The translations under genes and the position numbers were made by a program. This document shows, one piece after another, positions 1 through 64,000 of a stretch of DNA of 64,000 bases. The DNA lies in the NCBI GenBank assembly GCA_964514555.1, contig CAZERM010000002.1, forward strand, positions 4,761-68,760. Direction: 5' to 3'. Source of the DNA: an uncultured Lachnospiraceae bacterium. GTDB lineage: Bacteria; Bacillota; Clostridia; Oscillospirales; CAG-272. Each line of letters opens with the position of its first letter. Positions within the stretch are counted from its first letter, which is position 1. The notes below the pieces were generated by a model. It made no database searches and was not told the origin of the DNA. It saw nothing but the letters and a program-made list of their open reading frames with translations.

Positions 1-119
1 AACGCGGACCGCAGCTTTTTGCTTTCGTCCGCTCGGCAACTCCCCGTCCAAACGGCACTTTACGCCCGTGTTTTTACTCTTTTGTTAAAATTTATTTCGC
101 ATTTTTATGCGATATGGTA

Positions 120-149
120 ATTATAACGCTGCCCACATCTCTTTGTCAA
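120..149 (-). promoter_or_regulatory. Sigma-70-type promoter firing leftwards out of the window (TTGACA-N18-TATAAT on minus strand)
   Basis: On the minus strand, TTGACA is at 149-144 and TATAAT at 125-120. It is followed by a hairpin-rich leader that runs off the window edge. Confidence 0.4.
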
Positions 150-168
150 TAGAACACAAGAAATTATT

Positions 169-999
169 TCAAATTATTTGCGTAACGCTCTTTTTGTATC
201 CCGTAGGCGATGTTCCGTATTTTTTGCTGAACAAGCCGCTGAAATAAAATTGGTTGTCATATCCCACTGCGGCGGAAACTTCGCCGACGGAAAGGTCCGT
301 AAGCACGAACATTGCGCGAGCGCGGCGCAATCTTTCGGAGATTATGTAATCCTTGGGTGCACTGCCGAGCACCTTTTTAAATTCTCGGTAGAACGAGTCG
401 GGCGAAAGCCCCGCCATTGTAGAAAGAGTTTCCTGCATGATGTTTTCCGCAAGGTGTGTGCCGATATGCGAAAGCACCTGAGAAAGCACGGCAACATCGT
501 TCATCACCGCATCGAGCTTTTCGAGCGGCAACGCTTTTTCCGTTATTGCGGAAACGATGGAATAAACGAGCGATACCGTTTTTACCGCATTTTCAAGGCG
601 CGTGCTCGTAAATTCGCTTTCCGCACGCATCCTTGCGATGTCAAAGCACATATCGAAAACGCCGCTCTCTTTACCGTAAAAAAGCGGACAGTCAAAAAGC
701 GACAAAATTCGCAATACCGTAAATATACGCGCCTCAAAACCTACGTATACCAAAGAGCAATCGCTCTTTGCCTTTATCGTATATTCTGTATCGCACGGAA
801 CGAGCACCGCTTCGCCGTTCGACACGGAAAAGCTGTTCTCCCCTGCCTTGATATCGGCGCTTCCGCCGCAAACGCAAAGAAACATTTCAAACGGAAGTTT
901 CGTTCCGTTAAATTCTTTTCCTTTGTTGTATTCCGCACTGCCGGCGCAGGCATATGTGATGCTTATATTATTTTCAGGTTTATACTCTCTCCACTTCAT
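169..999 (-). CDS. AraC family transcriptional regulator (cupin-like N-terminal domain + C-terminal HTH)
   Basis: 276-aa ORF. The C-terminus carries an AraC-type HTH signature (LSVGEVSAAVGYDNQFYFSGLFSKKYGTSPTGYKK). Confidence 0.85.
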   Translation of the reverse strand: MKWREYKPENNISITYACAGSAEYNKGKEFNGTKLPFEMFLCVCGGSADIKAGENSFSVSNGEAVLVPCDTEYTIKAKSDCSLVYVGFEARIFTVLRILSLFDCPLFYGKESGVFDMCFDIARMRAESEFTSTRLENAVKTVSLVYSIVSAITEKALPLEKLDAVMNDVAVLSQVLSHIGTHLAENIMQETLSTMAGLSPDSFYREFKKVLGSAPKDYIISERLRRARAMFVLTDLSVGEVSAAVGYDNQFYFSGLFSKKYGTSPTGYKKSVTQII

Positions 1000-1150
1000 A
1001 GAGCGCCGCCTTTCTTATGTTTTTATTATATTTCGTTATATATCCTTTCAAAAAGGCGGAGCATTTTCCGCGATTTCGGAAGGGCTGTATTTTTATTTTT
1101 GTCTTATTTTATATTCTAACATATTTTTTGCCAAAATTCAATAAAAACAG

Positions 1151-1711
1151 TTATATTTTGCGCTTATATACCATCGGTGAAAGGGCACGCATCGGATTTT
1201 GATAAAGCTTTACAATCGCTTCGCCCTGCGCCATCTCTGAAAAAGCGTTGCAAAGTTTCGAGGTCATCTCCCTATCGTCCTTTGCCGTAACGATATATCG
1301 ACCGCAGAGCATAAAGGCGATGCTGTCCGCAGGGTCGCACGGCGCCCAATCATATTCTTCGCACATATTTTGGTAAAGCTTTTTCGCCGCATCCTCGCTT
1401 TGCATAAAGATAACGCAAAGCGAATTTCCCAAGGCAAGCTCCGAACTGTAAAGCGCCGTCGCTTCTTCCACATCATTGTGGAAAACTTGCTCGGAAATGC
1501 CGAAGATATATGAGTTTTCCGCACTTATGCGCTCCTCGGGTGCGGATGCGGCATCTTTTCCTGCCATTGAATATATGCGAAAAGCGATATCGCGCGCACT
1601 TCCCTCTATATTCTCCTTTTGCATCTGTTTACAGCAGGAGACGAAAGTGAGCAATGATATCGCCATGAGCACCGCCAAGAGCGCATATTTTTTATTATCG
1701 TTATTAAACAA
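1151..1711 (-). CDS. Putative lipoprotein of unknown function (possibly DUF4358-like)
   Basis: 186-aa ORF with an N-terminal signal peptide ending in LLTFVSCC (lipobox-like). No catalytic motif recognised. Confidence 0.6.
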   Translation of the reverse strand: MFNNDNKKYALLAVLMAISLLTFVSCCKQMQKENIEGSARDIAFRIYSMAGKDAASAPEERISAENSYIFGISEQVFHNDVEEATALYSSELALGNSLCVIFMQSEDAAKKLYQNMCEEYDWAPCDPADSIAFMLCGRYIVTAKDDREMTSKLCNAFSEMAQGEAIVKLYQNPMRALSPMVYKRKI

Positions 1712-1785
1712 AAGAAAACACCTCCGTTTTAGGAAAATATCGTGTCCGTCAACATTAGTGTTTTACTTTTTTTATATTTTATGCT

Positions 1786-4326
1786 TTATTTGGCTTCATA
1801 CCATGTCTTGCCCATGCCGACTTCCGCGGAAAGCTTAACGGGGAGCGAGATCGCGCTCTCCATCTCTCTTACGAGGAGCGCTTTTACTTCCTCGGCGCAA
1901 GATTCGTTTGATTCTATGATAAGTTCGTCATGTACCTGCATGATGAGCTTTGCATCATAGCCGCCCTCGCGCAGTTTCTTTTCCACGTTTACCATGGCAA
2001 GCTTGATGATGTCGGCGGCGCTTCCCTGAATGGGGCTGTTCATCGCAACACGCTCGCCGAAGGAAACTTCCGTTTTCTTTTTGGAGAAAAGCTCTTTGAT
2101 ATATCTTCTTCTGCCCAAAAGCGTTGTAACGAAACCATCTCTCTTTGCCTGCTCCACGATATCGGAAAGGTATTTTTCAACCAACGGATAAGTTTTCATA
2201 TATCCTGCGATATATTCTTTTGCCGCCGCAACGGATGTGTGCAGATCCTCGGAAAGGGAGAAAGCGCCCATGCCGTAAACTATACCGAAGTTTATCGCTT
2301 TTGCTCTCTTACGAAGCTCCACGGTAACTTCCTCGGCGGAAACACCGAAAACTTTCATCGCCGTTGATGTGTGTATATCGGCTCCGTCGGAGAATGCGGA
2401 TATCATAGACTCATCGCCCGAGATAGCCGCCAAAAGGCGAAGCTCTATCTGCGAATAGTCCGCATCGATAAGCACATATCCGTCTTTCTGCGCCGCAAAG
2501 AATTTTCTCATCTCTCTGCCAAGCTCAGTTTTTATCGGGATATTCTGAAGGTTCGGCTCCGTGGAAGAAAGTCTGCCAGTTGCGGTGAGCGCCTGCTTAA
2601 AGGATGTGTGTACTCTGCCGTTGCCGTCAGCCGCCGCCAAGAGTCCGTCTGCGTAAGTGCTTTTAAGCTTTGCCACCTTGCGATATTCGAGTATCTCGCC
2701 GATTATGGGGTGGTAGGGGCGAAGCTTTTCCATAACGTCCGCATCGGTCGAATATCCGCTCTTTGTCTTTTTTACAACGGGAAGACCCAAAACATCAAAA
2801 AGTATATGACCGAGCTGTTTTGTTGATTTGATATTGAACTCCTCACCTGCAAGAGCATATATCTTTTCGCCGTGTTCGTCTATCATCTTCGAAAGCTTGA
2901 CGGAAAAATCCTCAAGTTCCGTTGTGTTCACAAAGAAGCCTTCCTTTTCCATGTTAAAAAGCACTCTTGCCAACGGAAATTCTATATTTTCGTAAAGCTC
3001 ACGCTGATTTGTTTTTTCAAGTTCTTTTTCTATCTCCAAATAAAGTGCATATATGCAGGAAACTTTTTCTTCGTTCGTTTCGCAAACATCACTGAGTACG
3101 CGCGCGGCAAGTTTTTCGAGCGAAAAATCATTTTCCGAAACAGCCGCAACATAGCCCATGAGCATTATATCGTCGGTGCAAGCGGCAAAACCGCAATTTT
3201 TCGCATCGAGCGTATGATATGCCGCTTTCGCATCGTGCACGATAAATGAATATGATAAATCATCAAAGTAAGGGAGCGCATTTTCAAACGTATCGGTGAA
3301 CACCTTTTCGCCGTCGCAGAAATATACGACCTCCGCTTCCGTATCGAACGATACGGCGCATTTTTTGCCCTTTTCCAAAAGTTTTACGCCGCCCTCGCAA
3401 ATAGTAATGCTCTTCTTTTTCACTTCGATTTCGGTCGTGCCGTCTTCGGAAGGTTCGATCTCATCCTCGCCGCAGAATTTTTTGATGAATTTAGTAAATT
3501 CCAAGCGAGTGAAAAGCTCGGTAAGCTTCTTTTTATCCGCGCCCGTATAGCGGAACGCTTCTATATCGCATCCGAGGTCTACATCGCATTTTATCTTTGC
3601 TAAAAATTGCGACATATAAGCCATGTCCTTGCCGTCGATGATCTTCGCTTTTGCGGAGGGAGCTATCTTTTTGTTTTCTATATCGTCATAAACACCGTCA
3701 AGACTGCCGTATTCCGATATAAGTTTGAACGCGGTCTTTTCGCCGATGCCCTTTACACCGGGTATATTATCCGAGCTATCGCCCATGAGCGCTTTTACAT
3801 CGACAAATTGGCTCGGCAAAACACCGTATTTTTCGTTGAAAGCCTTCGTATCAAAAAGTATCGGTTCGTTGTTTGTCGCAAGGATTATATTAGTGCGGTC
3901 CGTGATAAGCTGAAGCGAGTCTCTGTCTCCCGTGAGGATGTATACCTGCGTATCGCCCTCCGCTTCGCCCATTGCGGCAAGTGTGCCGAGAAGGTCGTCC
4001 GCTTCAAATCCCTCTTTTTCTATGCAATGTGCGCCGAGCGCAGAAAGACATTCCACGGCATAAGGGCGCTGAACGGCAAGCTCTTCGGGCATACCGTGGC
4101 GATTAGCCTTATATTCCGTGTAAGCCTTGTGGCGGAAAGTCGGCGCTTTTAAATCAAAAGCCACAATAAAATAATCCGGGCGGATATCTTCGAAATGACG
4201 ATTTATAATGTTTATCATTCCGTAAACCGCGTTCGTGGGCAGTCCGTCCACCGTGGTGAGCGCACGCACACCGTAAAAAGCACGGTTGAGTATCGAGTTT
4301 CCGTCTACGGCAAGAAGTTTTTTCAT
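1786..4326 (-). CDS. polA: DNA polymerase I
   Basis: 846 aa. N-terminal 5'-nuclease region (MKKLLAVDGNSILNRAFYG) and C-terminal family A polymerase motifs (DYSQIELRLLA, QVHDELIIE). Confidence 0.97.
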   Translation of the reverse strand: MKKLLAVDGNSILNRAFYGVRALTTVDGLPTNAVYGMINIINRHFEDIRPDYFIVAFDLKAPTFRHKAYTEYKANRHGMPEELAVQRPYAVECLSALGAHCIEKEGFEADDLLGTLAAMGEAEGDTQVYILTGDRDSLQLITDRTNIILATNNEPILFDTKAFNEKYGVLPSQFVDVKALMGDSSDNIPGVKGIGEKTAFKLISEYGSLDGVYDDIENKKIAPSAKAKIIDGKDMAYMSQFLAKIKCDVDLGCDIEAFRYTGADKKKLTELFTRLEFTKFIKKFCGEDEIEPSEDGTTEIEVKKKSITICEGGVKLLEKGKKCAVSFDTEAEVVYFCDGEKVFTDTFENALPYFDDLSYSFIVHDAKAAYHTLDAKNCGFAACTDDIMLMGYVAAVSENDFSLEKLAARVLSDVCETNEEKVSCIYALYLEIEKELEKTNQRELYENIEFPLARVLFNMEKEGFFVNTTELEDFSVKLSKMIDEHGEKIYALAGEEFNIKSTKQLGHILFDVLGLPVVKKTKSGYSTDADVMEKLRPYHPIIGEILEYRKVAKLKSTYADGLLAAADGNGRVHTSFKQALTATGRLSSTEPNLQNIPIKTELGREMRKFFAAQKDGYVLIDADYSQIELRLLAAISGDESMISAFSDGADIHTSTAMKVFGVSAEEVTVELRKRAKAINFGIVYGMGAFSLSEDLHTSVAAAKEYIAGYMKTYPLVEKYLSDIVEQAKRDGFVTTLLGRRRYIKELFSKKKTEVSFGERVAMNSPIQGSAADIIKLAMVNVEKKLREGGYDAKLIMQVHDELIIESNESCAEEVKALLVREMESAISLPVKLSAEVGMGKTWYEAK

Positions 4327-4388
4327 AAATTTTCCCCTCCAATGGAGTATTCAGATTTTATAACATATTTATATTACCACAGTATCGT

Positions 4389-4428
4389 AAAAAAAGCAAA
4401 TCCGCTTTTCTTTTCGTGAAAAGCGGAT
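4389..4428 (-). terminator. Rho-independent terminator downstream of the small lipoprotein ORF
   Basis: Stem ATCCGCTTTT/AAAAGCGGAT (4400-4428), followed on the minus strand by a T-run (plus-strand A-run 4389-4396). Confidence 0.7.
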
Positions 4429-4435
4429 ATTTTTA

Positions 4436-4708
4436 TTAAGCAACCGAATCCAAAGGTGCAGTCTGGGGAATTACATATGTGTCAAGGTCATCGGGGAAGT
4501 TGACCTTGACATCTTCCCCGATGGTCTTGTAATCGAGCTCTATTGTATAATCGAGATATACGTCGCCAACTACCATGTTGGATCCGATCTTCACGGTTAC
4601 ATCACCCTTTTTCGCCGCCTGTGCGTTTTCGATGGCTGTCATCATTTTTTCCTCGAGTGTAACTTTACCGCAGGAACAGCAAGCGAGCGCCGCCATGACG
4701 AACACCAA
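4436..4708 (-). CDS. Small putative lipoprotein, start codon uncertain
   Basis: 90-aa ORF starting at TTG with AALACCSCGK (lipobox-like). It has its own terminator and an upstream TGnTATAAT-like element, but no canonical start codon with an n-region. Confidence 0.35.
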   Translation of the reverse strand: MVFVMAALACCSCGKVTLEEKMMTAIENAQAAKKGDVTVKIGSNMVVGDVYLDYTIELDYKTIGEDVKVNFPDDLDTYVIPQTAPLDSVA

Positions 4709-4824
4709 AACATTTCTTTTTTTGTATTTAAAATTATATCACACGCACCAAATTTTATCAAGAAATACGGTAAGAATTAAAAAGACCGCGTTCTCTTTTG
4801 CGAGAACGCGGTCCGTTTTCAAGA

Positions 4825-5571
4825 TCAGTCAACAAATGTGAACTCGATCGTTTTGTACTGGGAAAGGAAAATGTTTTTAAGAGTCTTCTCATCATTGAAG
4901 CGAGAAGGCATCGTTACCTTTTCAAGAGATGTGCAGTTGGAGAAAGCTTCTACGCCGATCTCCGTAACACCTGCGGGAATAACGAGTTCTTTAAGATTTT
5001 TAAGTCCCCAGAATGTTGTCTTGCCGATCGTTTTAAGAGTAGAGGGGAGTTCGAGCGATTCGATAGCGCTGCAACCGAAGAATGCGATATCACCGATGCT
5101 CTCAACGCCTTCGCCGATGGAAACAGCCGTAAGACCTGTGCAGAGCTGGAAAGCACCTTCTTCAACCTTCTTTGTCTTGCCACCCATTACAACGAGAGAT
5201 TCAACGCTGTAGTTATACTCGCCGCAAACCTTGTAACCGGGGCCGACACCAACGCTGTAAACAGTGTAGCTTGCGCCTTTTTCGTCAACATATGTGTCGC
5301 CGATAACGAGGTTTTTGATGTTATCTTTAAGTTCTTTGATAGCGATCATGTTGTCTGTGGATGATGTTACGAGTTCAAATTCGATAGATCCCGGAGTGAG
5401 GTTGCTTTCAATAGCAGGAACTACTGTTCCGCCTGTTGTTTCGCCGTCTGATGTTGTTGTATCAGAAGTAGTAGCCAAGCTTCCCGTCGTTGTATCGCCC
5501 TTACCACCGCAAGAAGCAAGCGCAAAAACAAGGAACGTTGTTGCCAAAAGCAAAGAAATAACTTTTTTCAT
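4825..5571 (-). CDS. Leucine-rich repeat (BspA-type) surface lipoprotein
   Basis: 248 aa with signal peptide and lipobox (FALASCGG), a T/S-rich linker, and repeated AFxxCxxLxxVxIxxxVxxIG LRR units. Confidence 0.8.
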   Translation of the reverse strand: MKKVISLLLATTFLVFALASCGGKGDTTTGSLATTSDTTTSDGETTGGTVVPAIESNLTPGSIEFELVTSSTDNMIAIKELKDNIKNLVIGDTYVDEKGASYTVYSVGVGPGYKVCGEYNYSVESLVVMGGKTKKVEEGAFQLCTGLTAVSIGEGVESIGDIAFFGCSAIESLELPSTLKTIGKTTFWGLKNLKELVIPAGVTEIGVEAFSNCTSLEKVTMPSRFNDEKTLKNIFLSQYKTIEFTFVD

Positions 5572-5699
5572 ATTTTTATATTATCCTCCGAATATAAATA
5601 CCGATTTTACATATTATAGATAATATCATAAAAAAACGATTTTGTCAACGGAAACGCAAAAATGTTCACTTTTTATGCAAGTATATTTTCGGAGGAGAA

Positions 5700-6788
5700 A
5701 TGGGATTTTTGCCGAAGGAACCATATAAAAAAATTTTTTGCATATTCTTTTATATCATTCTCGCCGTGCTTTGCACATACATTATTTTTAAATATGCCTT
5801 GCCGATATTATTACCCTTTGTGATATCGTTTTTTATCGCTTGCGCCGTGCGCCGCCCGTCAAATTATATCCACGAAAAAACAGGTATATGCAAAAAGTTC
5901 GTCTCTGTCTTTTTGGGCATATCCGCGCTCAGCACCTGCGCTTTTTTCGTATCAGTCTGTGCCTCAAAGCTCGTTTCGGAGCTTTATTCGTTTGCAAAAG
6001 GGATGATTGAAAACAAGGACGATATCATGGCGAGCACATCGCTCTTTTCGCAAAGGATAGACCGCTTGTTTTCGGATATATTCCCCGACGCTCACAAGTC
6101 CGCTTCCGACATTCGCCAAAGACTTACAAATCTTCTTTTCGATGCCGTCAAAAATATTGTTACCGAGATAACAACGAAAATACCCATGTTCGTCGGTCAT
6201 ATTTTTTCGGGAGTACCGAAAATAATATTTTTTATCGCGGCAATGCTCCTTTCGTGCATATATTTTTGCCTCGACCTTGAAAAGATGGAAAGCTTTGTGC
6301 GACAAAATATGACAAAAAGCTCCTTTGCCGCCTTGGCAAAAGTAAAAAGAGCCTCTTTTTCCGCGGTAGGCAAATATATTCGCGCAAATTTTATAATATT
6401 CTTGATGACTGCGGCGGAGCTTACAACGGGATTTTTGATCATCGGAGTGAAATATGCTCTGCTCATCGGTGTTGCGACGGCTTTTATAGATATCCTGCCG
6501 ATATTCGGCAGCGGCACTGTGCTGATACCTTTTGCCGTTTACGGTTTTTTGAGCGGCGACTTTCGCCTCGGAATGGGGATATTGATACTTTACGCCATCG
6601 TTACGATAGTGCGGCAGTTGAGCGAGCCGCGCATAATCGGCAAAAATCTGGGTGTGCATCCGCTCGTGTCGCTCGCCGCAGTATATGCGGGATACAGCCT
6701 TTTCGGTATATGCGGCATGATATTTTTGCCTATCATCACCGTTATAGCGAAAAACATCATCTTTCCGAGCAAAAACTCCGCTTATTAA
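5700..6788 (+). CDS. ytvI: AI-2E/YtvI-type sporulation integral membrane protein
   Basis: 362-aa polytopic membrane protein. Its layout and C-terminal motifs (LPIFGSGTVLIPF..., SEPRIIGKNLGVHPL) are typical of the AI-2E transporter / YtvI family. Confidence 0.7.
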   Translation: MGFLPKEPYKKIFCIFFYIILAVLCTYIIFKYALPILLPFVISFFIACAVRRPSNYIHEKTGICKKFVSVFLGISALSTCAFFVSVCASKLVSELYSFAKGMIENKDDIMASTSLFSQRIDRLFSDIFPDAHKSASDIRQRLTNLLFDAVKNIVTEITTKIPMFVGHIFSGVPKIIFFIAAMLLSCIYFCLDLEKMESFVRQNMTKSSFAALAKVKRASFSAVGKYIRANFIIFLMTAAELTTGFLIIGVKYALLIGVATAFIDILPIFGSGTVLIPFAVYGFLSGDFRLGMGILILYAIVTIVRQLSEPRIIGKNLGVHPLVSLAAVYAGYSLFGICGMIFLPIITVIAKNIIFPSKNSAY

Positions 6789-6798
6789 AGGAGCATCT

Positions 6799-7395
6799 AT
6801 GAAAAAAACCTCTTTTTACATCGAACCGTTTGCTCCGTTTGGGCTTTTTGTGCTCTTTTTCGTTTGCGAAAAGACCATGCGTACAGCAACGATAACATCC
6901 GTTTTTGTTCACGAGGCGGCGCACCTTATCGCCGCGCTTTTCTGCGGCGAGCGTGTACAACGCGTCCGCTTGACATCATTTGGCATATCGATCGGCTTTT
7001 CCAACCCAAAAAGTTACGGCGAAGAAGCTTTTGTGGCGATATGCGGCCCTCTGGTAAGCTTTTTGTTCGCCGCCGCAGGATATTTCGGTGGAGGAGATTT
7101 CGGCGAGCAGGTGTGCACATTTTCCGCTTTCCTGGGGCTTATAAATCTTTTCCCTTTGCCCACGTTCGATGGCTGGCGGGTGGCGCGCGCCGCTATATCC
7201 GGCTTCTTCGGTCCCGATGCGGCCGAAAGAGCCGCACACGCAATATCCATGGTTTGTCTTTTTGCCGCTTGGGTGATGTCGATATATATTTTATTCTACA
7301 GCGGAGCAAATTTTGCGTTGCTTTTGTTCTGTTCATATATTTTTGCCGTTACCGTAATAAAAAGAGATTGTATTTATAACGAGAAAATGATATAA
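6799..7395 (+). CDS. M50 family (site-2 protease / SpoIVFB-like) membrane metalloprotease
   Basis: 198 aa with an HEAAH zinc motif in a TM helix and a second NLFPLPTFDG motif. Confidence 0.7.
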   Translation: MKKTSFYIEPFAPFGLFVLFFVCEKTMRTATITSVFVHEAAHLIAALFCGERVQRVRLTSFGISIGFSNPKSYGEEAFVAICGPLVSFLFAAAGYFGGGDFGEQVCTFSAFLGLINLFPLPTFDGWRVARAAISGFFGPDAAERAAHAISMVCLFAAWVMSIYILFYSGANFALLLFCSYIFAVTVIKRDCIYNEKMI

Positions 7396-7434
7396 TAGAT
7401 ATATTAAACTTTACTTAAAAGGACGGTATTTCAC

Positions 7435-7911
7435 ATGAAAGCTATCATAGAAATGGAAAACGGCGGTAAAATGACTCTCGAGCTTTACCCCGAAAAAGCA
7501 CCCAAAACAGTTGAAAACTTCGTAGACCTCGCTAAAAAAGGCTTCTACAACGGTCTTATCTTCCACCGCGTTATCGCAGGTTTCATGATCCAGGGCGGCG
7601 ACCCCACAGGCACAGGCATGGGCGGCCCCGGACACACTATCAAAGGCGAATTTGCCGCTAACGGCGTTGCAAACGACCTCAAACACACTCGCGGCGTTAT
7701 CTCCATGGCTCGTGCATACGACCCCAACTCCGCAGGCTCTCAGTTCTTCATCATGCACGCAGATGCTCCCCACCTCGACGGTCAGTATGCCGCTTTCGGT
7801 AAGATGACTGACGGCTTTGAAACTCTCGACGAGATCGCAGGCGTTAAGACTAACTTCAGCGATAAGCCCCTTATGGAAATGAAGATGAAAACAGTTACTA
7901 TCGAGGACTGA
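7435..7911 (+). CDS. ppiB: Peptidyl-prolyl cis-trans isomerase, cyclophilin type
   Basis: 158 aa with a cyclophilin signature (FHRVIAGFMIQGGDPTGTGMGGPG). Confidence 0.95.
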   Translation: MKAIIEMENGGKMTLELYPEKAPKTVENFVDLAKKGFYNGLIFHRVIAGFMIQGGDPTGTGMGGPGHTIKGEFAANGVANDLKHTRGVISMARAYDPNSAGSQFFIMHADAPHLDGQYAAFGKMTDGFETLDEIAGVKTNFSDKPLMEMKMKTVTIED

Positions 7912-7919
7912 AAAAGACC

Positions 7920-8132
7920 ATGAGCGAACTTACAGACAGAATAAACTTTCTTGCCAGAAAGTCCAAAACGGAAGGTCTTACGGACGAAGAAAAGATCGAG
8001 CAGGCTCGCTTGCGCGACGAATTCCGTGCCGCTTTCCGCCGCAATTTCGGACTTCAGCTTGAAAATACAACATTCGTTGACGAAAAAGGCAACGTATTAA
8101 AGCCGAAAAACAACGGAAGCTCGGGTAACTGA
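7920..8132 (+). CDS. DUF896 (YnzC/UPF0291) family protein
   Basis: 70 aa. N-terminus RINFLARKSKTEGLTDEEKIEQARLRDEF is typical of the family. Confidence 0.8.
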   Translation: MSELTDRINFLARKSKTEGLTDEEKIEQARLRDEFRAAFRRNFGLQLENTTFVDEKGNVLKPKNNGSSGN

Positions 8133-8134
8133 AA

Positions 8135-9370
8135 ATGAACGAAAAGCTTTCGCAAAAATATGCGCGCCTTATCGCGCGCATCGGCGCAAACGTCGAAAAG
8201 GGCGAAGAGGTCGTTATATATGCTTCCGTGGAAGCATATGGTTTTATTCCCGTGCTCGTGCGCGAATGTTACGAAGCAGGCGCTTCGGGCGTAAGAGTGG
8301 AATGGTCATATGATGCGCTCACAAAGCTCAACTGCGAATATCAGACGCAGAAGGATCTTTGCCGTGTTTACCCTTGGGAAACGGCAAAAATGCGCTACAG
8401 AGCTACAAAAACGCCCACGAGAATATTTATAGACAGCGATTCTCCCGATTCGCTCGACGGCATAGACCGCAAAAAATACGATGTCGCGCGCAGATACAAG
8501 TATAAAAAATTCAAAAAATACAGCGATATGGCGCAGGGCATGGAAAAATGGGTCATCGCAGCTTATCCTTCCGCCGAATGGGCGAAGATGGTCTTCCCGA
8601 ATGACGACGAAAAGACCGCGTTCGAAAAACTCGGCAACGCTATCCTCGAAAGCGTTATGGTATACGAGGAGGGCGACCCCGTTGAAGCTTGGAAAGAGCA
8701 CGACAGAGAGGTTACCGAGCGCAGCGAGCGCCTCAGCAAATATAAATTCGACTACCTCGAATATAGGAGCGCTAACGGCACGGATTTTCGTGTTTGGCTC
8801 ATCCCCGAAACGCATTGGTGCGGTTGCGGCGAATACACCAAAACAGGCAAATATTTTAACGCAAACATCCCTTCCGAGGAGATATTCACAAGCCCTATGA
8901 GAGGCAAAGCGGAGGGCAAGCTCGTTTCCACGATGCCGCTTTCCTATAACGGAGATATCATAGACAGATTCTCGCTCACATTCAAAGACGGCAAAGTCGT
9001 TGATTTTGATGCGGAAGTCGGATATGACCTGCTCCGCTCGCTCCTTGACACGGACGAGGGCGCAAAGATGCTCGGCGAGGTAGCGCTCGTGCCCCAGGGC
9101 AACGGTATCGCTCGCCAGGGTATATTGTTCTATAACACACTCTTTGACGAAAATGCGAGCTGCCATGTGGCGCTCGGCTCCGGATATATCGACACGGTTG
9201 ACGATTACGCTTCTCGCACACTCGAAGAATGTCGCGCACTCGGCATAAACGAAAGCCAGATACACGTCGATTTTATGGTCGGCGCGGACGATATGAGCAT
9301 CATCGGTTACAAAGACGGTGTTGCAACAAAAATATTTGAAAACGGCACTTTCGCAGAAGAATTTAAATAA
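8135..9370 (+). CDS. M29 family aminopeptidase (AmpS/PepS-like)
   Basis: 411 aa. N-terminus LSQKYARLIARIGANVEKGEEVVI and the length are typical of aminopeptidase II / M29. Confidence 0.88.
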   Translation: MNEKLSQKYARLIARIGANVEKGEEVVIYASVEAYGFIPVLVRECYEAGASGVRVEWSYDALTKLNCEYQTQKDLCRVYPWETAKMRYRATKTPTRIFIDSDSPDSLDGIDRKKYDVARRYKYKKFKKYSDMAQGMEKWVIAAYPSAEWAKMVFPNDDEKTAFEKLGNAILESVMVYEEGDPVEAWKEHDREVTERSERLSKYKFDYLEYRSANGTDFRVWLIPETHWCGCGEYTKTGKYFNANIPSEEIFTSPMRGKAEGKLVSTMPLSYNGDIIDRFSLTFKDGKVVDFDAEVGYDLLRSLLDTDEGAKMLGEVALVPQGNGIARQGILFYNTLFDENASCHVALGSGYIDTVDDYASRTLEECRALGINESQIHVDFMVGADDMSIIGYKDGVATKIFENGTFAEEFK

Positions 9371-9378
9371 AAGATCAG

Positions 9379-9418
9379 CCCCGACAAGTCAACAAAAGAC
9401 TTGTCGGGGTTTTCGTTT
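9379..9418. terminator. Bidirectional Rho-independent terminator between the aminopeptidase gene and the ECF S-component gene
   Basis: Stem CCCCGACAAGTC/GACTTGTCGGGG (9379-9409) with a T-run on plus and A-rich flank on the other side. Confidence 0.8.
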
Positions 9419-9426
9419 CAATTGTT

Positions 9427-9957
9427 TTAAATGCGCGGTCGTATTTTTTTGTTGTAAAATTTGCGTATGCCGCATCTATGGCAAAGTATCATGCCGACAA
9501 CAGCGCCGACAGCCGCCTGCAATATTTGATAAGGCAGCTTAAGTATGGCATATTCGGGCGTGCTGTAAATAAACGCTCTGCCCAAAGAATAGCCGACTAC
9601 CATAATTATCACACCGATAAAAACGCCGATTGCCGAAGAGATGACAGGATGCTTTTTCATTACATAATGTGAGAAAACGGATATCACAACGGCTTGCAAG
9701 CCATGCGTTATGAGCGAAACGAACATCGGTGTCGGATAGAAGAAAAGGTCGCCCAAAAATGCGCCTACACCGCCCACCATGAACGCCGCAAACGGATCCA
9801 TTATTATCGCCGCAGTGCAAATAACGATATCGTTCATATAAAGATGACCGCCCGGCACGGGTATGCTGAACGAGCTCATCGCAACATTCATCGCCATCAA
9901 AACGGCTGTTGTGCAGAGCCACAGGGTGGTCCTCTTTTTGTCCATCTTATTTTTCAT
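9427..9957 (-). CDS. ECF transporter S (substrate-capture) component, substrate unknown
   Basis: 176 aa and about 6 TM. The small hydrophobic protein has an ECF S-component-like layout. No ECF A or T genes are adjacent. Confidence 0.65.
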   Translation of the reverse strand: MKNKMDKKRTTLWLCTTAVLMAMNVAMSSFSIPVPGGHLYMNDIVICTAAIIMDPFAAFMVGGVGAFLGDLFFYPTPMFVSLITHGLQAVVISVFSHYVMKKHPVISSAIGVFIGVIIMVVGYSLGRAFIYSTPEYAILKLPYQILQAAVGAVVGMILCHRCGIRKFYNKKIRPRI

Positions 9958-10048
9958 AAAAATTCCTCCTTGAAATTATCTTGAGGTCATTATATAATAA
10001 TCTCTGATGATATAAAATGACCAATTTCGGAGAAAATAATATAACCAG

Positions 10049-11131
10049 ATGAAGTACATTGTCGATAAGAACGAGCGTCCTTTTTACTTGCAGATATACA
10101 AGCAAATAAGGGACGATATAATCTCGGGGACATTCCCTTTCAATACAAAATTACCGTCAAAAAGACTGCTCGCCGCAGAGATAGGCGTCAGCACCATCAC
10201 GATAGAACACGCATACGCGCTCCTTTGCGACGAGGGCTATGCAGAGCCGCGCGAACGAAGCGGCTTTTTCGTCATTTTTCGACAAAGCGACGGCTTCGCA
10301 CTTTCGAAAGAGAGCATCTCTTCGCCGCACACCGTGCAATCCGCTTATCCTGATTTTTCAATACCTATATTGAGCAAGACGATGCGAAAAGTGCTTGTCG
10401 ATCACCGCGATATAATACTCGAAAAATCGCCGAACTCGGGATGTATCGAACTTCAAACGGAGATAAAGCGCTATCTTGCACGCAACCGCGGCATAAACGT
10501 CGAAACAGAGCAGATAATCATCGGCTCGGGCGCGGAATATCTTTATGGGCTTATAGTGGATCTGCTCGGCAGGGACAAGATATATGCCGTAGAATCGCCG
10601 TCATACGAAAAAATAGAGCAAATATACCGCACGGCTGAGGTAAAATGCGAGCTTTTGCCGCTTTCAAACGACGGTATAGATTCGGATGCGCTCCTTTCTT
10701 CGACCGCAGACATATTGCACACCACACCATACAGAAGCTTCCCCAGCGGCGTTACCGCTTCCGCTTCCAAGAGGCACGAATATATCCGTTGGGCAAATCG
10801 AGCCGATCGTTTTATAATAGAATCCGACTACGGCTCGGAATTTTCCGTGTCATCGCAACCGATGGAAACACTTTTTGCGCTTTCGAAAAGCGATAATGTC
10901 ATATACCTCAACACATTTTCAAAAACAATATCGCCGTCTATGCGTATAGGCTACATGGTGTTGCCGCGTAAGCTCGTGCCGATGTTTTATGAAAAGCTCG
11001 GCTTTTATTCCTGCACCGTGCCGACGTTCGAGCAGCTCGTGATCTCCGAGCTTTTGCGTAACGGAGATTTCGAGCGGCACATCAACCGAGTAAGGCGAAG
11101 CAAGCGCAAAGAACTTTTCAATAAGCAATAA
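10049..11131 (+). CDS. MocR/GntR-family regulator (wHTH + PLP-dependent aminotransferase-like domain), unusually short
   Basis: 360 aa. N-terminal GntR wHTH (LPSKRLLAAEIGVSTITIEHAY) and an aminotransferase fold with a PLP-lysine motif (NTFSKTISPSMRIGY). Only about 70 aa follow the lysine. Confidence 0.8.
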   Translation: MKYIVDKNERPFYLQIYKQIRDDIISGTFPFNTKLPSKRLLAAEIGVSTITIEHAYALLCDEGYAEPRERSGFFVIFRQSDGFALSKESISSPHTVQSAYPDFSIPILSKTMRKVLVDHRDIILEKSPNSGCIELQTEIKRYLARNRGINVETEQIIIGSGAEYLYGLIVDLLGRDKIYAVESPSYEKIEQIYRTAEVKCELLPLSNDGIDSDALLSSTADILHTTPYRSFPSGVTASASKRHEYIRWANRADRFIIESDYGSEFSVSSQPMETLFALSKSDNVIYLNTFSKTISPSMRIGYMVLPRKLVPMFYEKLGFYSCTVPTFEQLVISELLRNGDFERHINRVRRSKRKELFNKQ

Positions 11132-11138
11132 AATAAGA

Positions 11139-11180
11139 CAAGCAGAGAAGATATACTTTCTCTGCTTGCCTTATTTTTTA
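11139..11180. terminator. Bidirectional terminator between the MocR and EF-G-like genes
   Basis: Stem CAAGCAGAGAA/TTCTCTGCTTG (11139-11168) followed by a T-run and preceded by an A-rich tract. Confidence 0.75.
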
Positions 11181-11208
11181 TAATACCTAGGAGGAGTGGA
11201 TATCGTTT

Positions 11209-13281
11209 TTACTGAGCCGCTTTTTCGTCTGCGATTATCTTCTGTGCGATAGCATCGGGAACTTCTTCGTATCTTTCAAATTCGAAGGAATAATTGCCCT
11301 TGCCCTGTGTGATAGCACGGAGCTGTGTTGCAAAATCGCTTATTTCGCCAAACGGAGCTTCCGCTTCGATAAGCTGTTCGCCTGCTTTATCTGTGTGTTC
11401 CATGCCGAGAACTCTGCCGCGGCGTTTGTTTACCGCACCCATGATATCGCCGAGCATATCGGAGGGAGCATATACCATAAGCTTGCCCACCGGCTCAAGA
11501 ATGATGGGTTTTGCGTTTACAAGACCTGTCTTATAAGCCATGCTTGCGGCTATCTTGAACGCCATTTCGGAGGAGTCTACGGGATGGTAAGAGCCATCGT
11601 AGAGGTCTGCTTTAAGACCGAGCATCGGGAATCCCGCAAGAACACCTTCCTGCATGGATTCGAGCAAGCCTTTTTCAACTGCGGGGTAATAGTTCTTAGG
11701 AACTGCGCCGCCTACTACGGACTGAGTAAACTCAAGACCTTCTTTATCGGGAGCGGCGAATTTGATCTTAACATGACCGTACTGACCATGACCGCCGGAC
11801 TGTTTTTTATATTTTTCTTCTACATCGGCTTTGCCCTTGATGGATTCGCGGTATGCGATCTTCGGTTTTGCAAGTTCTACGGCAACACCGAAACGAGATT
11901 TCAATTTGGATACAGTAACGTCAAAGTGGATATCGCCCTGTGCGGAGAGCAGCTGCTCTTTTGTTTCGGCGTTGTTTTCATATCCGAGAGTCATATCTTC
12001 TTCAAGAAGCTTTGTAATGCCTGCGGCTATCTTGTCTTCGTCGCCCTTTGTTTTGGGTTTGATAGCCATCTGCATATATGATCTCGGGAATTTGATATTT
12101 GTATATTTCGGCATCGCAAACTCTGCGGCGAGCGTGTCGTTCGTGTTCGTGTTTGCAAGTTTCGCTGTCATACCGATATCGCCGGCGCAAAGTGTATCGA
12201 CTTCCGTCTGCTTCTTGCCGCAAAGCGTATAGATATGAGAGAGTTTTTCGTAGCCGCCCGTTGTAAGGTTAGCCAATGTCATATCGCGGCGGAGTTCGCC
12301 TGTCATTACTTTGAAATAGGACATCTTGCCAACAAAGGGGTCGGCAACGGTTTTGAATACAAAGAGGGATGTGTTTCCTGCTTCTTTGATACGGAAATCT
12401 TTTTCTTCGCCGTCGTTCGTCATGATCTTTTCTGCGCGACGGGAGATGGGGCTGGGGAATGTTTCAACGATAGTGTCGAGTAAGAGTCTGATACCCCAAA
12501 GGTTTGTTGCGGAAACGCTGAGTACGGGCGCAACGGCACCGGAGAGGAAGCCTGCCGTAAGAGCAGCTATTATCTCTTCATGAGTGAATTTTTCACCTTC
12601 GAAGAATTTTTCCATAAGCTCATCGCTTGTTTCTGCGAGAGATTCCATGAGCATTGCGCGGTATGTTTCAACTTTGCCGAGGTATTCTTCGGGGATATCC
12701 TGCGTTTCGCGCGTTCCATCAGCTTTATATGTATATTTGCATTCATTTATAAGGTCAAGGATGCCTTCTTTGCCGTCGCCTTCGTTTACGGGGATGAACA
12801 TCGGGCAAGCTGTATGACCGAAAGCATCACGTATCTGTTTAAATACTTTTTCAAATCTTACTTCGGGATCGTCTACCTTATTTATAACGAAGGCACGCGG
12901 AATGTTCGCTTCCGCTGTGTGATCCATGGCAAGCTCCGTGCCTACTTCAACGCCTGCTTTACCGTCTACTACAACGAGTGCGGATGCGGCAACGCGAAGC
13001 GCTTCCTTTACTTCACCTGTGAAATCGAAATATCCGGGTGTGTCCAAAAGGTTTATCTTTGTTTCTTTCCACATCATGCTTGCAACTGACATGGAAACCG
13101 AGAAGCCTCTCTTTATGGATTCTGTATCGTAATCAAGAACAGTGTTGCCGTCCTCAACAGCGCCGAGTCTGTCTGTTTCTTTTGATATATAAAGCATTGC
13201 TTCTGCAACACTTGTTTTACCTGCTGCGGAATGTCCGAGCAGGACTACGTTTCTTATATCTTTTGCGGGAATTTTAGCCAT
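11209..13281 (-). CDS. Elongation factor G family GTPase (EF-G paralog)
   Basis: 690 aa with G motifs GHSAAGKT, DTPG and NKVD, plus EF-G domains II-V in length and motifs. Confidence 0.9.
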   Translation of the reverse strand: MAKIPAKDIRNVVLLGHSAAGKTSVAEAMLYISKETDRLGAVEDGNTVLDYDTESIKRGFSVSMSVASMMWKETKINLLDTPGYFDFTGEVKEALRVAASALVVVDGKAGVEVGTELAMDHTAEANIPRAFVINKVDDPEVRFEKVFKQIRDAFGHTACPMFIPVNEGDGKEGILDLINECKYTYKADGTRETQDIPEEYLGKVETYRAMLMESLAETSDELMEKFFEGEKFTHEEIIAALTAGFLSGAVAPVLSVSATNLWGIRLLLDTIVETFPSPISRRAEKIMTNDGEEKDFRIKEAGNTSLFVFKTVADPFVGKMSYFKVMTGELRRDMTLANLTTGGYEKLSHIYTLCGKKQTEVDTLCAGDIGMTAKLANTNTNDTLAAEFAMPKYTNIKFPRSYMQMAIKPKTKGDEDKIAAGITKLLEEDMTLGYENNAETKEQLLSAQGDIHFDVTVSKLKSRFGVAVELAKPKIAYRESIKGKADVEEKYKKQSGGHGQYGHVKIKFAAPDKEGLEFTQSVVGGAVPKNYYPAVEKGLLESMQEGVLAGFPMLGLKADLYDGSYHPVDSSEMAFKIAASMAYKTGLVNAKPIILEPVGKLMVYAPSDMLGDIMGAVNKRRGRVLGMEHTDKAGEQLIEAEAPFGEISDFATQLRAITQGKGNYSFEFERYEEVPDAIAQKIIADEKAAQ

Positions 13282-13339
13282 AATTTTAAAGCTCCTTATC
13301 TGAGAAATACAAACCGATGCGAAATCGGCTTTGATAATA

Positions 13340-13368
13340 ATTATATATTAAAAATTTCCATTTGGCAA
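13340..13368 (-). promoter_or_regulatory. Predicted promoter of the EF-G-like gene (TTGCCA-N17-TATAAT)
   Basis: On the minus strand, the -35 is at 13368-13363 and the -10 at 13345-13340. The short leader has a hairpin at about 13311-13332. Confidence 0.45.
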
Positions 13369-13484
13369 GAAAAATATTGTATATTTTTTTCAAGAGGCAT
13401 AGAAAATATATCGCTATGTTTGTGTAAAGTTCACATATTTTTGTTTTGCTGACGTTTTGAAAGCGAAAAAGCGCAAAAAATGTA

Positions 13485-13513
13485 TTGACAACAAACCTTC
13501 GGGAAAGTATAAT
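13485..13513 (+). promoter_or_regulatory. Predicted promoter (TTGACA-N17-TATAAT) of the DUF1858 gene
   Basis: Consensus hexamers at 13485-13490 and 13508-13513. Confidence 0.55.
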
Positions 13514-13552
13514 TGTAATTGTATATTTATAATTTCTCGGAGGATTTTTAGA

Positions 13553-13750
13553 ATGCAGGTAACAAAAGAATCTATCATCGGCGATGTTCTTGACATGGCT
13601 CCCGATACGGCAGCATTTTTCTTTGAAATCGGTATGCACTGCCTCGGTTGCCCTTCCGCTCGCGGCGAAAGCATCGAAATGGCTTGCGCTGTTCACGGCA
13701 CAGACGCAGATGAACTCGTTGCAAAGATCAACGCTTTTCTTGCAAAATAA
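13553..13750 (+). CDS. DUF1858 / hybrid-cluster-protein-associated redox disulfide protein
   Basis: 65 aa counted from the internal ATG at 13553, which is preceded by GGAGG. CxxC motif (GMHCLGCPSARGESIEMAC). Confidence 0.75.
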   Translation: MQVTKESIIGDVLDMAPDTAAFFFEIGMHCLGCPSARGESIEMACAVHGTDADELVAKINAFLAK

Positions 13751-13810
13751 GCAAACAACATTTTGAGTATCGTTCTTTGAGAACTCGACTAAATCCCCCT
13801 TTTTTCGCTT

Positions 13811-14533
13811 TTGCGGAGAGAGAGGGATTTCTTTGAAAGGAAATTTAAATTGGATATAACGAACAGATTGCTTGCCGTTGCCTCCTTTGTGCGAAACGGC
13901 TCATATTTTATAGATGTAGGCACAGACCACGCATATTTGCCCATATATTTGGCGCAAAACGAAAAGATCGAGCGTGCGCTTGCCTCCGACATAAACGAAG
14001 GTCCCTGCGAAAGCGCCGAAAAGCATATCGCCGAATGCGGACTTTCGGAAAAGATATCCGTCCGCAAAGCAAACGGTCTTTGCGGCATATCCTCGAGCGG
14101 TCAGACTGATATCGCCATCGCAGGTATGGGCGGCGCGCTCATCGCGGAGATACTCTCCAAAGCGGACTTTATAAAGGACGAAAACGTGCGCCTCATCCTT
14201 CAGCCGATGCGTAACGCGCCCGACCTTAGAAGATACCTTTGCGAAAACGGTTTTCGCATCATCGGCGAAGCTCTCGCGCGCGAAGACGAGCGCATATACG
14301 AGATAATCTGCGCGCAATATTGCGGCTCTGCCGTTACATATACCGAGCTTTCGCTCTTGCTCGGTGAAAAGAATATCGAAAACAAAAAAGAGGACCCTGC
14401 GCTCTTCAATGCATTTTGCGAAAAGAACGCGGCAGCTCTTACAAAAAAAATCAACGGTATGCAGGCAGGCGGCGCAGACGCTTCCGCAGAAAAAGCGCTG
14501 CTTTCTCTGGTACTGAACGAAAAGGAAGTGTGA
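13811..14533 (+). CDS. trmK: tRNA (adenine22-N1)-methyltransferase TrmK
   Basis: N-terminus KLDITNRLLAVASFV...DVGTDHAYLPIYL matches the TrmK family. The true start may be the TTG at 13850, which has AAAGGA upstream. Confidence 0.85.
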   Translation: MRRERDFFERKFKLDITNRLLAVASFVRNGSYFIDVGTDHAYLPIYLAQNEKIERALASDINEGPCESAEKHIAECGLSEKISVRKANGLCGISSSGQTDIAIAGMGGALIAEILSKADFIKDENVRLILQPMRNAPDLRRYLCENGFRIIGEALAREDERIYEIICAQYCGSAVTYTELSLLLGEKNIENKKEDPALFNAFCEKNAAALTKKINGMQAGGADASAEKALLSLVLNEKEV

Positions 14534-14536
14534 AAT

Positions 14537-15313
14537 ATGACGACTGTAAAAGAATTGTATGGTTACTTGGATGAAATTATTCCGCGCTCGCTTTCCTGCG
14601 ATTGGGACAACGACGGACTCATGGTCTGCACGGACACATTTGCAAGAGCCGAAAAAGTGCTTTTGGCGCTCGATGTTACGGATGCCGTTGCGGAATATGC
14701 CGTTGCAAACGGTTTTGACATAATCGTAACGCACCACCCCATGATATTTAAGCCCCTTCGTGCTCTTACAACGGAGGATTCCATCGCTCGCAGGGCGATA
14801 TATCTTGCAAAGCATGATATCACCGTCATGAGCTTCCACACGAGGCTCGATATGCGTACGGGCGGCGTAAACGATGTGCTCGCAAAGAGGCTCGGCATCA
14901 TCAGTGCCATTCCCTTTGGACCCGAGGGCGAAAAGATGGGCAGATACGGTGTGCTTGCAAAACCGATGGATTTTCGTATGTTCTGCGGAACTGTTTGCGA
15001 AGCCCTCGGTGTTGACGCCGTAACAGCGATAGGCGACAAAAAAGAAGTTCAAAAGATCGCAGTTCTCGGCGGCAGCGGAAAAGATTTTGTGGATTCCGCA
15101 ATAGAAGTCGGCGCGGATGTGTTCGTTACCGGCGAGATAACATATAATGTTATGCTGGAAGCAAAAGCTCGCGGTCTTTGCGTTATAGCGGCAGGTCATT
15201 ATCACACGGAACAGCCCGTTCTCGATATTCTCGGCGGCGCTATCCACGAAAGATTCCGCGAACTTAAGATTGAAAAATATCCAAAAGATACGGAGGTTTT
15301 TATTGTTAAATAA
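14537..15313 (+). CDS. Nif3-like dinuclear metal centre protein (YqfO/GTP cyclohydrolase 1 type 2 homolog)
   Basis: 258 aa. NIF3 motifs (IIVTHHPMIF, AAGHYHTE) and the conserved trmK-nif3 gene pairing. Confidence 0.9.
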   Translation: MTTVKELYGYLDEIIPRSLSCDWDNDGLMVCTDTFARAEKVLLALDVTDAVAEYAVANGFDIIVTHHPMIFKPLRALTTEDSIARRAIYLAKHDITVMSFHTRLDMRTGGVNDVLAKRLGIISAIPFGPEGEKMGRYGVLAKPMDFRMFCGTVCEALGVDAVTAIGDKKEVQKIAVLGGSGKDFVDSAIEVGADVFVTGEITYNVMLEAKARGLCVIAAGHYHTEQPVLDILGGAIHERFRELKIEKYPKDTEVFIVK

Positions 15314-15316
15314 AAA

Positions 15317-16858
15317 ATGAAAAAGTTTTTAAACAAGATCCTTACACGAAAAGTAATAACCGGTGCGCTCATCTTCTTTCAGATAGTCTGGTGGGTATTG
15401 CTCCTTTTCAGGGTATCAGGCTTCTTCCCACACATAAACGCTGTCTGCAGCATTATCGGTGTAATACTCGCAGTATACATCATCAGCCGTGATAACAACC
15501 CCTCATATAAGCTGGCTTGGATATTGCCGATAATGATATTCCCGCTGTTCGGCACGCTCATCTATCTGCTTTACAGCAACAAACGCCCGAGCAGATACTT
15601 GAGAAAAAAATTCAATGAATCAAAGAACGCACTCGACGACACCGTCGGCAAAAGCGAGCTTTATCAGGACGAAAACGTCATCTTGGAAATGAACAGCTAC
15701 AATACGTCGATCTCAAGATACCTCAATCATGTCGGCTACCCCGTATACGACGAAACGCAAACGGAATATTTCAAAAGCGGCGAAGAACTTTTCCCTCATC
15801 TTCTCGAGGAGCTGTCCAAAGCGGAGCGCTTTATATTCGTAGAGTATTTTATCATCCAGGAGGGCAAAGTTTGGAACTCCATGTTGGATATACTCGCGAA
15901 AAAAGCAAAAGAGGGCGTTGACGTTCGCGTTATATACGATGATGTCGGCTCCGTCAGCAAGATACCCACGGGATATAACAAAAAGCTTGAATCCTTGGGC
16001 ATAAAGACAGCTGTTTTCAATCCGTTCATTCCCTTTATCAGCGTTGTCATGAACAACCGCGACCACAGAAAGATACTCGTCATTGACGGCAACACGGCTT
16101 TCACGGGCGGCATAAACCTCGCCGATGAATATATGAACATCACTCATCCCTACGGCTATTGGAAAGATACCGCTGTTATGATGCGCGGCAAAGCGGTCTG
16201 GAGCTTTACTTATATGTTCCTGCATATGTGGAACGCGATAAACGGCACGGCAAACGCAGACACAGACTTCAACAAATATCGCCCCGAAACATTCAGCACA
16301 CCGAAATTCAACGTGGGCGGCTTCGTTCAGCCTTTTTGCGACAGTCCGCTCGATGATGAATCCGTTTCGCAGAATGTATATATCAATATGCTACATTCTG
16401 CGAAAAAGTATGTTTACATCTGCACGCCATACCTCGTTATCGATGATGAGATGAAAAATGCGCTCACATTTGCGGCAAAGCGCGGTGTCGATGTCCGCAT
16501 CATCACCCCAGGCATACCCGACAAAAAAATAGTTTATCGTTTGACAAGATCGTATTATCCGGGACTGCTCGCAAGCGGTGTCAAGATATATGAATATTCC
16601 CCCGGTTTCGTTCACGCAAAATCTTTTGTTTGCGACGATGAAACGGCGATGGTCGGCACGATAAACCTCGACTTCAGAAGTTTGTATCTCCATTTCGAAT
16701 GTGGCGTGCTTTTGACGGGTACAAATTCCGTTTTCAGCATTCGCGACGATATGGAGGCTATGTTTAATATTTGCGAGGAGATCAAAAAACCGAAAAAACG
16801 CAGTTTTCTCGGCAAAGTGTTCGATTCTATCCTTCGCACGTTTGCACCCTTGGTTTAA
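15317..16858 (+). CDS. cls: Cardiolipin synthase
   Basis: 513 aa with N-terminal TM helices and two HKD motifs (HRKILVIDG, HAKSFVCDD). Confidence 0.92.
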   Translation: MKKFLNKILTRKVITGALIFFQIVWWVLLLFRVSGFFPHINAVCSIIGVILAVYIISRDNNPSYKLAWILPIMIFPLFGTLIYLLYSNKRPSRYLRKKFNESKNALDDTVGKSELYQDENVILEMNSYNTSISRYLNHVGYPVYDETQTEYFKSGEELFPHLLEELSKAERFIFVEYFIIQEGKVWNSMLDILAKKAKEGVDVRVIYDDVGSVSKIPTGYNKKLESLGIKTAVFNPFIPFISVVMNNRDHRKILVIDGNTAFTGGINLADEYMNITHPYGYWKDTAVMMRGKAVWSFTYMFLHMWNAINGTANADTDFNKYRPETFSTPKFNVGGFVQPFCDSPLDDESVSQNVYINMLHSAKKYVYICTPYLVIDDEMKNALTFAAKRGVDVRIITPGIPDKKIVYRLTRSYYPGLLASGVKIYEYSPGFVHAKSFVCDDETAMVGTINLDFRSLYLHFECGVLLTGTNSVFSIRDDMEAMFNICEEIKKPKKRSFLGKVFDSILRTFAPLV

Positions 16859-16877
16859 AAATATTTTTTATTGATAA

Positions 16878-16908
16878 AAAGACCTGCTGTAAATCAGGTC
16901 TTTTTATT
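16878..16908 (+). terminator. Rho-independent terminator of cls
   Basis: Stem AGACCTG/CAGGTCT followed by TTTTTATTT. Confidence 0.8.
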
Positions 16909-16911
16909 TGC

Positions 16912-16939
16912 AAAATAAAAGGGCGACCAAAGGTCGCCC
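16912..16939 (-). terminator. GGGCGACC-N3-GGTCGCCC hairpin acting as likely terminator of the his operon
   Basis: Perfect 8-bp GC-rich stem (16921-16939) followed on the minus strand by TTTTATTTT. It is the same hairpin module that opens the 243-bp repeats. Confidence 0.65.
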
Positions 16940-17015
16940 CTACGTTTTATTCATGAATTTTGGCAAAATTCATACTTTCCACTCTACAACCGATGCAAAA
17001 CGATCTTTTTGCGTA

Positions 17016-17840
17016 TTATATCTCTATGGGAACGAATTTGCCACCCTTGAGCATATATGCGTGGTCAAAGCCGCAATCTTTTGCAAGCTTTACTGCCTCG
17101 TCAAAGGCAAAGCCGAGGTGTTCCGCTTTATGCGCGTCGCTTGAGAATGTTATCTTGCCGCCCATCTCATAGAGGGAGGAGAGCAAAAGTTCGGAGGGAT
17201 ACGGTTTTGTGCGGTATCCTCTGGAGATAGCGCCCGTATTTATCTCAAATATCTTTCCTGCGGCGGAAAGGCGCTCGAGCGCAACGAGCGCAGGCATAAC
17301 ATAGCGCGGATGTGTTTCGCTGAAATACTTTTCTCCCTCGTTAAATTTGGAAACGAGGTCTATATGCGCCACGATGTCAACTTCTTCGATATCGGCAAGT
17401 TTTGCAACGGTATTGAAATATTTTTTGCAATATGCGTAAGGGTCGCCGCGAAAATATTTCTCTATCGTTTCGTTTGTCATCTCCTCGGAGCAATCGACAG
17501 CGCGTTTTTCAACGCCCGTGTCCACGTAATGGCACGCACCTATAACATAATCATATCTTTCGAGTTTTTCCACAGCGATGTTGGAAAATATATCGAATTC
17601 TGTGCCTGTGTATATTTCGAGCCTGTCGGCATATTTTTCTTTTACCTCGGCGGCGCTTGCGATATATTTTTCCGCATCATCTTTTTTCATGCAGAAAGAA
17701 TCATCGAAATCCGTAAAGCTATGCTCGGAAAAGCCGATGGAGGTGTAGCCCTGTTTTACGGCTTCTTCCGCGTACTGCTCCAATGTAGATCTGCCGTCGC
17801 TGAATAAAGAGTGCATATGAAGGTTCGATTTAAAACTCAT
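17016..17840 (-). CDS. hisK: Histidinol-phosphatase, PHP/HisJ family
   Basis: 274 aa with PHP-domain metal motifs ([16 protein letters not shown]). It is the last gene of the his operon. Confidence 0.88.
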
Positions 17841-18487
17841 TTTGTCATTTTCTCCTGTTTTACTTTGTGATCTATAACGTGGCGAGAAGCAAGCTCATCT
17901 ATGATATCCTTGGACGAGATGCCCATCTCTATCATAAGCACCATTACATGGTACATAAGGTCGGAAATTTCGTATATAGTTTCCTTTTTGTCGTTGCCCT
18001 TACCTGCAACGATGACCTCTGTCGATTCTTCGCCTACTTTTTTAAGTATCTTATCTATACCCTTTTCAAAAAGGTATGTTGTATAAGAGCCTTCCTTGGG
18101 GTCTGTCTTTCTGCCCTCGATAAGTTTGATAAGTCCCTCTGTTGTGAAATCGTTAAAGCCCTCTGCTTTATATATCTCATCATTAAAGCAAGATTCCGTG
18201 CCGAGGTGGCAAGCGGGACCTTCTTTTTTAACAATAACGACGAGTGCGTCGCCATCGCAATCGGCTTTTATCTCCATAACGTGCTGGATATTTCCGCTTT
18301 CCTCGCCTTTTCTCCAAAGTTTTTTGCGAGAGCGAGACCAGAAGCAAGTTCTGCCCTCTTTCATAGTGATCTCAAGGCTTTCTTTATTCATATATGCGAG
18401 TGTGAGGACTTCGCGTGTATAGAAATCCTCAACGATCGCCGGAATAAGACCGTTTTCGTCAAATTTGAGCTTAGATATGTCTAACAT
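17837..18487 (-). CDS. hisIE: Bifunctional phosphoribosyl-AMP cyclohydrolase / phosphoribosyl-ATP pyrophosphatase
   Basis: 216 aa with HisI motifs ([23 protein letters not shown]) and a C-terminal HisE region. Confidence 0.95.
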
Positions 18488-18495
18488 AATATCCT

Positions 18496-18521
18496 CCTAC
18501 TTTTCTTGAAAGAAAAGTAGG
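18496..18521 (-). repeat. AT-rich perfect hairpin (CCTACTTTTCTT/AAGAAAAGTAGG) abutting the hisIE Shine-Dalgarno
   Basis: 12-nt arms. The 3' arm on the mRNA runs into GGAGG (SD is the reverse complement of 18493-18498). It resembles the terminal hairpin of the 243-bp repeats. Confidence 0.6.
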
Positions 18522-18662
18522 CAAAAGAACTTCACTCAAAAACAAGCTTCTATCCCACATTCCATTCAAGAATTTGATTTTATCTCTTTACATAAGTTTT
18601 TCATCTTGAAAGAAATGCGAGATATTAAATTCCCATTTCATCAAGAAATCTTTAAATAAGTT

Positions 18663-19421
18663 TTATATTCTTACGTTTATTCCCTCGGCGGCGAGTGTCT
18701 TTTTGAGATCGGATATCTCCACTTCGCCGAAATGGAATATAGATGCGGCAAGTCCTGCGGAGATCGTCGGAACTTTTCTGAACAATTCCGTGAAATCCTC
18801 TTTTTTGCCTGCGCCGCCCGAAGCGATGACAGGCACCTTTACAACATCGCATACGGCACTCAACATATCGATATCAAACCCGTTTTTAACGCCGTCCGTA
18901 TCGATGCTGTTTACAACTATCTCGCCTGCGCCGCGCGATACCGCGGAGCGTATCCATTCGATAGCATCTATGCCCGTATTTTCTCTGCCGCCGCGCGCGA
19001 ATACGGTATATTTTCCGTCTACAAGGGAGATATCCGCCGAAAGTACGACACACTGGCTGCCGTATCTCTTTGCCGCCTCCTCGATGATATCGGGGTTGCG
19101 GATGGCGCCCGAGTTCACGCTTACTTTATCCGCGCCGCTCGAAAGCACTCTTTCAAAATCCGCTATGGTATTTATGCCGCCGCCGACAGTGAGCGGAATA
19201 AACACCTTTTTAGCCGTTTCACGGAGTATATCGGTAAATATACCTCTGCCCTCTGCGGATGCTGTTATATCGTAAAAAACAAGCTCGTCTGCGCCGCAAT
19301 TGCTGTAATGCTCCGCAAGTGTTACGGGCGAAGAAACGTCCGAAAGTCCCTGAAATTTAACACCCTTTACAACTCTGCCGTCCTTTACGTCAAGGCACGG
19401 TATTATTCTTTTTGTTATCAT
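18663..19421 (-). CDS. hisF: Imidazole glycerol phosphate synthase, cyclase subunit
   Basis: Starts MITKRIIPCLDVKDGRVVKG at the ATG at 19421, which overlaps the hisA stop as ATGA. Confidence 0.96.
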   Translation of the reverse strand: MITKRIIPCLDVKDGRVVKGVKFQGLSDVSSPVTLAEHYSNCGADELVFYDITASAEGRGIFTDILRETAKKVFIPLTVGGGINTIADFERVLSSGADKVSVNSGAIRNPDIIEEAAKRYGSQCVVLSADISLVDGKYTVFARGGRENTGIDAIEWIRSAVSRGAGEIVVNSIDTDGVKNGFDIDMLSAVCDVVKVPVIASGGAGKKEDFTELFRKVPTISAGLAASIFHFGEVEISDLKKTLAAEGINVRI

Positions 19422-20134
19422 ATCTTTTCCGCCTTTACCGCTTCGCAAAGGTCGATATTTCCGTTATATATCGCCTTTCCGAGAATTGCACCGAACATTT
19501 TCATATTTGCAAGTTCAAAAACCTCTTCAACGGTCGTTATGCCGCCCGAAGCGATAAGGTTTACGGAGAATTTTTCCGAAAGATGCTTGTAAAGTTCCAT
19601 GTTCGTGCCCATGAGCGCGCCATCGCGCGAAACATCCGTGCAGATAACAGTGGAAACACCCATATCCTCCATCATACGGAAGAATGTGTCCGTATCCGTG
19701 CCGCTCTTTTTCGTCCAACCGTGAGTTGCTATCTCGCCGTCTTTGATATCTGCGCCGACTGCTATATGAGCGCCGTATTTTTTCGCCATATCCTCTGCAA
19801 ATGCGGGGTCTTCCGCCGCAACAGTGCCGAGTATGACACGTTCCGCACCCATTTCAAGGTAAGAATATATTCTTTTTTCGTCGCGGATACCGCCGCCGAC
19901 TTCAACGTACATCTCGCTTTTGGAGATGAGCTTTTTGATCATATCGAAATTATCCGTATTTCCCGAAAGTGCACCGTCAAGATCGACTACGTGAAGATTC
20001 TTTGCGCCCTTTTCGGCAAACGAATAAGCAACAGCCAAGGGATCTTCGCCGTATACCGTCATGTTATCGTATTCTCCGCGCAAAAGGCGAACCGCCTTGC
20101 CGCCGCGAAGGTCTATCGCAGGAAGTATTATCAT
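19418..20134 (-). CDS. hisA: ProFAR isomerase
   Basis: 238 aa, starting MIILPAIDLRGGKAVRL. Operon context supports the call. Confidence 0.95.
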   Translation of the reverse strand: MIILPAIDLRGGKAVRLLRGEYDNMTVYGEDPLAVAYSFAEKGAKNLHVVDLDGALSGNTDNFDMIKKLISKSEMYVEVGGGIRDEKRIYSYLEMGAERVILGTVAAEDPAFAEDMAKKYGAHIAVGADIKDGEIATHGWTKKSGTDTDTFFRMMEDMGVSTVICTDVSRDGALMGTNMELYKHLSEKFSVNLIASGGITTVEEVFELANMKMFGAILGKAIYNGNIDLCEAVKAEKI

Positions 20135-20138
20135 TTTC

Positions 20139-20753
20139 TCAAGCTCCTTTCATCTCGCAGAACGCGCGCAATATCGCAAGTCCCGTATCGCCGCTTTTTT
20201 CGGGGTGAAATTGTACACCCCAAACATTGCCGTTTCGCACAGCCGCCGTAAGGCGAGCGCCGTATTCCGTCGTGGCAATGACGCTTTCGTCGCAATCCGC
20301 ACCATAATATGAATGAACGAAATAAACAAAATCTCCGTTTTTGATATATTTGAAAAGTTCGTTATCCTGTATCTCGAGCGCGTTCCAGCCTATGTGCGGA
20401 ACAGCAAGTTCTTTGGGTATGACATCCTCTATCGGTCTGATATTGCCCTTTATAAGCCCCAAGCCCTCATATTCGCCGAACTCAAAACTCTTTTCAAAAA
20501 GCAACTGCATACCGAGGCATATGCCGAGCATCGGCTTGCCTTTTTTTATCTCATTCAAGAGTGCTTCTTCCATTCCGGAAGCCTTGAGCTTTGCGCGTGC
20601 ATCGCCGAAAGCTCCCACACCGGGAAGTATTATCCTTTCACATTCCGCAAGCTTTTCGGGGTCGCCTATAAGCTCTGCGTGATATCCTATCTTATCAAAC
20701 GACGAGCAAAGTGAAAATATATTTCCTACGCCGTAATCAACAATTCCTATCAT
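20139..20753 (-). CDS. hisH: Imidazole glycerol phosphate synthase, glutamine amidotransferase subunit
   Basis: 204 aa with class I GATase motifs (GICLGMQLL, HSY). Confidence 0.95.
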   Translation of the reverse strand: MIGIVDYGVGNIFSLCSSFDKIGYHAELIGDPEKLAECERIILPGVGAFGDARAKLKASGMEEALLNEIKKGKPMLGICLGMQLLFEKSFEFGEYEGLGLIKGNIRPIEDVIPKELAVPHIGWNALEIQDNELFKYIKNGDFVYFVHSYYGADCDESVIATTEYGARLTAAVRNGNVWGVQFHPEKSGDTGLAILRAFCEMKGA

Positions 20754-20788
20754 ATTTTTTCTTCGCTTTCTTTCGCTTAAATAAAATT

Positions 20789-21376
20789 TTAAAGCACGCC
20801 CTTGCTGGAGGGTATCTTGTCCGTGCCGTCTTTCGTTACCGCTTTGCGTAACGCACGAGCCGTCGCTTTAAATGCGGCTTCTATCTTGTGGTGAGTGTTT
20901 TCGCCGTAAAACGCTTTTATGTGGAGCGTTACGCTCGAACGGCGTGTAAACGCCGTGAAAAATTCTTTGACAAGCTCCGTGTCGAAATCTCCTACCTTTT
21001 CGGTGAGTGCGCCGAGGTCAAACGCGAGCACGCTTCTGCCCGAAACATCGACTGCTGCCAAAACGAGAGTTTCGTCCATGGGCAATGTGATGTCTCCGTA
21101 TCTTGCAATACCGCGGCAATCGCCGAGCGCCTGCTTGAAAGCATCTCCCAAGCATATGCCGATATCCTCCGCTGAGTGGTGGTAATCCACGTTTGTGTCG
21201 CCTATGCATTTTACGGAAAGGTCAAAACCGCCGTGAACGGCGAAGAGCGTGAGCATATGGTCAAGAAAGCCGCAACCCGTGTCTATCTCATTTTTGCCGT
21301 CGCCATAGAGCGAGAACGAAAGGTCTATATCGGTCTCTGCCGTCTTGCGGCTTATTTTTACAGTGTTTTCAGCCAT
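20789..21376 (-). CDS. hisB: Imidazoleglycerol-phosphate dehydratase
   Basis: 195 aa with motifs GCGFLDHML and HHSAEDIGI. Confidence 0.95.
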   Translation of the reverse strand: MAENTVKISRKTAETDIDLSFSLYGDGKNEIDTGCGFLDHMLTLFAVHGGFDLSVKCIGDTNVDYHHSAEDIGICLGDAFKQALGDCRGIARYGDITLPMDETLVLAAVDVSGRSVLAFDLGALTEKVGDFDTELVKEFFTAFTRRSSVTLHIKAFYGENTHHKIEAAFKATARALRKAVTKDGTDKIPSSKGVL

Positions 21377-21388
21377 ATTATACCTCTG

Positions 21389-22441
21389 TTAAATTATTTC
21401 GTCAAGCTTTGAAAGGAGCGTATCCATCTGCTCTTTCGTTCCGATGGTGATACGCAAGTGATCTTTTATTTTTTCTTTGTTGAAATGTCTTACGAGAACA
21501 CCGCGTTTTTTAAGTTCAAGATACAATTCTTCGCCGCTCTTGCCGTCTTTTTTTGCGAAAACAAAGTTGGCGCAGGACGGAAGCACGGAAAAGCCGCGCT
21601 TTGTAAGCTCTTTTGTTGTATATTCTCTGTTTTCGATTATTGTTTTTACGTTTTTGCTGAAATATTCTTCGTCCTCTATGCTCGCCTTACCTGCAACGAG
21701 CGTGAGTCTGTTTATGTTATAGGGGTTGAGCGAATATTTTATGCGGTTCATGTCCGCAATAACTCCCTCGCTTGCGATGGCAAAACCGAGGCGAGCGCCG
21801 GCGAGCGAACGAGATTTTGAAAATGTTCTGCAAACTATGAGATTATCATATTTATGTACAAGCTCCACGGCGCTCTCGCCGCCGAAATCAACATATGCTT
21901 CGTCTATGAGCACAACATTGTCGGGGTTGGAGACAACTATCTTTTCTATATCGGAAAGAGGAAGCGCTCTGCCCGTGGGGGCATTGGGGTTTGCGATTAT
22001 GACCGTTTGTCCTGCGCAGATGTAATCGTTTATATCAATAGAAAAATCATCCTTAAGAGGCGCTTCCGTAGCAAGCGCACCGACAAGCTCAGCATATACG
22101 GGGTAAAAACCGTAGCTTATATCGGGATAGATGCATTTTGCGCCTGCACAGAACGCAAAGAAAGCAAAAGCGAGTATTTCGTCCGAACCATTGCCCAAAA
22201 GCACATTTTCACGCTTGAAGCCGAACTGTTTCGCTATTGCATCACGAAGCACTTTTCCTTCGGGGTCGGAGTAGAGTTTGAGCTTTTCAACTTCGTCCTT
22301 GTTTATGGCTTCCGTAACTTTGGGAGAGGGCGAAAAAGGGGATTCGTTCGTGTTGAGCTTTACATATTCCATGTCCTGCGGCTGTTCGCCGGGAGTGTAT
22401 GCATCGAGAGAGGAGTATCTTGATACCATATAGCTTGTCAT
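21389..22441 (-). CDS. hisC: Histidinol-phosphate aminotransferase
   Basis: 350 aa, class II aminotransferase, with PLP-lysine motif RTFSKSRSLAGARLG. Confidence 0.93.
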   Translation of the reverse strand: MTSYMVSRYSSLDAYTPGEQPQDMEYVKLNTNESPFSPSPKVTEAINKDEVEKLKLYSDPEGKVLRDAIAKQFGFKRENVLLGNGSDEILAFAFFAFCAGAKCIYPDISYGFYPVYAELVGALATEAPLKDDFSIDINDYICAGQTVIIANPNAPTGRALPLSDIEKIVVSNPDNVVLIDEAYVDFGGESAVELVHKYDNLIVCRTFSKSRSLAGARLGFAIASEGVIADMNRIKYSLNPYNINRLTLVAGKASIEDEEYFSKNVKTIIENREYTTKELTKRGFSVLPSCANFVFAKKDGKSGEELYLELKKRGVLVRHFNKEKIKDHLRITIGTKEQMDTLLSKLDEII

Positions 22442-23721
22442 TTTACATCTTCCTCTTCAAAACGAATAGTTGCGCTCTTTGCGTGAGCGTGCAAGCCCTC
22501 GTGCTTTGCAAAGCAATCTATCTTATCCGCCACTTCACGCAATGCGTCTTTTGTGTAGTATATGAACGAAGATTTTTTAATGAAATCGTCAACGGAAAGG
22601 GGGCTGGAGAAGCGAGCCGTGCCCGACGTGGGGAGAGTGTGGTTAGGTCCTGCGAAATAATCTCCGAGTGCTTCGGGGCAGCTTCTGCCAAGGAAGATGG
22701 AGCCTGCGTTTTTGATCTTGGAGAGCAGATCGAACGGGCTGTCAACGCAAACTTCAAGGTGTTCGGGAGCTATCTCGTTTGCCGTTTCGATAACATTGTC
22801 AAGGCTCTCTCTTACGATTATCTTGCTTGCGTTATCGATAGATGCGCGAGCTATCTCCGCTCTGGGAAGGAGGGGGATCTGCTTTTCGAGTTCTTCGCTT
22901 ACCTGTTCCGCAAGAGAAGCGCTGTCTGTTACAAGTACCGCCGTGGCAAGCTTATCGTGCTCTGCCTGAGAGAGCATATCAGCCGCAACGAAGCGAGGAT
23001 CTGCTTTGCCATCCGCAATAATGAGTATTTCGGAAGTTCCTGCTACCATGTCTATGCCGACGATGCCGAATACCTGCTTTTTAGCCTCTGCAACGAATAC
23101 ATTGCCGGGACCCACTATCTTATCGACCTTGCCGACTGTTTCCGTGCCGTATGCAAGCGCGGCGATAGCGCCTGCGCCGCCTGTTTTATATATCTTGTCA
23201 ACTCCCGCAAGGCGAGCCGCAACGAGTATCGCAGGGCTTACCACGCCGTTTTTTGCGGGTGTTGTGATAACTATCTCGGAGCAACCTGCTATCTTTGCAG
23301 GGATGGCATCCATAAGCACCGTAGAGGGATAGCTTGCCGTGCCACCGGGAACATAGAGACCGACTTTTTCGATGGGGGTTATCTTCTGACCGAGTACGAC
23401 GCCTTCTTTTTCATTGATGATAAATCCGTTTCTGACCTGTTTTTCGTGAAAAGCGCGGATATTGTCTCGCGCCTGTGTCATGGCTTCGATAAGTTCCGTC
23501 GGAACTTTTGTGAAAGCTTCGTCTATCTCTTCCTTGGATACGAGCAAGGAAGAAGGCGCGCCACCGTCAAATTTTTCGCAATATTCCAAAAGCGCCTTAT
23601 CACCGTTCTTTTTTACGTTTTCTATTATATCTTTTACTATCGCGGAAGCATCGAAAGTTTCCACATCTCGCGACATTATCTCCTCTGTTGAAAGCGAAGC
23701 ATCCTTATAAATCTTTATCAT
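22438..23721 (-). CDS. hisD: Histidinol dehydrogenase
   Basis: 427 aa with motifs QAEHD and GDYFAGPNHTLPT. Confidence 0.96.
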   Translation of the reverse strand: MIKIYKDASLSTEEIMSRDVETFDASAIVKDIIENVKKNGDKALLEYCEKFDGGAPSSLLVSKEEIDEAFTKVPTELIEAMTQARDNIRAFHEKQVRNGFIINEKEGVVLGQKITPIEKVGLYVPGGTASYPSTVLMDAIPAKIAGCSEIVITTPAKNGVVSPAILVAARLAGVDKIYKTGGAGAIAALAYGTETVGKVDKIVGPGNVFVAEAKKQVFGIVGIDMVAGTSEILIIADGKADPRFVAADMLSQAEHDKLATAVLVTDSASLAEQVSEELEKQIPLLPRAEIARASIDNASKIIVRESLDNVIETANEIAPEHLEVCVDSPFDLLSKIKNAGSIFLGRSCPEALGDYFAGPNHTLPTSGTARFSSPLSVDDFIKKSSFIYYTKDALREVADKIDCFAKHEGLHAHAKSATIRFEEEDVK

Positions 23722-24350
23722 TTTTCGTCCCTCCTTGAAAGCTCGCGTTTGAGAATCTCTATTTTATCCGCTTTGAAGCGGAAGCTTGCCTTGTTTGCTA
23801 TAAGATGCGCGGATATCGGCATTATATCCGTTATAACATCGAGATTGTTTTCCTTGAGCGTCGTTCCCGTTTCCACGATATCGACGATAACATCCGTCAT
23901 ACCGAGTATGGGCGCAAGCTCTATGGAGCCGTTAAGCTTGAATATCTCTATATTTCTTCCCTGCGAAGAATAATATTTCTTCGTTATGTTTACAAATTTC
24001 GTTGCTACTTTGAGCGAACGGTCGGGGGAATCGTGAAAATCTTTCTTTCCCGCAACGGCAACACGGCATTTTCCTATGCCGAGGTCGCAAAGGTCGAACA
24101 CATCAGGCTCATATTCGAGCAGGATATCTTTTCCGACAACGCCGACATCCGCGGCTCCGTGCTCTACATATATCGCAACGTCGGACGGCTTCACCCAAAA
24201 GAAGCGAACACCTTTTTCTTCGTTTTCGAAGATGAGCTTGCGGTTATTTTCGAGTATGGACGGACATTCAAAGCCCGCATCGGCAAACATTTTATACGCC
24301 TTTTCGCCAAGTCTGCCCTTGGGAAGCGCTACATTGAGCATATTTTTCAT
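23718..24350 (-). CDS. hisG: ATP phosphoribosyltransferase, short (HisZ-dependent) form
   Basis: 210 aa, starting LNVALPKGRL, and lacking the C-terminal regulatory domain. It overlaps hisD and hisZ. Confidence 0.95.
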   Translation of the reverse strand: MKNMLNVALPKGRLGEKAYKMFADAGFECPSILENNRKLIFENEEKGVRFFWVKPSDVAIYVEHGAADVGVVGKDILLEYEPDVFDLCDLGIGKCRVAVAGKKDFHDSPDRSLKVATKFVNITKKYYSSQGRNIEIFKLNGSIELAPILGMTDVIVDIVETGTTLKENNLDVITDIMPISAHLIANKASFRFKADKIEILKRELSRRDEK

Positions 24351-25453
24351 AACAGCACCTCTTTTGTTCCGTCAAATTCTATTATCTTCTTTGCCTTGGG
24401 CAGAGCTGCGCCTTTTTTCATCACAAGTACGCGAAAATCGTTTTCTCGGTAGAAATCAGCCGCTTTTTGAAGTGCGGAGATATCCGCGCCCTCGCCGTAG
24501 AGCATAACTATATCGGCATCGTAATTTTCCGCTGTTTCGCGGTAAAGCTCAATAAGATCAAGGTAGAGCGCAAAGCCGCAGGCACCGCATTTTTTGCCCA
24601 TCTTCGCAAGAAGATTGTCATATCTGCCGCCTGAAAGCACGCTCTTCGGCACGCCGTCAAGGTAACCCTGGAATACAAGACCGTTATAATAGTTCATATC
24701 GTTCACGATAGAAAAATCAAGGTTTACAAAATCAGCTTTGCCTGCCGCAGAAAGCGCGGAATATATCGTGTTGAGCTCCTCAAGTGCATTTTCAGCCTCC
24801 GCACAAACGGCAACTTCCTTTGCTCTTTCGAATGCAATGGGGAAAGGTCCCGTTATCTCCGCAAGCAAAGCGATATTTTTTGCGCCGTTATCGTCCATAC
24901 CTGCGCTTTTGCAAGCGTTATAAACTCCGTCCGCATCCTTTTTGCCCAAAAGTTCGAGCACCTGCTCGCCTTCAAGACCGGAAAGCGAATAATGCGAAAG
25001 TATCGCACGTACAAATCCCATATGAGAAAGATCGAGCGCATATCTGCCGCCCATAGTTTCCATGCTCTTTACCGCAAGGAGCACCATCTCACATTCGGCG
25101 TAAGCGTCCACCTCGCCGATATATTCAACGCCCACCTGGGGTATCTCCTTATACTCATGGATACTGCGCGAAACGCGATAAACATTTTCATTATAATAAA
25201 CGCGTGCGTTTTCGTTGTCTTTAGCGTTTTTCGCTATTGAAAGCGTTATATCGGGTTTGAGCGCCAAAAGGCTGCCGTCGAGATCGTTGAAGGATATTAT
25301 ATTCTGCGTTGTAAGGAAATTTTTATATTCCATATAAAAAGCATATTCTTCAAATTTGCTCATTTTAAAACGACGATAGCCGTACTTTTCGTAAAGCTCG
25401 CGAAGCTTATATATTATCTCTTCGCTTTCTGTGAATATTTTCATCGATTTCAT
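24347..25453 (-). CDS. hisZ: ATP phosphoribosyltransferase regulatory subunit (HisRS paralog)
   Basis: 368 aa with a class II aaRS-like fold and no anticodon-binding domain. It is the first gene of the operon. Confidence 0.9.
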   Translation of the reverse strand: MKSMKIFTESEEIIYKLRELYEKYGYRRFKMSKFEEYAFYMEYKNFLTTQNIISFNDLDGSLLALKPDITLSIAKNAKDNENARVYYNENVYRVSRSIHEYKEIPQVGVEYIGEVDAYAECEMVLLAVKSMETMGGRYALDLSHMGFVRAILSHYSLSGLEGEQVLELLGKKDADGVYNACKSAGMDDNGAKNIALLAEITGPFPIAFERAKEVAVCAEAENALEELNTIYSALSAAGKADFVNLDFSIVNDMNYYNGLVFQGYLDGVPKSVLSGGRYDNLLAKMGKKCGACGFALYLDLIELYRETAENYDADIVMLYGEGADISALQKAADFYRENDFRVLVMKKGAALPKAKKIIEFDGTKEVLL

Positions 25454-25516
25454 CTCTTTTCAATGGGATTTTAATATTTTAGCATATTAACACGAAGTAA
25501 TATCTAATTTGATACT

Positions 25517-25545
25517 ATTATAGCACGCTCTTAAACGATTTTCAA
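25517..25545 (-). promoter_or_regulatory. Predicted his operon promoter (TTGAAA-N17-TATAAT)
   Basis: On the minus strand, the -35 is at 25545-25540 and the -10 at 25522-25517. This leaves a leader of only about 55 nt. Confidence 0.5.
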
Positions 25546-25650
25546 GCATATTCTTACATATTTTTTTGTATATCCGTGAATTTTTATTCATTTGGCAATT
25601 TATTTTGGATAAATTATGCGCCAAAGCGTGCTCTTTGCCCGATGAAAAGC

Positions 25651-25690
25651 AAAAAAACTTCACCGAAATTCGATCTCGGCGAAGTTTTTT
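25651..25690 (-). terminator. Rho-independent terminator of pfkA
   Basis: Stem CTTCACCGA/TCGGCGAAG (one mismatch) flanked by an A-run and a T-run. Confidence 0.75.
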
Positions 25691-25708
25691 AAGTATTATG
25701 TAGCTTGA

Positions 25709-26770
25709 TTATTTGATGAGATTTGCGATTCTGTAATACTCAGCCATGCGGTTTCTGAGTGTTTCGCATCTTGCGTCCATCCATACACGGTCTTCTGCGG
25801 GGATAGCGGCGATCTCTTCTTCTGTGAGCTTGCCTTTGTAAAGCTTATCGAGTGTGAGCGCTTTCATGATATCAACGTCGCAGATCTTGCCGTCGTTCTT
25901 GCAGATAACGATGTCGGATTTGCCTGCGAGAAGTCTTTCAACTGCCGCAACGCCCATTTCGGAAGCGATGAATCTGTCTTCAAGTGTGGGTGTACCGCCA
26001 CGCTGAACATGACCGAGACAGCAATATCTGGATGTGATGCCTGTCTGTTCTTCGATCTTTTCTGCGAGTTTTTCTGCGTAACCTGCCAAGCCTTCGGAAA
26101 CGATAACGATTATGCTGCGTTTGCCCATATCGCGCTGTTTTTTGATTCCTTCGATAGCTGCCGCTTCGTCAAAAGGAATTTCGGGGATAGCAACAGCGGA
26201 AGCGCCTACTGCGATACCTGTGCGAACGGCAATATGACCTGCATCTCTGCCCATTACTTCAACTACGATACATCTTGCGTGAGATTCGCAAGTATCGCGG
26301 AGTCTGTCTACCATCTCAACAACAGTGTTCATAGCTGTGTCGAAGCCTACTGTGTAGTCTGTGGATGTTACATCTGCGTCGATAGTGCCGGGAACGCCTA
26401 CTGTGGGGATACCCTGAGCGGAAAGTTTTGTTGCGCCCATGAATGTGCCGTCGCCACCGCAAACGATCATACCGTCGATACCGTTGTCGCGGCAGATCTG
26501 AGCCGCTTTCTGCTGGTATTCAAGGTTAACGAATTCTTTGCAACGAGCTGTGTAAAGAGCTGTGCCTGCCTTGTCGATGATGTTGGAAACATCCGTGGGG
26601 GAAGAGATCTTTTTGAAGTTTCCTGCGAGAAGACCTGCGTAGCCTTCCATAACGCCGTATACTTCAATGCCGTTTGCAAGCGCTGTGCGAGCAGCCGCGC
26701 GAACTACCGCGTTCATGCCGGGAGCATCGCCACCTGATGTTAGAATACCGATTTTTCTGAATTTTGTCAT
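25709..26770 (-). CDS. pfkA: ATP-dependent 6-phosphofructokinase
   Basis: Motifs GILTSGGDAPGMN and GGDGT. The start is placed at ATG 26770 (MTKFRKIG) with AAAGGGTGA upstream. The track's GTG start is 9 nt further up. Confidence 0.95.
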   Translation of the reverse strand: MTKFRKIGILTSGGDAPGMNAVVRAAARTALANGIEVYGVMEGYAGLLAGNFKKISSPTDVSNIIDKAGTALYTARCKEFVNLEYQQKAAQICRDNGIDGMIVCGGDGTFMGATKLSAQGIPTVGVPGTIDADVTSTDYTVGFDTAMNTVVEMVDRLRDTCESHARCIVVEVMGRDAGHIAVRTGIAVGASAVAIPEIPFDEAAAIEGIKKQRDMGKRSIIVIVSEGLAGYAEKLAEKIEEQTGITSRYCCLGHVQRGGTPTLEDRFIASEMGVAAVERLLAGKSDIVICKNDGKICDVDIMKALTLDKLYKGKLTEEEIAAIPAEDRVWMDARCETLRNRMAEYYRIANLIK

Positions 26771-26811
26771 ATTTATCACCCTTTATTTTTAATTACTTTA
26801 TTTTGATTTTA

Positions 26812-27516
26812 TTATTTTTTTGTTTTGCCGCTTGCAAGGAAATCCAAAGCGCGCGGAACGGAATCTTTTGCGTTGCCCCAAGGCTCGTTATCGTAACGAT
26901 AATCGAACTTTTTGCAGAACCAGCTTACGTCCTCGTTGAGGGCTTCTATATATTTTTTCTCTATATCCTTTGATATTTCGAAAAATTCCGCAAAATCTTT
27001 TTTGCCGAGGTCGTTTCTGCCGTATTCCAAGATCTTTCTGTAATGGGGCAAGCAGAAGCAACGCTGTTTTTTATATTTCTTTCTGAAATCTTCGTCTGTT
27101 TCCCAAATATAGATCGTGTTGGAAAACATCTTTGAAAGAGAACCGGAAATTTTTGAGCAAAGGTAGCATGAATGAGATATCTTATCTATCGCATCCGCAG
27201 ATTTTTCGCCCTTTCCGTCAAACAAGGGCTTTTTGAAAACTCTGTCATTTACCTCCGCAAGGTGGCTTTCCAATATCAAAGCCAGACCTAAGCGGTTGCC
27301 CTTTTCGTACATCTTATTGAAATGGTCGCGGCAAAAGCCCAATTTGTTTGTTTCTATGCGAACGTCGGGTTCCATCATAGCCGCACCCAACACAGCTTCT
27401 ACAGCGTTTTTCTCGAGCATCTCGTAAAGTTCGCAAAAGGGACATATAGGTGTTTCGCTTTCGGCAGCTTTATCGAACGCTTCGTTTATCGGTATGGTAT
27501 ATATTGTTTCCGGCAT
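26812..27516 (-). CDS. Cysteine-rich hypothetical protein (possibly DUF6062-like)
   Basis: 234 aa with CPFC, CYLC and CFC motifs that suggest a metal site. No catalytic family recognised. Confidence 0.6.
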   Translation of the reverse strand: MPETIYTIPINEAFDKAAESETPICPFCELYEMLEKNAVEAVLGAAMMEPDVRIETNKLGFCRDHFNKMYEKGNRLGLALILESHLAEVNDRVFKKPLFDGKGEKSADAIDKISHSCYLCSKISGSLSKMFSNTIYIWETDEDFRKKYKKQRCFCLPHYRKILEYGRNDLGKKDFAEFFEISKDIEKKYIEALNEDVSWFCKKFDYRYDNEPWGNAKDSVPRALDFLASGKTKK

Positions 27517-27535
27517 CGTGTTCTCCTTATGTTTT

Positions 27536-28336
27536 TTATACGGTTACGTCAATGAAATAGGGGCGATGATCCGAGGCGATGGTTTCGGGAATCTTCGCGT
27601 TTTCAACTTTGAAATCATCGGAAAGGAAGATATAGTCTATACGAACGCCGTTTCCGCCGTTGCGTGTCAACTCTTCCATGTTGATATCGAATCTTGAGGG
27701 GAATGTACATTCGGGATCTTTGCAGAACTCAAAGGAATCTGTCATATTATCAAAGAGAGCTTTTATTTCGTCCGTTTGGTCGTTCTTTTTATCGAGCGAA
27801 CCGCTTCTTACGTTGAAGTCGCCCATGATAACAAGGGGACGTGTGCTTTCCTTCATGATCTTTGTAAGTATCTTCATGGTTTCTGCTCTTTCCGTCTTTG
27901 CAAGTCCGAAATGAGTTACGACAACTTCTATCTCCTTGTCTTCAACGAGGATGATGTTGCGGAAAACGCAACGAGTTTCGTAATATGTGTCCTCGGACTT
28001 ATCCTCGGGATCGGGAACGGAGATGACCTCAGACAAGAGCACGGGATATTTGGAAAGGAGAGCATTGCCGTAGCTTCCGCGGTTTCCGGGTCTGCCGAGT
28101 TCGAGTGCTCTTGCAAAGCGGCTCTCGTAGGGGATACCCGTGGAGCGTGCAACTTCCGCGGCGAGGTTTATATTGCCGCTGCGAGGATGGTTGAAGTCCA
28201 CTTCGTTAAGACCTACGATATCGGGAGAAAATTCTTTTATAACTTCTCCTGTTGCCGCAGGGTCTATTTTTGTGGGCGGATATTCGTGCATATCTCTGCC
28301 GCCTGCTATATTGTAAGTCATGATCCTGAGTTTCAT
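27536..28336 (-). CDS. Endonuclease/exonuclease/phosphatase (EEP) family protein
   Basis: 266 aa. N-terminus MTYNIAGG...GLNEVD and C-terminus SDHRP are typical of the EEP fold. Confidence 0.85.
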   Translation of the reverse strand: MKLRIMTYNIAGGRDMHEYPPTKIDPAATGEVIKEFSPDIVGLNEVDFNHPRSGNINLAAEVARSTGIPYESRFARALELGRPGNRGSYGNALLSKYPVLLSEVISVPDPEDKSEDTYYETRCVFRNIILVEDKEIEVVVTHFGLAKTERAETMKILTKIMKESTRPLVIMGDFNVRSGSLDKKNDQTDEIKALFDNMTDSFEFCKDPECTFPSRFDINMEELTRNGGNGVRIDYIFLSDDFKVENAKIPETIASDHRPYFIDVTV

Positions 28337-28458
28337 AGGACATTCATCTCCTTATCTTAACTTCATTTATAAAATTACCAATAGTATATTATCACTTATG
28401 CTCGTGAAAGTCAACTTTTTCCTTAATAACTCTCACTATTGCACTATTGCAGATTTTT

Positions 28459-29106
28459 TTATTCTTTTATGAGTTTAAGAGATACTGCATCGAACAACGC
28501 GCGTGTGTCCATGTTTTCGGAGCAGAAAAATTCTCTTGCACAGCCGCATTTCTTGCAAGATATGCGAACTTTGCCGATATCGTTTTCAACGAGGTAATCT
28601 CCGTTGCCCATGCCGCAATCGCAATCTATCTTCTTTTCTTCGCAAAGGTCGCCCAAAACGAAGAGTATCATATCTCTTACGTGTTCGTCGTTGTAAAGGC
28701 GTTCTTCGTCGGAGTTGTTCTCCTCGAAGATGTGGGCAAGTTCCGTTTCGTCGATAAGCTCGGATATCTGCTTATCGGATTCTTCGAGCGCTTTCAGTAT
28801 CTCGCCCTTGGAGCCTGAGAAGCATATATCAACGCCTGCATATTTGCAAGGGAACGCGAGGTTTTCTCTGCTGCAAAGCAAAGCTCTCGACACCACATAT
28901 TGGTGGGGCTTGGAGCAGAAAAGGCAAGGCACTATCAAGCGCACTTTCTCTTCGCCCTCTTTTTTTATCTGAAGCTCACTGCCGCCGCAGCCGCATTTGA
29001 GCTTTATCATATCGCCCGAAAGAGCGAAAACGCCTGTAACACTTATTACTGATTTACCGCAGGCGGGGCAACGGTAAGCAAGGGTGGTTTCTTGTGGTTT
29101 AAGCAT
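28459..29106 (-). CDS. Hypothetical protein with N- and C-terminal zinc-ribbon-like Cys clusters
   Basis: 215 aa with motifs CPACG..CGCGG..CLFC and CDCG..CKKCGC. Its start overlaps the ogg stop by 8 nt. Confidence 0.55.
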   Translation of the reverse strand: MLKPQETTLAYRCPACGKSVISVTGVFALSGDMIKLKCGCGGSELQIKKEGEEKVRLIVPCLFCSKPHQYVVSRALLCSRENLAFPCKYAGVDICFSGSKGEILKALEESDKQISELIDETELAHIFEENNSDEERLYNDEHVRDMILFVLGDLCEEKKIDCDCGMGNGDYLVENDIGKVRISCKKCGCAREFFCSENMDTRALFDAVSLKLIKE

Positions 29107-30010
29107 TTTTATCTGTATCCTCTCCGCCGTTTTTAGCGGCTATATATCTTTCATAGTAAAATAAATATTGTTGCGCGACACCTGCGTAGTCGCCGAGCGC
29201 GTCGAGATCTATGCCGTCGGGATAATATTTTTCAAGCACGCGCTTTATCCAAACATCTATCGGGAAAAATTCGAGCTTGTGAAAACCGAAAAGAAGCGTG
29301 CAAGCGGCAACCTTTTTGCCGACACCGCAAATGCTCATGAGCCTCTTTTCCGCTTCGAGCGCATCCGCCTTCTGAACAAAAGCGAGATCGACCTCTCCCG
29401 AGATGCATTTTTTCGCCGCATCGATAAGATATCGTGCACGAAAGCCCATCTTAAATGGGGCAAGCCCCGATTCACCTGCTTCGAGTATCGCTTGCGCCGT
29501 GGGGAACGCGAAATGTTCCTCTCCGTCAAAGCCGATGAAGCGCTTGCCAAGCCCTGCGGACATATTTTCGATTATCTTTTTTATGCGCGGTATATTGTTG
29601 TTTTGCGAGATTATAAAAGAAGCAAGAGCTTCCCAAGATTCCTGGCGCAATATCCTTATACCTTGGGCGCAGTCCATCGCTTTATATATCACATCGCCGT
29701 ATGCGCCGAAATGTGCGCCTATATCCTTGCGTATCTTGCCGTAATCCTCGTCAAGACCGAGAAAAGAGGCGAATGTTTTTTCATATTCTTCTTTTGTTAT
29801 GCCCGTGATGGTGATATCGTCATCTTTCTGCGATATGCAGAGAAACTTTCCGAATGCAACGCCTTTTGCCGTGTCGCCGTCAACCTCGAAGCGGAAGCAT
29901 TGACCGCAATCGAACGTCTGCGCGACAGAAAAATACGGCACTCCCGAAAGCACAACAAAATCATTGCCGTCCGCCGTCTTGCCGAAAGAAGAAAGATATC
30001 GTTTGTCCAT
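29099..30010 (-). CDS. ogg: 8-oxoguanine DNA glycosylase (Ogg1-type HhH-GPD)
   Basis: 303 aa with an OGG N-terminal domain, an HhH-GPD motif with the catalytic Lys (ICGVGKKVAACTLLF), and an Asp (PIDVWIKR). Confidence 0.85.
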   Translation of the reverse strand: MDKRYLSSFGKTADGNDFVVLSGVPYFSVAQTFDCGQCFRFEVDGDTAKGVAFGKFLCISQKDDDITITGITKEEYEKTFASFLGLDEDYGKIRKDIGAHFGAYGDVIYKAMDCAQGIRILRQESWEALASFIISQNNNIPRIKKIIENMSAGLGKRFIGFDGEEHFAFPTAQAILEAGESGLAPFKMGFRARYLIDAAKKCISGEVDLAFVQKADALEAEKRLMSICGVGKKVAACTLLFGFHKLEFFPIDVWIKRVLEKYYPDGIDLDALGDYAGVAQQYLFYYERYIAAKNGGEDTDKNA

Positions 30011-30162
30011 AATAGATCCACCGCTCCCAAAAGATATTAAATATCGGAATAGTTATATATAATATTATACTTTATTTTATATCATCGTGTCAACAAGCTT
30101 TATTTAAAGAAAGGGGATAGAGCGGCATTTTTTCCTTATTTTTCGGAATTTGGGGATGAGCG

Positions 30163-30190
30163 AGAAAAAACGCACCGAAAGGTGCGTTTC
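30163..30190 (-). terminator. Rho-independent terminator of htrA
   Basis: Stem AACGCACC/GGTGCGTT with a GAAA loop and a T-run on the minus strand. Confidence 0.8.
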
Positions 30191-30249
30191 TCCCCCTGCC
30201 TTTGGAGCAGAAGATCTATAAAATATGGAGAAAGGAACAAGCGTATTTA

Positions 30250-31545
30250 TTATGCGTTGGGGTTGAACTCAACGAATTTGAGCGTTATCTTTATCTCGTC
30301 GCAGTTGCGAAGGTAGAACTGAAGATTGCTCGTTTGGCTTGCGTTTTCGTTGGGACGATAGATTATAAATTCCACGGTATCGCCTACGGAATATGCCGTG
30401 AGCATCTGTTTGAGCGTGGAGAAGCTGTCTATCGCCGTGCCGTTGATGGAATAGAGGATATCTCCCTCTTTCATGCCCGCGAGATCCGCGCTGCCGCCTT
30501 CCGTTACGGAGGCGATCACGTTTACACCAGAATATTTATATCCGTTGGGCATTTCGATATAGTTATATACAGATACGCCGAGGCGAGCAACACCTGTAAC
30601 ATAGCCGTATTCTTTAAGGTCGTTTATGCAACGCTTTACCGTAGAGATCGGGATAGCGTAGCCTGTGTTATCGATGGAAGCACCCGAGGAAGTCGTGCCG
30701 GAAAGTTTTGCGTTTACGATGCCGACAAGCTGTCCTGCCGTATTGAAAAGACCGCCGCCGGAGTTACCGTTGTTTACCGCCGCATCTATCTGAACGAGCG
30801 TCATCGTTTCATATGTGCTGGAGAAAGTTACTTCTCTTTCGGGGGCGCTTACATAGCCGCTCGTAAGAGTGAAGCCGTTGCCGAGCGCGTTGCCGATAAC
30901 GATTATCTGCTCGCCGTAATTGAGCGCTTCGTCGCATATCTCAACTGTGGGGCAGTTTGTTTTTTCTATCTTGATAACGGAAATATCGAGGCTCTCATCG
31001 CCGTAAACATATGTTGCATCATATACTTCGCCGTTAAAGAGCGTTACTTTTATCTCGCCTGCATCAGCGCCGACAACGTGGTAATTCGTGATTATATAAC
31101 CGTCTTTGTCGTAGATCACGCCCGAACCCGAGCCTTGACCCGTAACTGTTATAAGTACGCTTGCATCGAGGCATTTCTGTGCAACGGATTCTACCTTGCC
31201 CTCTGTTGCCGCGGATACTACACCGCTTACGGTGGGTGCCGTATATGCGTTCGAAGTCGTGTCTTCGACGTTTACGTTAGATGATGTTGTGGAATTTTCG
31301 CCTGTTGTTGACGAGGATGCGGAGCCGATGGAAAATTTGCCGCCACCCATAGTATATCCTGCCATAAGCGTGCCTGCCAAAACCACAGTACACAAAAGAA
31401 CCGCAGGAACCAAGCCTTTTTTCGAGGAAGGTCCTTTTTTATTATTGTTCGAACCCTGCTGTCCGCCGTCTACACCGCCGTTATTATTGTTGAATTGGTC
31501 GTAGCCACCGTTATTATTTTTATCTTCTTCGTTAAAAGACCACAT
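30250..31545 (-). CDS. htrA: HtrA/DegP-family serine protease with PDZ domain
   Basis: 431 aa with an N/G/Q-rich N-terminal tail, a TM helix, a trypsin-like domain (GNSGGGLF) and a C-terminal PDZ domain. Confidence 0.9.
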   Translation of the reverse strand: MWSFNEEDKNNNGGYDQFNNNNGGVDGGQQGSNNNKKGPSSKKGLVPAVLLCTVVLAGTLMAGYTMGGGKFSIGSASSSTTGENSTTSSNVNVEDTTSNAYTAPTVSGVVSAATEGKVESVAQKCLDASVLITVTGQGSGSGVIYDKDGYIITNYHVVGADAGEIKVTLFNGEVYDATYVYGDESLDISVIKIEKTNCPTVEICDEALNYGEQIIVIGNALGNGFTLTSGYVSAPEREVTFSSTYETMTLVQIDAAVNNGNSGGGLFNTAGQLVGIVNAKLSGTTSSGASIDNTGYAIPISTVKRCINDLKEYGYVTGVARLGVSVYNYIEMPNGYKYSGVNVIASVTEGGSADLAGMKEGDILYSINGTAIDSFSTLKQMLTAYSVGDTVEFIIYRPNENASQTSNLQFYLRNCDEIKITLKFVEFNPNA

Positions 31546-31778
31546 GATTTTTCTCCTTCTGATTTACTTCGCCGATTACATTATAATTCAATTTTGTTAC
31601 AAATACATGAACCCACGGTTTAATTCGTGTAAACAAGTTTTTATTTTTCCTTGAATAAGAGCGATTTTAGGGGTATAATGGATTATAACAACGAAAATGA
31701 TATCACAGCGAAGATATTTTTCAAATTATGCATATGATATAGTATACTCTTTTTTATTAAAAAATAAAAGGTCATTTT

Positions 31779-32360
31779 ATGAACAAATTAAAAATTTCTG
31801 TTTTCAAGAAGATACCCACGCTGACGAGCGAACATCTGGTGCTTCGAAAGATGCTCCCATCGGACGACGCGGATATGTTCGAATATGCGAGAAACCCTGC
31901 GGTTACGCGATTTTTGCTTTGGGAGCCGCACGTAAGCCAACGCTTTACGCACAGCTACTTAAAATTTATACAATCTCAATATTCCTCCGGCAATTTTTAT
32001 GATTGGGCAATAACGCTTGCGGACAGCGGAAAGATGATAGGTACCTGCGGCTTTGCTTCGATAGACGAGGAGAACAACTGCGGCGAGATAGGATATGTTC
32101 TCAACCCTCAATACTGGGGTAAAGGCTTGGCTGCGGAGGCACTCTTGCGCGTTATGCGGTTCGGTTTTGACTACATGAGCTTTCACCGCGTATATGTCCG
32201 CATAATGGAACACAACACCGCAAGCGAGCGTGTCGCGGAAAAATGCGGTATGCGCCACGAGGCAACTCTCAAAAGCTCTCTGCTTGTAAAAGGCGAATAC
32301 CGCACCATAAAAATATATGCTTTGCTTCGCGACGAATTTCACGAAAGATACGCTCAATAA
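31779..32360 (+). CDS. GNAT family N-acetyltransferase (RimJ/RimL-like)
   Basis: 193 aa with motif QYWGKGLAAEAL and an acetyl-CoA-binding pattern. Confidence 0.85.
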   Translation: MNKLKISVFKKIPTLTSEHLVLRKMLPSDDADMFEYARNPAVTRFLLWEPHVSQRFTHSYLKFIQSQYSSGNFYDWAITLADSGKMIGTCGFASIDEENNCGEIGYVLNPQYWGKGLAAEALLRVMRFGFDYMSFHRVYVRIMEHNTASERVAEKCGMRHEATLKSSLLVKGEYRTIKIYALLRDEFHERYAQ

Positions 32361-32539
32361 TGCTTTTTCGCCGTATTTGTCGATTAGTTTTTTCGCATTT
32401 TGACCGAATAAAGTTGACAAGCACAGCGGAAATAATATATAATATATTTATGGAATTATACCCTTAAATAAATACATATAAAATCAAACAGTTTTAATGC
32501 ATCGGCGCGTTAAGAGCCGATACCCGAAAGGCAAAAATT

Positions 32540-33424
32540 ATGATAAGAAGCATGACCGCATTCGGTCGCGCGACGGGAAAAGCGCCCGGCCGCGATATCA
32601 TTGTGGAAATAAAATCAGTAAACAACCGTTTTTTGGACTGCCAGGTAAAATTGCCGCGCATATTCGCTTTTCTTGAAGAAAAAGTTAAACAGCGCATTTC
32701 CGAGCGCGGTATCTCGCGCGGTAAGATAGATGTCTTCATCACTATCGACGTTACCGACACAGCGGGACTTGAAGTGGAGATCGACAGAACATACGCAAAA
32801 AGCTATATCGAAGCGCTCAAAAAGCTTTCCGAGGAATTTGACCTTCCTTGCGATATAACGACTATGCGCGTGGCGCAGAACCGCGATATATTCGCCGTTA
32901 AACGTGCGGAAGAAGATGTCGAAGCCGAATGGCAGGCTCTGCTCCCCACACTTGACGAAGCGCTCGACGCTTTCATCGCCGCAAGAAACCGCGAAGGCGA
33001 AAATATGCGCCGCGATATCGTGGAAAAGAAAGCAAGAGTAAAAGAGCTTGCGGAAAAGATAGCTCCAATTTCCGCAAAGGACAAAGCAAACCAATTTGCA
33101 AAGATGAAAGAACGCATATTGGAACTTGTCGGCGACACAGTTTCGCTCGACGAAAGCAAGCTTATAACGGAATGTGCCGTTTTTGCGGACAAGATAGCCG
33201 TAGATGAAGAAACGGTGCGCCTTGCTTCCCATTTCGATGCATTCGACTCCATACTCGAAACAAACGAACCTGTCGGCAGAAAGCTCGACTTTTTGCTCCA
33301 GGAGATGAACAGAGAGACAAACACCATCGGTTCTAAAGCTTGCGATACGGAGATCGCCCGTATCGTCGTAGAGATGAAATCCGAGCTTGAAAAGATACGC
33401 GAACAGATCCAGAATATCGAGTAA
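32540..33424 (+). CDS. yicC: YicC family protein
   Basis: 294 aa. N-terminus [10 protein letters not shown] and C-terminus [12 protein letters not shown]...IREQIQNIE are typical of the family. Confidence 0.92.
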
Positions 33425-33444
33425 GCTCGGCAGAAGGGACTTTT

Positions 33445-33720
33445 ATGAAATTTATAAATATCGGATTTGGCAACATGGTCGCCGCGCACCGAGTGGTAAC
33501 GCTCGCCAGCCCCGATTCTGCGCCTATCAAAAGACTTATTCAAGATGCAAAGGACTCCGGCAGAGTTATTGATGTTTCGTGCGGCAGACGCACACGTTCC
33601 GTCATCGTTACGGATTCCGAGCACGTGATCCTTTCCGCTATCCAACCCGAGACCATCGCAGTTCGCCTTAACGGACAGAACGACGACGGCGACGACGAAG
33701 CGGATTCTTCGGAGGAATGA
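33445..33720 (+). CDS. remA: RemA/DUF370 family regulator
   Basis: 91 aa, starting [18 protein letters not shown]. It has an acidic C-terminal tail. Confidence 0.9.
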
Positions 33721-34328
33721 AAGACATGAAAAAAGGACTTCTTTTTGTAATATCAGGCCCCGCCGGAACAGGCAAGGGCACAGTTATCAAACATTTGCTT
33801 GAAACAGGCGAATTTTTCTATTCCGTTTCCGCAACGACACGCTCCCCTCGCCCCGGCGAAGAACACGGCGTGAACTACTATTTCGTTTCAAGAGATGAAT
33901 TTGAAACGAAGATAAATGACGGCGATATGCTCGAATATGCAGAATACGTCGGCAACTATTACGGCACGCCCAAGAGCGCCGTTGAAAACGCTCTTGCGGA
34001 AGGCAAAAACGTTATTTTGGAGATAGAGACGAAGGGCGCTTTGCAGATACGCGAAAAAATGCCCGAAGCTATCCTTATCCTCATCCTCGCGCCCGATATC
34101 AAAACGCTCGAAGCACGTCTTGTGGGCAGAGGCACGGAAAGCGCCGATGTCGTTGCAAAACGTATGAACGAAGCGCGCCGCGAGGTCGCTCTCCTCGATA
34201 AATACGATTATGTCGTTGTAAACGAGGACGGCAAGAGCGAAGACGCAGCAGCCGCTATCTACAAGATCTCCGAAACGGAAAAGCTCCGCGCGGAGAGAAA
34301 CCTTTCTCTTAAAGAGAAATTCATTTAA
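33717..34328 (+). CDS. gmk: Guanylate kinase
   Basis: 203 aa with P-loop [10 protein letters not shown] and motif YYFVSRDEF. Confidence 0.95.
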
Positions 34329-34394
34329 CCAGGCAAACATTTTTGAATCTTTACATAAACAAATTTAAAATATTTTTTCGGAGGTACTTCAATT

Positions 34395-34727
34395 ATGATG
34401 ATAAAACCGTCTATTGACCAGCTTACACACGGCGGTCAGATCAACCGTTATGAGCTCGTTATAGCAACATCCAAGGTTGCACGTGCGATCACAGATGAAT
34501 ATTGCGAACAGCGTGAACACGCAGAAGCTATGGTCCATGACCAGAAAGACAAAACGATCGCTTCCTTTATCAGAGCGAACATCCGCGACAAAAAAGCGGT
34601 TGAAAACGCTGTTCAGGCTCTTGCCGCAGGCGAATACGAAGTTGTCGTTCCCGCAAGCGTTGAAGCTAACGAGGATGAAGAAGAAGCTATGGCTAAAGAA
34701 GCCGCAACGGAAGAATCTGCTGAATAA
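34395..34727 (+). CDS. rpoZ: DNA-directed RNA polymerase subunit omega
   Basis: 110 aa with motif NRYELVIATSKVAR and an acidic C-terminal extension. Confidence 0.9.
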   Translation: MMIKPSIDQLTHGGQINRYELVIATSKVARAITDEYCEQREHAEAMVHDQKDKTIASFIRANIRDKKAVENAVQALAAGEYEVVVPASVEANEDEEEAMAKEAATEESAE

Positions 34728-37168
34728 TGGAAGCCTATGTAAAAACGGTCGGGGTGCGCTTGCTCGATGTCCCTTACCATCTTGACATAGAATATACATA
34801 CTATATCCCCGAAGGATCCGCCGATGTCGCGGTCGGCGATTTTGTTATCGTGCCTTTTGGCGCCGGAAACAAAAAATTCACCGCCGTGGCAACGAACATA
34901 TCGTTTACGGACAGACCTGAAAACCTGAAACCCATATTCAAGGTATACGGGGAGGAAATACGTCTTACAAAAAAAATGCTGCGCCTTGCCGATTTCCTCT
35001 GCGGGCGCACATTCTGTTCTTTCGGGGATGCGGCAAAAAGACTCTGCCCTTCTGACCTGATACCGCAGGCGAGCGAATATTTTGCCGTGAACGAAAACTT
35101 TTCGCAAACGCCGTATACTCGGCGATATGCCGCCGCTTTGGCTTATGTTGAAGAGCACGGCGCCATGAACCGCGATAAGCTCATCTCCGACACAGGTATA
35201 TCAGCTGCGGCTCTTTCGCGACTTTGCCGCGAGGGGGCACTCGTCAAAACAACAAGATCCAGCATTTCCGAGGGCGCAAGTACAACGCTCGTTGCTCTTG
35301 CGGAAAACGCGGATCCCTCCGTTTTGGAAAAGCCACGCACACCTGCTTCGCATCAGGAGCTTTACGCAATAGTTGCGGAATGCGGCATAATAGAGAAAAA
35401 ATCGCTTTTGGCGGAGGGCTTCAAGCCCTCGCAGATATCCGCCCTTGAAAAAAAGGGGCTTATCCGCTTTGAAAAGCGCGAAGTCATCCGCAACCCATAC
35501 CAAAACATAGATGCGCCCGACGTAGAGATAGTTCTTTCCGAGGAACAGCAGGCGGCAAAAGAAAAACTTATGGCGCTTTGCGACGGCACGCCACACGCAG
35601 CTCTGCTCCACGGTGTTACGGGTTCGGGCAAGACAAGCGTCATCATCTCCGTTTGTGAGGAGCTTATCAAAAGAGGCAAAAGCGCCATCGTACTCGTACC
35701 CGAGATAGCTCTTACGTGGCAATCCGTTTCCGTTTTTGCAGGAAAATTCAAAAAACGACTTGCCGTCATACATTCCGCGCTCTCCGAGGGCGAAAAAGCA
35801 GATACCTTCAAGCGCATACAACGCGGCGAGGTCGATGTCGTGCTCGGTACGCGCTCCGCGCTCTTTGCTCCGCTTGAAAACATCGGTGTTGTCGTTATCG
35901 ACGAGGAGCAAGAGCACACTTATAAATCGGATATGTCGCCGAAATATCATGCGCGCGATGTCGCTCGATTCCTTTGCGCGGAAAACGGCGCTCTTATGCT
36001 GTTGGCAAGCGCTACGCCGAGCGTTGAAACATATTACCGCGCCAAAAGCGGCATATATTCGCTCGTAACATTATCATCTCGCTACGGAAACGCGCGTATG
36101 CCGAAAGTATTCATTTCCGATATGCGAGAAAACGTGAGCATAACAGGCGAAGAAAACATCGGCAACGAGCTTGCTTGCGAGCTTGAAGCGAACCTTGAAC
36201 ACGGTTTTCAATCCATCTTGTTTTTGAACAGGAGAGGATATAACAGCTATTTTTCGTGCCGTTCCTGCGGCAAAGCGGTTCTTTGCCCGAACTGCTCCGT
36301 AACGCTTACATATCATCTTTACAAAAAGAGCGGCAAAAGCTATCTGCAATGCCACTATTGCGGTCATAGAGAACCTGCTCCGATGCTCTGCCCCACTTGC
36401 GGAAGCGAGCATATCACGGGCGGCGGTTACGGAACGCAGAAGATAGAAGAAGAGCTTGCGATGCGCTTTCCCGACGCACGAGTTTTGCGCCTTGATGCTG
36501 ACTCGACACGCACAAAGTTTTCGCAGGACAAGATACTTTCCGATTTTCGCGAGGGAAAAGCGGATATCCTCATCGGCACGCAGATGGTAACAAAGGGGCA
36601 CAATTTCCCACTGGTTACGCTCGTAGGTGTCGTAAACGCGGACAATTCGCTCTTTATGAACGATTTTCGCTCAGGCGAACGCACATTTTCCGTTATAACT
36701 CAAGTTGTCGGCAGAGCAGGCAGGGGCGAACACCCCGGCAGGGCACTCATCCAAACATACAACCCCGACAATGAAACACTCGAACTTTCCGCTTCGCAAA
36801 ATTACGAAAGATTTTACGAAAGTGAGATAAAAATGCGAAAGAACTTTTTGTTTCCGCCGTTCTGCGATGTGGCGCTGTTCGGTTTCTCCAGCACGGAGGA
36901 AGCCGCGCTCTCCGCATTTGCCGAGGATTTTGCCGCGGAACTGAAACGAACACACAAAAAAGAATTTCGCGATATACCGCTCGTCATATTCGGTCCGTTC
37001 GATGCTCCGATATATAAGATAGGCGGAAAATTCCGAAAACAGGTGATAGTAAAACACAAAAGCACGGCTCGCACGCGCGAACTTTTCGCAAAGCTTTTGC
37101 GCCAATTCGGAAAGATAGCAAAAAACAAGATAACGATATCGATAGATATCAACCCAAGTAATATGTAG
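34727..37168 (+). CDS. priA: Primosomal protein N' (replication restart helicase)
   Basis: 813 aa with Walker A GVTGSGKT, a DEEQE box and a Cys-rich zinc region (CRSCG..CPNC..CHYCG..CPTCG). Confidence 0.95.
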   Translation: MEAYVKTVGVRLLDVPYHLDIEYTYYIPEGSADVAVGDFVIVPFGAGNKKFTAVATNISFTDRPENLKPIFKVYGEEIRLTKKMLRLADFLCGRTFCSFGDAAKRLCPSDLIPQASEYFAVNENFSQTPYTRRYAAALAYVEEHGAMNRDKLISDTGISAAALSRLCREGALVKTTRSSISEGASTTLVALAENADPSVLEKPRTPASHQELYAIVAECGIIEKKSLLAEGFKPSQISALEKKGLIRFEKREVIRNPYQNIDAPDVEIVLSEEQQAAKEKLMALCDGTPHAALLHGVTGSGKTSVIISVCEELIKRGKSAIVLVPEIALTWQSVSVFAGKFKKRLAVIHSALSEGEKADTFKRIQRGEVDVVLGTRSALFAPLENIGVVVIDEEQEHTYKSDMSPKYHARDVARFLCAENGALMLLASATPSVETYYRAKSGIYSLVTLSSRYGNARMPKVFISDMRENVSITGEENIGNELACELEANLEHGFQSILFLNRRGYNSYFSCRSCGKAVLCPNCSVTLTYHLYKKSGKSYLQCHYCGHREPAPMLCPTCGSEHITGGGYGTQKIEEELAMRFPDARVLRLDADSTRTKFSQDKILSDFREGKADILIGTQMVTKGHNFPLVTLVGVVNADNSLFMNDFRSGERTFSVITQVVGRAGRGEHPGRALIQTYNPDNETLELSASQNYERFYESEIKMRKNFLFPPFCDVALFGFSSTEEAALSAFAEDFAAELKRTHKKEFRDIPLVIFGPFDAPIYKIGGKFRKQVIVKHKSTARTRELFAKLLRQFGKIAKNKITISIDINPSNM

Positions 37169-37196
37169 ACCGATTTAAAAAAGACAGGAGTTTTTT

Positions 37197-37685
37197 ATGG
37201 CAAAACTTAAAATATTGACAGATAAAGACCCCACCTTGCGTAAAACTTGCCGCAAGGTGGACAAGATAACAGACAGAACACTCACTCTTCTTGACGATAT
37301 GCTCGAAACTATGCGTAAAGCAAACGGCGTAGGTTTGGCAGCACCCCAGGTAGGCATACTCCGCAGAATAGTTGTTATCGAAGTTGTAGACGGCGAAGTT
37401 CTCGAGCTCATCAACCCCGAGATAATCGAAGAGAACGGCAGCCAGACGGGATATGAAGGTTGCCTTTCCCTCCCCGGCAGAACAGGCATCGTTACTCGCC
37501 CCGACTATGTTAAGGTAAAAGCACTCGACAGAAACGGCGAAGAAAAGATATACGAAGGCACAGGTCTTCTTGCTCGTTGCTTCTGCCATGAGCTCGGACA
37601 CCTCGACGGTATCCTTTACCCCGATGTAGCGGACAGAATGCTCACGGAAGAAGAATATGACGAATATATGGAGAGCGACGACTGA
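37197..37685 (+). CDS. def: Peptide deformylase
   Basis: 162 aa with motifs GVGLAAPQ, EGCLS and HELGH. Confidence 0.96.
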   Translation: MAKLKILTDKDPTLRKTCRKVDKITDRTLTLLDDMLETMRKANGVGLAAPQVGILRRIVVIEVVDGEVLELINPEIIEENGSQTGYEGCLSLPGRTGIVTRPDYVKVKALDRNGEEKIYEGTGLLARCFCHELGHLDGILYPDVADRMLTEEEYDEYMESDD

Positions 37686-38629
37686 TGAAGATACTTTTTA
37701 TGGGAACGCCTGAGTTTGCCGTTACGGCTCTCCGCGCGATCCACGAAAAATACGGCGCAGACGTTGTGGGCGTAGTTACAAGAATAGATATGCCCAAAAA
37801 CCGCGGTCATGCGCTCACTCCCCCTCCCGTAAAGGTAGCGGCTCTTGAAATGGGTCTTCCCGTTTTCCAGCCCGACAACCTCAAGGAAGAAAACTTTAAA
37901 GAAACACTTGAAACGCTCGCACCCGATATCATAATCGTTGCGGCATACGGCAAGATATTGCCCGAATATGTACTCAATTATCCCAAGCACGGTTGCCTTA
38001 ACATCCATGCTTCCTACCTTCCCGAATACAGAGGTGCTGCGCCCATCGCTCGCGCTATCATGGACGGCAAAACAGAACTTGGTATCACTATAATGTACAT
38101 GGAAAAAGGTCTTGATACCGGCGATATGCTTGCGCGCGAAATGCTCACGTTCGAAAACGAGAACAAAGGCGAAGCGGAAAATGCCCTTGCAAAGCTCGGC
38201 GCAGACATGATGCTTCGCAAGCTCGAAGATCTTGAAAACGGCATCGTCGGCGAAAAAATAAAGCAGGACGATTCCCTTTCCACTTATGCCGCTAAGATCG
38301 AAAAAGAAGATTGCAAGATCGATTTTAACAGAAGCGCAAAGGATATCAAAAATCAGATCCGCGCGCTTGCCCCCGCACCTTATGCTTTTTCTCGCATCAA
38401 CGGCAAAAGCGTTAAGATAACTCTTTCAAGCGTTGCCGACGAAACGACAGGCAAAGAAGCAGGCACAGTTATCGCCGTTTCCCCCAAGGGCGCAGGCAAG
38501 ATAGCCGTTGCAACGGCAGACGGCGTGCTCAACATAGAGCGCCTTATTCCCGAAGGCAAAAAAGAAATGTCCGCAGGTGATTTCGTTCGCGGTCGCGGTG
38601 TTGCCGAAGGCGACAAATTTGAATTTTAA
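37685..38629 (+). CDS. fmt: Methionyl-tRNA formyltransferase
   Basis: 314 aa, starting MKILFMGTPEFAV, with the HASYLPEYRGAAPI motif. Confidence 0.96.
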   Translation: MKILFMGTPEFAVTALRAIHEKYGADVVGVVTRIDMPKNRGHALTPPPVKVAALEMGLPVFQPDNLKEENFKETLETLAPDIIIVAAYGKILPEYVLNYPKHGCLNIHASYLPEYRGAAPIARAIMDGKTELGITIMYMEKGLDTGDMLAREMLTFENENKGEAENALAKLGADMMLRKLEDLENGIVGEKIKQDDSLSTYAAKIEKEDCKIDFNRSAKDIKNQIRALAPAPYAFSRINGKSVKITLSSVADETTGKEAGTVIAVSPKGAGKIAVATADGVLNIERLIPEGKKEMSAGDFVRGRGVAEGDKFEF

Positions 38630-38649
38630 TTTTTGATGAGGATAAGCAA

Positions 38650-39957
38650 ATGAACGCAAGAGAAGCGGCTTACACAGCCTTATTAAGGCACGAAAACAAT
38701 GCATCCTACTCCAACATAGAACTTGATGCAACGATAAAAAAATACCAACTTGAGGGTGTGGAACGCTCCTTCTGCACGGCTCTTTTTTACGGTGTTATAG
38801 AAAGAGCGATAACGCTTGACTACTACATCTCCAAGCTCTCCGACAGAGCGGATATAGACACGAACGTGCGCGTCATACTTCGCATGGGTCTTTACCAGAT
38901 AATCTACATGGATAAAGTGCCCGATTCCGCCGCCGTAAATGAAAGCGTAGGCCTTGCGCGCCGCTTTTGGGCGCGCAAAAACAGCGAAGGTTTTATAAAC
39001 GCAGTTCTTCGATCTTACCTTCGCGAAAAGGACAATATAATGCTTCCCGATTGGCGCAAGGAACCGATAAAGCATCTTTCCGTCAAATATTCAATGCCCG
39101 AATGGCTCTGCCTCCATTTTTCCGAAAATTACGGCAGATCGGCAACGGAAAAGATATTCGATGAATTTAACAAAGTGCCTCCGCTCACGCTCCGCGTAAA
39201 CACGCTCAAAACAACGCGTGAAAGCCTTCAGAGTCGTCTTGCCGAATGCGGCATCATGTCTCAGCCGACGAAAAACGCGCCGAACGGTCTTTTGCTCGCG
39301 GGCGGCACACCTTATTCCGCGCTCGAACCGTTTGCAGGTGAATTTTTCGTTCAAAACGAAGCTTCGCAGATATGTGTTGAAGTGTTGGGCGCTCGCCAAG
39401 GCGAAACAGTGCTCGACGCTTGCGCTTGCCCCGGCGGCAAGAGCTTCGGCATGGCTATCGACATGAACAACGAAGGAACCATACATTCCTGCGACTTACA
39501 CAAAAACAAGCTCTCGCTCATCGCAAAGGGCGCTCAAGACCTCGGCATATCTATCGTTGAAACGATGGAGCGCAACGCCGCAAAAGAGGACACTCGCGGC
39601 ATCGTTTACGACCGCATACTTTGCGACGTTCCCTGTTCCGGTCTCGGCGTTATCGCGCAGAAGCCCGATATCAAGCGCAAAAAATCTGCGGACATCGAAA
39701 GACTCCCCACAGTGCAATTAAACATCTTGCGCGAAAGTGCAAAGCATTTGAAAAACGGCGGCACGCTCGTTTATTCGACCTGCACGCTCAACCCCAAGGA
39801 AAACAAAGACATCGTGAACGCTTTCCTTGCTGAGAATAAGGAATTTTCCCTTGTTCCGTTTGAAGTAGGCGACATCAAAACAGACGGTATGACGGAGCTT
39901 TTCCCTCATATTCATCACACCAACGGATTTTTTATATCGAAATTGAAAAAGAATTAA
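38650..39957 (+). CDS. rsmB: 16S rRNA (cytosine967-C5)-methyltransferase
   Basis: 435 aa with a NusB-like N-terminus, a SAM MTase domain (DACACPGGKS) and catalytic motifs DVPCSG and YSTCT. Confidence 0.92.
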   Translation: MNAREAAYTALLRHENNASYSNIELDATIKKYQLEGVERSFCTALFYGVIERAITLDYYISKLSDRADIDTNVRVILRMGLYQIIYMDKVPDSAAVNESVGLARRFWARKNSEGFINAVLRSYLREKDNIMLPDWRKEPIKHLSVKYSMPEWLCLHFSENYGRSATEKIFDEFNKVPPLTLRVNTLKTTRESLQSRLAECGIMSQPTKNAPNGLLLAGGTPYSALEPFAGEFFVQNEASQICVEVLGARQGETVLDACACPGGKSFGMAIDMNNEGTIHSCDLHKNKLSLIAKGAQDLGISIVETMERNAAKEDTRGIVYDRILCDVPCSGLGVIAQKPDIKRKKSADIERLPTVQLNILRESAKHLKNGGTLVYSTCTLNPKENKDIVNAFLAENKEFSLVPFEVGDIKTDGMTELFPHIHHTNGFFISKLKKN

Positions 39958-39961
39958 CATT

Positions 39962-41020
39962 ATGGAAAACAAAACAGATATTTTAAGCCTTTCCCATAAG
40001 GAAATGCAGGATTATATAGTTTCGCTCGGCGAGCCGCGCTACCGTGCGGACCAAATATATACTTTTCTCATGCGCGGCGCATCCTCCTTTGAGGAGATGA
40101 ACAATATCCCCAAAAAGCTTATCGAAAAGCTCAACGAAAACGCATTTATCGCATCCGCAAAGCAGGTGCAGAAGCTCACTTCAAAAGACGGCACGGCAAA
40201 ATATCTTTACGAGATGTATGACGGCGAAAAGATAGAAAGCGTTATCATGCGCTACCACTACGGCAACACCATCTGCATCTCTTCGGAGGCAGGTTGCCCC
40301 ATGGGTTGTGCGTTCTGCGCTTCTACGCTCGGCGGTATTTCAAGAAAACTTTTGCCCTCCGAGCTTCTCTCTCAGGTAATACAGACACAAAAGGACATCG
40401 GCGAAAGAATCGACGGTATCGTGCTCATGGGCATTGGCGAACCTCTTGACAACTACGACAATGTTATCAAATTCTTGCGCCTTGTGAACGAAGAAAAAGG
40501 TCTTAACATCGGTCTTCGCCACATATCCCTTTCCACTTGCGGCATAGTTCCGCGCATATATGACCTTGCAAAAGAGGAGATGCCCATAACACTTTCCATC
40601 TCGCTCCACGCATCGAACGATGAAACACGCTCCTCTCTCATGCCGGTAAACAAACGCTGGAACATCGAAGCTCTGCTTACAGCTTGCAACGATTATTTTG
40701 CAGCAACAGGCAGAAGAATATCCTTTGAATATACGCTCATCAGCGGCAAAAACGATAACGAGGACACCGCACGCGAACTTGCCGCGGTACTCCGCAAATA
40801 TTGCAAGAATATGCCGCTCCATGTAAACCTCATCCCCGTAAATGACGTAAAAGAGCGCGGTTTTGCGCCCAGCAGTAAAAACGGTATTGCCAAATTTGTG
40901 GCTGTTCTCGAAAAGAATCATATCGTTGCTACGGTCCGCAGACATCTCGGCTCCGATATAAATGCCTCCTGCGGTCAGCTCCGCGCGAAAAAAGCGGAAG
41001 ACGGCACCGACGGAGAATGA
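39962..41020 (+). CDS. rlmN: 23S rRNA/tRNA (adenine-C2)-methyltransferase, radical SAM
   Basis: 352 aa with the radical SAM cluster CPMGCAFC and a C-terminal catalytic Cys. Confidence 0.95.
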   Translation: MENKTDILSLSHKEMQDYIVSLGEPRYRADQIYTFLMRGASSFEEMNNIPKKLIEKLNENAFIASAKQVQKLTSKDGTAKYLYEMYDGEKIESVIMRYHYGNTICISSEAGCPMGCAFCASTLGGISRKLLPSELLSQVIQTQKDIGERIDGIVLMGIGEPLDNYDNVIKFLRLVNEEKGLNIGLRHISLSTCGIVPRIYDLAKEEMPITLSISLHASNDETRSSLMPVNKRWNIEALLTACNDYFAATGRRISFEYTLISGKNDNEDTARELAAVLRKYCKNMPLHVNLIPVNDVKERGFAPSSKNGIAKFVAVLEKNHIVATVRRHLGSDINASCGQLRAKKAEDGTDGE

Positions 41021-41063
41021 TCCGAAGGCAAAAAAATCGATTTTTACGAAAGGATAAGACCAT

Positions 41064-41846
41064 ATGTTGCTGTATTACGGAAAAAGCGACGTCGGTATGA
41101 GGCGCACCATAAACCAGGACTCATTTAATGCTTTGCCCATATGGAACGATGATGCGCTCTTGCTCGTCGTATGCGACGGAATGGGCGGTCATAAAGCAGG
41201 CGAGATAGCCTCCAAAACAGCCGTTGAAAAATTTTGCTCCGTTGTGGCTTCGCGCCCTTGCACAGAGGATGACCCCGCAACGCGCGCGGATATCATAAAA
41301 AATACGCTCGTTGCCGCGGTTAAAGAAGCAAACGAGACCGTATATAAGCTTTCGCTTTCGTCTGAAGAATTTTCGGGCATGGGCACAACTCTCGTTGCCG
41401 CCGTCATCTCGCGCGGTATGCTCTACGCCGTCAACATCGGCGACAGCAGATTGTATATCGTAACTCGCCACGAAGCAAAGCAGATAACAAAAGACCATTC
41501 TTTCGTTCAGCTCCTCATAGAAGCAGGGCAGATAACGCCCGAGGAGGCGCGAACGAACCCGAGAAAAAATGTCATCACTCGCGCCGTCGGCATCGGCGCC
41601 AAAACAGAGGTCGATTTCTTCAACCTCAACCTCCGCAAATGGGGCAGCGGATATATACTGCTCTGCACGGACGGACTTACAAACTATCTTGACGACGCGA
41701 TGCTTTTCAACGTGATATATCCGCCGCGCGAAAAGCAAGGGCTTTCCACCGAACAGGAGCTTAAGCTCAAAGCCGACACACTCGTTTCATTAGCCAACAG
41801 AGCAGGCGGCAGCGACAACATAAGCGTCCTGCTGACAAAGTTTTAA
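41064..41846 (+). CDS. stp: PP2C-family Ser/Thr protein phosphatase (Stp/PrpC)
   Basis: 260 aa with motifs RTINQDSF, CDGMGGH and GGSDNISV. Confidence 0.92.
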   Translation: MLLYYGKSDVGMRRTINQDSFNALPIWNDDALLLVVCDGMGGHKAGEIASKTAVEKFCSVVASRPCTEDDPATRADIIKNTLVAAVKEANETVYKLSLSSEEFSGMGTTLVAAVISRGMLYAVNIGDSRLYIVTRHEAKQITKDHSFVQLLIEAGQITPEEARTNPRKNVITRAVGIGAKTEVDFFNLNLRKWGSGYILLCTDGLTNYLDDAMLFNVIYPPREKQGLSTEQELKLKADTLVSLANRAGGSDNISVLLTKF

Positions 41847-41866
41847 CAAAAGAAAGGTGAGCATCT

Positions 41867-43444
41867 ATGGACGATTCAAAACAGTATATAGGCGACACCT
41901 TTGACGGACGCTACAAAATAGAACGCCTTGTCGGCATCGGCGGCATGGCTTATGTTTACGAAGCGAAAGACCTAAGATACGGCAAGACCGTTGCCGTAAA
42001 ACTACTCAAAGATAAGTTTTCGGATGATTCTCGCGCGGTAAAGCGCTTTATAAACGAATCCAAATCCTTGGAGATATTGAACCACCCGAACATTGTAAAA
42101 ATATATGATATTTCCGTAAGCTCGCCGAATAAGTTTATAGTTATGGAATATATAAACGGCATCACCTTGCGAAAATACATGAACTATAAGCTTCCTCTTG
42201 AATGGACGGAAGCCTCCGACTTTGCCGAGCAGATATTGCTCGCACTCGACCACGCACACACGAAAGGTATCGTTCACCGCGATATCAAGCCGCAGAACAT
42301 CATGATAATGCAGGGCGGCGCCGTTCGCGTTACCGACTTCGGCATCGCCAAGATACCGAAATCCGAGGCTCTGACGCTCGTTGACAAAGCCATAGGCACT
42401 GTTTACTACATCTCGCCAGAGCAAGCCAGCAGCCGCAAGATCGACGCCAGAAGCGATATATATTCGCTCGGCGTAATGCTTTATGAGATGGTTACGGGAA
42501 AACTTCCCTTTACGGCGGACACGCCGATAGCGGTCATATTTAAGCATATCAACGATTCGCCGATACCACCTTCAAAGCTCAATCCCGCAATTCCGCGTGG
42601 TCTGGAGCAGATAATCCTCTGCGCCATGGAAAAAAATCCGCAGAACCGTTATCAAAGCGCGGCACAGATGCTCCGCCACCTTCGCCGTTTGAGAATGGAC
42701 CCTGCCACTGTATTTTTACAGCAAAGACCCGTGCCCAAAACGAGCACGAGCGAAACAACGATAAGACGCACTTCTCGCCCTCATCGCGATACATCGGAAT
42801 TTGATTTTTCGATACATGAGCACGCAGAGCAAGCGCGCAAACAATCAGCTCCCGTTCAACAGCCTCGTGTACAAGTTCAGCCTCAACGTCAGCAGGCTCA
42901 ACCGCAACGTCAACAGGCTCAACCGCAACGTCAACAGGCTCAACCGCAACGTCAACAGGCTCAGCCGCAGCGTCAGCAGGCTCAACCTCAGCATCAGCAA
43001 ATTCAGCCTCAACGTCAGCAGACTCAACCGCAACGTCAACAGGCTCAGCCGCAAAGACAGCAAGCTCAACAGCGCTCACACGGAGACCGGATATACAATC
43101 GCTCTCCCAATGTCGGCATACAAATGCCGGGTCAGCGCTCCAACCCCTACATAAACAGAGCGCCGTCGGCGCAGAACAGACAAGCGCCGAAAAACGGAGG
43201 CGCACAGAGCCAAAGAACGACTCGCACCACCCAAAACAGCAGACAAAGACGAATGCAGGGCATAGATATTTCGGCATATCTGCCGTTTGTGATAATCATA
43301 TTGCTCATCGCCATCGTCTGCACGATCTTAATATCCGTTGCAATATCTAACGTAAGCGAAGCGGCAACGGTGCCTTTCCAATATATCGGAGAGGATATAC
43401 AAGCAAAAACGCTTCTGCTATATTTAAAGCAGGTTATTTTATGA
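41867..43444 (+). CDS. prkC: Hanks-type Ser/Thr protein kinase (PrkC/PknB-like) lacking PASTA domains
   Basis: 525 aa with kinase motifs (VAVKLL, HRDIKPQN, DFGIA, SPEQ), a Q-rich heptad repeat, a single TM helix and an extracytoplasmic tail of only about 30 aa. Confidence 0.9.
   Translation: MDDSKQYIGDTFDGRYKIERLVGIGGMAYVYEAKDLRYGKTVAVKLLKDKFSDDSRAVKRFINESKSLEILNHPNIVKIYDISVSSPNKFIVMEYINGITLRKYMNYKLPLEWTEASDFAEQILLALDHAHTKGIVHRDIKPQNIMIMQGGAVRVTDFGIAKIPKSEALTLVDKAIGTVYYISPEQASSRKIDARSDIYSLGVMLYEMVTGKLPFTADTPIAVIFKHINDSPIPPSKLNPAIPRGLEQIILCAMEKNPQNRYQSAAQMLRHLRRLRMDPATVFLQQRPVPKTSTSETTIRRTSRPHRDTSEFDFSIHEHAEQARKQSAPVQQPRVQVQPQRQQAQPQRQQAQPQRQQAQPQRQQAQPQRQQAQPQHQQIQPQRQQTQPQRQQAQPQRQQAQQRSHGDRIYNRSPNVGIQMPGQRSNPYINRAPSAQNRQAPKNGGAQSQRTTRTTQNSRQRRMQGIDISAYLPFVIIILLIAIVCTILISVAISNVSEAATVPFQYIGEDIQAKTLLLYLKQVIL
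42857..43066 (+). repeat. In-frame 21-bp tandem repeat (9 good units plus 1 degenerate) encoding (QPQRQQA)n inside prkC
   Basis: The unit CAACCGCAACGTCAACAGGCT repeats head to tail, and three consecutive units are identical. Confidence 0.95.
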
Positions 43445-44361
43445 CAGAAAAAAACGATCTTTACGGTACAATAATTTCTTGTGTCGGCGGACTTTATACA
43501 GTCTGCCGCGCAGACGGCGAAAAGGTTGCTGCGCGTGCGCGCGGTTCTTTCCGCTATGAAAAAAATTCGCCCTTGGCAGGCGACAATGTTCTTCTCCACA
43601 AAGAGAACGATACATTTGCCATAAACAAAATATACGAGCGCAAAAATTCGCTCGTTCGTCCGCCCATTGCAAATCTTGATACGCTTTTTGTGTCATTTGC
43701 GCCGACAGAGCCTGCGCCTAACCTTTTGTGCGTAGACAAGCTCTTGTCCGTTGCGACGGCGGCAAATATCCACTCCGTAATCGTTATAACGAAAAGCGAT
43801 CTTTCCGACGATATGGCGGAAAAATACGCCGATATCTACAGAAAAGCAGGTTATCCTGTGTTCATCACATCTTCAAGGGAACACAAGGGACTTGACGAGC
43901 TTAAAAAGCTCATATCAGAAAGCGGTTGCGGCAAGATATTTGCTTTTGCAGGTGCTTCGGGTATAGGAAAATCGTCCATCATGAACGCGCTTTTCCCCGA
44001 TCTTTCCCTTAAAACAGGCGCTCTTTCCGAAAAGATAAGCCGCGGCAAGCAGACAACGCGCACTGTAGAACTTTTCCCCATAACTCTTGAAAACGGCAAC
44101 GAAGTTTTTGTTGCCGACACACCGGGATTTTCCGTTTTGGAATTTTCCGCTATCCCAAATTTCAAAAAAGAAGATCTCGCCTCAACTTTCCCCGAATTTG
44201 AAAGATTCAAATGTGATTGCCGTTGGCGCGATTGCACGCACACAAAAGACGGCGACTGCGGCATAATCAATGCCGTTAAGAGCGGCGATATCGCCAAGGA
44301 ACGCCACGAAAACTTCCTTTTGATGTATGATGAGCTTGCAAAGATACCAAGCTGGAAATAA
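43441..44361 (+). CDS. rsgA: Ribosome small-subunit-dependent GTPase A
   Basis: 306 aa with circularly permuted G motifs (ITKSDL, GASGIGKSS) and a C-terminal zinc motif (CDCRWRDCTHTKDGDC). Confidence 0.93.
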   Translation: MTEKNDLYGTIISCVGGLYTVCRADGEKVAARARGSFRYEKNSPLAGDNVLLHKENDTFAINKIYERKNSLVRPPIANLDTLFVSFAPTEPAPNLLCVDKLLSVATAANIHSVIVITKSDLSDDMAEKYADIYRKAGYPVFITSSREHKGLDELKKLISESGCGKIFAFAGASGIGKSSIMNALFPDLSLKTGALSEKISRGKQTTRTVELFPITLENGNEVFVADTPGFSVLEFSAIPNFKKEDLASTFPEFERFKCDCRWRDCTHTKDGDCGIINAVKSGDIAKERHENFLLMYDELAKIPSWK

Positions 44362-44367
44362 CACAAA

Positions 44368-44403
44368 ACAGACCGCAGAAAAATGCGGTCTGTTTATTTT
44401 TTT
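44368..44403 (+). terminator. Rho-independent terminator of rsgA
   Basis: Stem ACAGACCGCA/TGCGGTCTGT followed by TTATTTTTTT. Confidence 0.85.
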
Positions 44404-44419
44404 GAGCGATATGAACACA

Positions 44420-44662
44420 CGTAGGGGCGACCTGTGGTCGCCCGTTTTTCCAATCGCAACAATTTTATCATTGATAGAGTGCGAATTGTTGCTAAAAGCC
44501 AAAATTTTTGATACGTGCTCTGCGGCGCGGTTCCGAGAGTAGCGCCTCTCGGGGAGCCGCATTCGATACAGCTATCATTTTCGATGCGATTCGCTTAAGT
44601 GGGTAAAGCGAAAGGCTTTTTTATCTTTTTGCTACTTTTTCTTTAAATAAGAAAAAGTTGAG
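44420..44662. repeat. 243-bp hairpin-rich intergenic repeat, copy A
   Basis: Aligns end to end with 47350-47592, at about 85% identity by eye. It opens with GTAGGGGCGACC-N3-GGTCGCCC and ends with the CTTTTTCTT-TAAAT-AAGAAAAAG hairpin. Confidence 0.9.
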
Positions 44663-44696
44663 AAGAATCTTCTTCTTGTTTAAATAAAAGCTTAAT

Positions 44697-45443
44697 TTAT
44701 TTCTTCTGTGCAAAGAGCCAATCCATAAGACCCTCTGTGTCGTATGCAGGGCCCCAACATTCATGACCCACGCCGGGGAAATATGTTGCTTTCATTTTTG
44801 TGCCGCCTGCCGCTTTGATGGCTGCTTCCATGTCCTTTGTGCCCTGTGCGGGAACCGTGCTGTCGCTCTCGCCATGGAAAGCCCAAATGCCGATATCAAC
44901 GAGTTTATCCGCCATAGAGGGGATGCCTGAACCGCAAAGAGGGATTGCCGCCGCGAACACTTCGGGTCTGCGAGTGATAAGCTCCCATGTGCCGTAGCCG
45001 CCCATGGATATGCCTGCCGCATAAACACGAGTAATATCTACTTTGCCGCTGTCGAGGAATTTTTGGAGCAATTCCATAGCCGCCGCAAGTCCGACAGTGG
45101 GCTTTTCCGTAAGCTCACGAGAGCCTGTGTTCCATTTATGCTCAACGGGGATCCATTCATATTTTACATTGCAGGGGCACTGCGGAGCAACAACGATGCA
45201 ATCGTCTTTTTCCACAACCATGTTGAGAAGTTTGTTTTCTTTTTTCAAAACTCTTATCTGAAGCTCGTTTTCCGTGCCGCATTCGCCATGACCGTGCAAG
45301 AAAAACAACATGGGATATTTTGCGCTGTCTGCCGCATTGTAATTGCTCGGCAAATAAACTCTGTAAGGAAGCGTGAATCTTTCGCCTGTTTCGGCGTCCG
45401 TATATTCATATGCTTCTTTCAACATTATATCGATATCAACCAT
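44697..45443 (-). CDS. Alpha/beta-hydrolase esterase (PHB-depolymerase/CE1-like), no signal peptide
   Basis: 248 aa counted from ATG 45443 (AAGGAG SD). Motifs PMLFFLHGHGECG, nucleophile elbow GISMGGYG and FHGESD. The longer track ORF would overlap the mgtE promoter. Confidence 0.8.
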   Translation of the reverse strand: MVDIDIMLKEAYEYTDAETGERFTLPYRVYLPSNYNAADSAKYPMLFFLHGHGECGTENELQIRVLKKENKLLNMVVEKDDCIVVAPQCPCNVKYEWIPVEHKWNTGSRELTEKPTVGLAAAMELLQKFLDSGKVDITRVYAAGISMGGYGTWELITRRPEVFAAAIPLCGSGIPSMADKLVDIGIWAFHGESDSTVPAQGTKDMEAAIKAAGGTKMKATYFPGVGHECWGPAYDTEGLMDWLFAQKK

Positions 45444-45584
45444 TTTTAAATCTCCTTGATGAATATAAAAATATCGGAAATGACCGATGTATATTTTTAT
45501 ATTGTATACTTCGCAATATATTTTGTCAAGCGCTTTTCTTGCCGCAGATAACACCTTAAAAAGCGCAAAAAAACAAGCCAAGAG

Positions 45585-45613
45585 TTGACAAATCTTAAAA
45601 ATTGGTATAAAAT
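45585..45613 (+). promoter_or_regulatory. Predicted mgtE promoter (TTGACA-N17-TAAAAT)
   Basis: Hexamers at 45585-45590 and 45608-45613. This implies a leader of about 220 nt. Confidence 0.5.
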
Positions 45614-45837
45614 AAAAGGACGCGGACGACCCTCCGCATTATAAATACACGCAAAAAAGAGGTGAAAAAGATGGATTCCGGTAACGGGAATGGCAGTACA
45701 CCTGCCCGAAGTATAAAAGCTATTCTGTCTTTTTTGCCCCGAAAGATAAAATAGCATAACTTCGAGCAATTCGTTCTGCCTCTTAAAATTTAATATAGGA
45801 GGAGAAGCGAATATTTTTTATTCGCTTAAGTATCACA

Positions 45838-47217
45838 ATGGACGAGATCATTGAATTTCACGAAAAGATCAAACAGCTCATTGAAGAAAAACATTTCAAA
45901 GAACTTAAAACATTGCTCGCAGAAGAAAACGCGATAGATATCGCAGAAGCGCTTAACGGACTTTCCGAAAAAGAATTGCTCGTTGCTTTCCGTTTGCTCG
46001 ACAAAGACCAAGCGGCGGATGCATTCGTTGCCATGGAGCACGATGAGCAGGAGACTATCATCCGCGCATTTACGGATAAAGAGCTCCGCGAGGTAGTCGA
46101 TGAATTGAGCGTGGATGATGCCGTTGACATCATCGGAGAGATGCCTGCAAACGTCGTTGCACGTATCTTACGCAACGCGGACAGAGAAACTCGCCGCGAT
46201 ATAAACAGCCTCTTGCTCTATCACGAAGATACGGCAGGAAGCATGATGACCCCCGAATATGTTTCTTTGCGCCCCGATATGACGGTAGACGAAGCTTTTG
46301 ATAAGATAAGGCTCGTAGGACTCGACAAAGAAACTATCTACACTTGCTATGTTACGGAAAATCGTCATCTTATCGGTGTCGTTTCCGTTCGCTCTTTGCT
46401 TATCGCCGCAAAAACGGATAAGATAAGAAATATTATGCACGAAAACGTCATCTATGTAAAAACGACGGATGACAAAGAATTTGTTGCAGGACAGATCAAA
46501 AAATACGGCTTTCTTGCTTTGCCTGTTGTCGATGCGGAAGAAAAACTCGTTGGCATCGTTACGATCGATGACGCTATCGACGTAATCGAAGAAGAAGCAA
46601 CGGAAGATATCCAGAAGATGGCGGCTATCTTGCCCGACGAACACCAGCAGACATATATCCGCTCAGGTGTATTTAAAATATGGAAGCAGAGAATACCGTG
46701 GCTTTTGTTTTTGATGATATCCGCAACATTTACTTCAAAAATAATCGGCAAATTTGAAAGTGCGCTTTCCGCGTGCATCGTTTTAAGTTCGTTTATCCCT
46801 ATGATAATGGATACAGGCGGTAACGCAGGCGGTCAAACGTCCGTAACTATCATACGTGCGCTTTCGCTCGGCGAAGTTCGCTTGCGCGATGTTTTCCACA
46901 TAGTGTGGAAAGAATTTCGCGTTTCGTTGATCTGCGCGCTCACCGTAGCCCCTGTTGCATTTTTGAAAGTGTGGTTTATAGATGGTCTTTACAATGAACC
47001 TGACGGCATAGTTATATCGCTTGTAATAGCGGCAACACTCTTTATAACGATATGCGTTGCAAAGCTTGTGGGTTGCCTTTTGCCTCTCGCGGCGAAAGCT
47101 GTTCACCTTGACCCCGCCGTTATGGCAAGCCCCTTTATCACGACGATAGTCGATGCTATCGCGCTCGTGGTATACTTCACAATAGCATCAAATTTCGTGC
47201 CTGCATTGGCATTATAA
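45838..47217 (+). CDS. mgtE: Magnesium transporter MgtE
   Basis: 459 aa with the MgtE N-domain, tandem CBS domains and a C-terminal 5-TM domain (PMIMDTGGNAGGQ). Confidence 0.95.
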   Translation: MDEIIEFHEKIKQLIEEKHFKELKTLLAEENAIDIAEALNGLSEKELLVAFRLLDKDQAADAFVAMEHDEQETIIRAFTDKELREVVDELSVDDAVDIIGEMPANVVARILRNADRETRRDINSLLLYHEDTAGSMMTPEYVSLRPDMTVDEAFDKIRLVGLDKETIYTCYVTENRHLIGVVSVRSLLIAAKTDKIRNIMHENVIYVKTTDDKEFVAGQIKKYGFLALPVVDAEEKLVGIVTIDDAIDVIEEEATEDIQKMAAILPDEHQQTYIRSGVFKIWKQRIPWLLFLMISATFTSKIIGKFESALSACIVLSSFIPMIMDTGGNAGGQTSVTIIRALSLGEVRLRDVFHIVWKEFRVSLICALTVAPVAFLKVWFIDGLYNEPDGIVISLVIAATLFITICVAKLVGCLLPLAAKAVHLDPAVMASPFITTIVDAIALVVYFTIASNFVPALAL

Positions 47218-47223
47218 AAAGTT

Positions 47224-47260
47224 CTCCGACAGAGCCAAAAAACTCTGTCGGAGATTTTTG
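47224..47260 (+). terminator. Rho-independent terminator of mgtE
   Basis: Stem CTCCGACAGAG/CTCTGTCGGAG followed by a T-run. Confidence 0.85.
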
Positions 47261-47282
47261 TTTTTCTTATAAATAAGAAAAA
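47261..47282. repeat. Solo copy of the AT-rich terminal hairpin (TTTTTCTTAT-AA-ATAAGAAAAA)
   Basis: 22-bp palindrome resembling 44635-44657 and 47565-47587. It lies 68 bp to the left of repeat copy B. Confidence 0.7.
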
Positions 47283-47349
47283 GTGAATTATAGCAAAGTA
47301 ACACCTCCTCTGTCAGCCTTTGGCTGCCACATTCATTTGTATTACCATC

Positions 47350-47592
47350 CGTAGGGGCGACCTGCGGTCGCCCGTGTCCCATCGCAATAATTTTTTCATT
47401 GATAGGATGCGAATCGTTGCAAAAAGCTATCAGCTAAAAGCCAAAACTTTCGACTCATGCCATGCGGCGTGGTTCCGAGCGTGGAGCCGCATTTGATACA
47501 GCCATCATTTTAGATGTGATTCGCCTAAACGAGTAAAGCGAAGGGCTTTTTTATCTTTTTGCAACTTTTTCTTTAAATAAGAAAAAGTTGAG
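47350..47592. repeat. 243-bp hairpin-rich intergenic repeat, copy B
   Basis: Same orientation as copy A, offset by exactly 2930 bp at both ends. It has a 14-nt insertion (47421-47434) and a 12-nt shorter central stem. Confidence 0.9.
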
Positions 47593-47626
47593 TGAACCTT
47601 TTGCATACCAAGAAAAGCTAATTTAA

Positions 47627-47661
47627 AAACAAAAAAGCAGATGAGCTTTTGCTCATCTGCT
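47627..47661 (-). terminator. Rho-independent terminator of the LamG-esterase gene
   Basis: Stem AGCAGATGAGC/GCTCATCTGCT with a TTTT loop and an A-run on plus (a T-run on minus). Confidence 0.85.
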
Positions 47662-47677
47662 TTAATTTTACTGTTTA

Positions 47678-50002
47678 TCAGTCAGCTTTTGTCTGCTGAA
47701 GGAGCCACTGTGCGGGTGTCTGACCTGCTTCGTTTACTGTTGTGTAAGCAGGAGTCCAAGCGTTGTGGTTTACGCCTTCAAGAACTGTAAATGTCATCTT
47801 TGTGCCGCCTGCTGCTTTGATAGCATCAAACATAGCTTTTGTACCGGAAATGTTAACTGTGGGGTCAGCATCGCCGTGGAAAGCCCAGATGTCAATGTTT
47901 ACGAGGTCTTTAGCAGAACCTGTGATACCTGCGCCGCATACGGGAACGCAAGCCGCAAATGTTTCGGGTCTGCGAGCCATAAGTTCCCAGATACCGTAGC
48001 CGCCCATAGAGATACCTGCGCCGTAAACGCGGTCTGTATCTACTTTGTCGCTTGCGAGGAATGTATCAAGGAGAGCGGAAGCCGCACGAAGACCGAGTGT
48101 TGCGTTTTCGGGAAGTTCTGCGCGTTCGTAGATGCCTTTTGCCCAAGGTTCGCCTTCGATCCATTCTTTTGTTACGCCGTCATCGTCCACGCACTGGGGA
48201 GCAACGATGATGCAGTTGTCCATAGCCGCAACATCTTCGAGGAGGATGTTGGAGGAACCGAGAACTTTGATCTGCTGGTCGTTATCTGTGCCGCATTCTC
48301 CGTTGCCGTGAAGGAAGAAGAGGATGGGGTATTTTTTAGAGCTTGTTGCATCGTAATCTGTGGGGTAGTAAACTCTGTAAGGGAGTTCGAGTGTTTCGCC
48401 TGTTGTCGCGTCTGTGTATGTGTAGATCTGCTTTTCAGCCGCATAGATAGTGCCTGCTACTACGTCTGCTTCGTCCATAGCATAGTTGTATACTGTGAAG
48501 CCGTCGATAGCGCCGTAGAACTGCTGGATATCTTTCTTTTCGTCGCCGGAATCGGATACTTTACCACCAATCCAAATGGGAAGTGTGGAAACGTATTCCT
48601 GAACGGGTTTTGTGCCGCCGAGGATACCATCGCAATATGTTGTGATAGTACCTGTTGTAGCATCCTGAATGATTGTGAGTGTATGCCATTCTGTGTCTGT
48701 AACATTGCCGTCGGAGTCTTTAGTTATGCCGCTGTAGATAGCTTTGTTACCGCCCAAACCGCCCCAATGAGCGTTTGTGCTGTTGAACCATACGCCGTAC
48801 CAACCGTTGCCGCTGCTGCCCTTCTGGAACAAGCAAGGCCAAGAGTTGCTGGAGAAGAGGTTAGCTGCTGCTTTGTATGTGATCTGGATCGTGAAGCTCT
48901 GTGTCTTCTTGAAGTTGAGAAGGTCGCTGTCTGCGATAGTGAGGTACTGACCGAATGTATCGAACAAAACTGCGTTGCCGTCTTTACCTTCTACGAGGGA
49001 AACGTCGCCGGAGATAACAGCTTCCATACCGGAAACTTTATCAATGAATTTACCATCTTTGATCTCGTTGAAATCGAAATCTGCAACTGCTTTTTCTTCG
49101 TCGGGAACTTCAACTTCGATACCTGCGATCGTCTGGTAATCGAGAGCGCAAGAGTAGATCTTGAATTCGTCTACGCCGCCGATGAACTGCTGCATAGCGG
49201 AAAGATCACCTGTGATACCGATAAAGAGATCGGCAGTGGAAGTTGTGTCAAATTTTTTGGATGTTGTTGCGCCGGGAACACCGTCAACATATGTGGAAAC
49301 AAGGCCTTTTGTGCCGTCGTAAACAGCAACGTAGTGGTGCCATGTTTTGTCTACTGTAAGGCTGGATGTAGCAAGTGTGTTGCTGATAGAGCCGCCTTCT
49401 TCACCATAGCCTGCCTGCAAGCCTTTGCCCTTCTGGAGCCACAAGCCGTAGTAGCTTGTCTTGTTCGGGAAGCCTTTTGCCAATACGCAAGGCCAAGAGT
49501 CGTTAGCGAAAGAATTATCGTCGAGTTTATACCAAAAATCGATAGTAAAGCTATCATTTGCAGAGAAATTGAGGTCCGCAGCATCTGCAACCTGGAGGTA
49601 ATCGCCTACGTTGCCGAAGTAAGCAGCGTCGCCTTCGATACCGTCGATAATATCAACAGCGCCTACAACGCTTGCGTCATGACCTTTGCCTGTGATATCT
49701 GTAACGATATTAGCATCAAGATCCCATTCGTCAAAGTCGAAGTGCATAACGAGGAAATCGTTATAATCGATCTTGCCGTCATTTGTTGTTGTGCTTTCTT
49801 CTGTTGTTGTGGAGCCTGCTGTTGTGCCGACCGTAGCAGCTGTGGAACCTGCTGTTGTTCCTGTTGTGCCGGAAGTTGAATCAACTACAGCATTGCCTGT
49901 TGTGGATGCAGAACCCGTTGTGTTTTCAGTACCGCCGTTGCAGGAAGCAAGGGACAATACCATCATAACGAGTGCTGTCGAAAGAGCAATCAGTTTTTTC
50001 AT
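47678..50002 (-). CDS. Surface lipoprotein: 2x LamG (concanavalin-A-like lectin) domains + C-terminal esterase
   Basis: 774 aa counted from ATG 50002 (MKKLIALSTALVMMVLSLASC lipobox). It has a T/S-rich linker and two LamG_3-like modules (..WHHYVAVYDG..VDEFKIY.. and ..WHTLTIIQD..IDGFTVY..). The C-terminal esterase is about 60% identical to the 248-aa esterase (GISMGGYG). Confidence 0.8.
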   Translation of the reverse strand: MKKLIALSTALVMMVLSLASCNGGTENTTGSASTTGNAVVDSTSGTTGTTAGSTAATVGTTAGSTTTEESTTTNDGKIDYNDFLVMHFDFDEWDLDANIVTDITGKGHDASVVGAVDIIDGIEGDAAYFGNVGDYLQVADAADLNFSANDSFTIDFWYKLDDNSFANDSWPCVLAKGFPNKTSYYGLWLQKGKGLQAGYGEEGGSISNTLATSSLTVDKTWHHYVAVYDGTKGLVSTYVDGVPGATTSKKFDTTSTADLFIGITGDLSAMQQFIGGVDEFKIYSCALDYQTIAGIEVEVPDEEKAVADFDFNEIKDGKFIDKVSGMEAVISGDVSLVEGKDGNAVLFDTFGQYLTIADSDLLNFKKTQSFTIQITYKAAANLFSSNSWPCLFQKGSSGNGWYGVWFNSTNAHWGGLGGNKAIYSGITKDSDGNVTDTEWHTLTIIQDATTGTITTYCDGILGGTKPVQEYVSTLPIWIGGKVSDSGDEKKDIQQFYGAIDGFTVYNYAMDEADVVAGTIYAAEKQIYTYTDATTGETLELPYRVYYPTDYDATSSKKYPILFFLHGNGECGTDNDQQIKVLGSSNILLEDVAAMDNCIIVAPQCVDDDGVTKEWIEGEPWAKGIYERAELPENATLGLRAASALLDTFLASDKVDTDRVYGAGISMGGYGIWELMARRPETFAACVPVCGAGITGSAKDLVNIDIWAFHGDADPTVNISGTKAMFDAIKAAGGTKMTFTVLEGVNHNAWTPAYTTVNEAGQTPAQWLLQQTKAD

Positions 50003-50189
50003 GATAATCAATCCTCTCGAAAAATTGTAAATATTTTTGGGCATAGATAACCCTGTTAGTTGTAATTCTATTTTATACTTATTAACCGTTTTTGTCAATA
50101 GTTTTTCGACTTTTATTGAACAATTTCTATGAAAATCATGGGTATTTGCCACAAAAAGCCTTAAAGACGTTTTATTGCTAAAATTATAT

Positions 50190-50226
50190 AAAATAAAAAG
50201 GATATTGCCGAAAGGCAATATCCTTT
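50190..50226 (-). terminator. Rho-independent terminator of the 450-aa lipoprotein gene
   Basis: Stem AAGGATATTGCC/GGCAATATCCTT with a GAAA loop and a T-run on the minus strand. Confidence 0.85.
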
Positions 50227-50240
50227 TATTAACTGTTTAA

Positions 50241-51593
50241 TTAGTTGAAGAGTTCGGGGTTAGCGATCTCGAAATCAACGTGTGTGAGGTAAGGATCACC
50301 GTATGTGAGGTTACCGATTGTGTTGTCTGTTACAAATACAACGTATGTGTCTGTTGCAACATCATAGTAGTATGTATATGTAAGGGGAGCAACTGTTTCG
50401 TCGCCGGAAAGGTTGAATTCAGCTTCAGACCAGTAAGCGTAGAGTGCAGAGTCTTCAACGGAATCGCCCCAGAGCATGCAGTTAACCTGGTCTTCATAGA
50501 AGCCGAGGAATTCTTCGTAACGTGTAGCAGCTGCGTCAGCGAAATCTGCGTCATCACCGTAGAACTTCAAGAACCATGTGGGAACAGCCTGTCTGTGAGC
50601 AACATAGCTGGAGTCCTGGTTAAGCGTAGAGCCGCCATAGTTGTAGCCATTCCAAGCTTTTTCTGTAGCGCCCTGACCGTCGGGGTTAGCTTCGTCTTCA
50701 GCAACAATGATATTGCCGAGAGTGTTTGTCTTCAAACCGTAACCGAGAAGGCTTTCTTCTTCTGTAGCAGCTTTGATAGCAGAGCCTGTGTATGTAGCGT
50801 AAACGAACTTAACATTGAGTTCAGCAGCGTTTACTTCTTTACCACCGATAGTTGCTGTAACAGCATCTTCAGTAACTTTTGTAATTGTCATTGTGCCGAA
50901 AGAGCCAACAGATGTTGTATAATCAGCCATAGCAGCGTTCAAAGCGTCAACATCGAGGTGGTTTACCAAGTATGTAACGTTATCGAAGTAGTATGCCCAG
51001 TTACCGCTTGCAGGACCGCCGTTCTTTGTTTCAGGGTTTTTCCATTTACCTACTTTGCCGAATCTGTTGATAGTAGCGAACTTCATAGCACCGCCGAGGT
51101 CTTTGCAAAGTGTAACTTCTGTACCCTTTGTTTCAACGAGGTAAAGGTGGCCTGCTGTAACATTGGAAAGAGATACTGTGCTGTTGTCAACGATGTTTGT
51201 AGCTGTTGTGCTTGCAAGTGTCTTGAAGAAGTCTTCAATGAACTCAGCATTGGGACCATTGAAGCTGCCTGCAGCGTCAACGATCTCAGCGTTTGTTGCA
51301 TCTACGGGAACGTAGTATACGCCCTGAACAGGAGTTTCAACTACAGGGGGCTGTGTTGTGATCTCTGTTGTAGCTTCGGTTTTTGTTGTACCTGCATCAG
51401 TTTTGTCAGTAGATACGAGTTTGTCTGTGTTGTCGGGTGTTTCGGGTTTAGCTGTTGTACCCTGATCGTTTGTTGTTTCTACGTCATTTGTTGTAGCAGT
51501 AGGATCTGTTGTAACATCAGGATCACCGCCGCAAGCAGCAACTGCCAAAACGACCATAACAAGGGCAAGCGTAAGTGCGAGCACTTTTTTCAT
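50241..51593 (-). CDS. Lipoprotein with T-rich linker and an uncharacterised ~300-aa C-terminal domain shared with the SLH protein
   Basis: 450 aa with lipobox LAVAACGG. The C-terminal region is clearly paralogous to the C-terminus of the 1627-aa protein. Confidence 0.7.
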   Translation of the reverse strand: MKKVLALTLALVMVVLAVAACGGDPDVTTDPTATTNDVETTNDQGTTAKPETPDNTDKLVSTDKTDAGTTKTEATTEITTQPPVVETPVQGVYYVPVDATNAEIVDAAGSFNGPNAEFIEDFFKTLASTTATNIVDNSTVSLSNVTAGHLYLVETKGTEVTLCKDLGGAMKFATINRFGKVGKWKNPETKNGGPASGNWAYYFDNVTYLVNHLDVDALNAAMADYTTSVGSFGTMTITKVTEDAVTATIGGKEVNAAELNVKFVYATYTGSAIKAATEEESLLGYGLKTNTLGNIIVAEDEANPDGQGATEKAWNGYNYGGSTLNQDSSYVAHRQAVPTWFLKFYGDDADFADAAATRYEEFLGFYEDQVNCMLWGDSVEDSALYAYWSEAEFNLSGDETVAPLTYTYYYDVATDTYVVFVTDNTIGNLTYGDPYLTHVDFEIANPELFN

Positions 51594-51717
51594 GATTTGG
51601 GTCCTCCAAATAATTTTTTTAATTTTTTGAGAATAATCTCTTCGTATTTATTATTTTATACCATAGTAACCAGTTTGTCAACAGTTTATTTCAAATTTAT
51701 GAATAAATACAAATTAT

Positions 51718-52416
51718 TTATTCCGATTTTGTGGATATTTTTTCGCAAAATGCGCCTAAAATGAATATGAAATAGCAAGCCGCGGAAAATAATATTTCCT
51801 TTGCGAGCATGAGCCAAGCGGATGCAACGTAATTTTCCGAAAGCACGAACGAAAGCGTTGTAAACACTATGAGCGCGGCGCTCGCGATAAAAGCGGATAC
51901 CGCAGGTACGTTCGAAAGCTTGATATAAGGCTTATTGAAATCAAGCTCGCGCTTTGTTGCGGAGAAGAAAGCAAACGTCGCAAGACAGATGAGCAAGCCT
52001 ATCAATGCTTTTGTGCCGTTGGAAAGTGCTGTGAGCAAGTCAAAATCGAGATACTGCGACAAAATGTCCGCATCCGTCGTGGATGCAAGCACGGCGGCGC
52101 GCACCACAAACTGAAAAAGCGGCAAAGCGAACGCATGAAAGAGCGTTATTATCGCCGTAACTACGGAAAGCGCAACATTTTTCTTCGAGATAGCGAAAGC
52201 GAATGCGCCAAGCATGAAAAACAGCACCGCATCCAAAACATATGAAGCGAGGTCAAAGAAGAACACGCTCATGCCGTCGAGCCATTCCGGTAAGTATTCA
52301 TAATTCGAAGTGGCAAGCGCAGATATCAAAGTGAACATGGATATGAAAAACAGCGGACACAGAAAAGATCCGAAAACATGATATAAAACAGCGTTCTTTT
52401 TCAAAACGACCTCCAA
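51718..52416 (-). CDS. Polytopic membrane protein of unknown function
   Basis: 232 aa with about 6 hydrophobic helices. No motif recognised. Confidence 0.55.
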   Translation of the reverse strand: MEVVLKKNAVLYHVFGSFLCPLFFISMFTLISALATSNYEYLPEWLDGMSVFFFDLASYVLDAVLFFMLGAFAFAISKKNVALSVVTAIITLFHAFALPLFQFVVRAAVLASTTDADILSQYLDFDLLTALSNGTKALIGLLICLATFAFFSATKRELDFNKPYIKLSNVPAVSAFIASAALIVFTTLSFVLSENYVASAWLMLAKEILFSAACYFIFILGAFCEKISTKSE

Positions 52417-52504
52417 AATTTATATTTACTTTATTAGCATACCACAGATGAGCGCAAAAGGAAACATTTTTTTGTAAATTTTTAATTATTTGCGGCAATA
52501 TGAT

Positions 52505-52533
52505 TTGACTTTACGCCGCCATACCGCTATAAT
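52505..52533 (+). promoter_or_regulatory. Predicted promoter (TTGACT-N17-TATAAT) of the sugar transferase gene
   Basis: Hexamers at 52505-52510 and 52528-52533. Confidence 0.5.
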
Positions 52534-52578
52534 ATATAAGTACGAACAAAATTTTTCCAAATTTGAAAGTGAATAAAA

Positions 52579-53181
52579 ATGAAGATATATCCCATTATAA
52601 AACGAGGTTGCGATATTCTGCTTTCGGGTGTTGCGATAATCGTTTTTTTGCCGTTTTTTATTATATTATGCGCGTGTTGCGCGATAGATACCAAGGCTTC
52701 GCCGCTGTTTTTGCAAGAGCGCATAGGAAAAGGACAAAAGCCTTTCAAGATAATCAAATTTCGAACGATGAAAAAGAGCGCTCCCGCGAGCACACCTGCG
52801 CGCGCCATCGAAAACCATGATGAATATGTTTCTCGCTTTGGTTTATGGCTTCGAAAAAGCGGCGCCGACGAGCTACCGCAGGTATTCAATATTTTTGTCG
52901 GTCAGATGAGTTTTGTCGGTCCTCGGCCGCTCATGGCAAGCGAAAAGGCGCTTCATCGTGCGCGCGAATCTCTCGGCGCATATAATGTTCGCCCGGGTCT
53001 TACGGGTCTGGCACAGATAAAATGCGAAAGCATAAATTCCGTGGAAGAAAAAGCTTTGCTTGACGCGGAATATGCAAAAAACATCTCCCTTTGTTTCGAC
53101 ATAAAACTTATATTTATGACCGTGAAGCTTTTTCTTTGCGGCAACCATATCGACGAGCATTTTGATTCCCCTGCGGAATAA
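52579..53181 (+). CDS. Small monotopic polyprenyl-phosphate glycosyl-1-phosphate transferase (bacterial sugar transferase family)
   Basis: 200 aa with a re-entrant N-terminal helix and motifs KFRTM and DELPQVFNIFVGQMSFVGPRP. Confidence 0.88.
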   Translation: MKIYPIIKRGCDILLSGVAIIVFLPFFIILCACCAIDTKASPLFLQERIGKGQKPFKIIKFRTMKKSAPASTPARAIENHDEYVSRFGLWLRKSGADELPQVFNIFVGQMSFVGPRPLMASEKALHRARESLGAYNVRPGLTGLAQIKCESINSVEEKALLDAEYAKNISLCFDIKLIFMTVKLFLCGNHIDEHFDSPAE

Positions 53182-53186
53182 ACGAG

Positions 53187-53226
53187 CGCTCCTTTGCAAA
53201 AGATAACTGCAAAGGAGCGTTTTTTG
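53187..53226 (+). terminator. Rho-independent terminator of the sugar transferase gene
   Basis: Stem CGCTCCTTTGCA/TGCAAAGGAGCG followed by TTTTTTG. Confidence 0.85.
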
Positions 53227-53398
53227 TTATGATCTCAAAAATATATTGTCGAGTGGTCATCATATATGCCGTATTGGCGGCGATGTTTTCAATATTCCTC
53301 GGCGGAACCTCAATAATGGCGCGCGAAAACGCGCTTTCTCCGCTCGATATCCTAACTTTGCGTTCGCAAAGCGCCGTGATAAATGCGAACCGATAGCA

Positions 53399-53431
53399 AA
53401 AAAAGAAACCCCTTGCGGGGTTTCTCTTTTT
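53399..53431 (-). terminator. Rho-independent terminator of the SLH protein gene
   Basis: Stem GAAACCCC/GGGGTTTC with a TTGC loop, flanked by A- and T-runs. Confidence 0.85.
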
Positions 53432-53445
53432 ACATATTCATTAAC

Positions 53446-56400
53446 TTATTTTGTGATGAAAGAGTTGATGAATACTGTGTATGTCTGTGTAGCGTAATCG
53501 TAGTAGTATGTGAATTCAGGGTATACGATTGCGGATTCAGCAACACCACTTGTGATCTGTGTGATCTTGTACTGGTAGAGCTTGGAGTTCTGAACATCAG
53601 CTGTCCAGTAGATGTCATTCATGTTGTTCTTGAATGCTTCGCAAGCTGTTTCATAGTTCTTCTGGCAAAGTTCAACAAGTGCAAATGCTTTGTTGATTTC
53701 AGAAATTGTAGCGTTGGATGTGATAAGATCGTTGTATTTAGCAACAGCGAGGTTAAGCATACCAGCAGGTGTGTACTCAGCCAACATGTTGTAGAAGAGG
53801 TCGAGTTTACCTGTATTTACTATGTCTTTCTTGATGCTTGCAATGCCGTCACTCTTTGTCCAGTCATAGTAGTAGAAATTCTTGGAGTTGCTGAGGTTGT
53901 TTTCGCACCATGCAGCGAATGTGCCCTTGGAGGAGTTGAAGTCGTGAGGCATACCAGCTTTTTCAGACTGGAACATTACTTCGTACATTGTTGTAGGAAG
54001 TGCATGAGATACTGTCTGAGCTGTAGCTTCGTTGAGTGTGTTGCCTTCGTAATCGAAGTAAACAAACTTGAAGTTGAGGTTTGTGATATCCTGGTTAGCG
54101 TTACCGTTTACAGTAGCGATGATGGACTTAGGAGTTACGTTTGTAATTTCCATTGTGCCGAACTGACCAAGAACTGTGCCTGTAGCAAGTTTTGTAGAAT
54201 CGATTGCGTAGTTTGTCTCGTTCATGATAGAGCTCTTATATGTGAGCTTGTTAGCCTTAACGATCCAGTGTGCTTCGTTGTTTGTCCATGAGTTTGTGCC
54301 GTTGGGCAACTGAATTACACCACGACCGAAGCCGTACTGGTCAACAGGACCAACGCCGAGACGGTTAACTGTTACTTCACCAAATACAGCGCCGAGATCC
54401 TGGAGGATTGCGTTGTTCTTTGTTGTGTCTACGAGGTAGAAGTGGCCAGCAGGAATTGTTACTGTATGGCCGTTGCTGGGATTAACGTAATCTGCAGCAT
54501 AGTTCCATGTAGAGTAGAAGTAGTTAAGTGTACCAACTTTTTCACCTGTTGTGATGTTGATAGCCTGCATAGAGGAGCTTACATAGTAGATGTCGCTACC
54601 TGTTGCAATGTAAGATGTTGTAAGAGAATCTGCGGGGAGGTAAACAATAGCCTTACCGTCGTCAACCTTGTAAGAAGGTGTTGTTGTGCCTTCGCCGGGG
54701 TTGATTACTTCGCTGTTAGAGCCAATTGTGTTTGTGCCACCAAATACTTTGATGTATTTTACGTAGCCTGTAGCTGCGTCAACTACATACTGGTAAGAGA
54801 GAACTGCGAGTTCTTTCTTTGCAGCGAGGAGCGCGCCAACTGTTGTTTCTGTGTATGTGTAGTCAAGATCTGTCTTAGAAGCTTTGATTGTTTCATCGGG
54901 TGTTACGATGATAACAGTTGTGTCTTCTTTAACGTTGAGTGTTTCAGCACCCTTGATCTCAAGTCTGTACCAACCGGGAACATACTTGTAGCCTTCACCC
55001 TTCTTATGAGCAGAGAATACTGTGTTAGAGGGGAGAGTTGTTGTGATATAGGATTTTGTGATACCTGCGAGCTGGTTGTTCATTGCTGCTGCAGTAACGT
55101 CTGTTCTGCTGCCTGCAACTTCTTCCATAGCTTCTGTTGTAACTACGAGTGTACCGTCTGCCTTTGTCTGGTATACGATGCCCTTATAGTCAAGAATTGT
55201 GTAAACAATGTTGTTAGCGTCAACGTAGTATCTTGTAATTGTTACGTTGCTGAGGTTGCCGATGTAACCGTTAGCATCGTTGAAGAAGTAACCGTAACCC
55301 TTTGTTGTGTCGAGGTTGCCGTTAGCATCATAGTATTTGTGTGTCTGGTATGCATAGATTTCTGCATATGTGGGGTTGATGATTGTTTCGTTTTCTTTGC
55401 CTGCTTCTGTCTTGTAAACTGCGAAGGGAGCAAGAACTTTTGTAGCGCCTGTAGCAGCTACGCCGCCGTCCATAACGGGCTGGAGTGTGTAAGACTTAGT
55501 ATAGTCTACAGCGAGTTTAGATACCTGTTTGTACTGTACCTGGTAGATGTTTGCAGGAGCTTTTTCGTAAGCAACTTTGATTACTTCGTCTGTAAGAGCG
55601 CCTGTTGTAGCATCTTTCTTATATTCTTTTGCAACTACTGTCCATGTGTAGTTTTCAGCGGAATATGCGTTGTAGTAGTTTGTAACTTCAGGGTTCTCGA
55701 GTGTGGGAACCATTGTTGTTGTCTGGTTTGTGTAAGCAGTGCCGTATGTTGTCTTAGCGTCAAAAATACGGTCTGTGATGTCGCCGGAGATCACAGCGTT
55801 GTTCCAAGCGGAACCTGTGCCGCTGATGAGGTAGTTGTTACCACCGTCGTTCTTAACCTGAACGTAGAGAACGTTTGTAGCGGAAGCTACATAGCCTACG
55901 CCGTAGCCTGCATAGTTTTCAGCTTCTGTGCCGGAAAGGAGACCTTTAGCAAAAAGTCTGTTAGCCATGAGCTGTGTTGTCCAGTCGTAAGCCAAAGAAA
56001 GGGAAGCAAGAACTGTTGCTGTATCCTTAGCTTTTGTGCCTGCGAGAGTTACTTTGAATTCGTTGTCGTTAGAAGCTTTTTCAACTTTTGTTACGAAACC
56101 TTCTTTAACGTCTGTAGATGTTGTAAGGTCTTTACCGTTGATGATGATAACGTTGTTGTTGCTATCATATGCAACTGTAACTGTCTTCTGAAGGAGAGAA
56201 GTGGGTTTGTTAGCTTCTGTTGCGGGGAAGTTGTTAGCGTTGTCGCCGTTTACATACTGGTTCTGGTATGTGTCGATAAGGAACTGGTACCAGTTGTAGA
56301 TGTTAACTGTGAAGGAAGAAGAAGATTCACCGATTGTGTATGTGAATGTTCTGTTGAATGTGCTGTTGTTAGCGAGCTTGTTGTATGCAGGAATGATAAG

Positions 56401-58329
56401 TTCTTTTTCTGCACCGGAAGCGTCCATGATTGTGATTCTGTAGTAATCAGCGATATCACCGATTGTCTGAACCTTTGTAACAACACCTGTAAGTGTTGTG
56501 AAGCCTGCGCCTGCAGCATCCTTAAGATCTACCTGTGTATAGTAAGGAAGAACTGTGGATGTAGCGTTGTTCATGAGAAGCGCTGTAAGACCGTTGTTAG
56601 CTGTCTCCATCTTTGTAGCATCGAATGCTGCACCTGAGGGAACATTAGCAACTGTCTGGTCATACTGAGATTCACCAACACGAAGAGCCTTCATGTTGAA
56701 GAAGATTGTTGTTGTCTGTTTGTTTGTGTTGCTATCGTTGATGATAGAACCGTCATGAACGAACTTAACTGTTGTCTTGTTCTGTGTCATGATGTCGTAG
56801 ATACCGTTGCCGTCTGTATCAGCGAATGTGAACTTCATCTGACCTTCAGCAATGTTTACGATGCTGTTGTAAACTGTTGCGATGTCTGCAGCAGAACCTG
56901 TAGCATTACGAACAACGAGAACGTTGTCTGTGCTTGCAGCTACGCAGTTGTTAGCAACATATACTTTACCGTCTGCGCCTTCTGTAGCGAGAACGTATGT
57001 TGTGCCTTTGAATGTGATCTTGTAAACTGTTACGTTTGCATTAGCAGCATTCGTTCTTGTTTCTGTGCCTGCTTTTGTGATAGCGAGAGCAGATTCGCTG
57101 TAGTAAGAGGGAAGTACAGGTGTAAGGTTAACTTTCTGTTCGTTAGCATTTGTTGTGTACTTCATTGTGTTGTACTGGTGGTTGTATTTGTAACCGCCGT
57201 TTTTACCGCACCAACCGTACTTGTAAACGAGGAAGGAGTCAACGATTACTGTGTTTTCGGACTTGATGGAGTTGATCTTAGCAGCGGATGTGATAACACC
57301 GTTTACAACATCAGCAGCAGCGTTGCCGTTGTAGGAAACTTTAACAGCTGTACCAACTGTGAAATCTCTTACGGAAACGTAGCCGTTGTCAACGTTGGAG
57401 TTACCTACGTTGTCTGTTGTTCTCTTTGTTGTGATAACTTTGTTAGCTGTTGTCTTATCGAGTGTGATAGTAGCAACTGTGTTAGCAGCAACTTTGATTT
57501 CGATTGTGATGCTGGAAACTTCGTCGTAATTGCCTGCGTTCTGAACGTCTGTAACGATACCGTAGTAAGAACGGTTAACTGTTGTGCCGTTGATTGTAGA
57601 GAAACGATCGGAGATAGTACCGGAAACACCGTTTGCGCCCTTATCGTATTCGACAGCTGTTTTGCCGTTTACAGCAGCATTCCAGAGAAGGTATGCAGCT
57701 TCGCCGTATGTAAGCTTAGCACCGTCGGAGAAGTCGCCGCAGTTAAGTTTGTATGTATCGTCGATTACGTTTACATCTCTCTGCTGTGCCCACCAGATAT
57801 ATGCAGCATATTCTGTTGTGCCGAATGTATCTTTGAAGTTATTAGTATTTTCGATGTATGTGGAGGAGAAATAGTTGCTGCCCTGGTCGCCGAATCTGGA
57901 GAGAAGGCGGATAACAACTACTGCTGCCTGACCGAGGATAAGGTTGTCGTTAGGTCCGAACTGGTAGTCGGGGCCTTCGTTGTAACCTTTAACGATACCG
58001 TTTGCTGTAGCGTAAGCGATAGCATAGGGGTTGTCGTCAGCTGTAACGTCGTCGTAACGTGTGATTGCTTGCTGACCCCAGATATCACCGTCGATGTCCT
58101 GGGAAAGGATCTTAGCAACCCAAAGTGTGAATGTTTTTCTGTTGATGCCAGTGCCGTTCATAGCAGCTGTAACATCGTCCTCTGTGAGTACGCCCCAAGA
58201 CTGGAGATCGTAAACGGCGTCAGCAAACCATGCCTGAGAGCCGTTGGAGAGGGCAGAAACGCTTGCAAATGTGCCGAGCATCATTACGAGTGCAAGAACA
58301 AGTGCAAGACTTCTTTTGAAGTTTTTCAT
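53446..58329 (-). CDS. Giant SLH-domain cell-wall-anchored protein (candidate S-layer protein)
   Basis: 1627 aa counted from ATG 58329 (CAGGAGG SD). It has a signal peptide (LGTFASVSALS) and about three N-terminal SLH-like repeats (FADAVYDLQSWGVL.., YDDVTADDNPYAIAYATANGIVKGY.., AAYIWWAQQRDV..). The remainder is T/N/A/V/Y-rich and Cys-poor. Codon bias is strong. Confidence 0.85.
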   Translation of the reverse strand: MKNFKRSLALVLALVMMLGTFASVSALSNGSQAWFADAVYDLQSWGVLTEDDVTAAMNGTGINRKTFTLWVAKILSQDIDGDIWGQQAITRYDDVTADDNPYAIAYATANGIVKGYNEGPDYQFGPNDNLILGQAAVVVIRLLSRFGDQGSNYFSSTYIENTNNFKDTFGTTEYAAYIWWAQQRDVNVIDDTYKLNCGDFSDGAKLTYGEAAYLLWNAAVNGKTAVEYDKGANGVSGTISDRFSTINGTTVNRSYYGIVTDVQNAGNYDEVSSITIEIKVAANTVATITLDKTTANKVITTKRTTDNVGNSNVDNGYVSVRDFTVGTAVKVSYNGNAAADVVNGVITSAAKINSIKSENTVIVDSFLVYKYGWCGKNGGYKYNHQYNTMKYTTNANEQKVNLTPVLPSYYSESALAITKAGTETRTNAANANVTVYKITFKGTTYVLATEGADGKVYVANNCVAASTDNVLVVRNATGSAADIATVYNSIVNIAEGQMKFTFADTDGNGIYDIMTQNKTTVKFVHDGSIINDSNTNKQTTTIFFNMKALRVGESQYDQTVANVPSGAAFDATKMETANNGLTALLMNNATSTVLPYYTQVDLKDAAGAGFTTLTGVVTKVQTIGDIADYYRITIMDASGAEKELIIPAYNKLANNSTFNRTFTYTIGESSSSFTVNIYNWYQFLIDTYQNQYVNGDNANNFPATEANKPTSLLQKTVTVAYDSNNNVIIINGKDLTTSTDVKEGFVTKVEKASNDNEFKVTLAGTKAKDTATVLASLSLAYDWTTQLMANRLFAKGLLSGTEAENYAGYGVGYVASATNVLYVQVKNDGGNNYLISGTGSAWNNAVISGDITDRIFDAKTTYGTAYTNQTTTMVPTLENPEVTNYYNAYSAENYTWTVVAKEYKKDATTGALTDEVIKVAYEKAPANIYQVQYKQVSKLAVDYTKSYTLQPVMDGGVAATGATKVLAPFAVYKTEAGKENETIINPTYAEIYAYQTHKYYDANGNLDTTKGYGYFFNDANGYIGNLSNVTITRYYVDANNIVYTILDYKGIVYQTKADGTLVVTTEAMEEVAGSRTDVTAAAMNNQLAGITKSYITTTLPSNTVFSAHKKGEGYKYVPGWYRLEIKGAETLNVKEDTTVIIVTPDETIKASKTDLDYTYTETTVGALLAAKKELAVLSYQYVVDAATGYVKYIKVFGGTNTIGSNSEVINPGEGTTTPSYKVDDGKAIVYLPADSLTTSYIATGSDIYYVSSSMQAINITTGEKVGTLNYFYSTWNYAADYVNPSNGHTVTIPAGHFYLVDTTKNNAILQDLGAVFGEVTVNRLGVGPVDQYGFGRGVIQLPNGTNSWTNNEAHWIVKANKLTYKSSIMNETNYAIDSTKLATGTVLGQFGTMEITNVTPKSIIATVNGNANQDITNLNFKFVYFDYEGNTLNEATAQTVSHALPTTMYEVMFQSEKAGMPHDFNSSKGTFAAWCENNLSNSKNFYYYDWTKSDGIASIKKDIVNTGKLDLFYNMLAEYTPAGMLNLAVAKYNDLITSNATISEINKAFALVELCQKNYETACEAFKNNMNDIYWTADVQNSKLYQYKITQITSGVAESAIVYPEFTYYYDYATQTYTVFINSFITK

Positions 58330-58387
58330 ATATGCCTCCTGAAAAATTGTGGTGAGTCTTTCGACCCAATTTTTATTTTGTGTAATT

Positions 58388-58416
58388 ATAATACTACATT
58401 TCAAGTGATTTTGCAA
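58388..58416 (-). promoter_or_regulatory. Predicted promoter of the SLH protein gene (TTGCAA-N17-TATTAT)
   Basis: On the minus strand, the -35 is at 58416-58411 and the -10 at 58393-58388, about 55 nt upstream of the ATG. Confidence 0.5.
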
Positions 58417-58431
58417 GGGGTTTTTTGATTC

Positions 58432-58610
58432 TGTAACAAAACTGTAACATTACTCGAGTTTTGTTACAATTTCCCTTTGCATTTTGGTCATTTTGCGTCC
58501 ATCATCACTAATGGTATAATATAATATGGAAGAAGATTTGTAAGCTTTTGCGCCGTGAGCGCGGAAAAGCGGATGTTCCCTTCCCTGTTTTGTAACAAAT
58601 GAATGTTACA
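58432..58610. promoter_or_regulatory. Cluster of five TGTAACA/TGTTACA half-sites (two palindromic pairs) upstream of the SLH gene promoter
   Basis: Half-sites at 58432-38, 58443-49, 58462-68, 58591-97 and 58604-10. There are two inverted-repeat pairs: 58443-58468 with a 12-nt spacer containing CTCGAG, and 58591-58610 with a 6-nt spacer. Confidence 0.55.
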
Positions 58611-58614
58611 AATC

Positions 58615-58645
58615 AAAAAGCCTTTCCGAAAAAGAAAGGCTTTTT
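58615..58645 (-). terminator. Rho-independent terminator of rny
   Basis: Stem GCCTTTC/GAAAGGC flanked by AAAAA and TTTTT. Confidence 0.8.
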
Positions 58646-58659
58646 CGCTTTTGCAAGCG

Positions 58660-60207
58660 TTATTTTGCAAAGTCTACCGCGCGGCTTTCGCGGATAACAT
58701 TTACCTTGATCTGACCCGGGTATTCAAGCTCTGCTTCGATCTTCTTAACGATCTCGCGAGCAACGACGATCATCTGGTCATCGTTTACGTGTTCGGGTTT
58801 GACCATTATGCGGATCTCTCTGCCCGCCTGGATAGCATAAGATTTTTCAACACCGGGGAAGCTGTTGGAGATCTCTTCGAGCTTCTGCAAGCGTTTGATG
58901 TAATTGTCAAGGTCTTCTCTGCGTGCGCCGGGACGAGCCGCGGAGATAGCGTCTGCCGCCGCAACGAGTACCGCGATAACTGTCTGCGGTTCAACGTCGC
59001 CGTGGTGCGCTTCTATAGCGTGAACTATTTCTTTGTTTTCCTTGAACTTACGAGCGATCTCAACGCCTATCTGAACGTGAGAGCCTTCTACTTCTTGAGT
59101 AAGGGATTTACCTATATCATGGAGCAAGCCTGCGCGTTTTGCGAGCGTGCTGTCCATACCGAGCTCATTTGCGAGCATACCTGCGATATGTGCCACTTCG
59201 ATAGAGTGCATAAGCACGTTCTGACCGTAGCTGGTACGATATTTAAGTCTGCCCAAGAACTTGATGAGGTCGGGGTTAAGACCGTTTACGCCTGTTTCCA
59301 TAGCGGCTTCTTCACCTGCGCGTTTGATAGAAAGATCTACCTCGCGGCGAGATTTTTCAACAGTTTCTTCAATGCGCGTGGGGTGGATCCTACCGTCGGA
59401 GATAAGTTTTTCAAGTGTAAGTCTTGCAACCTCGCGGCGGATGGGGTCGAAGCAGGAAAGAGTGATGGCTTCAGGTGTATCATCTATAATAAGGTCAACG
59501 CCCGTGAGCGTTTCGATCTTATGGATGTTACGGCCTTCTCTACCGATGATCCTACCCTTCATTTCGTCGGAGGGGAGCGCTACGACGGAAACCGTCGTTT
59601 CGGATACTTGATCCGAAGCAAGGCGCTGTATTGCGAGCGAGATGATGTTTCTCGCTTTTTCCTCTGCATTGTCATGCAATTCGTTTTCGATCTGTTTAAG
59701 CTTTGCCGCCGCTTCGTGCTTTGCTTCGCCCTCTATCTGAGAAACAAGCTCTGCCTTTGCGGTTTCAGCCGTATAACCCGAGATCTCTTCGAGTTTTGCC
59801 TGAGCGTCAGATTTTTTCTGTTCCAACTCTTCGCGAAGAATATCGTTATCCTTAATCTTCTGCGCGAGCTGTTCTTCACGTCTTTCATAATTTTCGAGCT
59901 TTCTGTCAAGAGTCTCCTCTTTGGCGAGTGCTCGGTTTTCAAGTCTGATAACTTCCTGTCTGCGTTCCTTGTTTTCGCGGTCTGCTTCTGTTTTAGCTTT
60001 GAGGATATCCTCTTTTGCTTCAACGAGCATCTCTTTGCGTTTGGATTCAGCAGCGATAACAGCCTCGTCCATTATCTTCTGTGCGTGAGCCTCCGCGGAA
60101 GATATGGCAGCTTCAGCCGTTTTCTTTCTTATGGTGTAGCCAATAAGCACGCCAACGGCGAGCATTACAACTCCGACCATAACAGGAATCAAAATGTCCC
60201 ATATCAA
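58660..60207 (-). CDS. rny: Ribonuclease Y
   Basis: N-terminal TM helix, a coiled-coil region, a KH domain (GREGRNI) and an HD domain (LLHDIGK). The start is placed at TTG 60207, about 10 nt after AGGAGG, because the track's GTG at 60219 abuts the SD. Confidence 0.95.
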
Positions 60208-60630
60208 AGTTTTTGACACCTCCTTCGTCTTTTTCCTTTAACTATAAGAGTCATTTAGCCTTCAGCATAAAGGGGTTTTTCCCCTTATACTCTTAATATT
60301 ATAAATTATATGGATAAAGAAGTCAATAACAGTTTAGAAAATAATTTTTCCACTTTTGCGATTTTGTGTAAAGAGCATATTTAAGTTTTAAAAGCGCACC
60401 TTTTTGTGTTCGATTTCATACGAACACTTGTTTATATTATTTTTCGTTTGCGGCAGATTTGGCACGAACATTTATTCCGAATCGTCAAAATGTATATACC
60501 ATCAATAAATTCGCGCAAATGTTCCACGTGAAACAAAAAACAGAAAATCGGCAAAGATTGTTACATCTCTGCCGACTTCCTGTAAATGATTTTGAATATA
60601 CTTACGCGAGACAAACTCACGGAAGTTTGC

Positions 60631-61392
60631 TTAATTATGAGTGCTGAGTTTGCTTCTCGATTCTCTCATACCGTCAAGGATGATATCCTTTGCCTTTGCG
60701 GCATCTGCCTTCGAAAGCGCCTCAACGCCTTCCAGCGGATACGGTATGCCAAGCTCCTTATATTTCATAACGCCCATCGTGTGATAAGGCAAAACATCAA
60801 GAGCTTTTATTCCCGTCAAAGTACCGAGAAAAAGTCCAAGCTCGTGCAGGTATTTCGGATCGTCCGTTATACCGGGAACGACAACGTGTCTTATCCAAAG
60901 AGGTATCTTTTTGTCGGAAATATATTTTGCAAAAGCAAGTATGCCTTTGTTGTCCTGCTTCGTAAGTTCACGGTGATGTTCAGGATCGATATGTTTGATA
61001 TCGAGCATGATAAGATCTGTATATTTCATAAGCTCATCAAGCTTTTTGATATACTCCGTGTTATCGGGATTATAAGTAATGCCCGATGTATCGATGCAGG
61101 TGTGGATGTTGTTCTTCTTCGCCAAGCGAAAAAGATCAAGCATGAAATCGATCTGCAAAAGCGGTTCGCCTCCAGTAACGGTCAAGCCGCCTTTGGCGTA
61201 AAACTCGCTGTTTTTGTTATACTCAGCAATAATCTGTTCAGCGGACATCTTTGTGCCTTTGCCGACCTCCCAAGTATCGGGATTATGGCAATATTTGCAA
61301 CGCATGGGACAACCCTGGGTGAACACTACAAAGCGCACACCCGGGCCGTCAACCGTACCAAAGCTTTCCGTTGAGTGAATATAACCTTCCAT
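60631..61392 (-). CDS. pflA: Pyruvate formate-lyase activating enzyme (radical SAM)
   Basis: 253 aa. N-terminus ESFGTVDGPGVRFVVFTQGCPMRCKYCHN contains the CxxxCxxC cluster. Confidence 0.95.
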   Translation of the reverse strand: MEGYIHSTESFGTVDGPGVRFVVFTQGCPMRCKYCHNPDTWEVGKGTKMSAEQIIAEYNKNSEFYAKGGLTVTGGEPLLQIDFMLDLFRLAKKNNIHTCIDTSGITYNPDNTEYIKKLDELMKYTDLIMLDIKHIDPEHHRELTKQDNKGILAFAKYISDKKIPLWIRHVVVPGITDDPKYLHELGLFLGTLTGIKALDVLPYHTMGVMKYKELGIPYPLEGVEALSKADAAKAKDIILDGMRESRSKLSTHN

Positions 61393-61418
61393 AATAAGGT
61401 TCTATACTCAGATCTAAA

Positions 61419-61661
61419 TTAGATCTGGTCGTGGAACGTTCTGGAAATAACTTCGTCCTGCTGTTCTTTTGTGAGCTTGATGAAGTTTACAGCATAACCA
61501 CTAACTCTTACTGTGAGCTGAGGATATTTTTCGGGGTGCTGCTGAGCGTCCAAAAGTGTTTCTTTTGTGAAAACGTTTACGTTGAGGTGATGACCGCCTT
61601 TTTTAGCGTAGCCGTCAAGGAGAGCTACGAGGTTATCGATCTGGTTCTGTGTTGCTGCCAT
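61419..61661 (-). CDS. Stand-alone glycyl-radical domain protein (detached PFL C-terminus, GrcA-like)
   Basis: 80 aa with GGHHLNVNV...[33 protein letters not shown], which is the glycine-radical signature RVSGYA. It has its own AGGAGG SD (reverse complement of 61672-61677). Confidence 0.88.
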
Positions 61662-61714
61662 AGGAAATTTACCTCCTGATTTATTTTATAAATTAAATAA
61701 ATTAAAAATTAGAA

Positions 61715-63823
61715 TTAGTCGTTGCTTTTGTCATCGAGACCTTCGAAAAGTGTGGGTGTAGAGCAAGCGCCGTTACCGCAATCAAGGTCAACTTCGATAT
61801 CGCCAGCGAAGATCTGATCATCTTTACCGAGAGCGCCGGGGATGATGGAGAATGTGTTGGAGATACCGTCCTGTGCGTCGATGAAGGGAAGTTTAGAAAC
61901 GGAAGAGAGGGATGCAACTGCACCGTGTGTATCACGTCTGTGCATGGGGTTAGCACCGGGAGCGAAAGCTTCGCCTTTCTTTCTGCCGTCAGGTGTGGAA
62001 CCTGTGTTCTTACCATATACAACGTTAGATGTAATTGTAAGAATAGATGTTGTGGGGATACCACCTCTGTATGTGTGGTTCTTTCTGATGTGTTCCATGA
62101 ATGTGTGAACGATCTCACGTGCGATAGAGTCAACTCTGTCGTCGTCGTTACCGTATTTCGGGAAGTCGCCTTCTACTTCGTAGTCAACTACGATGCCTTC
62201 TTCGTTGCGGATAGTCTTAACCTTCGCATATTTGATAGCGGAGAGAGAGTCAGCAACAACGGAGAGACCTGCGATACCTGTTGCGAACCAACGAGTAACG
62301 TTCTTGTCATGGAGAGCCATCTGGATCTTTTCGTAGCAATATTTGTCATGCATGTAGTGGATGATGTTGAGCGCATTTACGTAAACGCCTGCGAGCCATT
62401 CCATCATCTGGTCGAACTTGTGCATAACTTCGTTGTAATCGAGGTATTCAGATGTGATAGGTGTGTATTCGGGACCAACCTGTTTGCCTGTGATTTCGTC
62501 TTTACCGCCGTTGATAGCGTAAAGCATACATTTAGCAAGGTTTGCACGAGCGCCGAAGAACTGCATTTCTTTACCAACTCTCATGGAAGATACGCAGCAA
62601 GCGATAGCGTAGTCATCGCCGTGTGTAAATCTCATAAGGTCGTCGTTTTCGTACTGGATAGAAGATGTTTCAATAGATGTCTTAGCGCAGAATCTCTTGA
62701 AGTTTTCGGGAAGCTTTGTGGACCAAAGAACTGTGAGGTTAGGTTCAGGAGCAGCACCGAGGTTTTCGAGTGTGTGCAAGTAACGGTAGGACATCTTTGT
62801 AACCATATGACGGCCGTCAACTGCAACACCACCGATGGATTCTGTTACCCACTGAGGGTCGCCGGAGAAGAGTGCGTTGTATTCAGGTGTACGAGCGAAT
62901 TTGATAAGACGGAGCTTCATGATGAAGTGGTCAACAAATTCCTGGATCTCTTTTTCTGTGTATTTGCCGTCTGCAAGGTCTCTTTCAGCGTAGATATCGA
63001 TAAATGTGGATGTACGGCCGAGAGACATAGCAGCACCGTTCTGTTCCTTAACTGCAGCGAGGTAGCCGAAGTAGAGCCACTGGATAGCTTCTTTTACGTC
63101 TGTTGCGGGTTTGGAGATATCAAAGCCATAGGAAGCAGCCATCTGTTTGAGCTGTTCAAGAGCGCGGATCTGTTCGGAGAGCTCTTCTCTCTGGCGGATA
63201 ACCTGAGAGTACATAGCTGTACGAGTTGTTTCCTTCTGTTCTTTCTTGTCTTCGATAAGTCTGTCTACACCGTAGAGAGCTACACGGCGGTAGTCGCCGA
63301 TGATACGGCCACGGCCGTAAGCGTCAGGAAGACCTGTGATGATATGGCTGGAACGGCAAGCGCGCATTTCAGGTGTGTAAGCATCGAATACGCCTGCGTT
63401 ATGTGTTTTTCTGTGTGTTTCGAAGAAATCTTTTACTTCGGGGTCGAGTGTATAGCCGTTGTCCGCGCAAGCTTTTTCTGCCATACGGATACCACCGTAT
63501 ACATGGAGAGCGCGTTTGAAAGGTTTATCTGTCTGGAAGCCAACAATTTTTTCGATGTCTTTGTTGAGGTAACCGGGACCGTGAGCAGTGATAGATGTTA
63601 CAACCTTTGTGTCCATATCAAGAACACCGCCTGCTTCTCTTTCCTGCTTTGTAAGGTCCATTACCTGCGCCCAAAGTGCAGTTGTAGCTTCTGTGGGACC
63701 TTCAAGGAAGCTTTCGTCGCCATCATAGGGATGATAGTTATGTCTGATAAAGCTTCTTACGTTGATTTCGTTTGTCCAGGTTCCGGGTTCGAAACCTCTC
63801 CAACCTTCGTACATTCTGTTCAT
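61715..63823 (-). CDS. pflB: Formate C-acetyltransferase (pyruvate formate-lyase) body lacking the glycyl-radical domain
   Basis: 702 aa that is PFL-like throughout and keeps the catalytic Cys-Cys ([10 protein letters not shown]). Homology ends after ...[11 protein letters not shown], followed by a 33-aa unrelated tail and a stop. Confidence 0.93.
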
Positions 63824-64000
63824 TGTCGTGTACTCCTTTTTTATTTGGATTTTAATTTAATAGGAATTAAATTCTTATTCGCAAATATTATAACGCATTT
63901 TCGATTATATTGCAATAGATTTTAGATATGAATTTTTCCTTTTTTGTTTTTGCAATATCATCGACGATAGCTTTGTTTCAAAAGTAATAATCATTATCAC

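Follow-up and report, generated by a model that had tools for sequence, protein, structure and literature searches.

Copies A (44420..44662, + strand) and B (47350..47592, + strand) of a 243-nt intergenic repeat, found in the 64-kb stretch of DNA analysed here (the window), are genuine members of a non-coding repeat that this bacterial lineage has gained. Three parts of different history make up the mosaic of each copy: a GTAG-headed GC hairpin, a hairpin-rich body and a 47-nt 3' module. Our preferred reading, to which as a whole we give a probability of roughly 0.55, is that A and B belong to a mosaic repeat that is non-coding and non-autonomous, much like REP/BIME, BOX or MITE elements, and carries a selected triplex-like module. 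The 3' module is widespread and apparently undescribed. An Rfam search with the repeat, a check proposed in a sequence-only reading that preceded this work, was run and matched no family, including the IS605-orfB RNA families.

The extents of the two copies, determined by blastn and boundary alignment, agree with that earlier reading, which had described them as co-oriented, each 243 nt long and offset by 2930 bp at either end. By blastn, 202 of 257 columns are identical with 28 gap columns (E = 2e-62), or about 88% over aligned bases, which bears out an identity of about 85% judged by eye. Homology breaks off abruptly at both edges, and conservation along the copies is uneven, with near-identical ends and a body at about 80%. 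The 3' end had rightly been called near-invariant, since a single difference (44633 T vs 47563 A) occurs across the final 51 nt; this near-identity is that of the 3' module, which is 94-98% conserved across species (including 94-98% identity to the related contig L124), while the first 25 nt are a hairpin common to many phyla. The three indels between A and B are 2, 14 and 12 nt long and rule out a common reading frame, so the claim that no conserved ORF is present also holds. Target-site duplications are absent beside A and B. Only these two full-length copies are visible in the window, and a peptide-based search for further full copies found none. In same-species contigs (L001-L003), copy A is 100% or 99.6% identical, and these Logan contigs stop at copy B, either no more than 8 nt from its start (L002, L003) or within it at 47562 (L001), as is expected where a repeat lies.

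The opening hairpin (GTAGGGGCGACC-N3-GGTCGCCC) and closing hairpin (CTTTTTCTT-TAAAT-AAGAAAAAG) occur in both copies, as first read. In copy A the REP-like GTAG-headed GC hairpin (44421..44443, + strand; pattern search, 0 mismatches) has its stem at 44425-32/44436-43, is followed by GTTTTT and is terminator-like by terminator scoring. The hairpin of copy B (47351..47373, + strand) has the loop TGC with no T-run behind it. A third, solitary hairpin of this type (16921..16943, - strand), followed by TTTTATTTT, sits just past the stop codon of a PHP-domain gene (17016-17840). A pattern search found the GTAG hairpin, with the same 20 specified bases, at at least 120 loci in many phyla, and only the first 25-30 nt of A and B match the 120 hairpin-pattern genome loci.

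The body of A and B is fast-evolving and hairpin-rich, with distant homology to elements in one relative. Its first hairpin, the second of each copy, is GCAACAATT ... AATTGTTGC in A (44456..44492, + strand) and GCAATAATT ... AATCGTTGC in B (47384..47420, + strand), where G.U wobble changes relative to A preserve pairing. The central hairpin of A, GGTTCCGAGAG / CTCTCGGGGAGCC (44529..44558, + strand), is reduced in B to its base, GGTTCC-GAGCGT-GGAGCC (47471..47488, + strand); as had been proposed for a trimmed stem, the 12-nt difference takes exactly the tip and leaves GGTTCC/GGAGCC in place. The body also holds remnants of an inverted 3' module: 13 nt in A (GTTGCTAAAAGCC, 44488..44500, + strand), complementary to the GGCTTTT...GCTAC segment of the module, and 27 nt in B (GTTGCAAAAAGCTATCAGCTAAAAGCC, 47416..47442, + strand), matching the left-end module of elements in L124. 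The remnant in B includes what had been taken for a 14-nt insertion, but a deletion in A is more likely, given that the site is a degenerate inverted module copy.

With a covariance model of the 3' module (R1), copy A scores 51.3 bits (44615..44661, + strand; E = 4e-8) against 21 bits on its opposite strand, and copy B scores 53.7 bits (47545..47591, + strand; E = 1e-8). The window holds three significant modules by this model, the third being a 'T4' variant (18496..18537, - strand; 39.6 bits, E = 7e-6) with the sequence TTCTTTTG-CCTAC-TTTTCTT-TCA-AGAAAAGTAGG. It occupies the hisF-hisIE gap, with a 3' arm that overlaps the ribosome-binding site of hisIE, and is 95% identical to a sequence in the relative L128. 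A solo module-hairpin remnant of repeat family D8 (TTTTTCTTATAAATAAGAAAAAG, 47261..47283, + strand; R1 16.9 bits) is found directly behind the mgtE terminator, 66 nt ahead of copy B, and a degenerate hairpin-like remnant (CTTCTTCTTGTTTAAATAAAAG, 44669..44689) just right of copy A is 90% identical over 21 nt to an L124 module hairpin. The mirror-repeat (triplex) architecture of this closing module had been overlooked in the earlier reading.

Outside the window, only the last 45-70 nt of A and B match in most loci; longer matches (up to alignment columns 40-256) were found only in L124. Further modules turn up in Bacillota metagenomes from rumen and gut, as well as on viral contigs. The full hairpin is present in 46 of 123 metagenome pattern matches, every one of them intergenic and many at contig ends, and by hand count about 20 modules are co-oriented with the upstream gene and 19 opposed. 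The rsmB-rlmN gap holds module-bounded inserts in both L124 and L128, and the priA-def gap holds another in L124; in the window these gaps measure 5 and 29 nt, respectively. The inserted elements bear the module at both ends, inverted, as 45-50-nt terminal repeats. The decayed inverted module in the body of A and B thus suggests that their ancestor probably had the module at both ends, as the L124 and L128 elements still do. At another locus (L190) two units surround ecfT, and no unit is present at the orthologous loci L375, L377 and L378. The element is likewise missing from the corresponding loci of three related species. No transposase, RAYT or TnpB gene was seen adjoining the copies examined. 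Since the parts recur, in both orientations and with presence/absence polymorphism, a MITE/REP-like element is the best fit of the three candidates first put forward. Its supposed targeting of terminator regions did not survive, as members also lie within the operons rsmB-rlmN, priA-def, ecfA-ecfT-truA and hisF-hisIE.

The genes around A and B encode, by Pfam scan, RsgA, a 294-aa alpha/beta-hydrolase, MgtE and an 846-aa LamG-plus-esterase protein. Bidirectional intrinsic terminators lie in the gap from RsgA to copy A (44366..44395), behind mgtE (47223..47254) and in the gap from copy B to the 846-aa esterase gene (47634..47663). The description of both copies as sitting between terminators is therefore correct for copy B (47223-47254 and 47634-47663) and wrong for copy A, which has the left terminator only (44366-44395). 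The distance downstream from the esterase stop codon is 35 nt for copy A and 86 nt for copy B, a placement that the earlier reading had pointed out. In the closest relative, L125, the small-esterase ortholog (82% amino-acid identity) and the counterpart of the large esterase each end in a simple terminator, and blastn for the element behind these two genes gave no match, which rejects a specific link to the esterases. The esterase paralogs, thought to be about 60% identical, share only 50% of their amino acids; together with the element-free L125 esterases, this rules out an esterase-linked regulator. The contrast between 50% protein identity and about 88% DNA identity, with absence from L125, does uphold recent spread over a duplication remnant. 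The parallel argument for selection fails, because the elements are younger than the esterase paralogy and a comparison of their conservation with that of coding DNA is invalid.

What, then, is conserved in the 3' module? The module consists of a U-rich tract followed by a 12-13-bp U/A hairpin, and the tract mirrors the hairpin. In copy A (+ strand) the U-rich 'third-strand' tract ATCTTTTTG (44623-44631) is followed by the 5' arm CTACTTTTTCTT (44632-44643), the loop TAAAT and the purine arm AAGAAAAAGTTG (44649-44660); in copy B (+ strand) the tract, 5' arm and purine arm are at 47553-47561, 47562-47573 and 47579-47590. Mirror symmetry is upheld in at least eight independent sequence variants, among them L176 (T4CTCT3 vs CT3CTCT4), L210 (CCTTTTCT vs TCTTTTCC), L240, L111, L065, L183, L016 and L234, and such symmetry across variants is a signature of a pyrimidine-motif triple helix. 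In an unbiased test, viral-contig hairpins were picked without reference to the upstream tract: a T4 tract preceded 14 of 31 T4-class hairpins and a T5 tract none of the 31, while a T5 tract preceded 6 of 11 T5-class hairpins and a T4 tract none of the 11. The U-rich tract and the two arms, pyrimidine and purine, vary together in mirror and complement relation, and co-variation extends to the stem extension YNAC/GTNR and the pseudoknot stem S1. The pattern is what a nucleic-acid triple helix would demand of its three strands; we infer the triplex from this sequence symmetry, and it is geometrically plausible that the third strand reaches back over the 4-bp stem extension with one linker base.

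A competing account is that the tract is a direct repeat or an alternative pairing partner, whose CT4-5 motif competes for A4-5G. This also explains the co-variation of the T4 and T5 classes, but it leaves the reversed run order in multi-C variants unexplained. The canonical-family hairpins P1 and P2 include 12 pairs with compensatory changes. Stems of this family are almost purely Watson-Crick, with G.U at 7 of 379 pairs on the + strand and 17 of 395 on the - strand, a scarcity on both strands that does not discriminate between the folding strands or between RNA and DNA. Copies A and B are without stem S1 because their loop is TAAAT, and an interruption in their third-strand tract (TTATCTTTTTG) would give them a shorter triplex than the canonical one.

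Under the mosaic-repeat reading, this lineage would have acquired the repeat and then duplicated it after its split from the nearest sampled relatives. The 5' GTAG-headed hairpin would be a REP-like part that in AT-rich Bacillota often doubles as an intrinsic terminator, the rapidly diverging body would be the part that holds a decayed inverted copy of the module, and the 47-nt module itself would be under strong cross-species constraint. When the + strand is single-stranded, the module is predicted to fold into the 12-13-bp U/A hairpin, with the upstream tract lying in its major groove to form T/U.A-T/U and C+.G-C triples, about 7 in A and B and 9 in canonical copies, where stem S1 would turn the fold into an H-type pseudoknot. 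The selected feature may be the compact, exonuclease-resistant, polymerase-obstructing fold. It could act in DNA, as the structure seen by a mobilising enzyme on single-stranded DNA, or in RNA, as a 3' cap or an insulator between convergent genes, where transcription of RsgA or mgtE reads through into it; we regard the two roles as about equally likely. A role as recombination substrates would be a plausible side effect, since A and B bracket a gene segment whose order differs from that in three relatives. The loop-out of the esterase-mgtE cassette, another of the candidates first put forward, is a hypothesis on this same bracketed segment.

One alternative, which we consider unlikely, is that A and B are genes or paralogs of a discrete, trans-acting structured small RNA made from the + strand. 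The + strand does fold more stably than shuffled sequences (z = -4.2 and -3.9 for the single-sequence folds of A and B), and in the A-B consensus fold of this strand (65 pairs) all 9 stem substitutions are one-sided, wobble-preserving changes, with no pair broken, against 51 pairs and 3 such changes on the - strand, a comparison that fits the mosaic-repeat reading as well. The elements are placed between terminators and outside any coding unit, and the conserved module could stabilise a 3' end. However, single-sequence folding of the - strand is about equal (z = -5.4 and -4.7), no promoter-like site precedes A or B on the + strand, the hairpin that opens the unit is terminator-like, and no terminator follows the module. 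A dispersed, multi-copy family of random orientation relative to genes, often within operons, missing at matching loci of three related species and without a match in Rfam, also counts against this explanation. These folds bear on two pairings described earlier: AAAAGCC/GGCTTTT appears in the single-sequence folds and gives way to GCGAATYG/YGATTCGC in the two-sequence consensus, and the GCGG/CCGC 'clamp' is not borne out as described, as the consensus fold pairs the 5' GCGGCG segment elsewhere.

Equally doubtful is the possibility that A and B are debris, left by passive local duplication or rearrangement of one ancestral segment with neither mobility nor function. Just two full copies occur in 64 kb, and they lie exactly at both borders of the small esterase-mgtE segment. 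The window gene order is RsgA+, est-, mgtE+, EST-, whereas mgtE and RsgA converge in L124, L125 and L128, where the esterases lie upstream of mgtE; mgtE of L128 is bracketed by inverted module-bearing units, which makes recombination between such units plausible. Moreover, two polymorphisms among same-species strains switch one copy to the other copy's base. Against this explanation, the flanks between copies and genes are unrelated and the homology edges sharp, all three building blocks occur independently in the window and in other genomes, the uneven conservation tracks the cross-species pattern rather than a single uniform age, and a simple inversion does not leave direct repeats.

It is improbable that the copies belong to the IS200/IS605 group, either as PATE miniatures or as TnpB-like omega/reRNA scaffolds with module-flanking sequence as the guide. 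TnpB and Cas12 guide RNAs feature pseudoknot-with-triplex cores, and the lack of target-site duplication, the hairpins at element ends, the sharp, conserved 3' boundary against variable flanking DNA and the presence of the module on viral contigs all fit. Yet tnpA/tnpB-like neighbours were found for 0 of 10 family members checked and transposase families for 0 of 10 window proteins in the Pfam scan, and the Rfam IS605-orfB RNA families are unmatched. A and B carry unrelated hairpins at their two ends, and the end modules of the L124 and L128 elements are inverted, whereas IS200/IS605 ends resemble each other and are not so arranged. Least probable of all are - strand 3'-UTR elements for stability or termination of both esterase mRNAs: the copies follow the esterase stops and the small-esterase transcript should cross copy A, as the first terminator it meets on the - strand (44395-44366) is past the element, but a strong - strand terminator (47663-47634, 13 pairs then a T-run) precedes copy B, both L125 esterases do without the element, the module is antisense to the esterases (21-24 bits on the - strand vs 51-54 on the + strand), and family members adjoin unrelated housekeeping genes.

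Among known systems, the mosaic-repeat reading has close counterparts in the REP/BIME sequences of Enterobacteria and Pseudomonas (REPINs, with RAYT Y1 transposases). Like the repeats described here, these have a short, GC-rich imperfect palindrome headed by GTAG, are extragenic, often past stop codons or between convergent genes in either orientation, and are joined with other motifs as mosaics. REP sequences have known effects on mRNA 3' ends and serve as recombination substrates; the GTAG hairpin in other genomes also forms inverted doublets 20-50 nt apart. In A and B, however, it is a singlet covering only 25 of 243 nt, its 20 specified bases are shared among many phyla (classical REPs are species-specific), a RAYT gene was not seen near the copies examined, and the body and 3' module have no REP/BIME counterpart. 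MITEs and MITE-like bacterial repeats that have structured transcripts (Correia, ERIC/IRU, pneumococcal BOX/RUP and Bacillus cereus bcr1) are similarly non-coding, 100-500 nt long, modular, dispersed in intergenic DNA, present or absent between close relatives and predicted to form stable folds with compensatory changes, and the 45-50-nt inverted terminal repeats of the L124 and L128 elements strengthen the likeness. Copies A and B differ in that their second terminal repeat survives only as a decayed remnant, target-site duplications are absent and a parent IS with matching ends was not found; the module, a hairpin with a mirror-repeat tract, is also unlike transposase-binding inverted repeats.

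The putative triplex has its own parallels. The module has the strand order of ENE-plus-A-tract triple helices (MALAT1, MEN-beta, KSHV PAN RNA, and plant and fungal transposon RNAs), namely a U-rich Hoogsteen strand, a turn, a U-rich Watson-Crick strand, a linker and an A-rich strand, in cis. It also shares a run of U.A-U triples, predicted here, broken by a single C+.G-C, and the U-rich region of canonical copies is closed by a GC stem, as it is by the lower stem in an ENE. In eukaryotes, ENEs have an association with the transcripts of transposable elements. The module differs in that its hosts are bacterial, its upper stem-loop is shrunk to a 3-4-nt turn and its A-rich strand is internal, running into the 4-bp stem extension, where ENEs have a free 3' end or poly(A); for the module an RNA 3' end at this position and any stabilisation would be hypothetical. 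Canonical copies have the topology of triple-helix H-type pseudoknots (telomerase RNA P2b-P3 and the SAM-II and preQ1-II riboswitches), with S1, a U-rich loop 1 and an S2 of U-rich 5' and A-rich 3' strands, loop 1 running parallel to the purine strand as in major-groove U.A-U triples. Unlike those pseudoknots, A and B are without any S1, and the module lacks a ligand pocket or template context, belongs to multi-copy, dispersed elements and has a far longer S2 of 13 bp, in which as many as 9 consecutive triples could form.

The two 243-nt repeats, copy A (44420-44662, +) and copy B (47350-47592, +), were confirmed as co-oriented and offset by 2930 nt at both ends. Their blastn alignment (E = 2e-62) spans 257 columns with 202 identities and 28 gap columns, so that ~88% of aligned bases are identical. 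Three indels, of 2, 14 and 12 nt, are among the differences and leave the copies without a common reading frame; coding potential was rejected for this reason, in line with the sequence-only reading that no ORF is conserved. Only one base differs in the final 51 nt, and homology stops abruptly on either side of the copies. No target-site duplication or direct repeat was seen at the flanks of copy A (GAACACA before, AAGAATC after) or copy B (TACCATC before, TGAACCT after). A protein-space search with the peptide of a spurious ORF starting inside copy A gave no candidates for other copies, and copy A had no relevant blastn match in plasmid or phage collections. In viral contigs, a 20-mer specific to the body of the copies had one chance match, in a giant-virus coding region.

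The gene order around the copies is RsgA (43441-44361, +), copy A, a 294-aa alpha/beta-hydrolase (the small esterase; 44697-45581, -), MgtE (45838-47217, +), copy B and an 846-aa LamG-plus-esterase protein (the large esterase; 47678-50218, -). Since bidirectional intrinsic terminators lie at 44366-44395, 47223-47254 and 47634-47663, copy B has a terminator on each side and copy A has one on the left only, and the earlier description of both copies as lying between terminators holds just for copy B. A promoter scan found no plus-strand promoter-like site before either copy. A near-consensus site on the minus strand (47316-47287; CTGACA, an 18-nt spacer and TG-TATAAT) lies between copy B and the mgtE terminator, and would yield a transcript of ~60 nt ending at the bidirectional terminator at 47254-47223. 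A different kind of repeat, nine tandem 21-nt units with 66-85% identity to the reference unit, occupies 42814-43086 (+) in a gene for a PrkC-like Ser/Thr kinase (41867-43444), where it falls in the C-terminal half and would encode a 7-residue repeat.

How old are the copies relative to the genes beside them? The esterase domains of the two window paralogs are 50% identical at the protein level, lower than the ~60% first estimated. Neighbourhoods from relatives, collected with MgtE as the anchor, have MgtE identities to the window of 86% (L125, L126 and L127), 82% (L124) and 78% (L128). L125 has an ortholog of the window's small esterase (82% identity), and both that gene and the large esterase of L125 end in ordinary terminators; blastn detected no trace of copies A/B at these loci. 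Given the divergence of the paralogs and the plain terminators in L125, copies A/B were gained after the paralogs arose and after the lineage split from its nearest sampled relative. The argument that the elements are under selection because they are better conserved than the esterase coding DNA therefore loses its meaning, since elements younger than the paralogy cannot be compared with the genes in this way. Nor are the elements specifically linked to esterases, as the L125 esterases do without them.

Copies A and B mark the two borders of a rearranged segment, as is evident from the difference in gene order between the window and its relatives. In all three relatives (L124, L125 and L128) mgtE is convergent with RsgA, and esterase or LamG-domain genes lie upstream of mgtE wherever the contig reaches that far (L124, L125-L127). 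Compared with these loci, the orientation of mgtE to RsgA is inverted in the window (43441-50218). In L128, mgtE is flanked by inward-facing inverted copies of the 47-nt 3' module in its T4 form (7-49(+) and 1844-1886(-)), which could invert mgtE. The repeats are associated with rearrangement around this gene. Assemblies break at copies A/B. Three contigs from the same species (L001-L003, from samples SRR17221342, SRR17221345 and SRR17221325) are 99.8% identical to window 43024-47562 over 4.5 kb, and copies A and B hold six of their nine differences. In two cases one copy takes on the base of the other (44460 C>T and 47530 A>G), a pattern pointing to gene conversion, or to assembly noise in the repeat.

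The copies are mosaics whose parts have separate distributions. Their last 45-70 nt recur in L124 at 15970-16016(-), 16254-16300(+), 19319-19365(-) and 19830-19876(+), and in L128 at 6451-6499(-) and 6805-6846(+), with identities of 81-98% (94-98% for the best). These modules form outward-facing inverted pairs bounding inserts of 330-560 nt in the rsmB-rlmN gap of both loci and in the priA-def gap of L124; in the window the two gaps are empty sites of 5 and 29 nt. Copies A/B are missing in turn from L124, L125 and L128, a presence/absence polymorphism at orthologous sites. The A/B body is only distantly related to the L124 inserts, with L124 16170-15970 aligning to columns 40-256 of the A/B alignment (nhmmer, E = 3e-11). 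Internally, copy B keeps a 27-nt inverted-module remnant (47416-47442) and copy A a 13-nt one (44488-44500). The length difference first described as a 14-nt local insertion in copy B is therefore better read as a deletion in copy A. The ancestor of A/B probably carried the module at both ends. Copies A/B have no terminal inverted repeats, as their ends are unrelated hairpins and just the two internal remnants are inverted; terminal inverted repeats, a feature of MITEs, are present in the related L124 and L128 elements.

At the other end, the first 25 nt of A/B form a GTAG-headed GC hairpin, GTAGGGGCGACC-N3-GGTCGCCC (44421-44443 in copy A and 47351-47373 in copy B, both +). A GTAG head with a palindrome is a hallmark of REP sequences, and the GT(A/G)G head directly 5' of a GC-rich imperfect palindrome is present here as GTAG+GGGCGACC-N3-GGTCGCCC. 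The 64-kb window holds three such hairpins, all singlets, the third being a solo copy at 16921-16943 (-) just past the stop codon of a PHP-domain gene. A scan for the 20 specified bases in one genome per species found identical matches at 120 or more loci (L004-L123) in many phyla, and those listed include Acidobacteriota, Binatia, Myxococcota, Chloroflexota, Oscillospiraceae, Ruminococcus and others. Identity across phyla of this kind is unusual for REP sequences. Many of the listed copies are inverted doublets 20-50 nt apart, as in REPINs, and at the loci listed from AT-rich Bacillota GTTTT often follows the hairpin. The match of A/B to the listed loci is limited to these 25-30 nt. No RAYT (Y1 transposase) gene was seen beside the doublets of L027 and L045; judged by eye, the ORF flanked by the L027 doublet resembles a cytidine/adenosine deaminase, and those flanked by the L045 doublet resemble a sigma factor and an unknown protein. 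At the 5' end of copy A, the hairpin (tail GTTTTTCC) fits the form of an intrinsic terminator, being GC-rich and followed by a T-run, as does the solo hairpin at 16921 (tail TTTTATTTT); that of copy B (tail GTGTCCC) does not. No T-run follows the 3' module.

The 3' module is itself widespread. Of the 123 metagenome matches listed for the pattern TCTTTTTGYNACTTTTTCTTT, 46 run on into a full hairpin, ACTTTTTCTTT-loop-AAAGAAAAAGT, whose loop is 3-16 nt long. These full-hairpin copies are intergenic in every listed case and occur in either orientation; a manual count of the listed matches gave ~20 in the direction of the upstream gene and 19 against it. Several of the listed copies are at extreme contig ends, a signature of a multi-copy repeat. 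Among matches in viral contigs, 6 of 49 have the full module. When the window is scored with R1, a covariance model of the module, exactly three sites are significant, namely copy B (53.7 bits), copy A (51.3 bits) and a T4 variant at 18496-18537 (-; 39.6 bits) in the hisF-hisIE gap (18488-18662). The T4 variant shares 95% identity with the module at the right end of the L128 insert. It sits in sense orientation within the his operon, where its 3' arm (GTAGG) overlaps the Shine-Dalgarno sequence of hisIE, GTAGGAGGATATTATG. A solo remnant of the module hairpin lies at 47261-47283.

The largest module subfamily is from rumen Selenomonadaceae, in which a core unit of 105-115 nt consists of a GC hairpin (P1, loop CAWGGAC), a second hairpin (P2, loop ACAGGAUG or GUGAU) and then the module, with compensatory double changes at 12 pairs (RNAalifold). 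Units of ~110 nt occur in L190 (9700-9840 and 10735-10915), L142, L207, L235, L239, L248 and others. The L190 ecfT gene is flanked by two inverted units, and no module was found at the orthologous loci L375, L377 and L378, where EcfT is 86-89% identical. The loops CAWGGAC and ACAGGAUG resemble the A(N)GGA sites bound by CsrA and are absent from copies A/B.

In canonical copies of the module the order is S1a (4-7 nt), T3-4 C T5 G, YNAC, T5 C T3, a loop that starts with S1b, A3 G A5 and GTNR. The hairpin has 13 bp, of which the four basal pairs co-vary (CTAC/GTAG, CAAC/GTTG, TTAC/GTAA, TCAC/GTGA, GATAC/GTATG and GCTTAC/GTAAG). Stem S1 joins the bases immediately 5' of the U-rich tract to the beginning of the hairpin loop, as in ACGCCC/GGGCGT, GGTCC/GGACC, AGCCCC/GGGGCT, GCGTC/GACGC, GCACA/TGTGC and AGACCC/GGGTCT. 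At least four S1 pairs are found in 47% of distinct copies versus 23% in a re-pairing control, so roughly every second distinct copy is predicted to fold as an H-type pseudoknot. Copies A/B lack S1, as their loop TAAAT holds no partner for it.

In the main class and in at least eight variant classes, the U-rich tract reads as the pyrimidine arm in mirror order, which would make it the parallel Hoogsteen complement of the purine arm. The implied triples are T.A-T throughout, with C+.G-C at the single C. Wherever the arms depart from the main type, the mirror relation is maintained. A tract of T4-C-T-C-T3 accompanies a pyrimidine arm of C-T3-C-T-C-T4 in L176, and in the same way T4-C-T4 accompanies T4-C-T4 (L183), T3-C-T4 accompanies C-T4-C-T3 (L016, L160, L244 and window 18496), T5-C-T2-C-T4 accompanies C-T4-C-T2-C-T3 (L240) and T4-C-T5 accompanies C-T5-C-T5 (L234). 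The remaining pairs of tract and arm are CCTTTTCT and TCTTTTCC in L210, CTTTCTTT and TTTCTTTC in L111, and TTCTTT and CCTTTCTT in L065. The tract of copies A/B, TTATCTTTTTG, fits the mirror relation at 7-8 of 9 positions. The negative control was another recurrent hairpin family, CCTTCCCC/GGGGAAGG-like and flanked by TGGCA... and CAAG..., which lacks a mirror tract upstream; its loci (L026, L033, L042, L062, L065, L113 and others) are from Oscillospiraceae and Clostridia.

The first search pattern fixed the tract, and the relation was retested in viral contigs with patterns for the hairpin only, the upstream sequence being checked afterwards. Fourteen of 31 T4-class hairpins had TTTCTTTTG just upstream and none of the 31 had the T5 tract, while six of 11 T5-class hairpins had TTTCTTTTTG just upstream and none of the 11 had the T4 tract (Fisher's exact ~3e-5, with copies within a family being related). 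An alternative explanation is that the tract is a direct repeat or an alternative pairing partner, in which a shared CT4-5 competes for A4-5G. Such a model would likewise produce the association of T4 and T5 tracts with their hairpin classes, but under it the runs in tract and arm should follow one order, and in every informative variant the order is reversed. To our knowledge, no templating mechanism generates mirror repeats, nor do they suit the binding of a twofold-symmetric protein; in structural terms, what they are known to signify is triplex formation. All three tracts are on one strand, which points to a single-stranded fold rather than H-DNA. Other candidates were set aside: a double-stranded protein operator (mirror repeats are not twofold symmetric, and loop length ranges over 3-16 nt), a DNA-uptake-sequence pair (which leaves the third tract unexplained), a CsrA sponge (the A(N)GGA loops belong to the Selenomonadaceae family and are absent from A/B) and an integron attC site (for which a longer hairpin would be needed).

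Whether the acting form would be RNA or single-stranded DNA is a matter of about even odds. The module scores 51-54 bits with R1 on the plus strand versus 21-24 bits on the minus strand, a strong asymmetry. The A versus B consensus fold has 65 pairs on the plus strand, with nine one-sided changes that all preserve wobble pairing and none broken, versus 51 pairs and three such changes on the minus strand; coming from two sequences and a method that favours pairing, these changes lean slightly toward a plus-strand fold. Stems of the Selenomonadaceae family are nearly all Watson-Crick, with G.U at 7 of 379 pairs on the plus strand versus 17 of 395 on the minus strand. Because G.U pairs are so few and gene orientation is random, a DNA-level or selfish element fits at least as well as a host RNA element.

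The best-supported account of copies A/B is that a REP/BIME- or MITE-like non-autonomous mosaic repeat entered the lineage and was then copied once locally. Its ends are probably maintained by selection as functional structures. The triplex-capped hairpin predicted for the module would be either the fold recognised in mobilisation or a structure that caps read-through RNA at its 3' end or acts as a roadblock there. At A/B the sources of such RNA would be RsgA and mgtE, both in the same orientation as the elements and set apart from them by terminators.

The possibility that A/B belong to a known RNA family was not borne out, as cmscan against Rfam gave only chance-level matches for 44350-47700 at E up to 10. 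At the gathering threshold, Rfam 15 identified just a tetrahydrofolate (THF) riboswitch aptamer in the window, at 1-83 (-; 60.2 bits), its 3' part lost at the window start. Nothing relevant was found in 19 family loci plus L190. A full-text literature search found no description of a bacterial triple-helix repeat motif of this kind. In the parts of a 2026 review of RNA triple helices that bear on this point (PMC13541005), the examples are eukaryotic lncRNAs, viral and transposon RNAs and telomerase, and the only prokaryotic triplexes are short ones in riboswitches and group II introns. We put at roughly one in three the probability that the module is an undescribed bacterial and phage motif in which a long pyrimidine-motif triple helix, of 7-9 consecutive U.A-U and C+.G-C triples, would form on a 13-bp hairpin, within an H-type pseudoknot in canonical copies. 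Its carriers would be dispersed repeats of rumen and gut Bacillota (Clostridia and Selenomonadaceae) and viruses, and it would be a prokaryotic counterpart of ENE-plus-A-tract or telomerase-type triple helices, serving as an RNA 3'-end or roadblock structure or as a single-strand recognition fold of mobilisation machinery. If so, long U.A-U and C+.G-C triple helices extend to bacteria and viruses, the module becomes a small, abundant and naturally varied model system with dozens of variants showing three-strand co-variation, and what dispersed bacterial repeats are selected for becomes testable. Even as just another REP- or MITE-like family, the repeat marks rearrangement borders around mgtE, disrupts short-read assemblies and cautions that conservation beside paralogous genes is not the same as gene-specific regulation.

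Among known systems, an IS200/IS605 derivative or a TnpB guide-RNA scaffold fits the repeat poorly. The ends of A/B are dissimilar rather than similar subterminal hairpins on one strand, the modules are inverted in L124 and L128, and no transposase or TnpB was found by Pfam among ten proteins flanking family members, which were housekeeping proteins or had no Pfam match. Copies A/B act more like REP/BIME or MITE-type repeats, and share with MITEs the presence/absence polymorphism that is common to A/B, the L124 and L128 inserts and the L190 units. Unlike MITEs, they lack terminal inverted repeats proper and a target-site duplication, and in the loci examined no RAYT, parent IS or autonomous element with the same ends and a transposase was found. 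For the module, the closest likeness is to ENE-plus-A-tract and telomerase-type triple-helix pseudoknots, which it matches in strand order and triple composition, with a putative parallel Hoogsteen tract, a purine tract and an antiparallel Watson-Crick tract on one strand. The S1 stem of an H-type triple-helix pseudoknot is missing in A/B and is present with co-variation in canonical copies. The module departs from the ENE-plus-A-tract and telomerase-type structures in its minimal turn, internal purine strand and length, and in being a multi-copy, dispersed element of bacterial hosts.

Follow-up and report, generated by a model that had tools for sequence, protein, structure and literature searches.

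S-layer proteins of the SLH type, such as Sap and EA1 of Bacillus anthracis, SpaA of Paenibacillus alvei and SbsB of Geobacillus, begin with a signal peptide and three SLH repeats, the large rest of the chain being rich in beta structure. They are acidic, poor in Cys and encoded by monocistronic genes with very strong codon bias and a strong terminator. The primary groove of SpaA is built from SLH-Arg43 in repeat 1 together with SLH-Gly29 in repeat 2 (PMC6081394). Modular surface lipoproteins of Gram-positive bacteria combine a lipobox, a Thr/Pro-rich linker, LamG- or CBM-like domains and a catalytic or binding domain. The internalins of Listeria display one extracellular module on several anchors (LPXTG, GW repeats, secreted). 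SlpA of Clostridioides difficile has a conserved wall-binding part and a hypervariable exposed part, and its cassette types determine phage susceptibility (PMC10100898).

The window analysed here, a stretch of 64,000 nucleotides, derives from an uncultured gut Oscillospiraceae-type Clostridia bacterium. Between RsgA-like and RNase Y genes, it contains genes for a 1627-residue surface protein and a 450-residue lipoprotein, the features of which are listed in Table 1. The sequence-only reading had described these two proteins as sharing a C-terminal domain of about 300 residues, together with the same flanking genes and the same neighbours (a LamG-LamG-esterase lipoprotein, a 6-TM protein and a sugar-phosphate transferase). 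Pfam, NCBIfam and the list of open reading frames agreed with this neighbourhood, and all three peptide pairs quoted for the shared domain were present in the two reading frames.

Table 1 Features of the surface-protein locus. Positions are those of the window.
Feature	Position	Strand	Basis or remark
Terminator of LamG-esterase gene	47634-47663	minus
LamG-LamG-esterase lipoprotein, 774 aa	47678..50002	minus	Pfam, 2x Laminin_G_3 (E 2.5e-29) and esterase families
Promoter-like site of LamG-esterase gene	50070-50098	minus
Terminator hairpin of lipoprotein gene	50196-50227	minus	14-bp stem, then T-run
Lipoprotein gene, 450 aa	50241..51593	minus	ORF; lipobox LAVAA-C21
Lipoprotein layout			signal and lipobox 1-21 (Cys21); Thr-rich linker 22-87; head module 88-426; disordered tail 427-450
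Head module of lipoprotein, residues 88-426, ~340 aa	50316-51332	minus	hhalign
Promoter-like site of lipoprotein gene	51653..51681	minus	TTGACA-17-TAAAAT, 11/12 matches
Conserved 6-TM membrane protein	51718..52416	minus	no family assignment
Small phosphoglycosyl transferase (Bac_transf), 200 aa	52579..53181	plus	Pfam PF02397, E 7.7e-52; convergent with large gene
Intrinsic terminator of large gene	53397..53425	minus	sequence read; GC-rich hairpin 53404-53425, then T7
Large surface-protein gene, 1627 aa	53446..58329	minus	mature protein ~175 kDa, pI 4.86
Head module of large protein, residues 1218-1627, ~410 aa	53449..54678	minus	hhalign E 2.4e-29; module HMM E 5.6e-146
HVR2, residues 1451-1560, helical part of module	53650..53979	minus	allele-class comparison
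HVR1, residues 1301-1400, insertion-prone loop between two beta subdomains	54130..54429	minus	allele-class comparison
Central region, residues 241-1217, multiple domains, beta-rich, non-repetitive	54679..57609	minus	AF2 model
Degenerate three-repeat SLH domain, residues 27-240	57610..58251	minus	repeats ~33-76, 91-145, 176-218
Sec (type I) signal peptide, residues 1-26 (…FASVSA|L)	58252..58329	minus	sequence read
Ribosome-binding site AGGAGG of large gene	58335..58340	minus	sequence read
Weak promoter-like sites upstream of large gene	58388-58416, 58516-58544	minus	scan, only 9/12 matches

The open frame of the large gene spans 53446-58416 on the minus strand, and the ATG at 58329 (MKNFKRS...), which is preceded by AGGAGG, is the sensible start. 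About 40 full-length orthologues were found (36-95% identity), none of which is annotated; their signal peptides show a mean identity of 84%. The Nc of the gene was 31.9, the minimum in the window, and that of the lipoprotein gene 33.4, both on par with pflB, whereas the other genes were mostly between 41 and 52; Nc was 35.1 for the LamG-esterase gene. Thr, Asn, Ala, Val and Tyr together make up 46.8% of the large protein, as against mostly 25-33% for the other genes, and the mature protein (1601 residues) contains 6 Cys. These values fit a major surface protein and are consistent with the earlier view of a major S-layer protein. Since low Nc values, promoter-like sites of their own and strong terminators are found for both the large gene and the lipoprotein gene, high expression of the two is suggested, as judged by proxy only. 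No other gene of the window is as strongly biased in its codons, and synteny of the locus is kept among relatives; it is therefore plausible that the product is an abundant S-layer-type protein. With Sap/EA1, SpaA and SbsB it shares the order of signal peptide, SLH repeats and beta-rich rest, the acidic, Cys-poor composition, and a monocistronic gene with very strong codon bias and a strong terminator, but at 175 kDa it is larger than they are.

The SLH assignment, weaker than the sequence-only reading had implied, is supported at the level of the family profile only. The N-terminal family profile matched the Sap SLH structures 3PYW/6BT4 in two stretches (E 4e-7), and SLH was matched in 10 of 10 family members. 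When the window protein alone was searched, Pfam SLH detected repeat 2 only, with 18.7-20.7 bits against a GA cut-off of 20.8; repeats 1 and 3 were recognisable by eye and by profile only, and no internal repeat emerged from a self-comparison. The region is all-helical in the AF2 model and is the best conserved part of the large protein (63%). Among the orthologues, R64 (INRKTF) and G115 (GIVKG) are invariant, and these residues are the counterparts of the two groove residues of SpaA, R64 of SLH-Arg43 (repeat 1) and G115 of SLH-Gly29 (repeat 2). Compared with Sap/EA1, SpaA and SbsB, the repeats have degenerated, the arginine of TRAE being left in repeat 1 only. No csaB or SCWP-synthesis gene was found among the scanned ORFs of the window. 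The central region consists chiefly of beta strands (pLDDT ~77 in AF2), with no internal repeat and no Pfam match; Foldseek gave no meaningful match, a result to be read as uninformative rather than negative. Neither by sequence nor by fold could the 1400 residues beyond the SLH repeats be related to Sap/EA1, SpaA, SbsB or solved S-layer proteins, the fold part of the search being uninformative.

The C-terminal paralogy of the two proteins was evident by two methods. BLASTP gave two collinear HSPs, one joining residues 1292-1438 of the large protein to 145-279 of the lipoprotein (E 5e-11, identity 30%) and the other residues 1559-1621 to 359-421 (E 3e-6). Furthermore, hhalign of the two family profiles aligned residues ~1218-1626 with ~88-426 (probability 99.8%, E 2.4e-29), so that the shared domain, hereafter the head, is longer than first estimated. 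The same module is displayed on two anchors, as had been proposed: the large protein has the Sec signal and the SLH region, and the lipoprotein has the lipobox and a linker of 66 residues, 32% of which are Thr. No match to the head came from Pfam or NCBIfam, nor from PDB sequences when these were searched with a single sequence or a profile. The AF2 model of lipoprotein residues 85-450 was confident (pTM 0.81), and Foldseek searches of PDB and BFVD (viral) returned nothing at E<=1e-3. The sequence-only reading could not assign the head to a family, and the profile and structure comparisons yielded none either; it appears to be a compact, previously undescribed domain of about 350-400 residues, unrelated to anything known in the databases searched.

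When 1.84 billion proteins were searched exhaustively, the module turned up in only 27 clusters. Nearly all architectures recovered end in the head (SLH-X-head, lipobox-head and lipobox-LamG(1-2)-head), and its carriers are SLH- or lipid-anchored proteins, some with LamG domains ahead of it. One or two Laminin_G_3 domains precede the head in P0070, P0077 and P0067, and the distant SLH proteins P0060-63 also bear it (hhalign 98.4%, E 9e-15). The distant LamG-head proteins, the 450-residue lipoprotein and the LamG-LamG-esterase protein resemble the modular lipoproteins of Gram-positive bacteria, except that the head as terminal domain has no Pfam entry or structural relative. The tree indicated that the lipoprotein form arose anew from the 3' end of the large gene at least two times: L2lip is sister to L2big (bootstrap 92.5%), and P0068 is nested in the large-protein clade (clade support 100%). 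The display of one module on differing anchoring devices in one organism recalls the Listeria internalins; however, the internalin fold (LRR) is unrelated, the anchors here are SLH and lipid, and the lipid-anchored form has repeatedly been regenerated from the wall-anchored gene.

The locus is syntenic across relatives (36-95% identity), and all copies are unannotated, as are all 20 homologues of the lipoprotein. Bac_transf is kept at the same position in L001-L005, L011 and L013, and is intact in L013. The 6-TM gene, which had no significant Pfam or NCBIfam match, is syntenic in all related loci and is under purifying selection (dN/dS 0.13). Strain variability, which the sequence-only reading had raised as a question, did not concern gene content and was instead found inside the module. 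Between the strains compared, RNase Y was 99% identical, the SLH and central regions ~95% and the head 73%. One species has two head allele classes, the only two sampled so far, and their difference is confined to HVR1 and HVR2, which hold all of the excess divergence of the head with dS raised ~10-fold. Classes A and B share 58% of residues in HVR1, where dS is 0.93, but 95-99% in the cores on either side, where dS is 0.07; the HVR1 site has a ~330-residue insertion in P0060 and is a low-pLDDT loop in the lipoprotein model. In HVR2, identity was 42-43% (dS 1.08), and allele B resembled the orthologue P0026 (53%) more than it did the conspecific allele A. The two classes have diverged as deeply as genera have. 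Assembly chimeras are unlikely, because each class was found in several independent assemblies. The variable segments of the lipoprotein itself showed moderate divergence only between strains, and the LamG-esterase lipoprotein was 98.4% identical. Two such sharply differing segments are as would be expected for the exposed outer face of the cell. The pattern parallels that of SlpA, with conservation of the wall-binding part, hypervariability of the presumably exposed part, and discrete, deeply diverged allele classes in close strains, consistent with recombinational exchange. SlpA is not homologous, however: it is anchored through CWB2 and cleaved into two subunits, whereas the variation here, in the two classes sampled, is limited to two cassettes of ~100 residues in a conserved C-terminal scaffold.

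Several functions of the head were weighed. It might be a ligand-binding module, probably for glycans, with which the SLH protein and the lipoprotein bind the same polymer class for adhesion or nutrient capture, both working alongside the neighbouring LamG-esterase lipoprotein. We regard this as unlikely but deserving consideration, and it overlaps the reading that we prefer, as an exposed head can double as a binding head. The position behind Laminin_G_3 in P0070, P0077 and P0067 would suit such a role, although the LamG domains of these distant fusions are not close to those of the window. The gene of the window's head lipoprotein adjoins that of the LamG-LamG-esterase lipoprotein, the slot in L011 holds LamG-only or LamG-esterase lipoproteins, and P0068 adjoins a glycoside-hydrolase-like gene; the conserved locus, however, contains neither a transporter nor a glycoside hydrolase. 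Nine conserved aromatic residues could be sugar-stacking platforms, but they map to predicted beta strands and may do no more than build the core, and Foldseek found no similarity to a known carbohydrate-binding or adhesin fold. Strong codon bias is equally typical of substrate-capture lipoproteins, whereas hypervariability of the most exposed parts sits badly with a conserved ligand site.

Less probable still, the head may be a self-associating unit, the lipoprotein head docking on those of the large protein and linking surface layer and cytoplasmic membrane, with a matched lipoprotein copy repeatedly remade from the large gene. The two re-derivations in the tree and the strong codon bias of both genes agree with this, as does the L002 copy, which lies directly downstream of the large gene and carries lineage-specific variable segments; the ~66-residue linker, ~23 nm if extended, could cross a Gram-positive wall. 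However, the classic lipoprotein heads, including that of the window, are only 23-29% identical to the cognate large-protein head and lack the large HVR1 insert, no head-bearing lipoprotein was found within 10 kb of the P0049-clade locus, and lattice contacts are usually conserved whereas a good part of the head is hypervariable. That the head is an enzyme of a new fold, acting for example on cell-wall or dietary polymers, is very improbable. In domain order it fills the place of the esterase, since lipobox-linker-LamG-LamG-head in P0077 parallels lipobox-linker-LamG-LamG-esterase in the window. Nevertheless, the 21 superfamily-conserved positions comprise 9 aromatic residues, 5 Gly, 3 Thr, 2 Ala, 1 Val and 1 Asp; His, Ser, Cys, Glu, Lys and Arg are absent from this set, and its sole charged residue, D411, is not retained in P0060-63. 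Because the invariant residues are Gly and aromatic, the head does not look like an enzyme; it also matched none in fold or sequence, and very high expression with strain-level hypervariability would be atypical for one.

Homology, architecture, codon bias, the pattern of conservation, the dimorphism of the alleles and the repeated origin of the lipoprotein form from the large gene, all of them shown here, lead us to favour, at somewhat better than even chance, a principal wall-anchored surface protein, most likely of an S-layer, whose head is a new non-enzymatic, outward-facing domain; from these data we infer surface location, abundance, S-layer formation and orientation. Behind the signal peptide for Sec export, the degenerate trimer of SLH repeats, retaining the residues of one polysaccharide-binding groove only, would tether the N-terminus to the cell wall, and a beta-rich, non-repetitive body of ~1000 residues would separate it from the distal head. 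The ~410-residue head would have a Gly/aromatic-rich conserved core with two small beta subdomains, closed by the terminal hairpin FTYYYDxATxTYxVF, with an insertion-prone loop and a helical hairpin as the two surface elements open to variation. On the lipoprotein, a Thr-rich stalk of ~65 residues would hold the paralogous head out from the membrane. The anchors would fix the N-termini; because the head is variable and distal to the anchor, it probably faces outward and may meet phages, host factors or ligands. Recombinational exchange of the two cassettes would then alter the exposed surface and leave the scaffold undisturbed.

BLASTP aligned the C-termini of the large SLH-type surface protein and the neighbouring lipoprotein in two collinear segments (E 5e-11 and E 3e-6). 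A profile-profile comparison of the two families, made after both had been collected, aligned lipoprotein residues ~88-426 with large-protein residues ~1218-1626 (99.8% probability, E 2.4e-29). The paralogy proposed in the sequence-only reading is thus real, and the common module, hereafter the head, is longer than the ~300 aa first estimated, at about 340 aa (lipoprotein) and about 410 aa (large protein). No further copies were found within the large protein.

Positions of the features discussed; identity and dS compare the window with the close strain L013, and nucleotide positions refer to the window unless another locus is named
Feature	Position	Strand	Description
Large ORF	53446-58416	minus	best start ATG at 58329, giving 1627 aa
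AGGAGG of the large gene	58335-58340		precedes ATG 58329 (sequence read)
Bac_transf phosphoglycosyl transferase		opposite to large gene	200 aa; Pfam
6-TM protein	51718-52416	minus	no Pfam or NCBIfam match
Lipoprotein ORF	50241-51593	minus	450 aa; lipobox LAVAA-C21
LamG-esterase lipoprotein	47678-50002	minus	2x Laminin_G_3 (PF13385, 102.8 bits, two stretches) + Esterase + Peptidase_S9
Stand-alone esterase	44697-45446	minus	about 249 aa
HtrA-like serine protease	30250-31545	minus	Trypsin_2 + PDZ
BspA-type surface lipoprotein	4825-5571	minus	248 aa; leucine-rich repeats (PF13306, E 1e-23)
Tandem classic lipoproteins, L001	13099-14460 and 14660-16036		73% identical
Lipoprotein in slot, L011	17418-18344		linker + one LamG only
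Esterase lipoprotein, L011	18378-20000		single LamG
P0067, L008	52-6162		2036 aa
Large protein, SLH	residues 27-240		identity 95.8%; dS 0.04
Large protein, central body	residues 241-1217		identity 94.9%; dS 0.10
Large protein, head (whole)	residues 1218-1627		identity 72.7%; dS 0.43
Head, HVR1	residues 1301-1400		identity 58%; dS 0.93
Head, HVR2	residues 1451-1560		identity 43%; dS 1.08
Head, flanking cores	residues 1218-1300 and 1561-1627		identity 99% and 96%; dS 0.07-0.08
Head model, low-confidence loop	model residues 95-118		lies between two small subdomains, both beta-rich
Head model, helical region	model residues 207-310		
Head model, C-terminal beta hairpin	model residues 320-340		strongly conserved FTYYYDxATxTYxVF motif

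Searches of Pfam and NCBIfam gave no match on the head, either in the window proteins or in nine distant members, and phmmer and profile searches of PDB sequences returned nothing below E 0.2. An AlphaFold model of the lipoprotein head, for which 21 sequences from the two families were aligned, reached a pTM of 0.81, and its core blocks scored above 90 in pLDDT. When this model was searched with Foldseek against PDB and BFVD, 0 hits were obtained at E<=1e-3, and the best TM was about 0.1. The domain, left without a family in the sequence-only reading, was equally unassignable in these databases, and the head itself appears to be new, having neither a family nor a structural relative in the libraries searched. 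Two other identities were considered and rejected. The beta subdomains and alpha hairpin on a lipoprotein had suggested a periplasmic-adaptor (membrane-fusion-protein) topology, and no such match was returned by Foldseek. The conserved hairpin and the adjacent 6-TM protein might have formed a sorting-signal/sortase-like pair, as in exosortase systems; this was discarded because the hairpin belongs to the fold proper and is modelled with high confidence (pLDDT 86-95), because neither a terminal TM helix nor a basic tail is present, and because the 6-TM protein gave no family match.

When 1.84 billion representative proteins were searched exhaustively by HMM, the module was recovered in only 27 clusters, and in almost all members it is C-terminal on a secreted, anchored protein. 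Three architectures were observed: SLH-body-head, lipobox-linker-head, and lipobox-LamG(1-2)-head. A diverged head likewise closes the distant SLH proteins P0060-63 (profile-profile 98.4%, E 9e-15); it carries about 330 extra residues, inserted exactly where the model has its low-confidence loop. In distant lipoproteins, the helical part is enlarged into a long Ala-rich segment resembling a coiled coil. Those of L006, L009, and L010 (sizes 554, 836, and 1221 aa, with 0, 1, or 2 LamG domains) lie at a common locus of rplU-prp-rpmA, an Na/Pi cotransporter, a conserved 148-149-aa ORF, and then the lipoprotein. This ORF has no Pfam match and may be functionally linked to the lipoproteins; the housekeeping locus gave no functional clue to the head. 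Close kinship of the LamG domains on these distant heads with those of the window LamG-esterase was rejected, since BLASTP found no match and only the Pfam family is common to them. The protein P0067 carries two head copies, one of them internal, together with tandem Cys-rich repeats (…GKEATCTEDGLTAGKKCSVCGE…), one LamG, and a large unassigned middle; P0078, a related fragment, begins with a lipoprotein signal.

The predicted lipid anchoring of the window lipoprotein was supported by motif inspection. Its signal peptide runs into a lipobox (MKKVLALTLALVMVVLAVAA-C21-GG), and the pattern [LVI][ASTVI][GAS]C is present in this protein and in all of its homologues. Between Cys21 and the module lies a linker of 66 residues with 32% Thr, 14% Asp, and 9% Pro. 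The large protein begins with a type I signal peptide, and its SLH assignment was supported at the level of the family profile, whereas the window protein alone was borderline: Pfam SLH (PF00395 / PROSITE PS51272) found one repeat only, with 18.7 bits on the whole protein and 20.7 bits on the isolated N-terminus versus the Pfam GA of 20.8. The family profile matched the Sap SLH structures 3PYW/6BT4 in two stretches (E 4e-7), as well as 8BZ2 and SlpA 7ZGX, and PF00395 was matched by 10/10 family members (best E 8e-14); hence the assignment is convincing for the family. The module thus seems to be carried on two anchor types, SLH and lipid, a deployment that is apparently new.

In an AlphaFold model of residues 27-1200, the first ~220 residues (27-240) were wholly helical, and three helix-loop-helix units were visible both in this model and by motif inspection. 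A profile self-comparison of the SLH region gave no significant internal repeat. In SpaA, the primary groove is formed by the arginine of TRAE in repeat 1, the second glycine of GIIxG in repeat 2, and a conserved aromatic residue in repeat 3, and the ligand-groove residues are SLH-Arg43 (TRAE), SLH-Gly29 (GIIxG), and SLH-Trp13 (PMC6081394). Inspection of our alignment showed R64 (repeat 1, INRKTF) and G115 (repeat 2, GIVKG) to be invariant in the family, and repeat 3 to have a conserved aromatic residue, while the groove arginine is replaced in repeats 2 (LGQ) and 3 (YGE). From the correspondence of positions in this alignment, we infer that R64, G115, and the repeat-3 aromatic are the residues of one SLH groove, and that the N-terminus is probably a degenerate SLH trimer in which one groove is functional. 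Among the ORFs of the 64-kb window that were scanned, none was a csaB.

The codon bias and the T/N/A/V/Y-rich, Cys-poor composition that had pointed to a major S-layer protein were confirmed. The Nc of the large gene (31.9) is the lowest of about 55 window genes and level with that of pflB (32.2), the others being mostly at 41-52; strong bias is also seen in the genes for the lipoprotein and the LamG-esterase (Nc 33.4 and 35.1, respectively). The BspA-type surface lipoprotein encoded elsewhere in the window has a fairly strong bias (Nc 39.5). The mature large protein (175 kDa, pI 4.86, 6 Cys in 1601 residues) contains 12.2% T, 10.0% A, 9.2% N, 8.3% V, and 7.4% Y, and so has the S-layer pattern of an acidic, Cys-poor protein rich in hydroxylated and hydrophobic residues. 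Its gene has promoter-like sites of its own, a consensus RBS, and a textbook strong intrinsic terminator 20 nt past the stop codon. About 40 full-length orthologues were found, with 36-95% identity and uniform length, all of them unannotated. The central ~1000 residues are beta-rich and non-repetitive, with no database matches and no internal repeats by profile self-comparison. A fold search with the 1174-residue model of the first 1200 residues yielded nothing but meaningless matches over the whole chain (TM about 0.05; DDB1 and similar), and this search says nothing on likeness to known S-layer proteins. The codon bias, composition, terminator, uniform orthologue length, and predicted beta-rich body fit an S-layer-type protein, whose abundance is read here from codon bias, RBS, and terminator as a proxy only.

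Strain comparison located the variation of this protein in its head. The window and L013 are close (RNase Y 99.0% identical; dS about 0.2), and the excess divergence of the head between them is confined to two hypervariable cassettes, HVR1, an insertion-prone loop, and HVR2, within the helical region. Eleven near-identical large-protein sequences fell into two allele classes, A (the window, P0021, P0087, P0088, and P0093, with P0022 related) and B (P0086 and P0089-92). The cassettes are about 100% identical within a class versus 58% (HVR1) and 42-43% (HVR2) between classes, and the central regions are 94-97% identical between A and B. Each class occurs in several independent assemblies, so the split is not an assembly artefact. 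Alleles A and B are as divergent as orthologues of other genera, and HVR2 of allele B is 53% identical to P0026 but only 43% to allele A. The depth of this divergence indicates an old polymorphism or lateral exchange, as judged from the alleles compared. Between the window and L013, the lipoprotein is moderately divergent (85.6% identity, dN/dS 0.33) and the LamG-esterase is 98.4% identical.

The neighbours proved to be as the sequence-only reading had described them, namely a LamG-LamG-esterase lipoprotein, a Bac_transf sugar transferase, and an unassigned 6-TM protein (Pfam/NCBIfam). An apparent truncation of the sugar transferase in an allele-B strain was a gene-calling artefact, the 200-aa ORF being intact. 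Variability of the locus between strains, which had been raised as a point to check, was not found: the order rny, large gene, Bac_transf, 6-TM, lipoprotein, LamG-esterase is held in L001-L005, L011, and L013, down to 38% identity, so the locus is a conserved part of the genome in this lineage and not a strain-variable island. Over the same range of relatives, the 6-TM protein always lies between Bac_transf and the lipoprotein slot, and it is under purifying selection (dN/dS 0.13). An Rfam scan of 43000-64000 found no RNA element. The changing part of the locus is the lipoprotein slot. Two classic lipoproteins, that is, head-bearing ones of the window type, stand in tandem in L001, and P0012/P0015 and P0007/P0014 are pairs on single contigs, so the gene has been duplicated in some lineages. 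In L011 (P0049 clade), a LamG-only lipoprotein is followed by a single-LamG esterase lipoprotein, with no head-bearing lipoprotein within 10 kb; surface lipoproteins at the locus have thus undergone domain shuffling. The slot of L002 is empty, and its lipoprotein lies directly downstream of the large gene instead. A stand-alone esterase in the window adjoins mgtE, a pairing that recurs in L011; lacking a signal peptide and 56% identical to the corresponding domain of the LamG-LamG-esterase lipoprotein, it is a cytoplasmic paralogue of the surface enzyme. The window also encodes an HtrA-like protease with an unusual N/G-rich low-complexity N-terminus (MWSFNEEDKNNNGGYDQFNNNNGG…).

The head of the L002 lipoprotein is 51% identical to the large-protein head of its own genome versus only 26-27% to the classic lipoproteins, and a similar split places P0068 with the P0040/P0058 large proteins (44% versus 25%). 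In a bootstrapped neighbour-joining tree of heads, the L002 lipoprotein was sister to the L002 large protein (92.5% support), both it and P0068 fell within the large-protein clade (100%), and the classic lipoproteins formed a separate clade (100%). Since the similarity in L002 runs through the variable segments, the copying there took in the whole lineage-specific head. As read from this tree, the lipid-anchored form is one that has been made more than once and repeatedly regenerated, which we count as new.

In C. difficile SlpA, variability is greatest in the most exposed part, and phage susceptibility is set by the cassette type (PMC10100898). The large protein similarly combines a conserved wall-binding part and body with a distal domain whose cassettes are deeply diverged among close strains; from this pattern, the module would be the outward-facing head of the main surface protein. 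It would form a scaffold that is new and non-enzymatic and carries two surface elements open to exchange, and the lipoprotein would show a paralogous head from the membrane. Among 22 superfamily representatives, the positions conserved at >=80% comprised nine aromatic residues, five Gly, three Thr, two Ala, and a single Val and Asp each; none was a His, Ser, Cys, Glu, Lys, or Arg. Such a pattern speaks for a scaffold with a structural or binding function and against an enzyme, and an enzymatic role is unlikely.

Glycan binding by the head, to which the LamG associations point, may also occur and is compatible with an outward-facing scaffold. The head may instead tether the lipoprotein to the surface layer through head-to-head contact, as the repeated re-derivation of the lipoprotein form would suggest, but the low identity of classic lipoprotein/large-protein pairs weakens this explanation. 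In the boldest reading, the head would be a new fold and a self-recognising envelope unit, the lipoprotein copy pairing with the layer-protein head either as a membrane-to-S-layer tether in a monoderm Firmicute or as a matched decoy absorbing phages or antibodies directed at the exposed head. The regeneration of the lipoprotein from the 3' end of the large gene in separate lineages would then be accounted for by selection for a matched pair; nevertheless, we regard this proposal as rather improbable.

Anchoring by SLH or lipid, the overall layout of an S-layer-type protein, and surface variation in the manner of cassettes are already known; the two-cassette dimorphism in an uncultured gut lineage appears to be new. 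If the head is a plain structural domain of the S-layer of one lineage, the result is a useful annotation and not a conceptual advance. Oscillospiraceae-type Clostridia are abundant and mostly uncultured bacteria of gut and rumen, whose cell surfaces are, to our knowledge, essentially undescribed. The locus supplies a candidate dominant surface protein for them and defines a new domain family of 27 clusters, plus more diverged copies reached by profile-profile comparison alone, which is a good target for structure determination. HVR1 and HVR2 would act like serotype or phage-type determinants, and may thus serve as markers for strain typing in metagenomes and as testable targets for phage-receptor, antibody, and adhesion studies.

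Follow-up and report, generated by a model that had tools for sequence, protein, structure and literature searches.

Many dominant gut and rumen Clostridia convert pyruvate to acetyl-CoA and formate mainly through pyruvate formate-lyase (PFL). In the textbook enzyme, an activase pries the radical domain from an 85-kDa protein, and oxygen ruins the entire enzyme. Can the radical domain instead be made as a separate protein? The question is raised by a locus in a 64-kb stretch of a gut Clostridia metagenome-assembled genome (the window, meaning the whole stretch of DNA that was analyzed), in which the catalytic body of PFL and its glycyl-radical domain are encoded by two different ORFs. All parts of the operon lie on the minus strand:

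63887..63932, minus strand: two overlapping sigma-70-like promoter candidates 5' of the PFL body (consensus scan, 10/12 matches each; pattern match only)
63833..63838, minus strand: Shine-Dalgarno AAGGAG of the body gene (direct sequence reading)
61715..63823, minus strand: 702-aa catalytic body of PFL without the glycyl-radical loop (TIGR01255 and Pfam PFL-like)
62594..62599, minus strand: catalytic Cys409-Cys410, equivalent to E. coli C418/C419 (alignment to PDB 1h16 and position check)
61718..61816, minus strand: 33-aa C-terminal tail of the body, residues 670-702 (conserved across 53 two-ORF loci)
61733..61780, minus strand: Cys motif C682-GNGA-C687-ST-P690-TLFEGLD697 (pattern recurs in relatives)
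61662..61714, minus strand: AT-rich intercistronic spacer, 53 nt (identical in eight independent assemblies)
61419..61661, minus strand: GrcA3, 80-aa glycyl-radical subunit (NF038360, Pfam Gly_radical and E. coli PflB alignment)
60631..61392, minus strand: PflA, radical-SAM activase, 253 aa (TIGR02493, 300.6 bits, cutoff 231.75)
60540..60583, minus strand: terminator-like hairpin closing the three-gene operon (19-pair stem, then a T-run)

The 702-aa ORF passes the curated equivalog cutoff of the PFL model TIGR01255 (1107.7 bits, cutoff 994.2) and matches Pfam PFL-like at 2.4e-224. It covers positions 2-665 of the 744 in TIGR01255 and positions 1-50 of the 106 in Pfam Gly_radical, and the 80-aa ORF covers positions 664-743 and 49-106 of the same two models, which makes the cut between them clean. 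In the alignment with E. coli PflB the body extends up to residue 681, and the 80-aa ORF corresponds to residues 683-756. The same alignment shows that the body keeps a stretch of 11 residues, DPxWxTESIGG, AIACCVS and a further stretch of 10 residues, and the alignment to 1h16 shows conservation of AIACCVS (C409/C410) and of segments of 21 and 11 residues. The equivalents of E. coli C418/C419, R176, R435 and W333, which are the catalytic cysteine pair and the pyruvate-binding residues, are all retained. The glycyl-radical loop RVSGYAV is absent from the C-terminus of the body and sits on the 80-aa ORF, where the codon of Gly55 occupies 61497-61499. No other PFL is encoded within the 64-kb window.

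The TAA stop of the body (61715-61717, counted within its coordinates) is followed by a spacer with 15% GC, as compared to 46% in the window. The spacer carries AGGAGG at 61672-61677, 10 nt 5' of the grcA3 ATG, as well as additional in-frame stops, and no terminator-like site was seen in it. The 80-aa ORF starts out of frame with the body stop (offset 56 nt), and pflA starts 26 nt 3' of the 80-aa ORF. With its own Shine-Dalgarno sequence, its own ATG and a different frame, the glycyl-radical domain is a separately translated cistron. An earlier note on this DNA had read the anatomy correctly: the PFL-like ORF with IACCVS, the 33-aa tail after ...GALGKDD, the stop at 61715, the AT-rich spacer of 53 nt with AGGAGG, the 80-aa ORF from 61661 that resumes where homology is lost, and the adjoining pflA are all present, and the two ORFs match complementary parts of E. 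coli PflB, TIGR01255 and Pfam Gly_radical.

We assigned the 80-aa ORF to the GrcA3 family NF038360 (168.2 bits, cutoff 158), with residues 4-80 aligned to model positions 2-78 of 78. It remains under the cutoff of both the GrcA/YfiD model TIGR04365 (91.9 bits, cutoff 170) and the GrcA2 model NF008341 (104.7 bits, cutoff 145). It has no N-terminal extension, and its RVSGY radical site is intact. Identical or nearly identical NCBI proteins carry the names GrcA or GrcA3; the exact 80-aa protein is on record for 15 contigs, and no contig is on record for the exact 702-aa protein. A representative-library search with the 80-aa ORF returned mainly fragments of odd length, with little information on architecture. 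The name given to the family in NCBIfam, "rad_fix_GrcA3 / autonomous glycyl radical cofactor", indicates that the curators apparently view GrcA3 as a repair part rather than as an obligate subunit.

How widespread is the split? Among the loci from related GTDB species, 78 out of 80 are split in the same manner, as are 58 of the 75 metagenome loci that were sampled through the body alone. All 120 closest homologs of the body are truncated, with lengths of 696-722 aa except for two assembly duplications, both of which likewise terminate in the tail. In a neighbor-joining tree, the split bodies group as one clade (80% bootstrap), twelve classical fused PFLs are placed in the opposite clan in 48 of the 60 bootstrap replicates, and two fused genes (L040 and L056) are nested within the split clade. 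Split-type loci include those of Blautia, Dorea, Sellimonas, Lacrimispora and Ruminococcus flavefaciens. The earlier note had named absence of the layout in relatives, together with relaxed selection, as grounds against the split; the two-cistron layout and the tail are instead conserved and pN/pS lies between 0.11 and 0.16 (0.112 for the body core and about 0.16 for grcA3, with synonymous sites saturated at 0.75-0.85). By sequence comparison, the split is an old feature of the whole clade, shared by hundreds of relatives. The origin through a local insertion of about 170 nt, which had been proposed earlier, is contradicted by the tree and by these loci.

One alternative is that GrcA3 is a mere spare part as in E. 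coli, with a full-length PFL working elsewhere and the truncated body being inactive or otherwise employed. The family name in NCBIfam, a locus with grcA3 but no body within 6 kb (L078) and the occurrence of the small gene alone in phages would all agree with this scenario, which we nonetheless consider improbable. The score of the body exceeds the equivalog cutoff for PFL, none of its catalytic residues is missing, and the purifying selection on it is strong; in nearly all of the split loci, which span many families, it also adjoins grcA3. A CxxxCxxC gene, which we took as pflA, follows grcA3 in 66 out of 79 split loci (window included). In R. flavefaciens, the gene order is body, third ORF, grcA3, adhE ... 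focA, and the operon thus lies in a context of primary metabolism. Moreover, features of E. coli-type GrcA are missing from the 80-aa protein, which has no 60-aa N-terminal region and falls far from the TIGR04365 cutoff (91.9 versus 170).

The two ORFs could also still yield one fused polypeptide, through read-through, frameshifting or the removal of an intron, intein or mobile insert. A continuous ORF of 794 aa does exist at one locus (L040), and its insert retains the former GrcA3 start (IMAAP...QIDNLV). However, the ORFs in the window are out of frame and separated by several stops, and both the length and the frame of the spacer vary freely between loci (-17 to 160 nt, with all three relative frames represented by 23, 15 and 15 loci). 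In some loci a whole extra ORF lies between the two parts, or even pflA itself (L080). An Rfam search of the spacer returned no intron, ribozyme or other RNA family, and endonuclease- or intein-like ORFs are absent. A Shine-Dalgarno-like site precedes grcA3 in 63 of 74 loci. We therefore regard a fused product as very improbable. As for a normally fused pflB broken by a sequencing or assembly error or by a recent pseudogenising mutation, the source is a metagenome-assembled genome and two database homologs do carry assembly duplications, but this reading is refuted by eight independent assemblies from different samples with the same stop codon and an identical 53-nt spacer, which rule out sequencing error, by the 136 other loci that share the architecture with differing spacers and frames, by the small ORF's own Shine-Dalgarno sequence and ATG, and by a tail that is conserved and under selection.

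What does this tail represent? It is composed of an acidic amphipathic stretch of 11 residues followed by the Cys motif. Its first 30 codons after ALGK have a pN/pS of 0.135, as compared to 0.112 in the core; synonymous sites are saturated. Of the 53 body tails that contain Cys, 49 show the pattern C-x(1-7)-C-x-x-P-[T/N], which is also present in each of the 17 third-ORF products that were inspected. The place of the motif differs between loci: it lies in the body tail in 53 loci with a short spacer, and about one quarter of the loci carry it on a separate small ORF (55-89 aa). From 20 loci with a long gap we extracted a motif-bearing third ORF in 17 cases, and in a Lacrimispora-type contig the order is body, third ORF, grcA3, pflA and ferredoxin. 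One locus has neither the tail motif nor the third ORF. The motif is not strictly indispensable, since a few loci (L080, L043) lack it. The N-terminus of the third ORF, whose product is annotated as "hypothetical", is homologous to GrcA3, and its second Cys and its Pro are invariant in the alignment of 100 members of the family. Judging from this conservation of the Cys motif and from pN/pS, the 33-aa tail is a conserved module under purifying selection and neither insertion debris nor a by-product.

Searches with the tail and the third ORF against Pfam, NCBIfam and PDB returned nothing significant beyond the GrcA3 match at the N-terminus of the third ORF. We rejected the possibility that the third ORF is a degenerate version of the whole radical domain, as its hhalign alignment to GrcA3 covers the N-terminal 27 columns only. 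Homology between the tail and the disordered N-terminus of E. coli YfiD, with which it shares GDIE, was also discarded (hhalign probability 0.3%). Structure prediction was of little help. The AlphaFold2 model of one third-ORF protein (P0419, 100 diverse rows) has a mean pLDDT of 57 and a single helix at residues 4-21, which allows no inference on its fold. The model of body and GrcA3 concatenated (86 rows, 82-96% identical to the query) has a mean pLDDT of 45 and is unusable; Foldseek recovered with it only E. coli PFL, through its sequence, from a structure library frozen at 2026-04-08 that lacks PDB 38la and 38lb. The Cys module probably serves for docking or regulation.

It is likely that the locus encodes an obligately two-subunit PFL from one operon (body, grcA3 and pflA), with the radical supplied in trans. 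Because the adjacent PFL carries no radical domain itself, the 80-aa protein would have to provide it. The 702-aa subunit would form the catalytic barrel and would contain the thiyl relay of Cys409-Cys410 together with the arginines that bind pyruvate. What it lacks, namely the final helix, the final strand of the barrel, the Gly loop and the helix at the C-terminus, is exactly what GrcA3, made from its own strong ribosome-binding site, would contribute. PflA would take the hydrogen from Gly55 of GrcA3, and the radical-bearing GrcA3, once docked, would generate the thiyl radical on the Cys pair of the body as in E. coli PFL. The acidic tail with the Cys motif may be a third functional element, which in other lineages would reside on a separate mini-protein derived from GrcA3. 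Its most likely role is to retain, load or gate the radical subunit, which would not be covalently bound, and a metal or a redox-sensitive Cys pair may be involved. It is reasonable to suppose that such an arrangement would allow an oxygen-cleaved 80-aa subunit to be swapped without resynthesis of the body, and the stand-alone copies of the small gene in phages hint at the same benefit of a replaceable cartridge.

More tentatively, the split PFL may be a machine of three components, which are the body, the exchangeable 80-aa cartridge (GrcA3) and a Cys module that guards or occupies the socket of the cartridge. The Cys module, whether it is the tail of the body or a protein of its own derived from the N-terminal half of GrcA3, would govern how the cartridge is loaded, retained or ejected, depending on redox state or on a bound metal. 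If this were the case, strict gut anaerobes would renew oxygen-killed PFL by swapping a 9-kDa part, and phages would exploit the same socket with cartridges of their own. If the enzyme of this clade always comes in two pieces, the textbook picture of PFL does not fit it: activation could act on a free 9-kDa substrate and repair could proceed by subunit exchange. Annotation pipelines currently label these components "formate C-acetyltransferase", "GrcA/GrcA3" and "hypothetical protein" and make no connection between them.

The small protein is already named GrcA3 in databases, and we found no paper on the two-piece arrangement; neither a natively split PFL nor GrcA3 nor the PDB entries 38la and 38lb are described in the literature that we searched. 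The arrangement is, however, already represented in databases, through the curated NCBI model for GrcA3, the existing GrcA and GrcA3 names and the two PDB entries. The model NF038360, of which the window ORF is a member, exists as annotation only, under a name that implies a repair part, whereas here the radical domain is missing from the partner PFL. The occurrence of grcA3 beside such a body, a context criterion that we derived here, applies to the window and to nearly all split loci. The PDB entries 38lb and 38la ("Formate acetyltransferase"), which come from other organisms, are the two closest solved structures to the body (1166 and 1146 bits). The first has exactly the sequence that a split-type gene encodes, including a Cys-rich tail, and the contig of this gene continues with an 80-aa GrcA3 and pflA. 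Only body chains were deposited in both entries, and we found no GrcA3-type chain in PDB.

Phage GrcA-like proteins (T4 Y06I; PHROG 1209) are also stand-alone glycyl-radical modules of the PFL type, but with no adjacent PFL body. The 80-aa ORF matches phrog_1209 at 7.8e-31, although the 121-position profile aligns with its C-terminal 62 residues only. In IMG/VR, twenty contigs carry GrcA3-type genes of 77-83 aa, which adjoin nrdD and nrdG in the two contigs that we inspected. Other glycyl radical enzymes are known to be accompanied by short accessory subunits with conserved Cys, namely the beta and gamma subunits of benzylsuccinate synthase and the gamma subunit of 4-hydroxyphenylacetate decarboxylase (PMC13450708, PMC12590467). 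These subunits bind [4Fe-4S] clusters through four Cys each, and the radical is kept on the large subunit; the tail in the window, in contrast, contains two Cys, and the number in relatives is two to five. Searches of Pfam, NCBIfam and PDB detected no sequence similarity between these small subunits and the tail or third-ORF family.

A functional parallel is known from E. coli. GrcA/YfiD is a small homolog of the PFL C-terminus with RVSGYAV; the PFL activase activates this protein as well, and the protein makes the active site of PFL complete (PMC8683613, PMC13450708). GrcA3 shares the small size, the homology to the PFL C-terminus and RVSGYAV, and aligns to YfiD residues 68-125 only. Unlike E. 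coli GrcA, it lacks the 60-aa disordered N-terminal region required for binding, and it additionally holds the preceding helix (E. coli 683-695). In E. coli, GrcA comes into play only once PflB, a full-length protein of 759 aa, has been damaged, whereas the body described here is natively truncated and ends in a Cys-motif tail. The engineered E. coli PFL(1-695) shares the topology of the natural split, a barrel without strand beta-10 and the Gly loop that is completed by a small protein. Together with YfiD it reaches wild-type activity once activated, but binding and activation are poor (PMC8683613), with no measurable binding and a 32-fold lower radical installation (Andorfer et al. 2021, PMC8683613). 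By analogy, trans-radical chemistry is feasible. The natural cut lies about 15 residues earlier and is accompanied by a conserved tail or third protein, and the weak binding and activation of the construct fit a requirement for an additional docking element. How engineered truncated PFL can be made to bind its radical part tightly, which was not achieved in the E. coli construct (PMC8683613), may be learned from the natural tail or third protein.

Pyruvate formate-lyase (PFL) is encoded here by two genes, as the earlier note had proposed. Coordinates, HMM matches and alignment bear out every detail of its description: a 702-aa body with the Cys-Cys dyad and a 33-aa tail, a 53-nt spacer carrying AGGAGG, a detached 80-aa radical module, and pflA next to it. 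The elements are as follows.

61715-63823, minus strand: PFL body, 702 aa, PFL-like from its N-terminus through ...[10 protein letters not shown], stop TAA
Between the PFL-like part and the TAA, minus strand: body tail, 33 aa, [33 protein letters not shown]
Between the body and the 80-aa ORF, minus strand: spacer, 53 nt, GC 15% (window 46%), with AGGAGG 10 nt upstream of the small-ORF ATG
61419-61661, minus strand: 80-aa ORF (GrcA3), with RVSGYAV and Gly55
60631-61392, minus strand: pflA, starting 26 nt past the 80-aa ORF

Since promoter-like sites occur in this stretch only upstream of the body, and a strong terminator-like hairpin only after pflA, the three genes look like a single operon. 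Elsewhere in the window, a THF riboswitch aptamer (RF01831, 60.2 bits, gathering score 36) lies at 1-83 on the minus strand, clipped by the window edge. Directly downstream of RNase Y (58660-60219), a 1656-aa ORF (53446-58416, minus strand) begins with a signal-peptide-like hydrophobic segment. Gene calls of the matching contigs give it no Pfam match, and it may encode a cell-surface protein.

The HMM coordinates define a clean cut between the two pieces. The body covers positions 2-665 of the 744 of the PFL equivalog TIGR01255 (1107.7 bits, above the cutoff of 994.2) and the small ORF positions 664-743. Pfam Gly_radical is shared out in the same way (1-50 on the body, 49-106 on the small ORF), and in the alignment to E. 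coli PflB the body ends at residue 681 and the small ORF begins at residue 683. The body retains the dyad C409/C410 and the pyruvate-site motifs. Four elements are missing from it, namely the last helix, strand beta-10 of the barrel, the Gly loop and the C-terminal helix, and precisely these are present on GrcA3; the activase is encoded together with both. The small ORF passes the NCBI curated model NF038360, "autonomous glycyl radical cofactor GrcA3" (168.2 bits, cutoff 158), and falls below the models for E. coli-type GrcA (91.9 bits, cutoff 170) and GrcA2 (104.7 bits, cutoff 145). Because it passes this model, and because the names given among its thousands of 80-aa homologs are GrcA, GrcA3 or "pyruvate-formate lyase", the small gene is already catalogued in databases.

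PFL activity requires a glycyl radical beside the Cys dyad. Since the body has no Gly loop, it would work only as a non-covalent complex with GrcA3, the sole possible active form, and the split PFL is probably an obligate two-subunit enzyme. GrcA3 could instead be a spare part for a full-length PFL encoded elsewhere in the genome. The 64-kb window holds no second PFL, and this alternative is disfavoured because the body is under selection, because body and grcA3 are adjacent almost everywhere, and because of the adhE/focA context in Ruminococcus flavefaciens. A sequencing error, recoding, or insertion of an intron or mobile element is effectively excluded as the cause of the split: gene order, stop and 53-nt spacer are identical in eight assemblies from different samples, the two ORFs lie in different frames (offset 56 nt) with further body-frame stops inside the spacer, Rfam reports neither an intron nor any RNA family in the spacer region, and the split recurs among relatives. 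There are 15 contigs on record with the identical 80-aa protein. Across loci, spacer length varies between -17 and 160 nt, each of the three relative frames is represented (23, 15 and 15 loci), and an SD-like site precedes grcA3 in 63 of 74, which argues for independent initiation of GrcA3 rather than recoding.

When one genome per GTDB species was sampled through the small ORF, a short stand-alone ORF was present in 78 of 80 loci and a fused PFL in two. The sampled taxa include Acutalibacteraceae, Oscillospiraceae, Lachnospiraceae (Blautia, Dorea, Sellimonas), Ruminococcus and Erysipelotrichales, with one spirochaete and one Gastranaerophilales MAG. Sampling metagenome loci by the body only, which is neutral between the two architectures, returned 58 split loci and 17 classical fused ones, the latter being the most distant matches. 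The 120 closest body homologs measure 696-722 aa, bar two (P0271 and P0285, 805 and 821 aa) whose extra length is an assembly artefact, an internal tandem duplication of 100-120 aa; both still end in the tail, and neither is a fused PFL. Neighbour joining of 111 distinct body cores (a distance tree only) groups 12 classical fused PFLs into one clan, recovered in 48 of 60 bootstraps. The opposite side contains all 97 split bodies and, with them, two fused genes, L040 and L056. This topology fits a single ancient split event. L040 (Treponemataceae MAG, 3841-6225), a continuous 794-aa PFL, has an insert with Cys and a relic GrcA3 start (...IMAAP...QIDNLV); either a split gene has apparently re-fused secondarily or the MAG contains an error. 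Other layouts were also observed: L080 (3135-6243) has the order body, pflA, grcA3 and a body free of the Cys motif, and the Gastranaerophilales MAG locus L078 (6001-6243) has grcA3 alone, with no PFL body within 6 kb. Downstream of the split operon, at a distance of a few kb, two Lachnospiraceae loci (L015, 7147-9690; L022, 9149-11719) encode a second glycyl radical enzyme of 847-856 aa, with RxxGY and of PFL2-like size.

The separate radical cistron of the earlier interpretation stands; its account of origin, tail and novelty does not. An insert of about 170 nt is at odds with so widespread a split and with a tree compatible with one old event. Nor does the tail behave as insert material. 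Against 22 relatives, with synonymous sites saturated (pS 0.75-0.85), pN/pS is 0.135 for the first 30 codons past ALGK, 0.11 for the last 300 core codons and about 0.16 for grcA3, the last inflated by two mis-registered pairs. The tail has a recurrent plan, in which an acidic amphipathic stretch, x-F-x-G-D-h-x-h-x-h, leads into the Cys motif C-x(1-7)-C-x-x-P-[T/N]. Usually L-x-x-G-[L/I]-D comes next, along with acidic residues; EPDCACCEPN and clusters with more Cys are among the variants. In 53 loci the Cys motif is in the body tail and the spacer is short. Another 20 have a Cys-free tail and a gap of 180-350 nt, from which a motif-bearing third ORF was extracted in 17; one locus has the motif in neither tail nor third ORF. 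The motif is thus seldom missing, and by its selection and conservation the tail is a functional module.

About one split locus in four, all outside the window (L027, L031, L032, L042, L061, L074-L077, L089 at 5001-5270, L090 at 832-1038, and others), has the third ORF (55-89 aa) between body and grcA3. This ORF has C...C-x-x-P-[T/N] at its C-terminus, and its N-terminus, IDDLVAMLDQFMxxGGGHMNIxV, is homologous to the N-terminal helix and strand of GrcA3 (NF038360 positions 2-30, E about 1e-4; hhalign probability 94%, E 1e-7, 27 columns). About 570 proteins belong to the family at E <= 1e-3, among them some from Lacrimispora saccharolytica and R. flavefaciens; every named one is hypothetical, members contain no Pfam domain, and neither Pfam nor NCBIfam has a model for it. 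Neither His26 nor the second Cys nor the Pro varies among 100 members. A Lacrimispora-type contig has the order body, third ORF, grcA3, pflA, ferredoxin, and R. flavefaciens body, third ORF, grcA3, adhE ... focA. In the tree, loci with two ORFs are mixed with loci with three, so the layouts have interconverted several times.

Engineered E. coli PFL(1-695) with YfiD reaches wild-type activity after activation (PMC8683613), so a two-piece PFL is feasible. In the same pair binding was not measurable and radical installation was 32-fold lower (PMC8683613), which suggests that the tail or third protein might be an additional element docking, loading or gating the free radical subunit. Any specific role for the tail is nevertheless doubtful; a metal site or redox switch is plausible given its variable cysteine count (two to five). 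Oxygen cleavage of PFL occurs at the radical glycine (PMC13450708), so that here oxygen would destroy only the 9-kDa GrcA3, and from this we infer the replaceable-cartridge advantage that the earlier note had put forward.

That note overestimated the novelty, given the GrcA3 model, the named homologs and two solved structures of split-type PFL bodies. The PDB sequence file holds very close body homologs, 38lb (739 aa) and 38la (687 aa), both named "Formate acetyltransferase". Apart from a tag, the 38lb chain matches exactly the 718-aa protein encoded on metagenome contig QWCU01000013.1 (L092: body 1384-3540, 80-aa grcA3 3583-3825, pflA 3850-4734), and it includes a Cys-rich tail (...GECDMCE...PDCACAAD...GCEDNK). 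In 38la, a different homolog, the chain stops two residues past the ALGK equivalent. No GrcA3-type chain is deposited in the PDB, and literature searches found no publication for either entry. Both are missing from a structure library dated 2026-04-08 and are probably recent; evidently the enzyme class is under study by others. A 2026 review of glycyl radical enzymes treats YfiD-type spare parts only and does not mention a natively split PFL (PMC13450708). Targeted searches gave no further account of one, and the name GrcA3 is absent from papers in the searched literature. The window locus is an ordinary member of a large class, named in databases and unpublished, and its interest lies in the conserved Cys module, the third ORF and the mechanism of assembly.

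Stand-alone GrcA3-type genes also occur on 20 IMG/VR viral contigs, predicted to be phage genomes (L172-L191; for example L182, 3979-4222, and L186, 3990-4222). They encode 77-83 aa, 70-85% identical to the window's protein, and in 19 of the 20 contigs no PFL body motif lies within 4 kb. On two large contigs the gene adjoins nrdD and nrdG, with a T4-type RNA ligase and a polynucleotide kinase nearby. These phage copies, which parallel Y06I of T4, hint that the small subunit may be able to act as a portable module.
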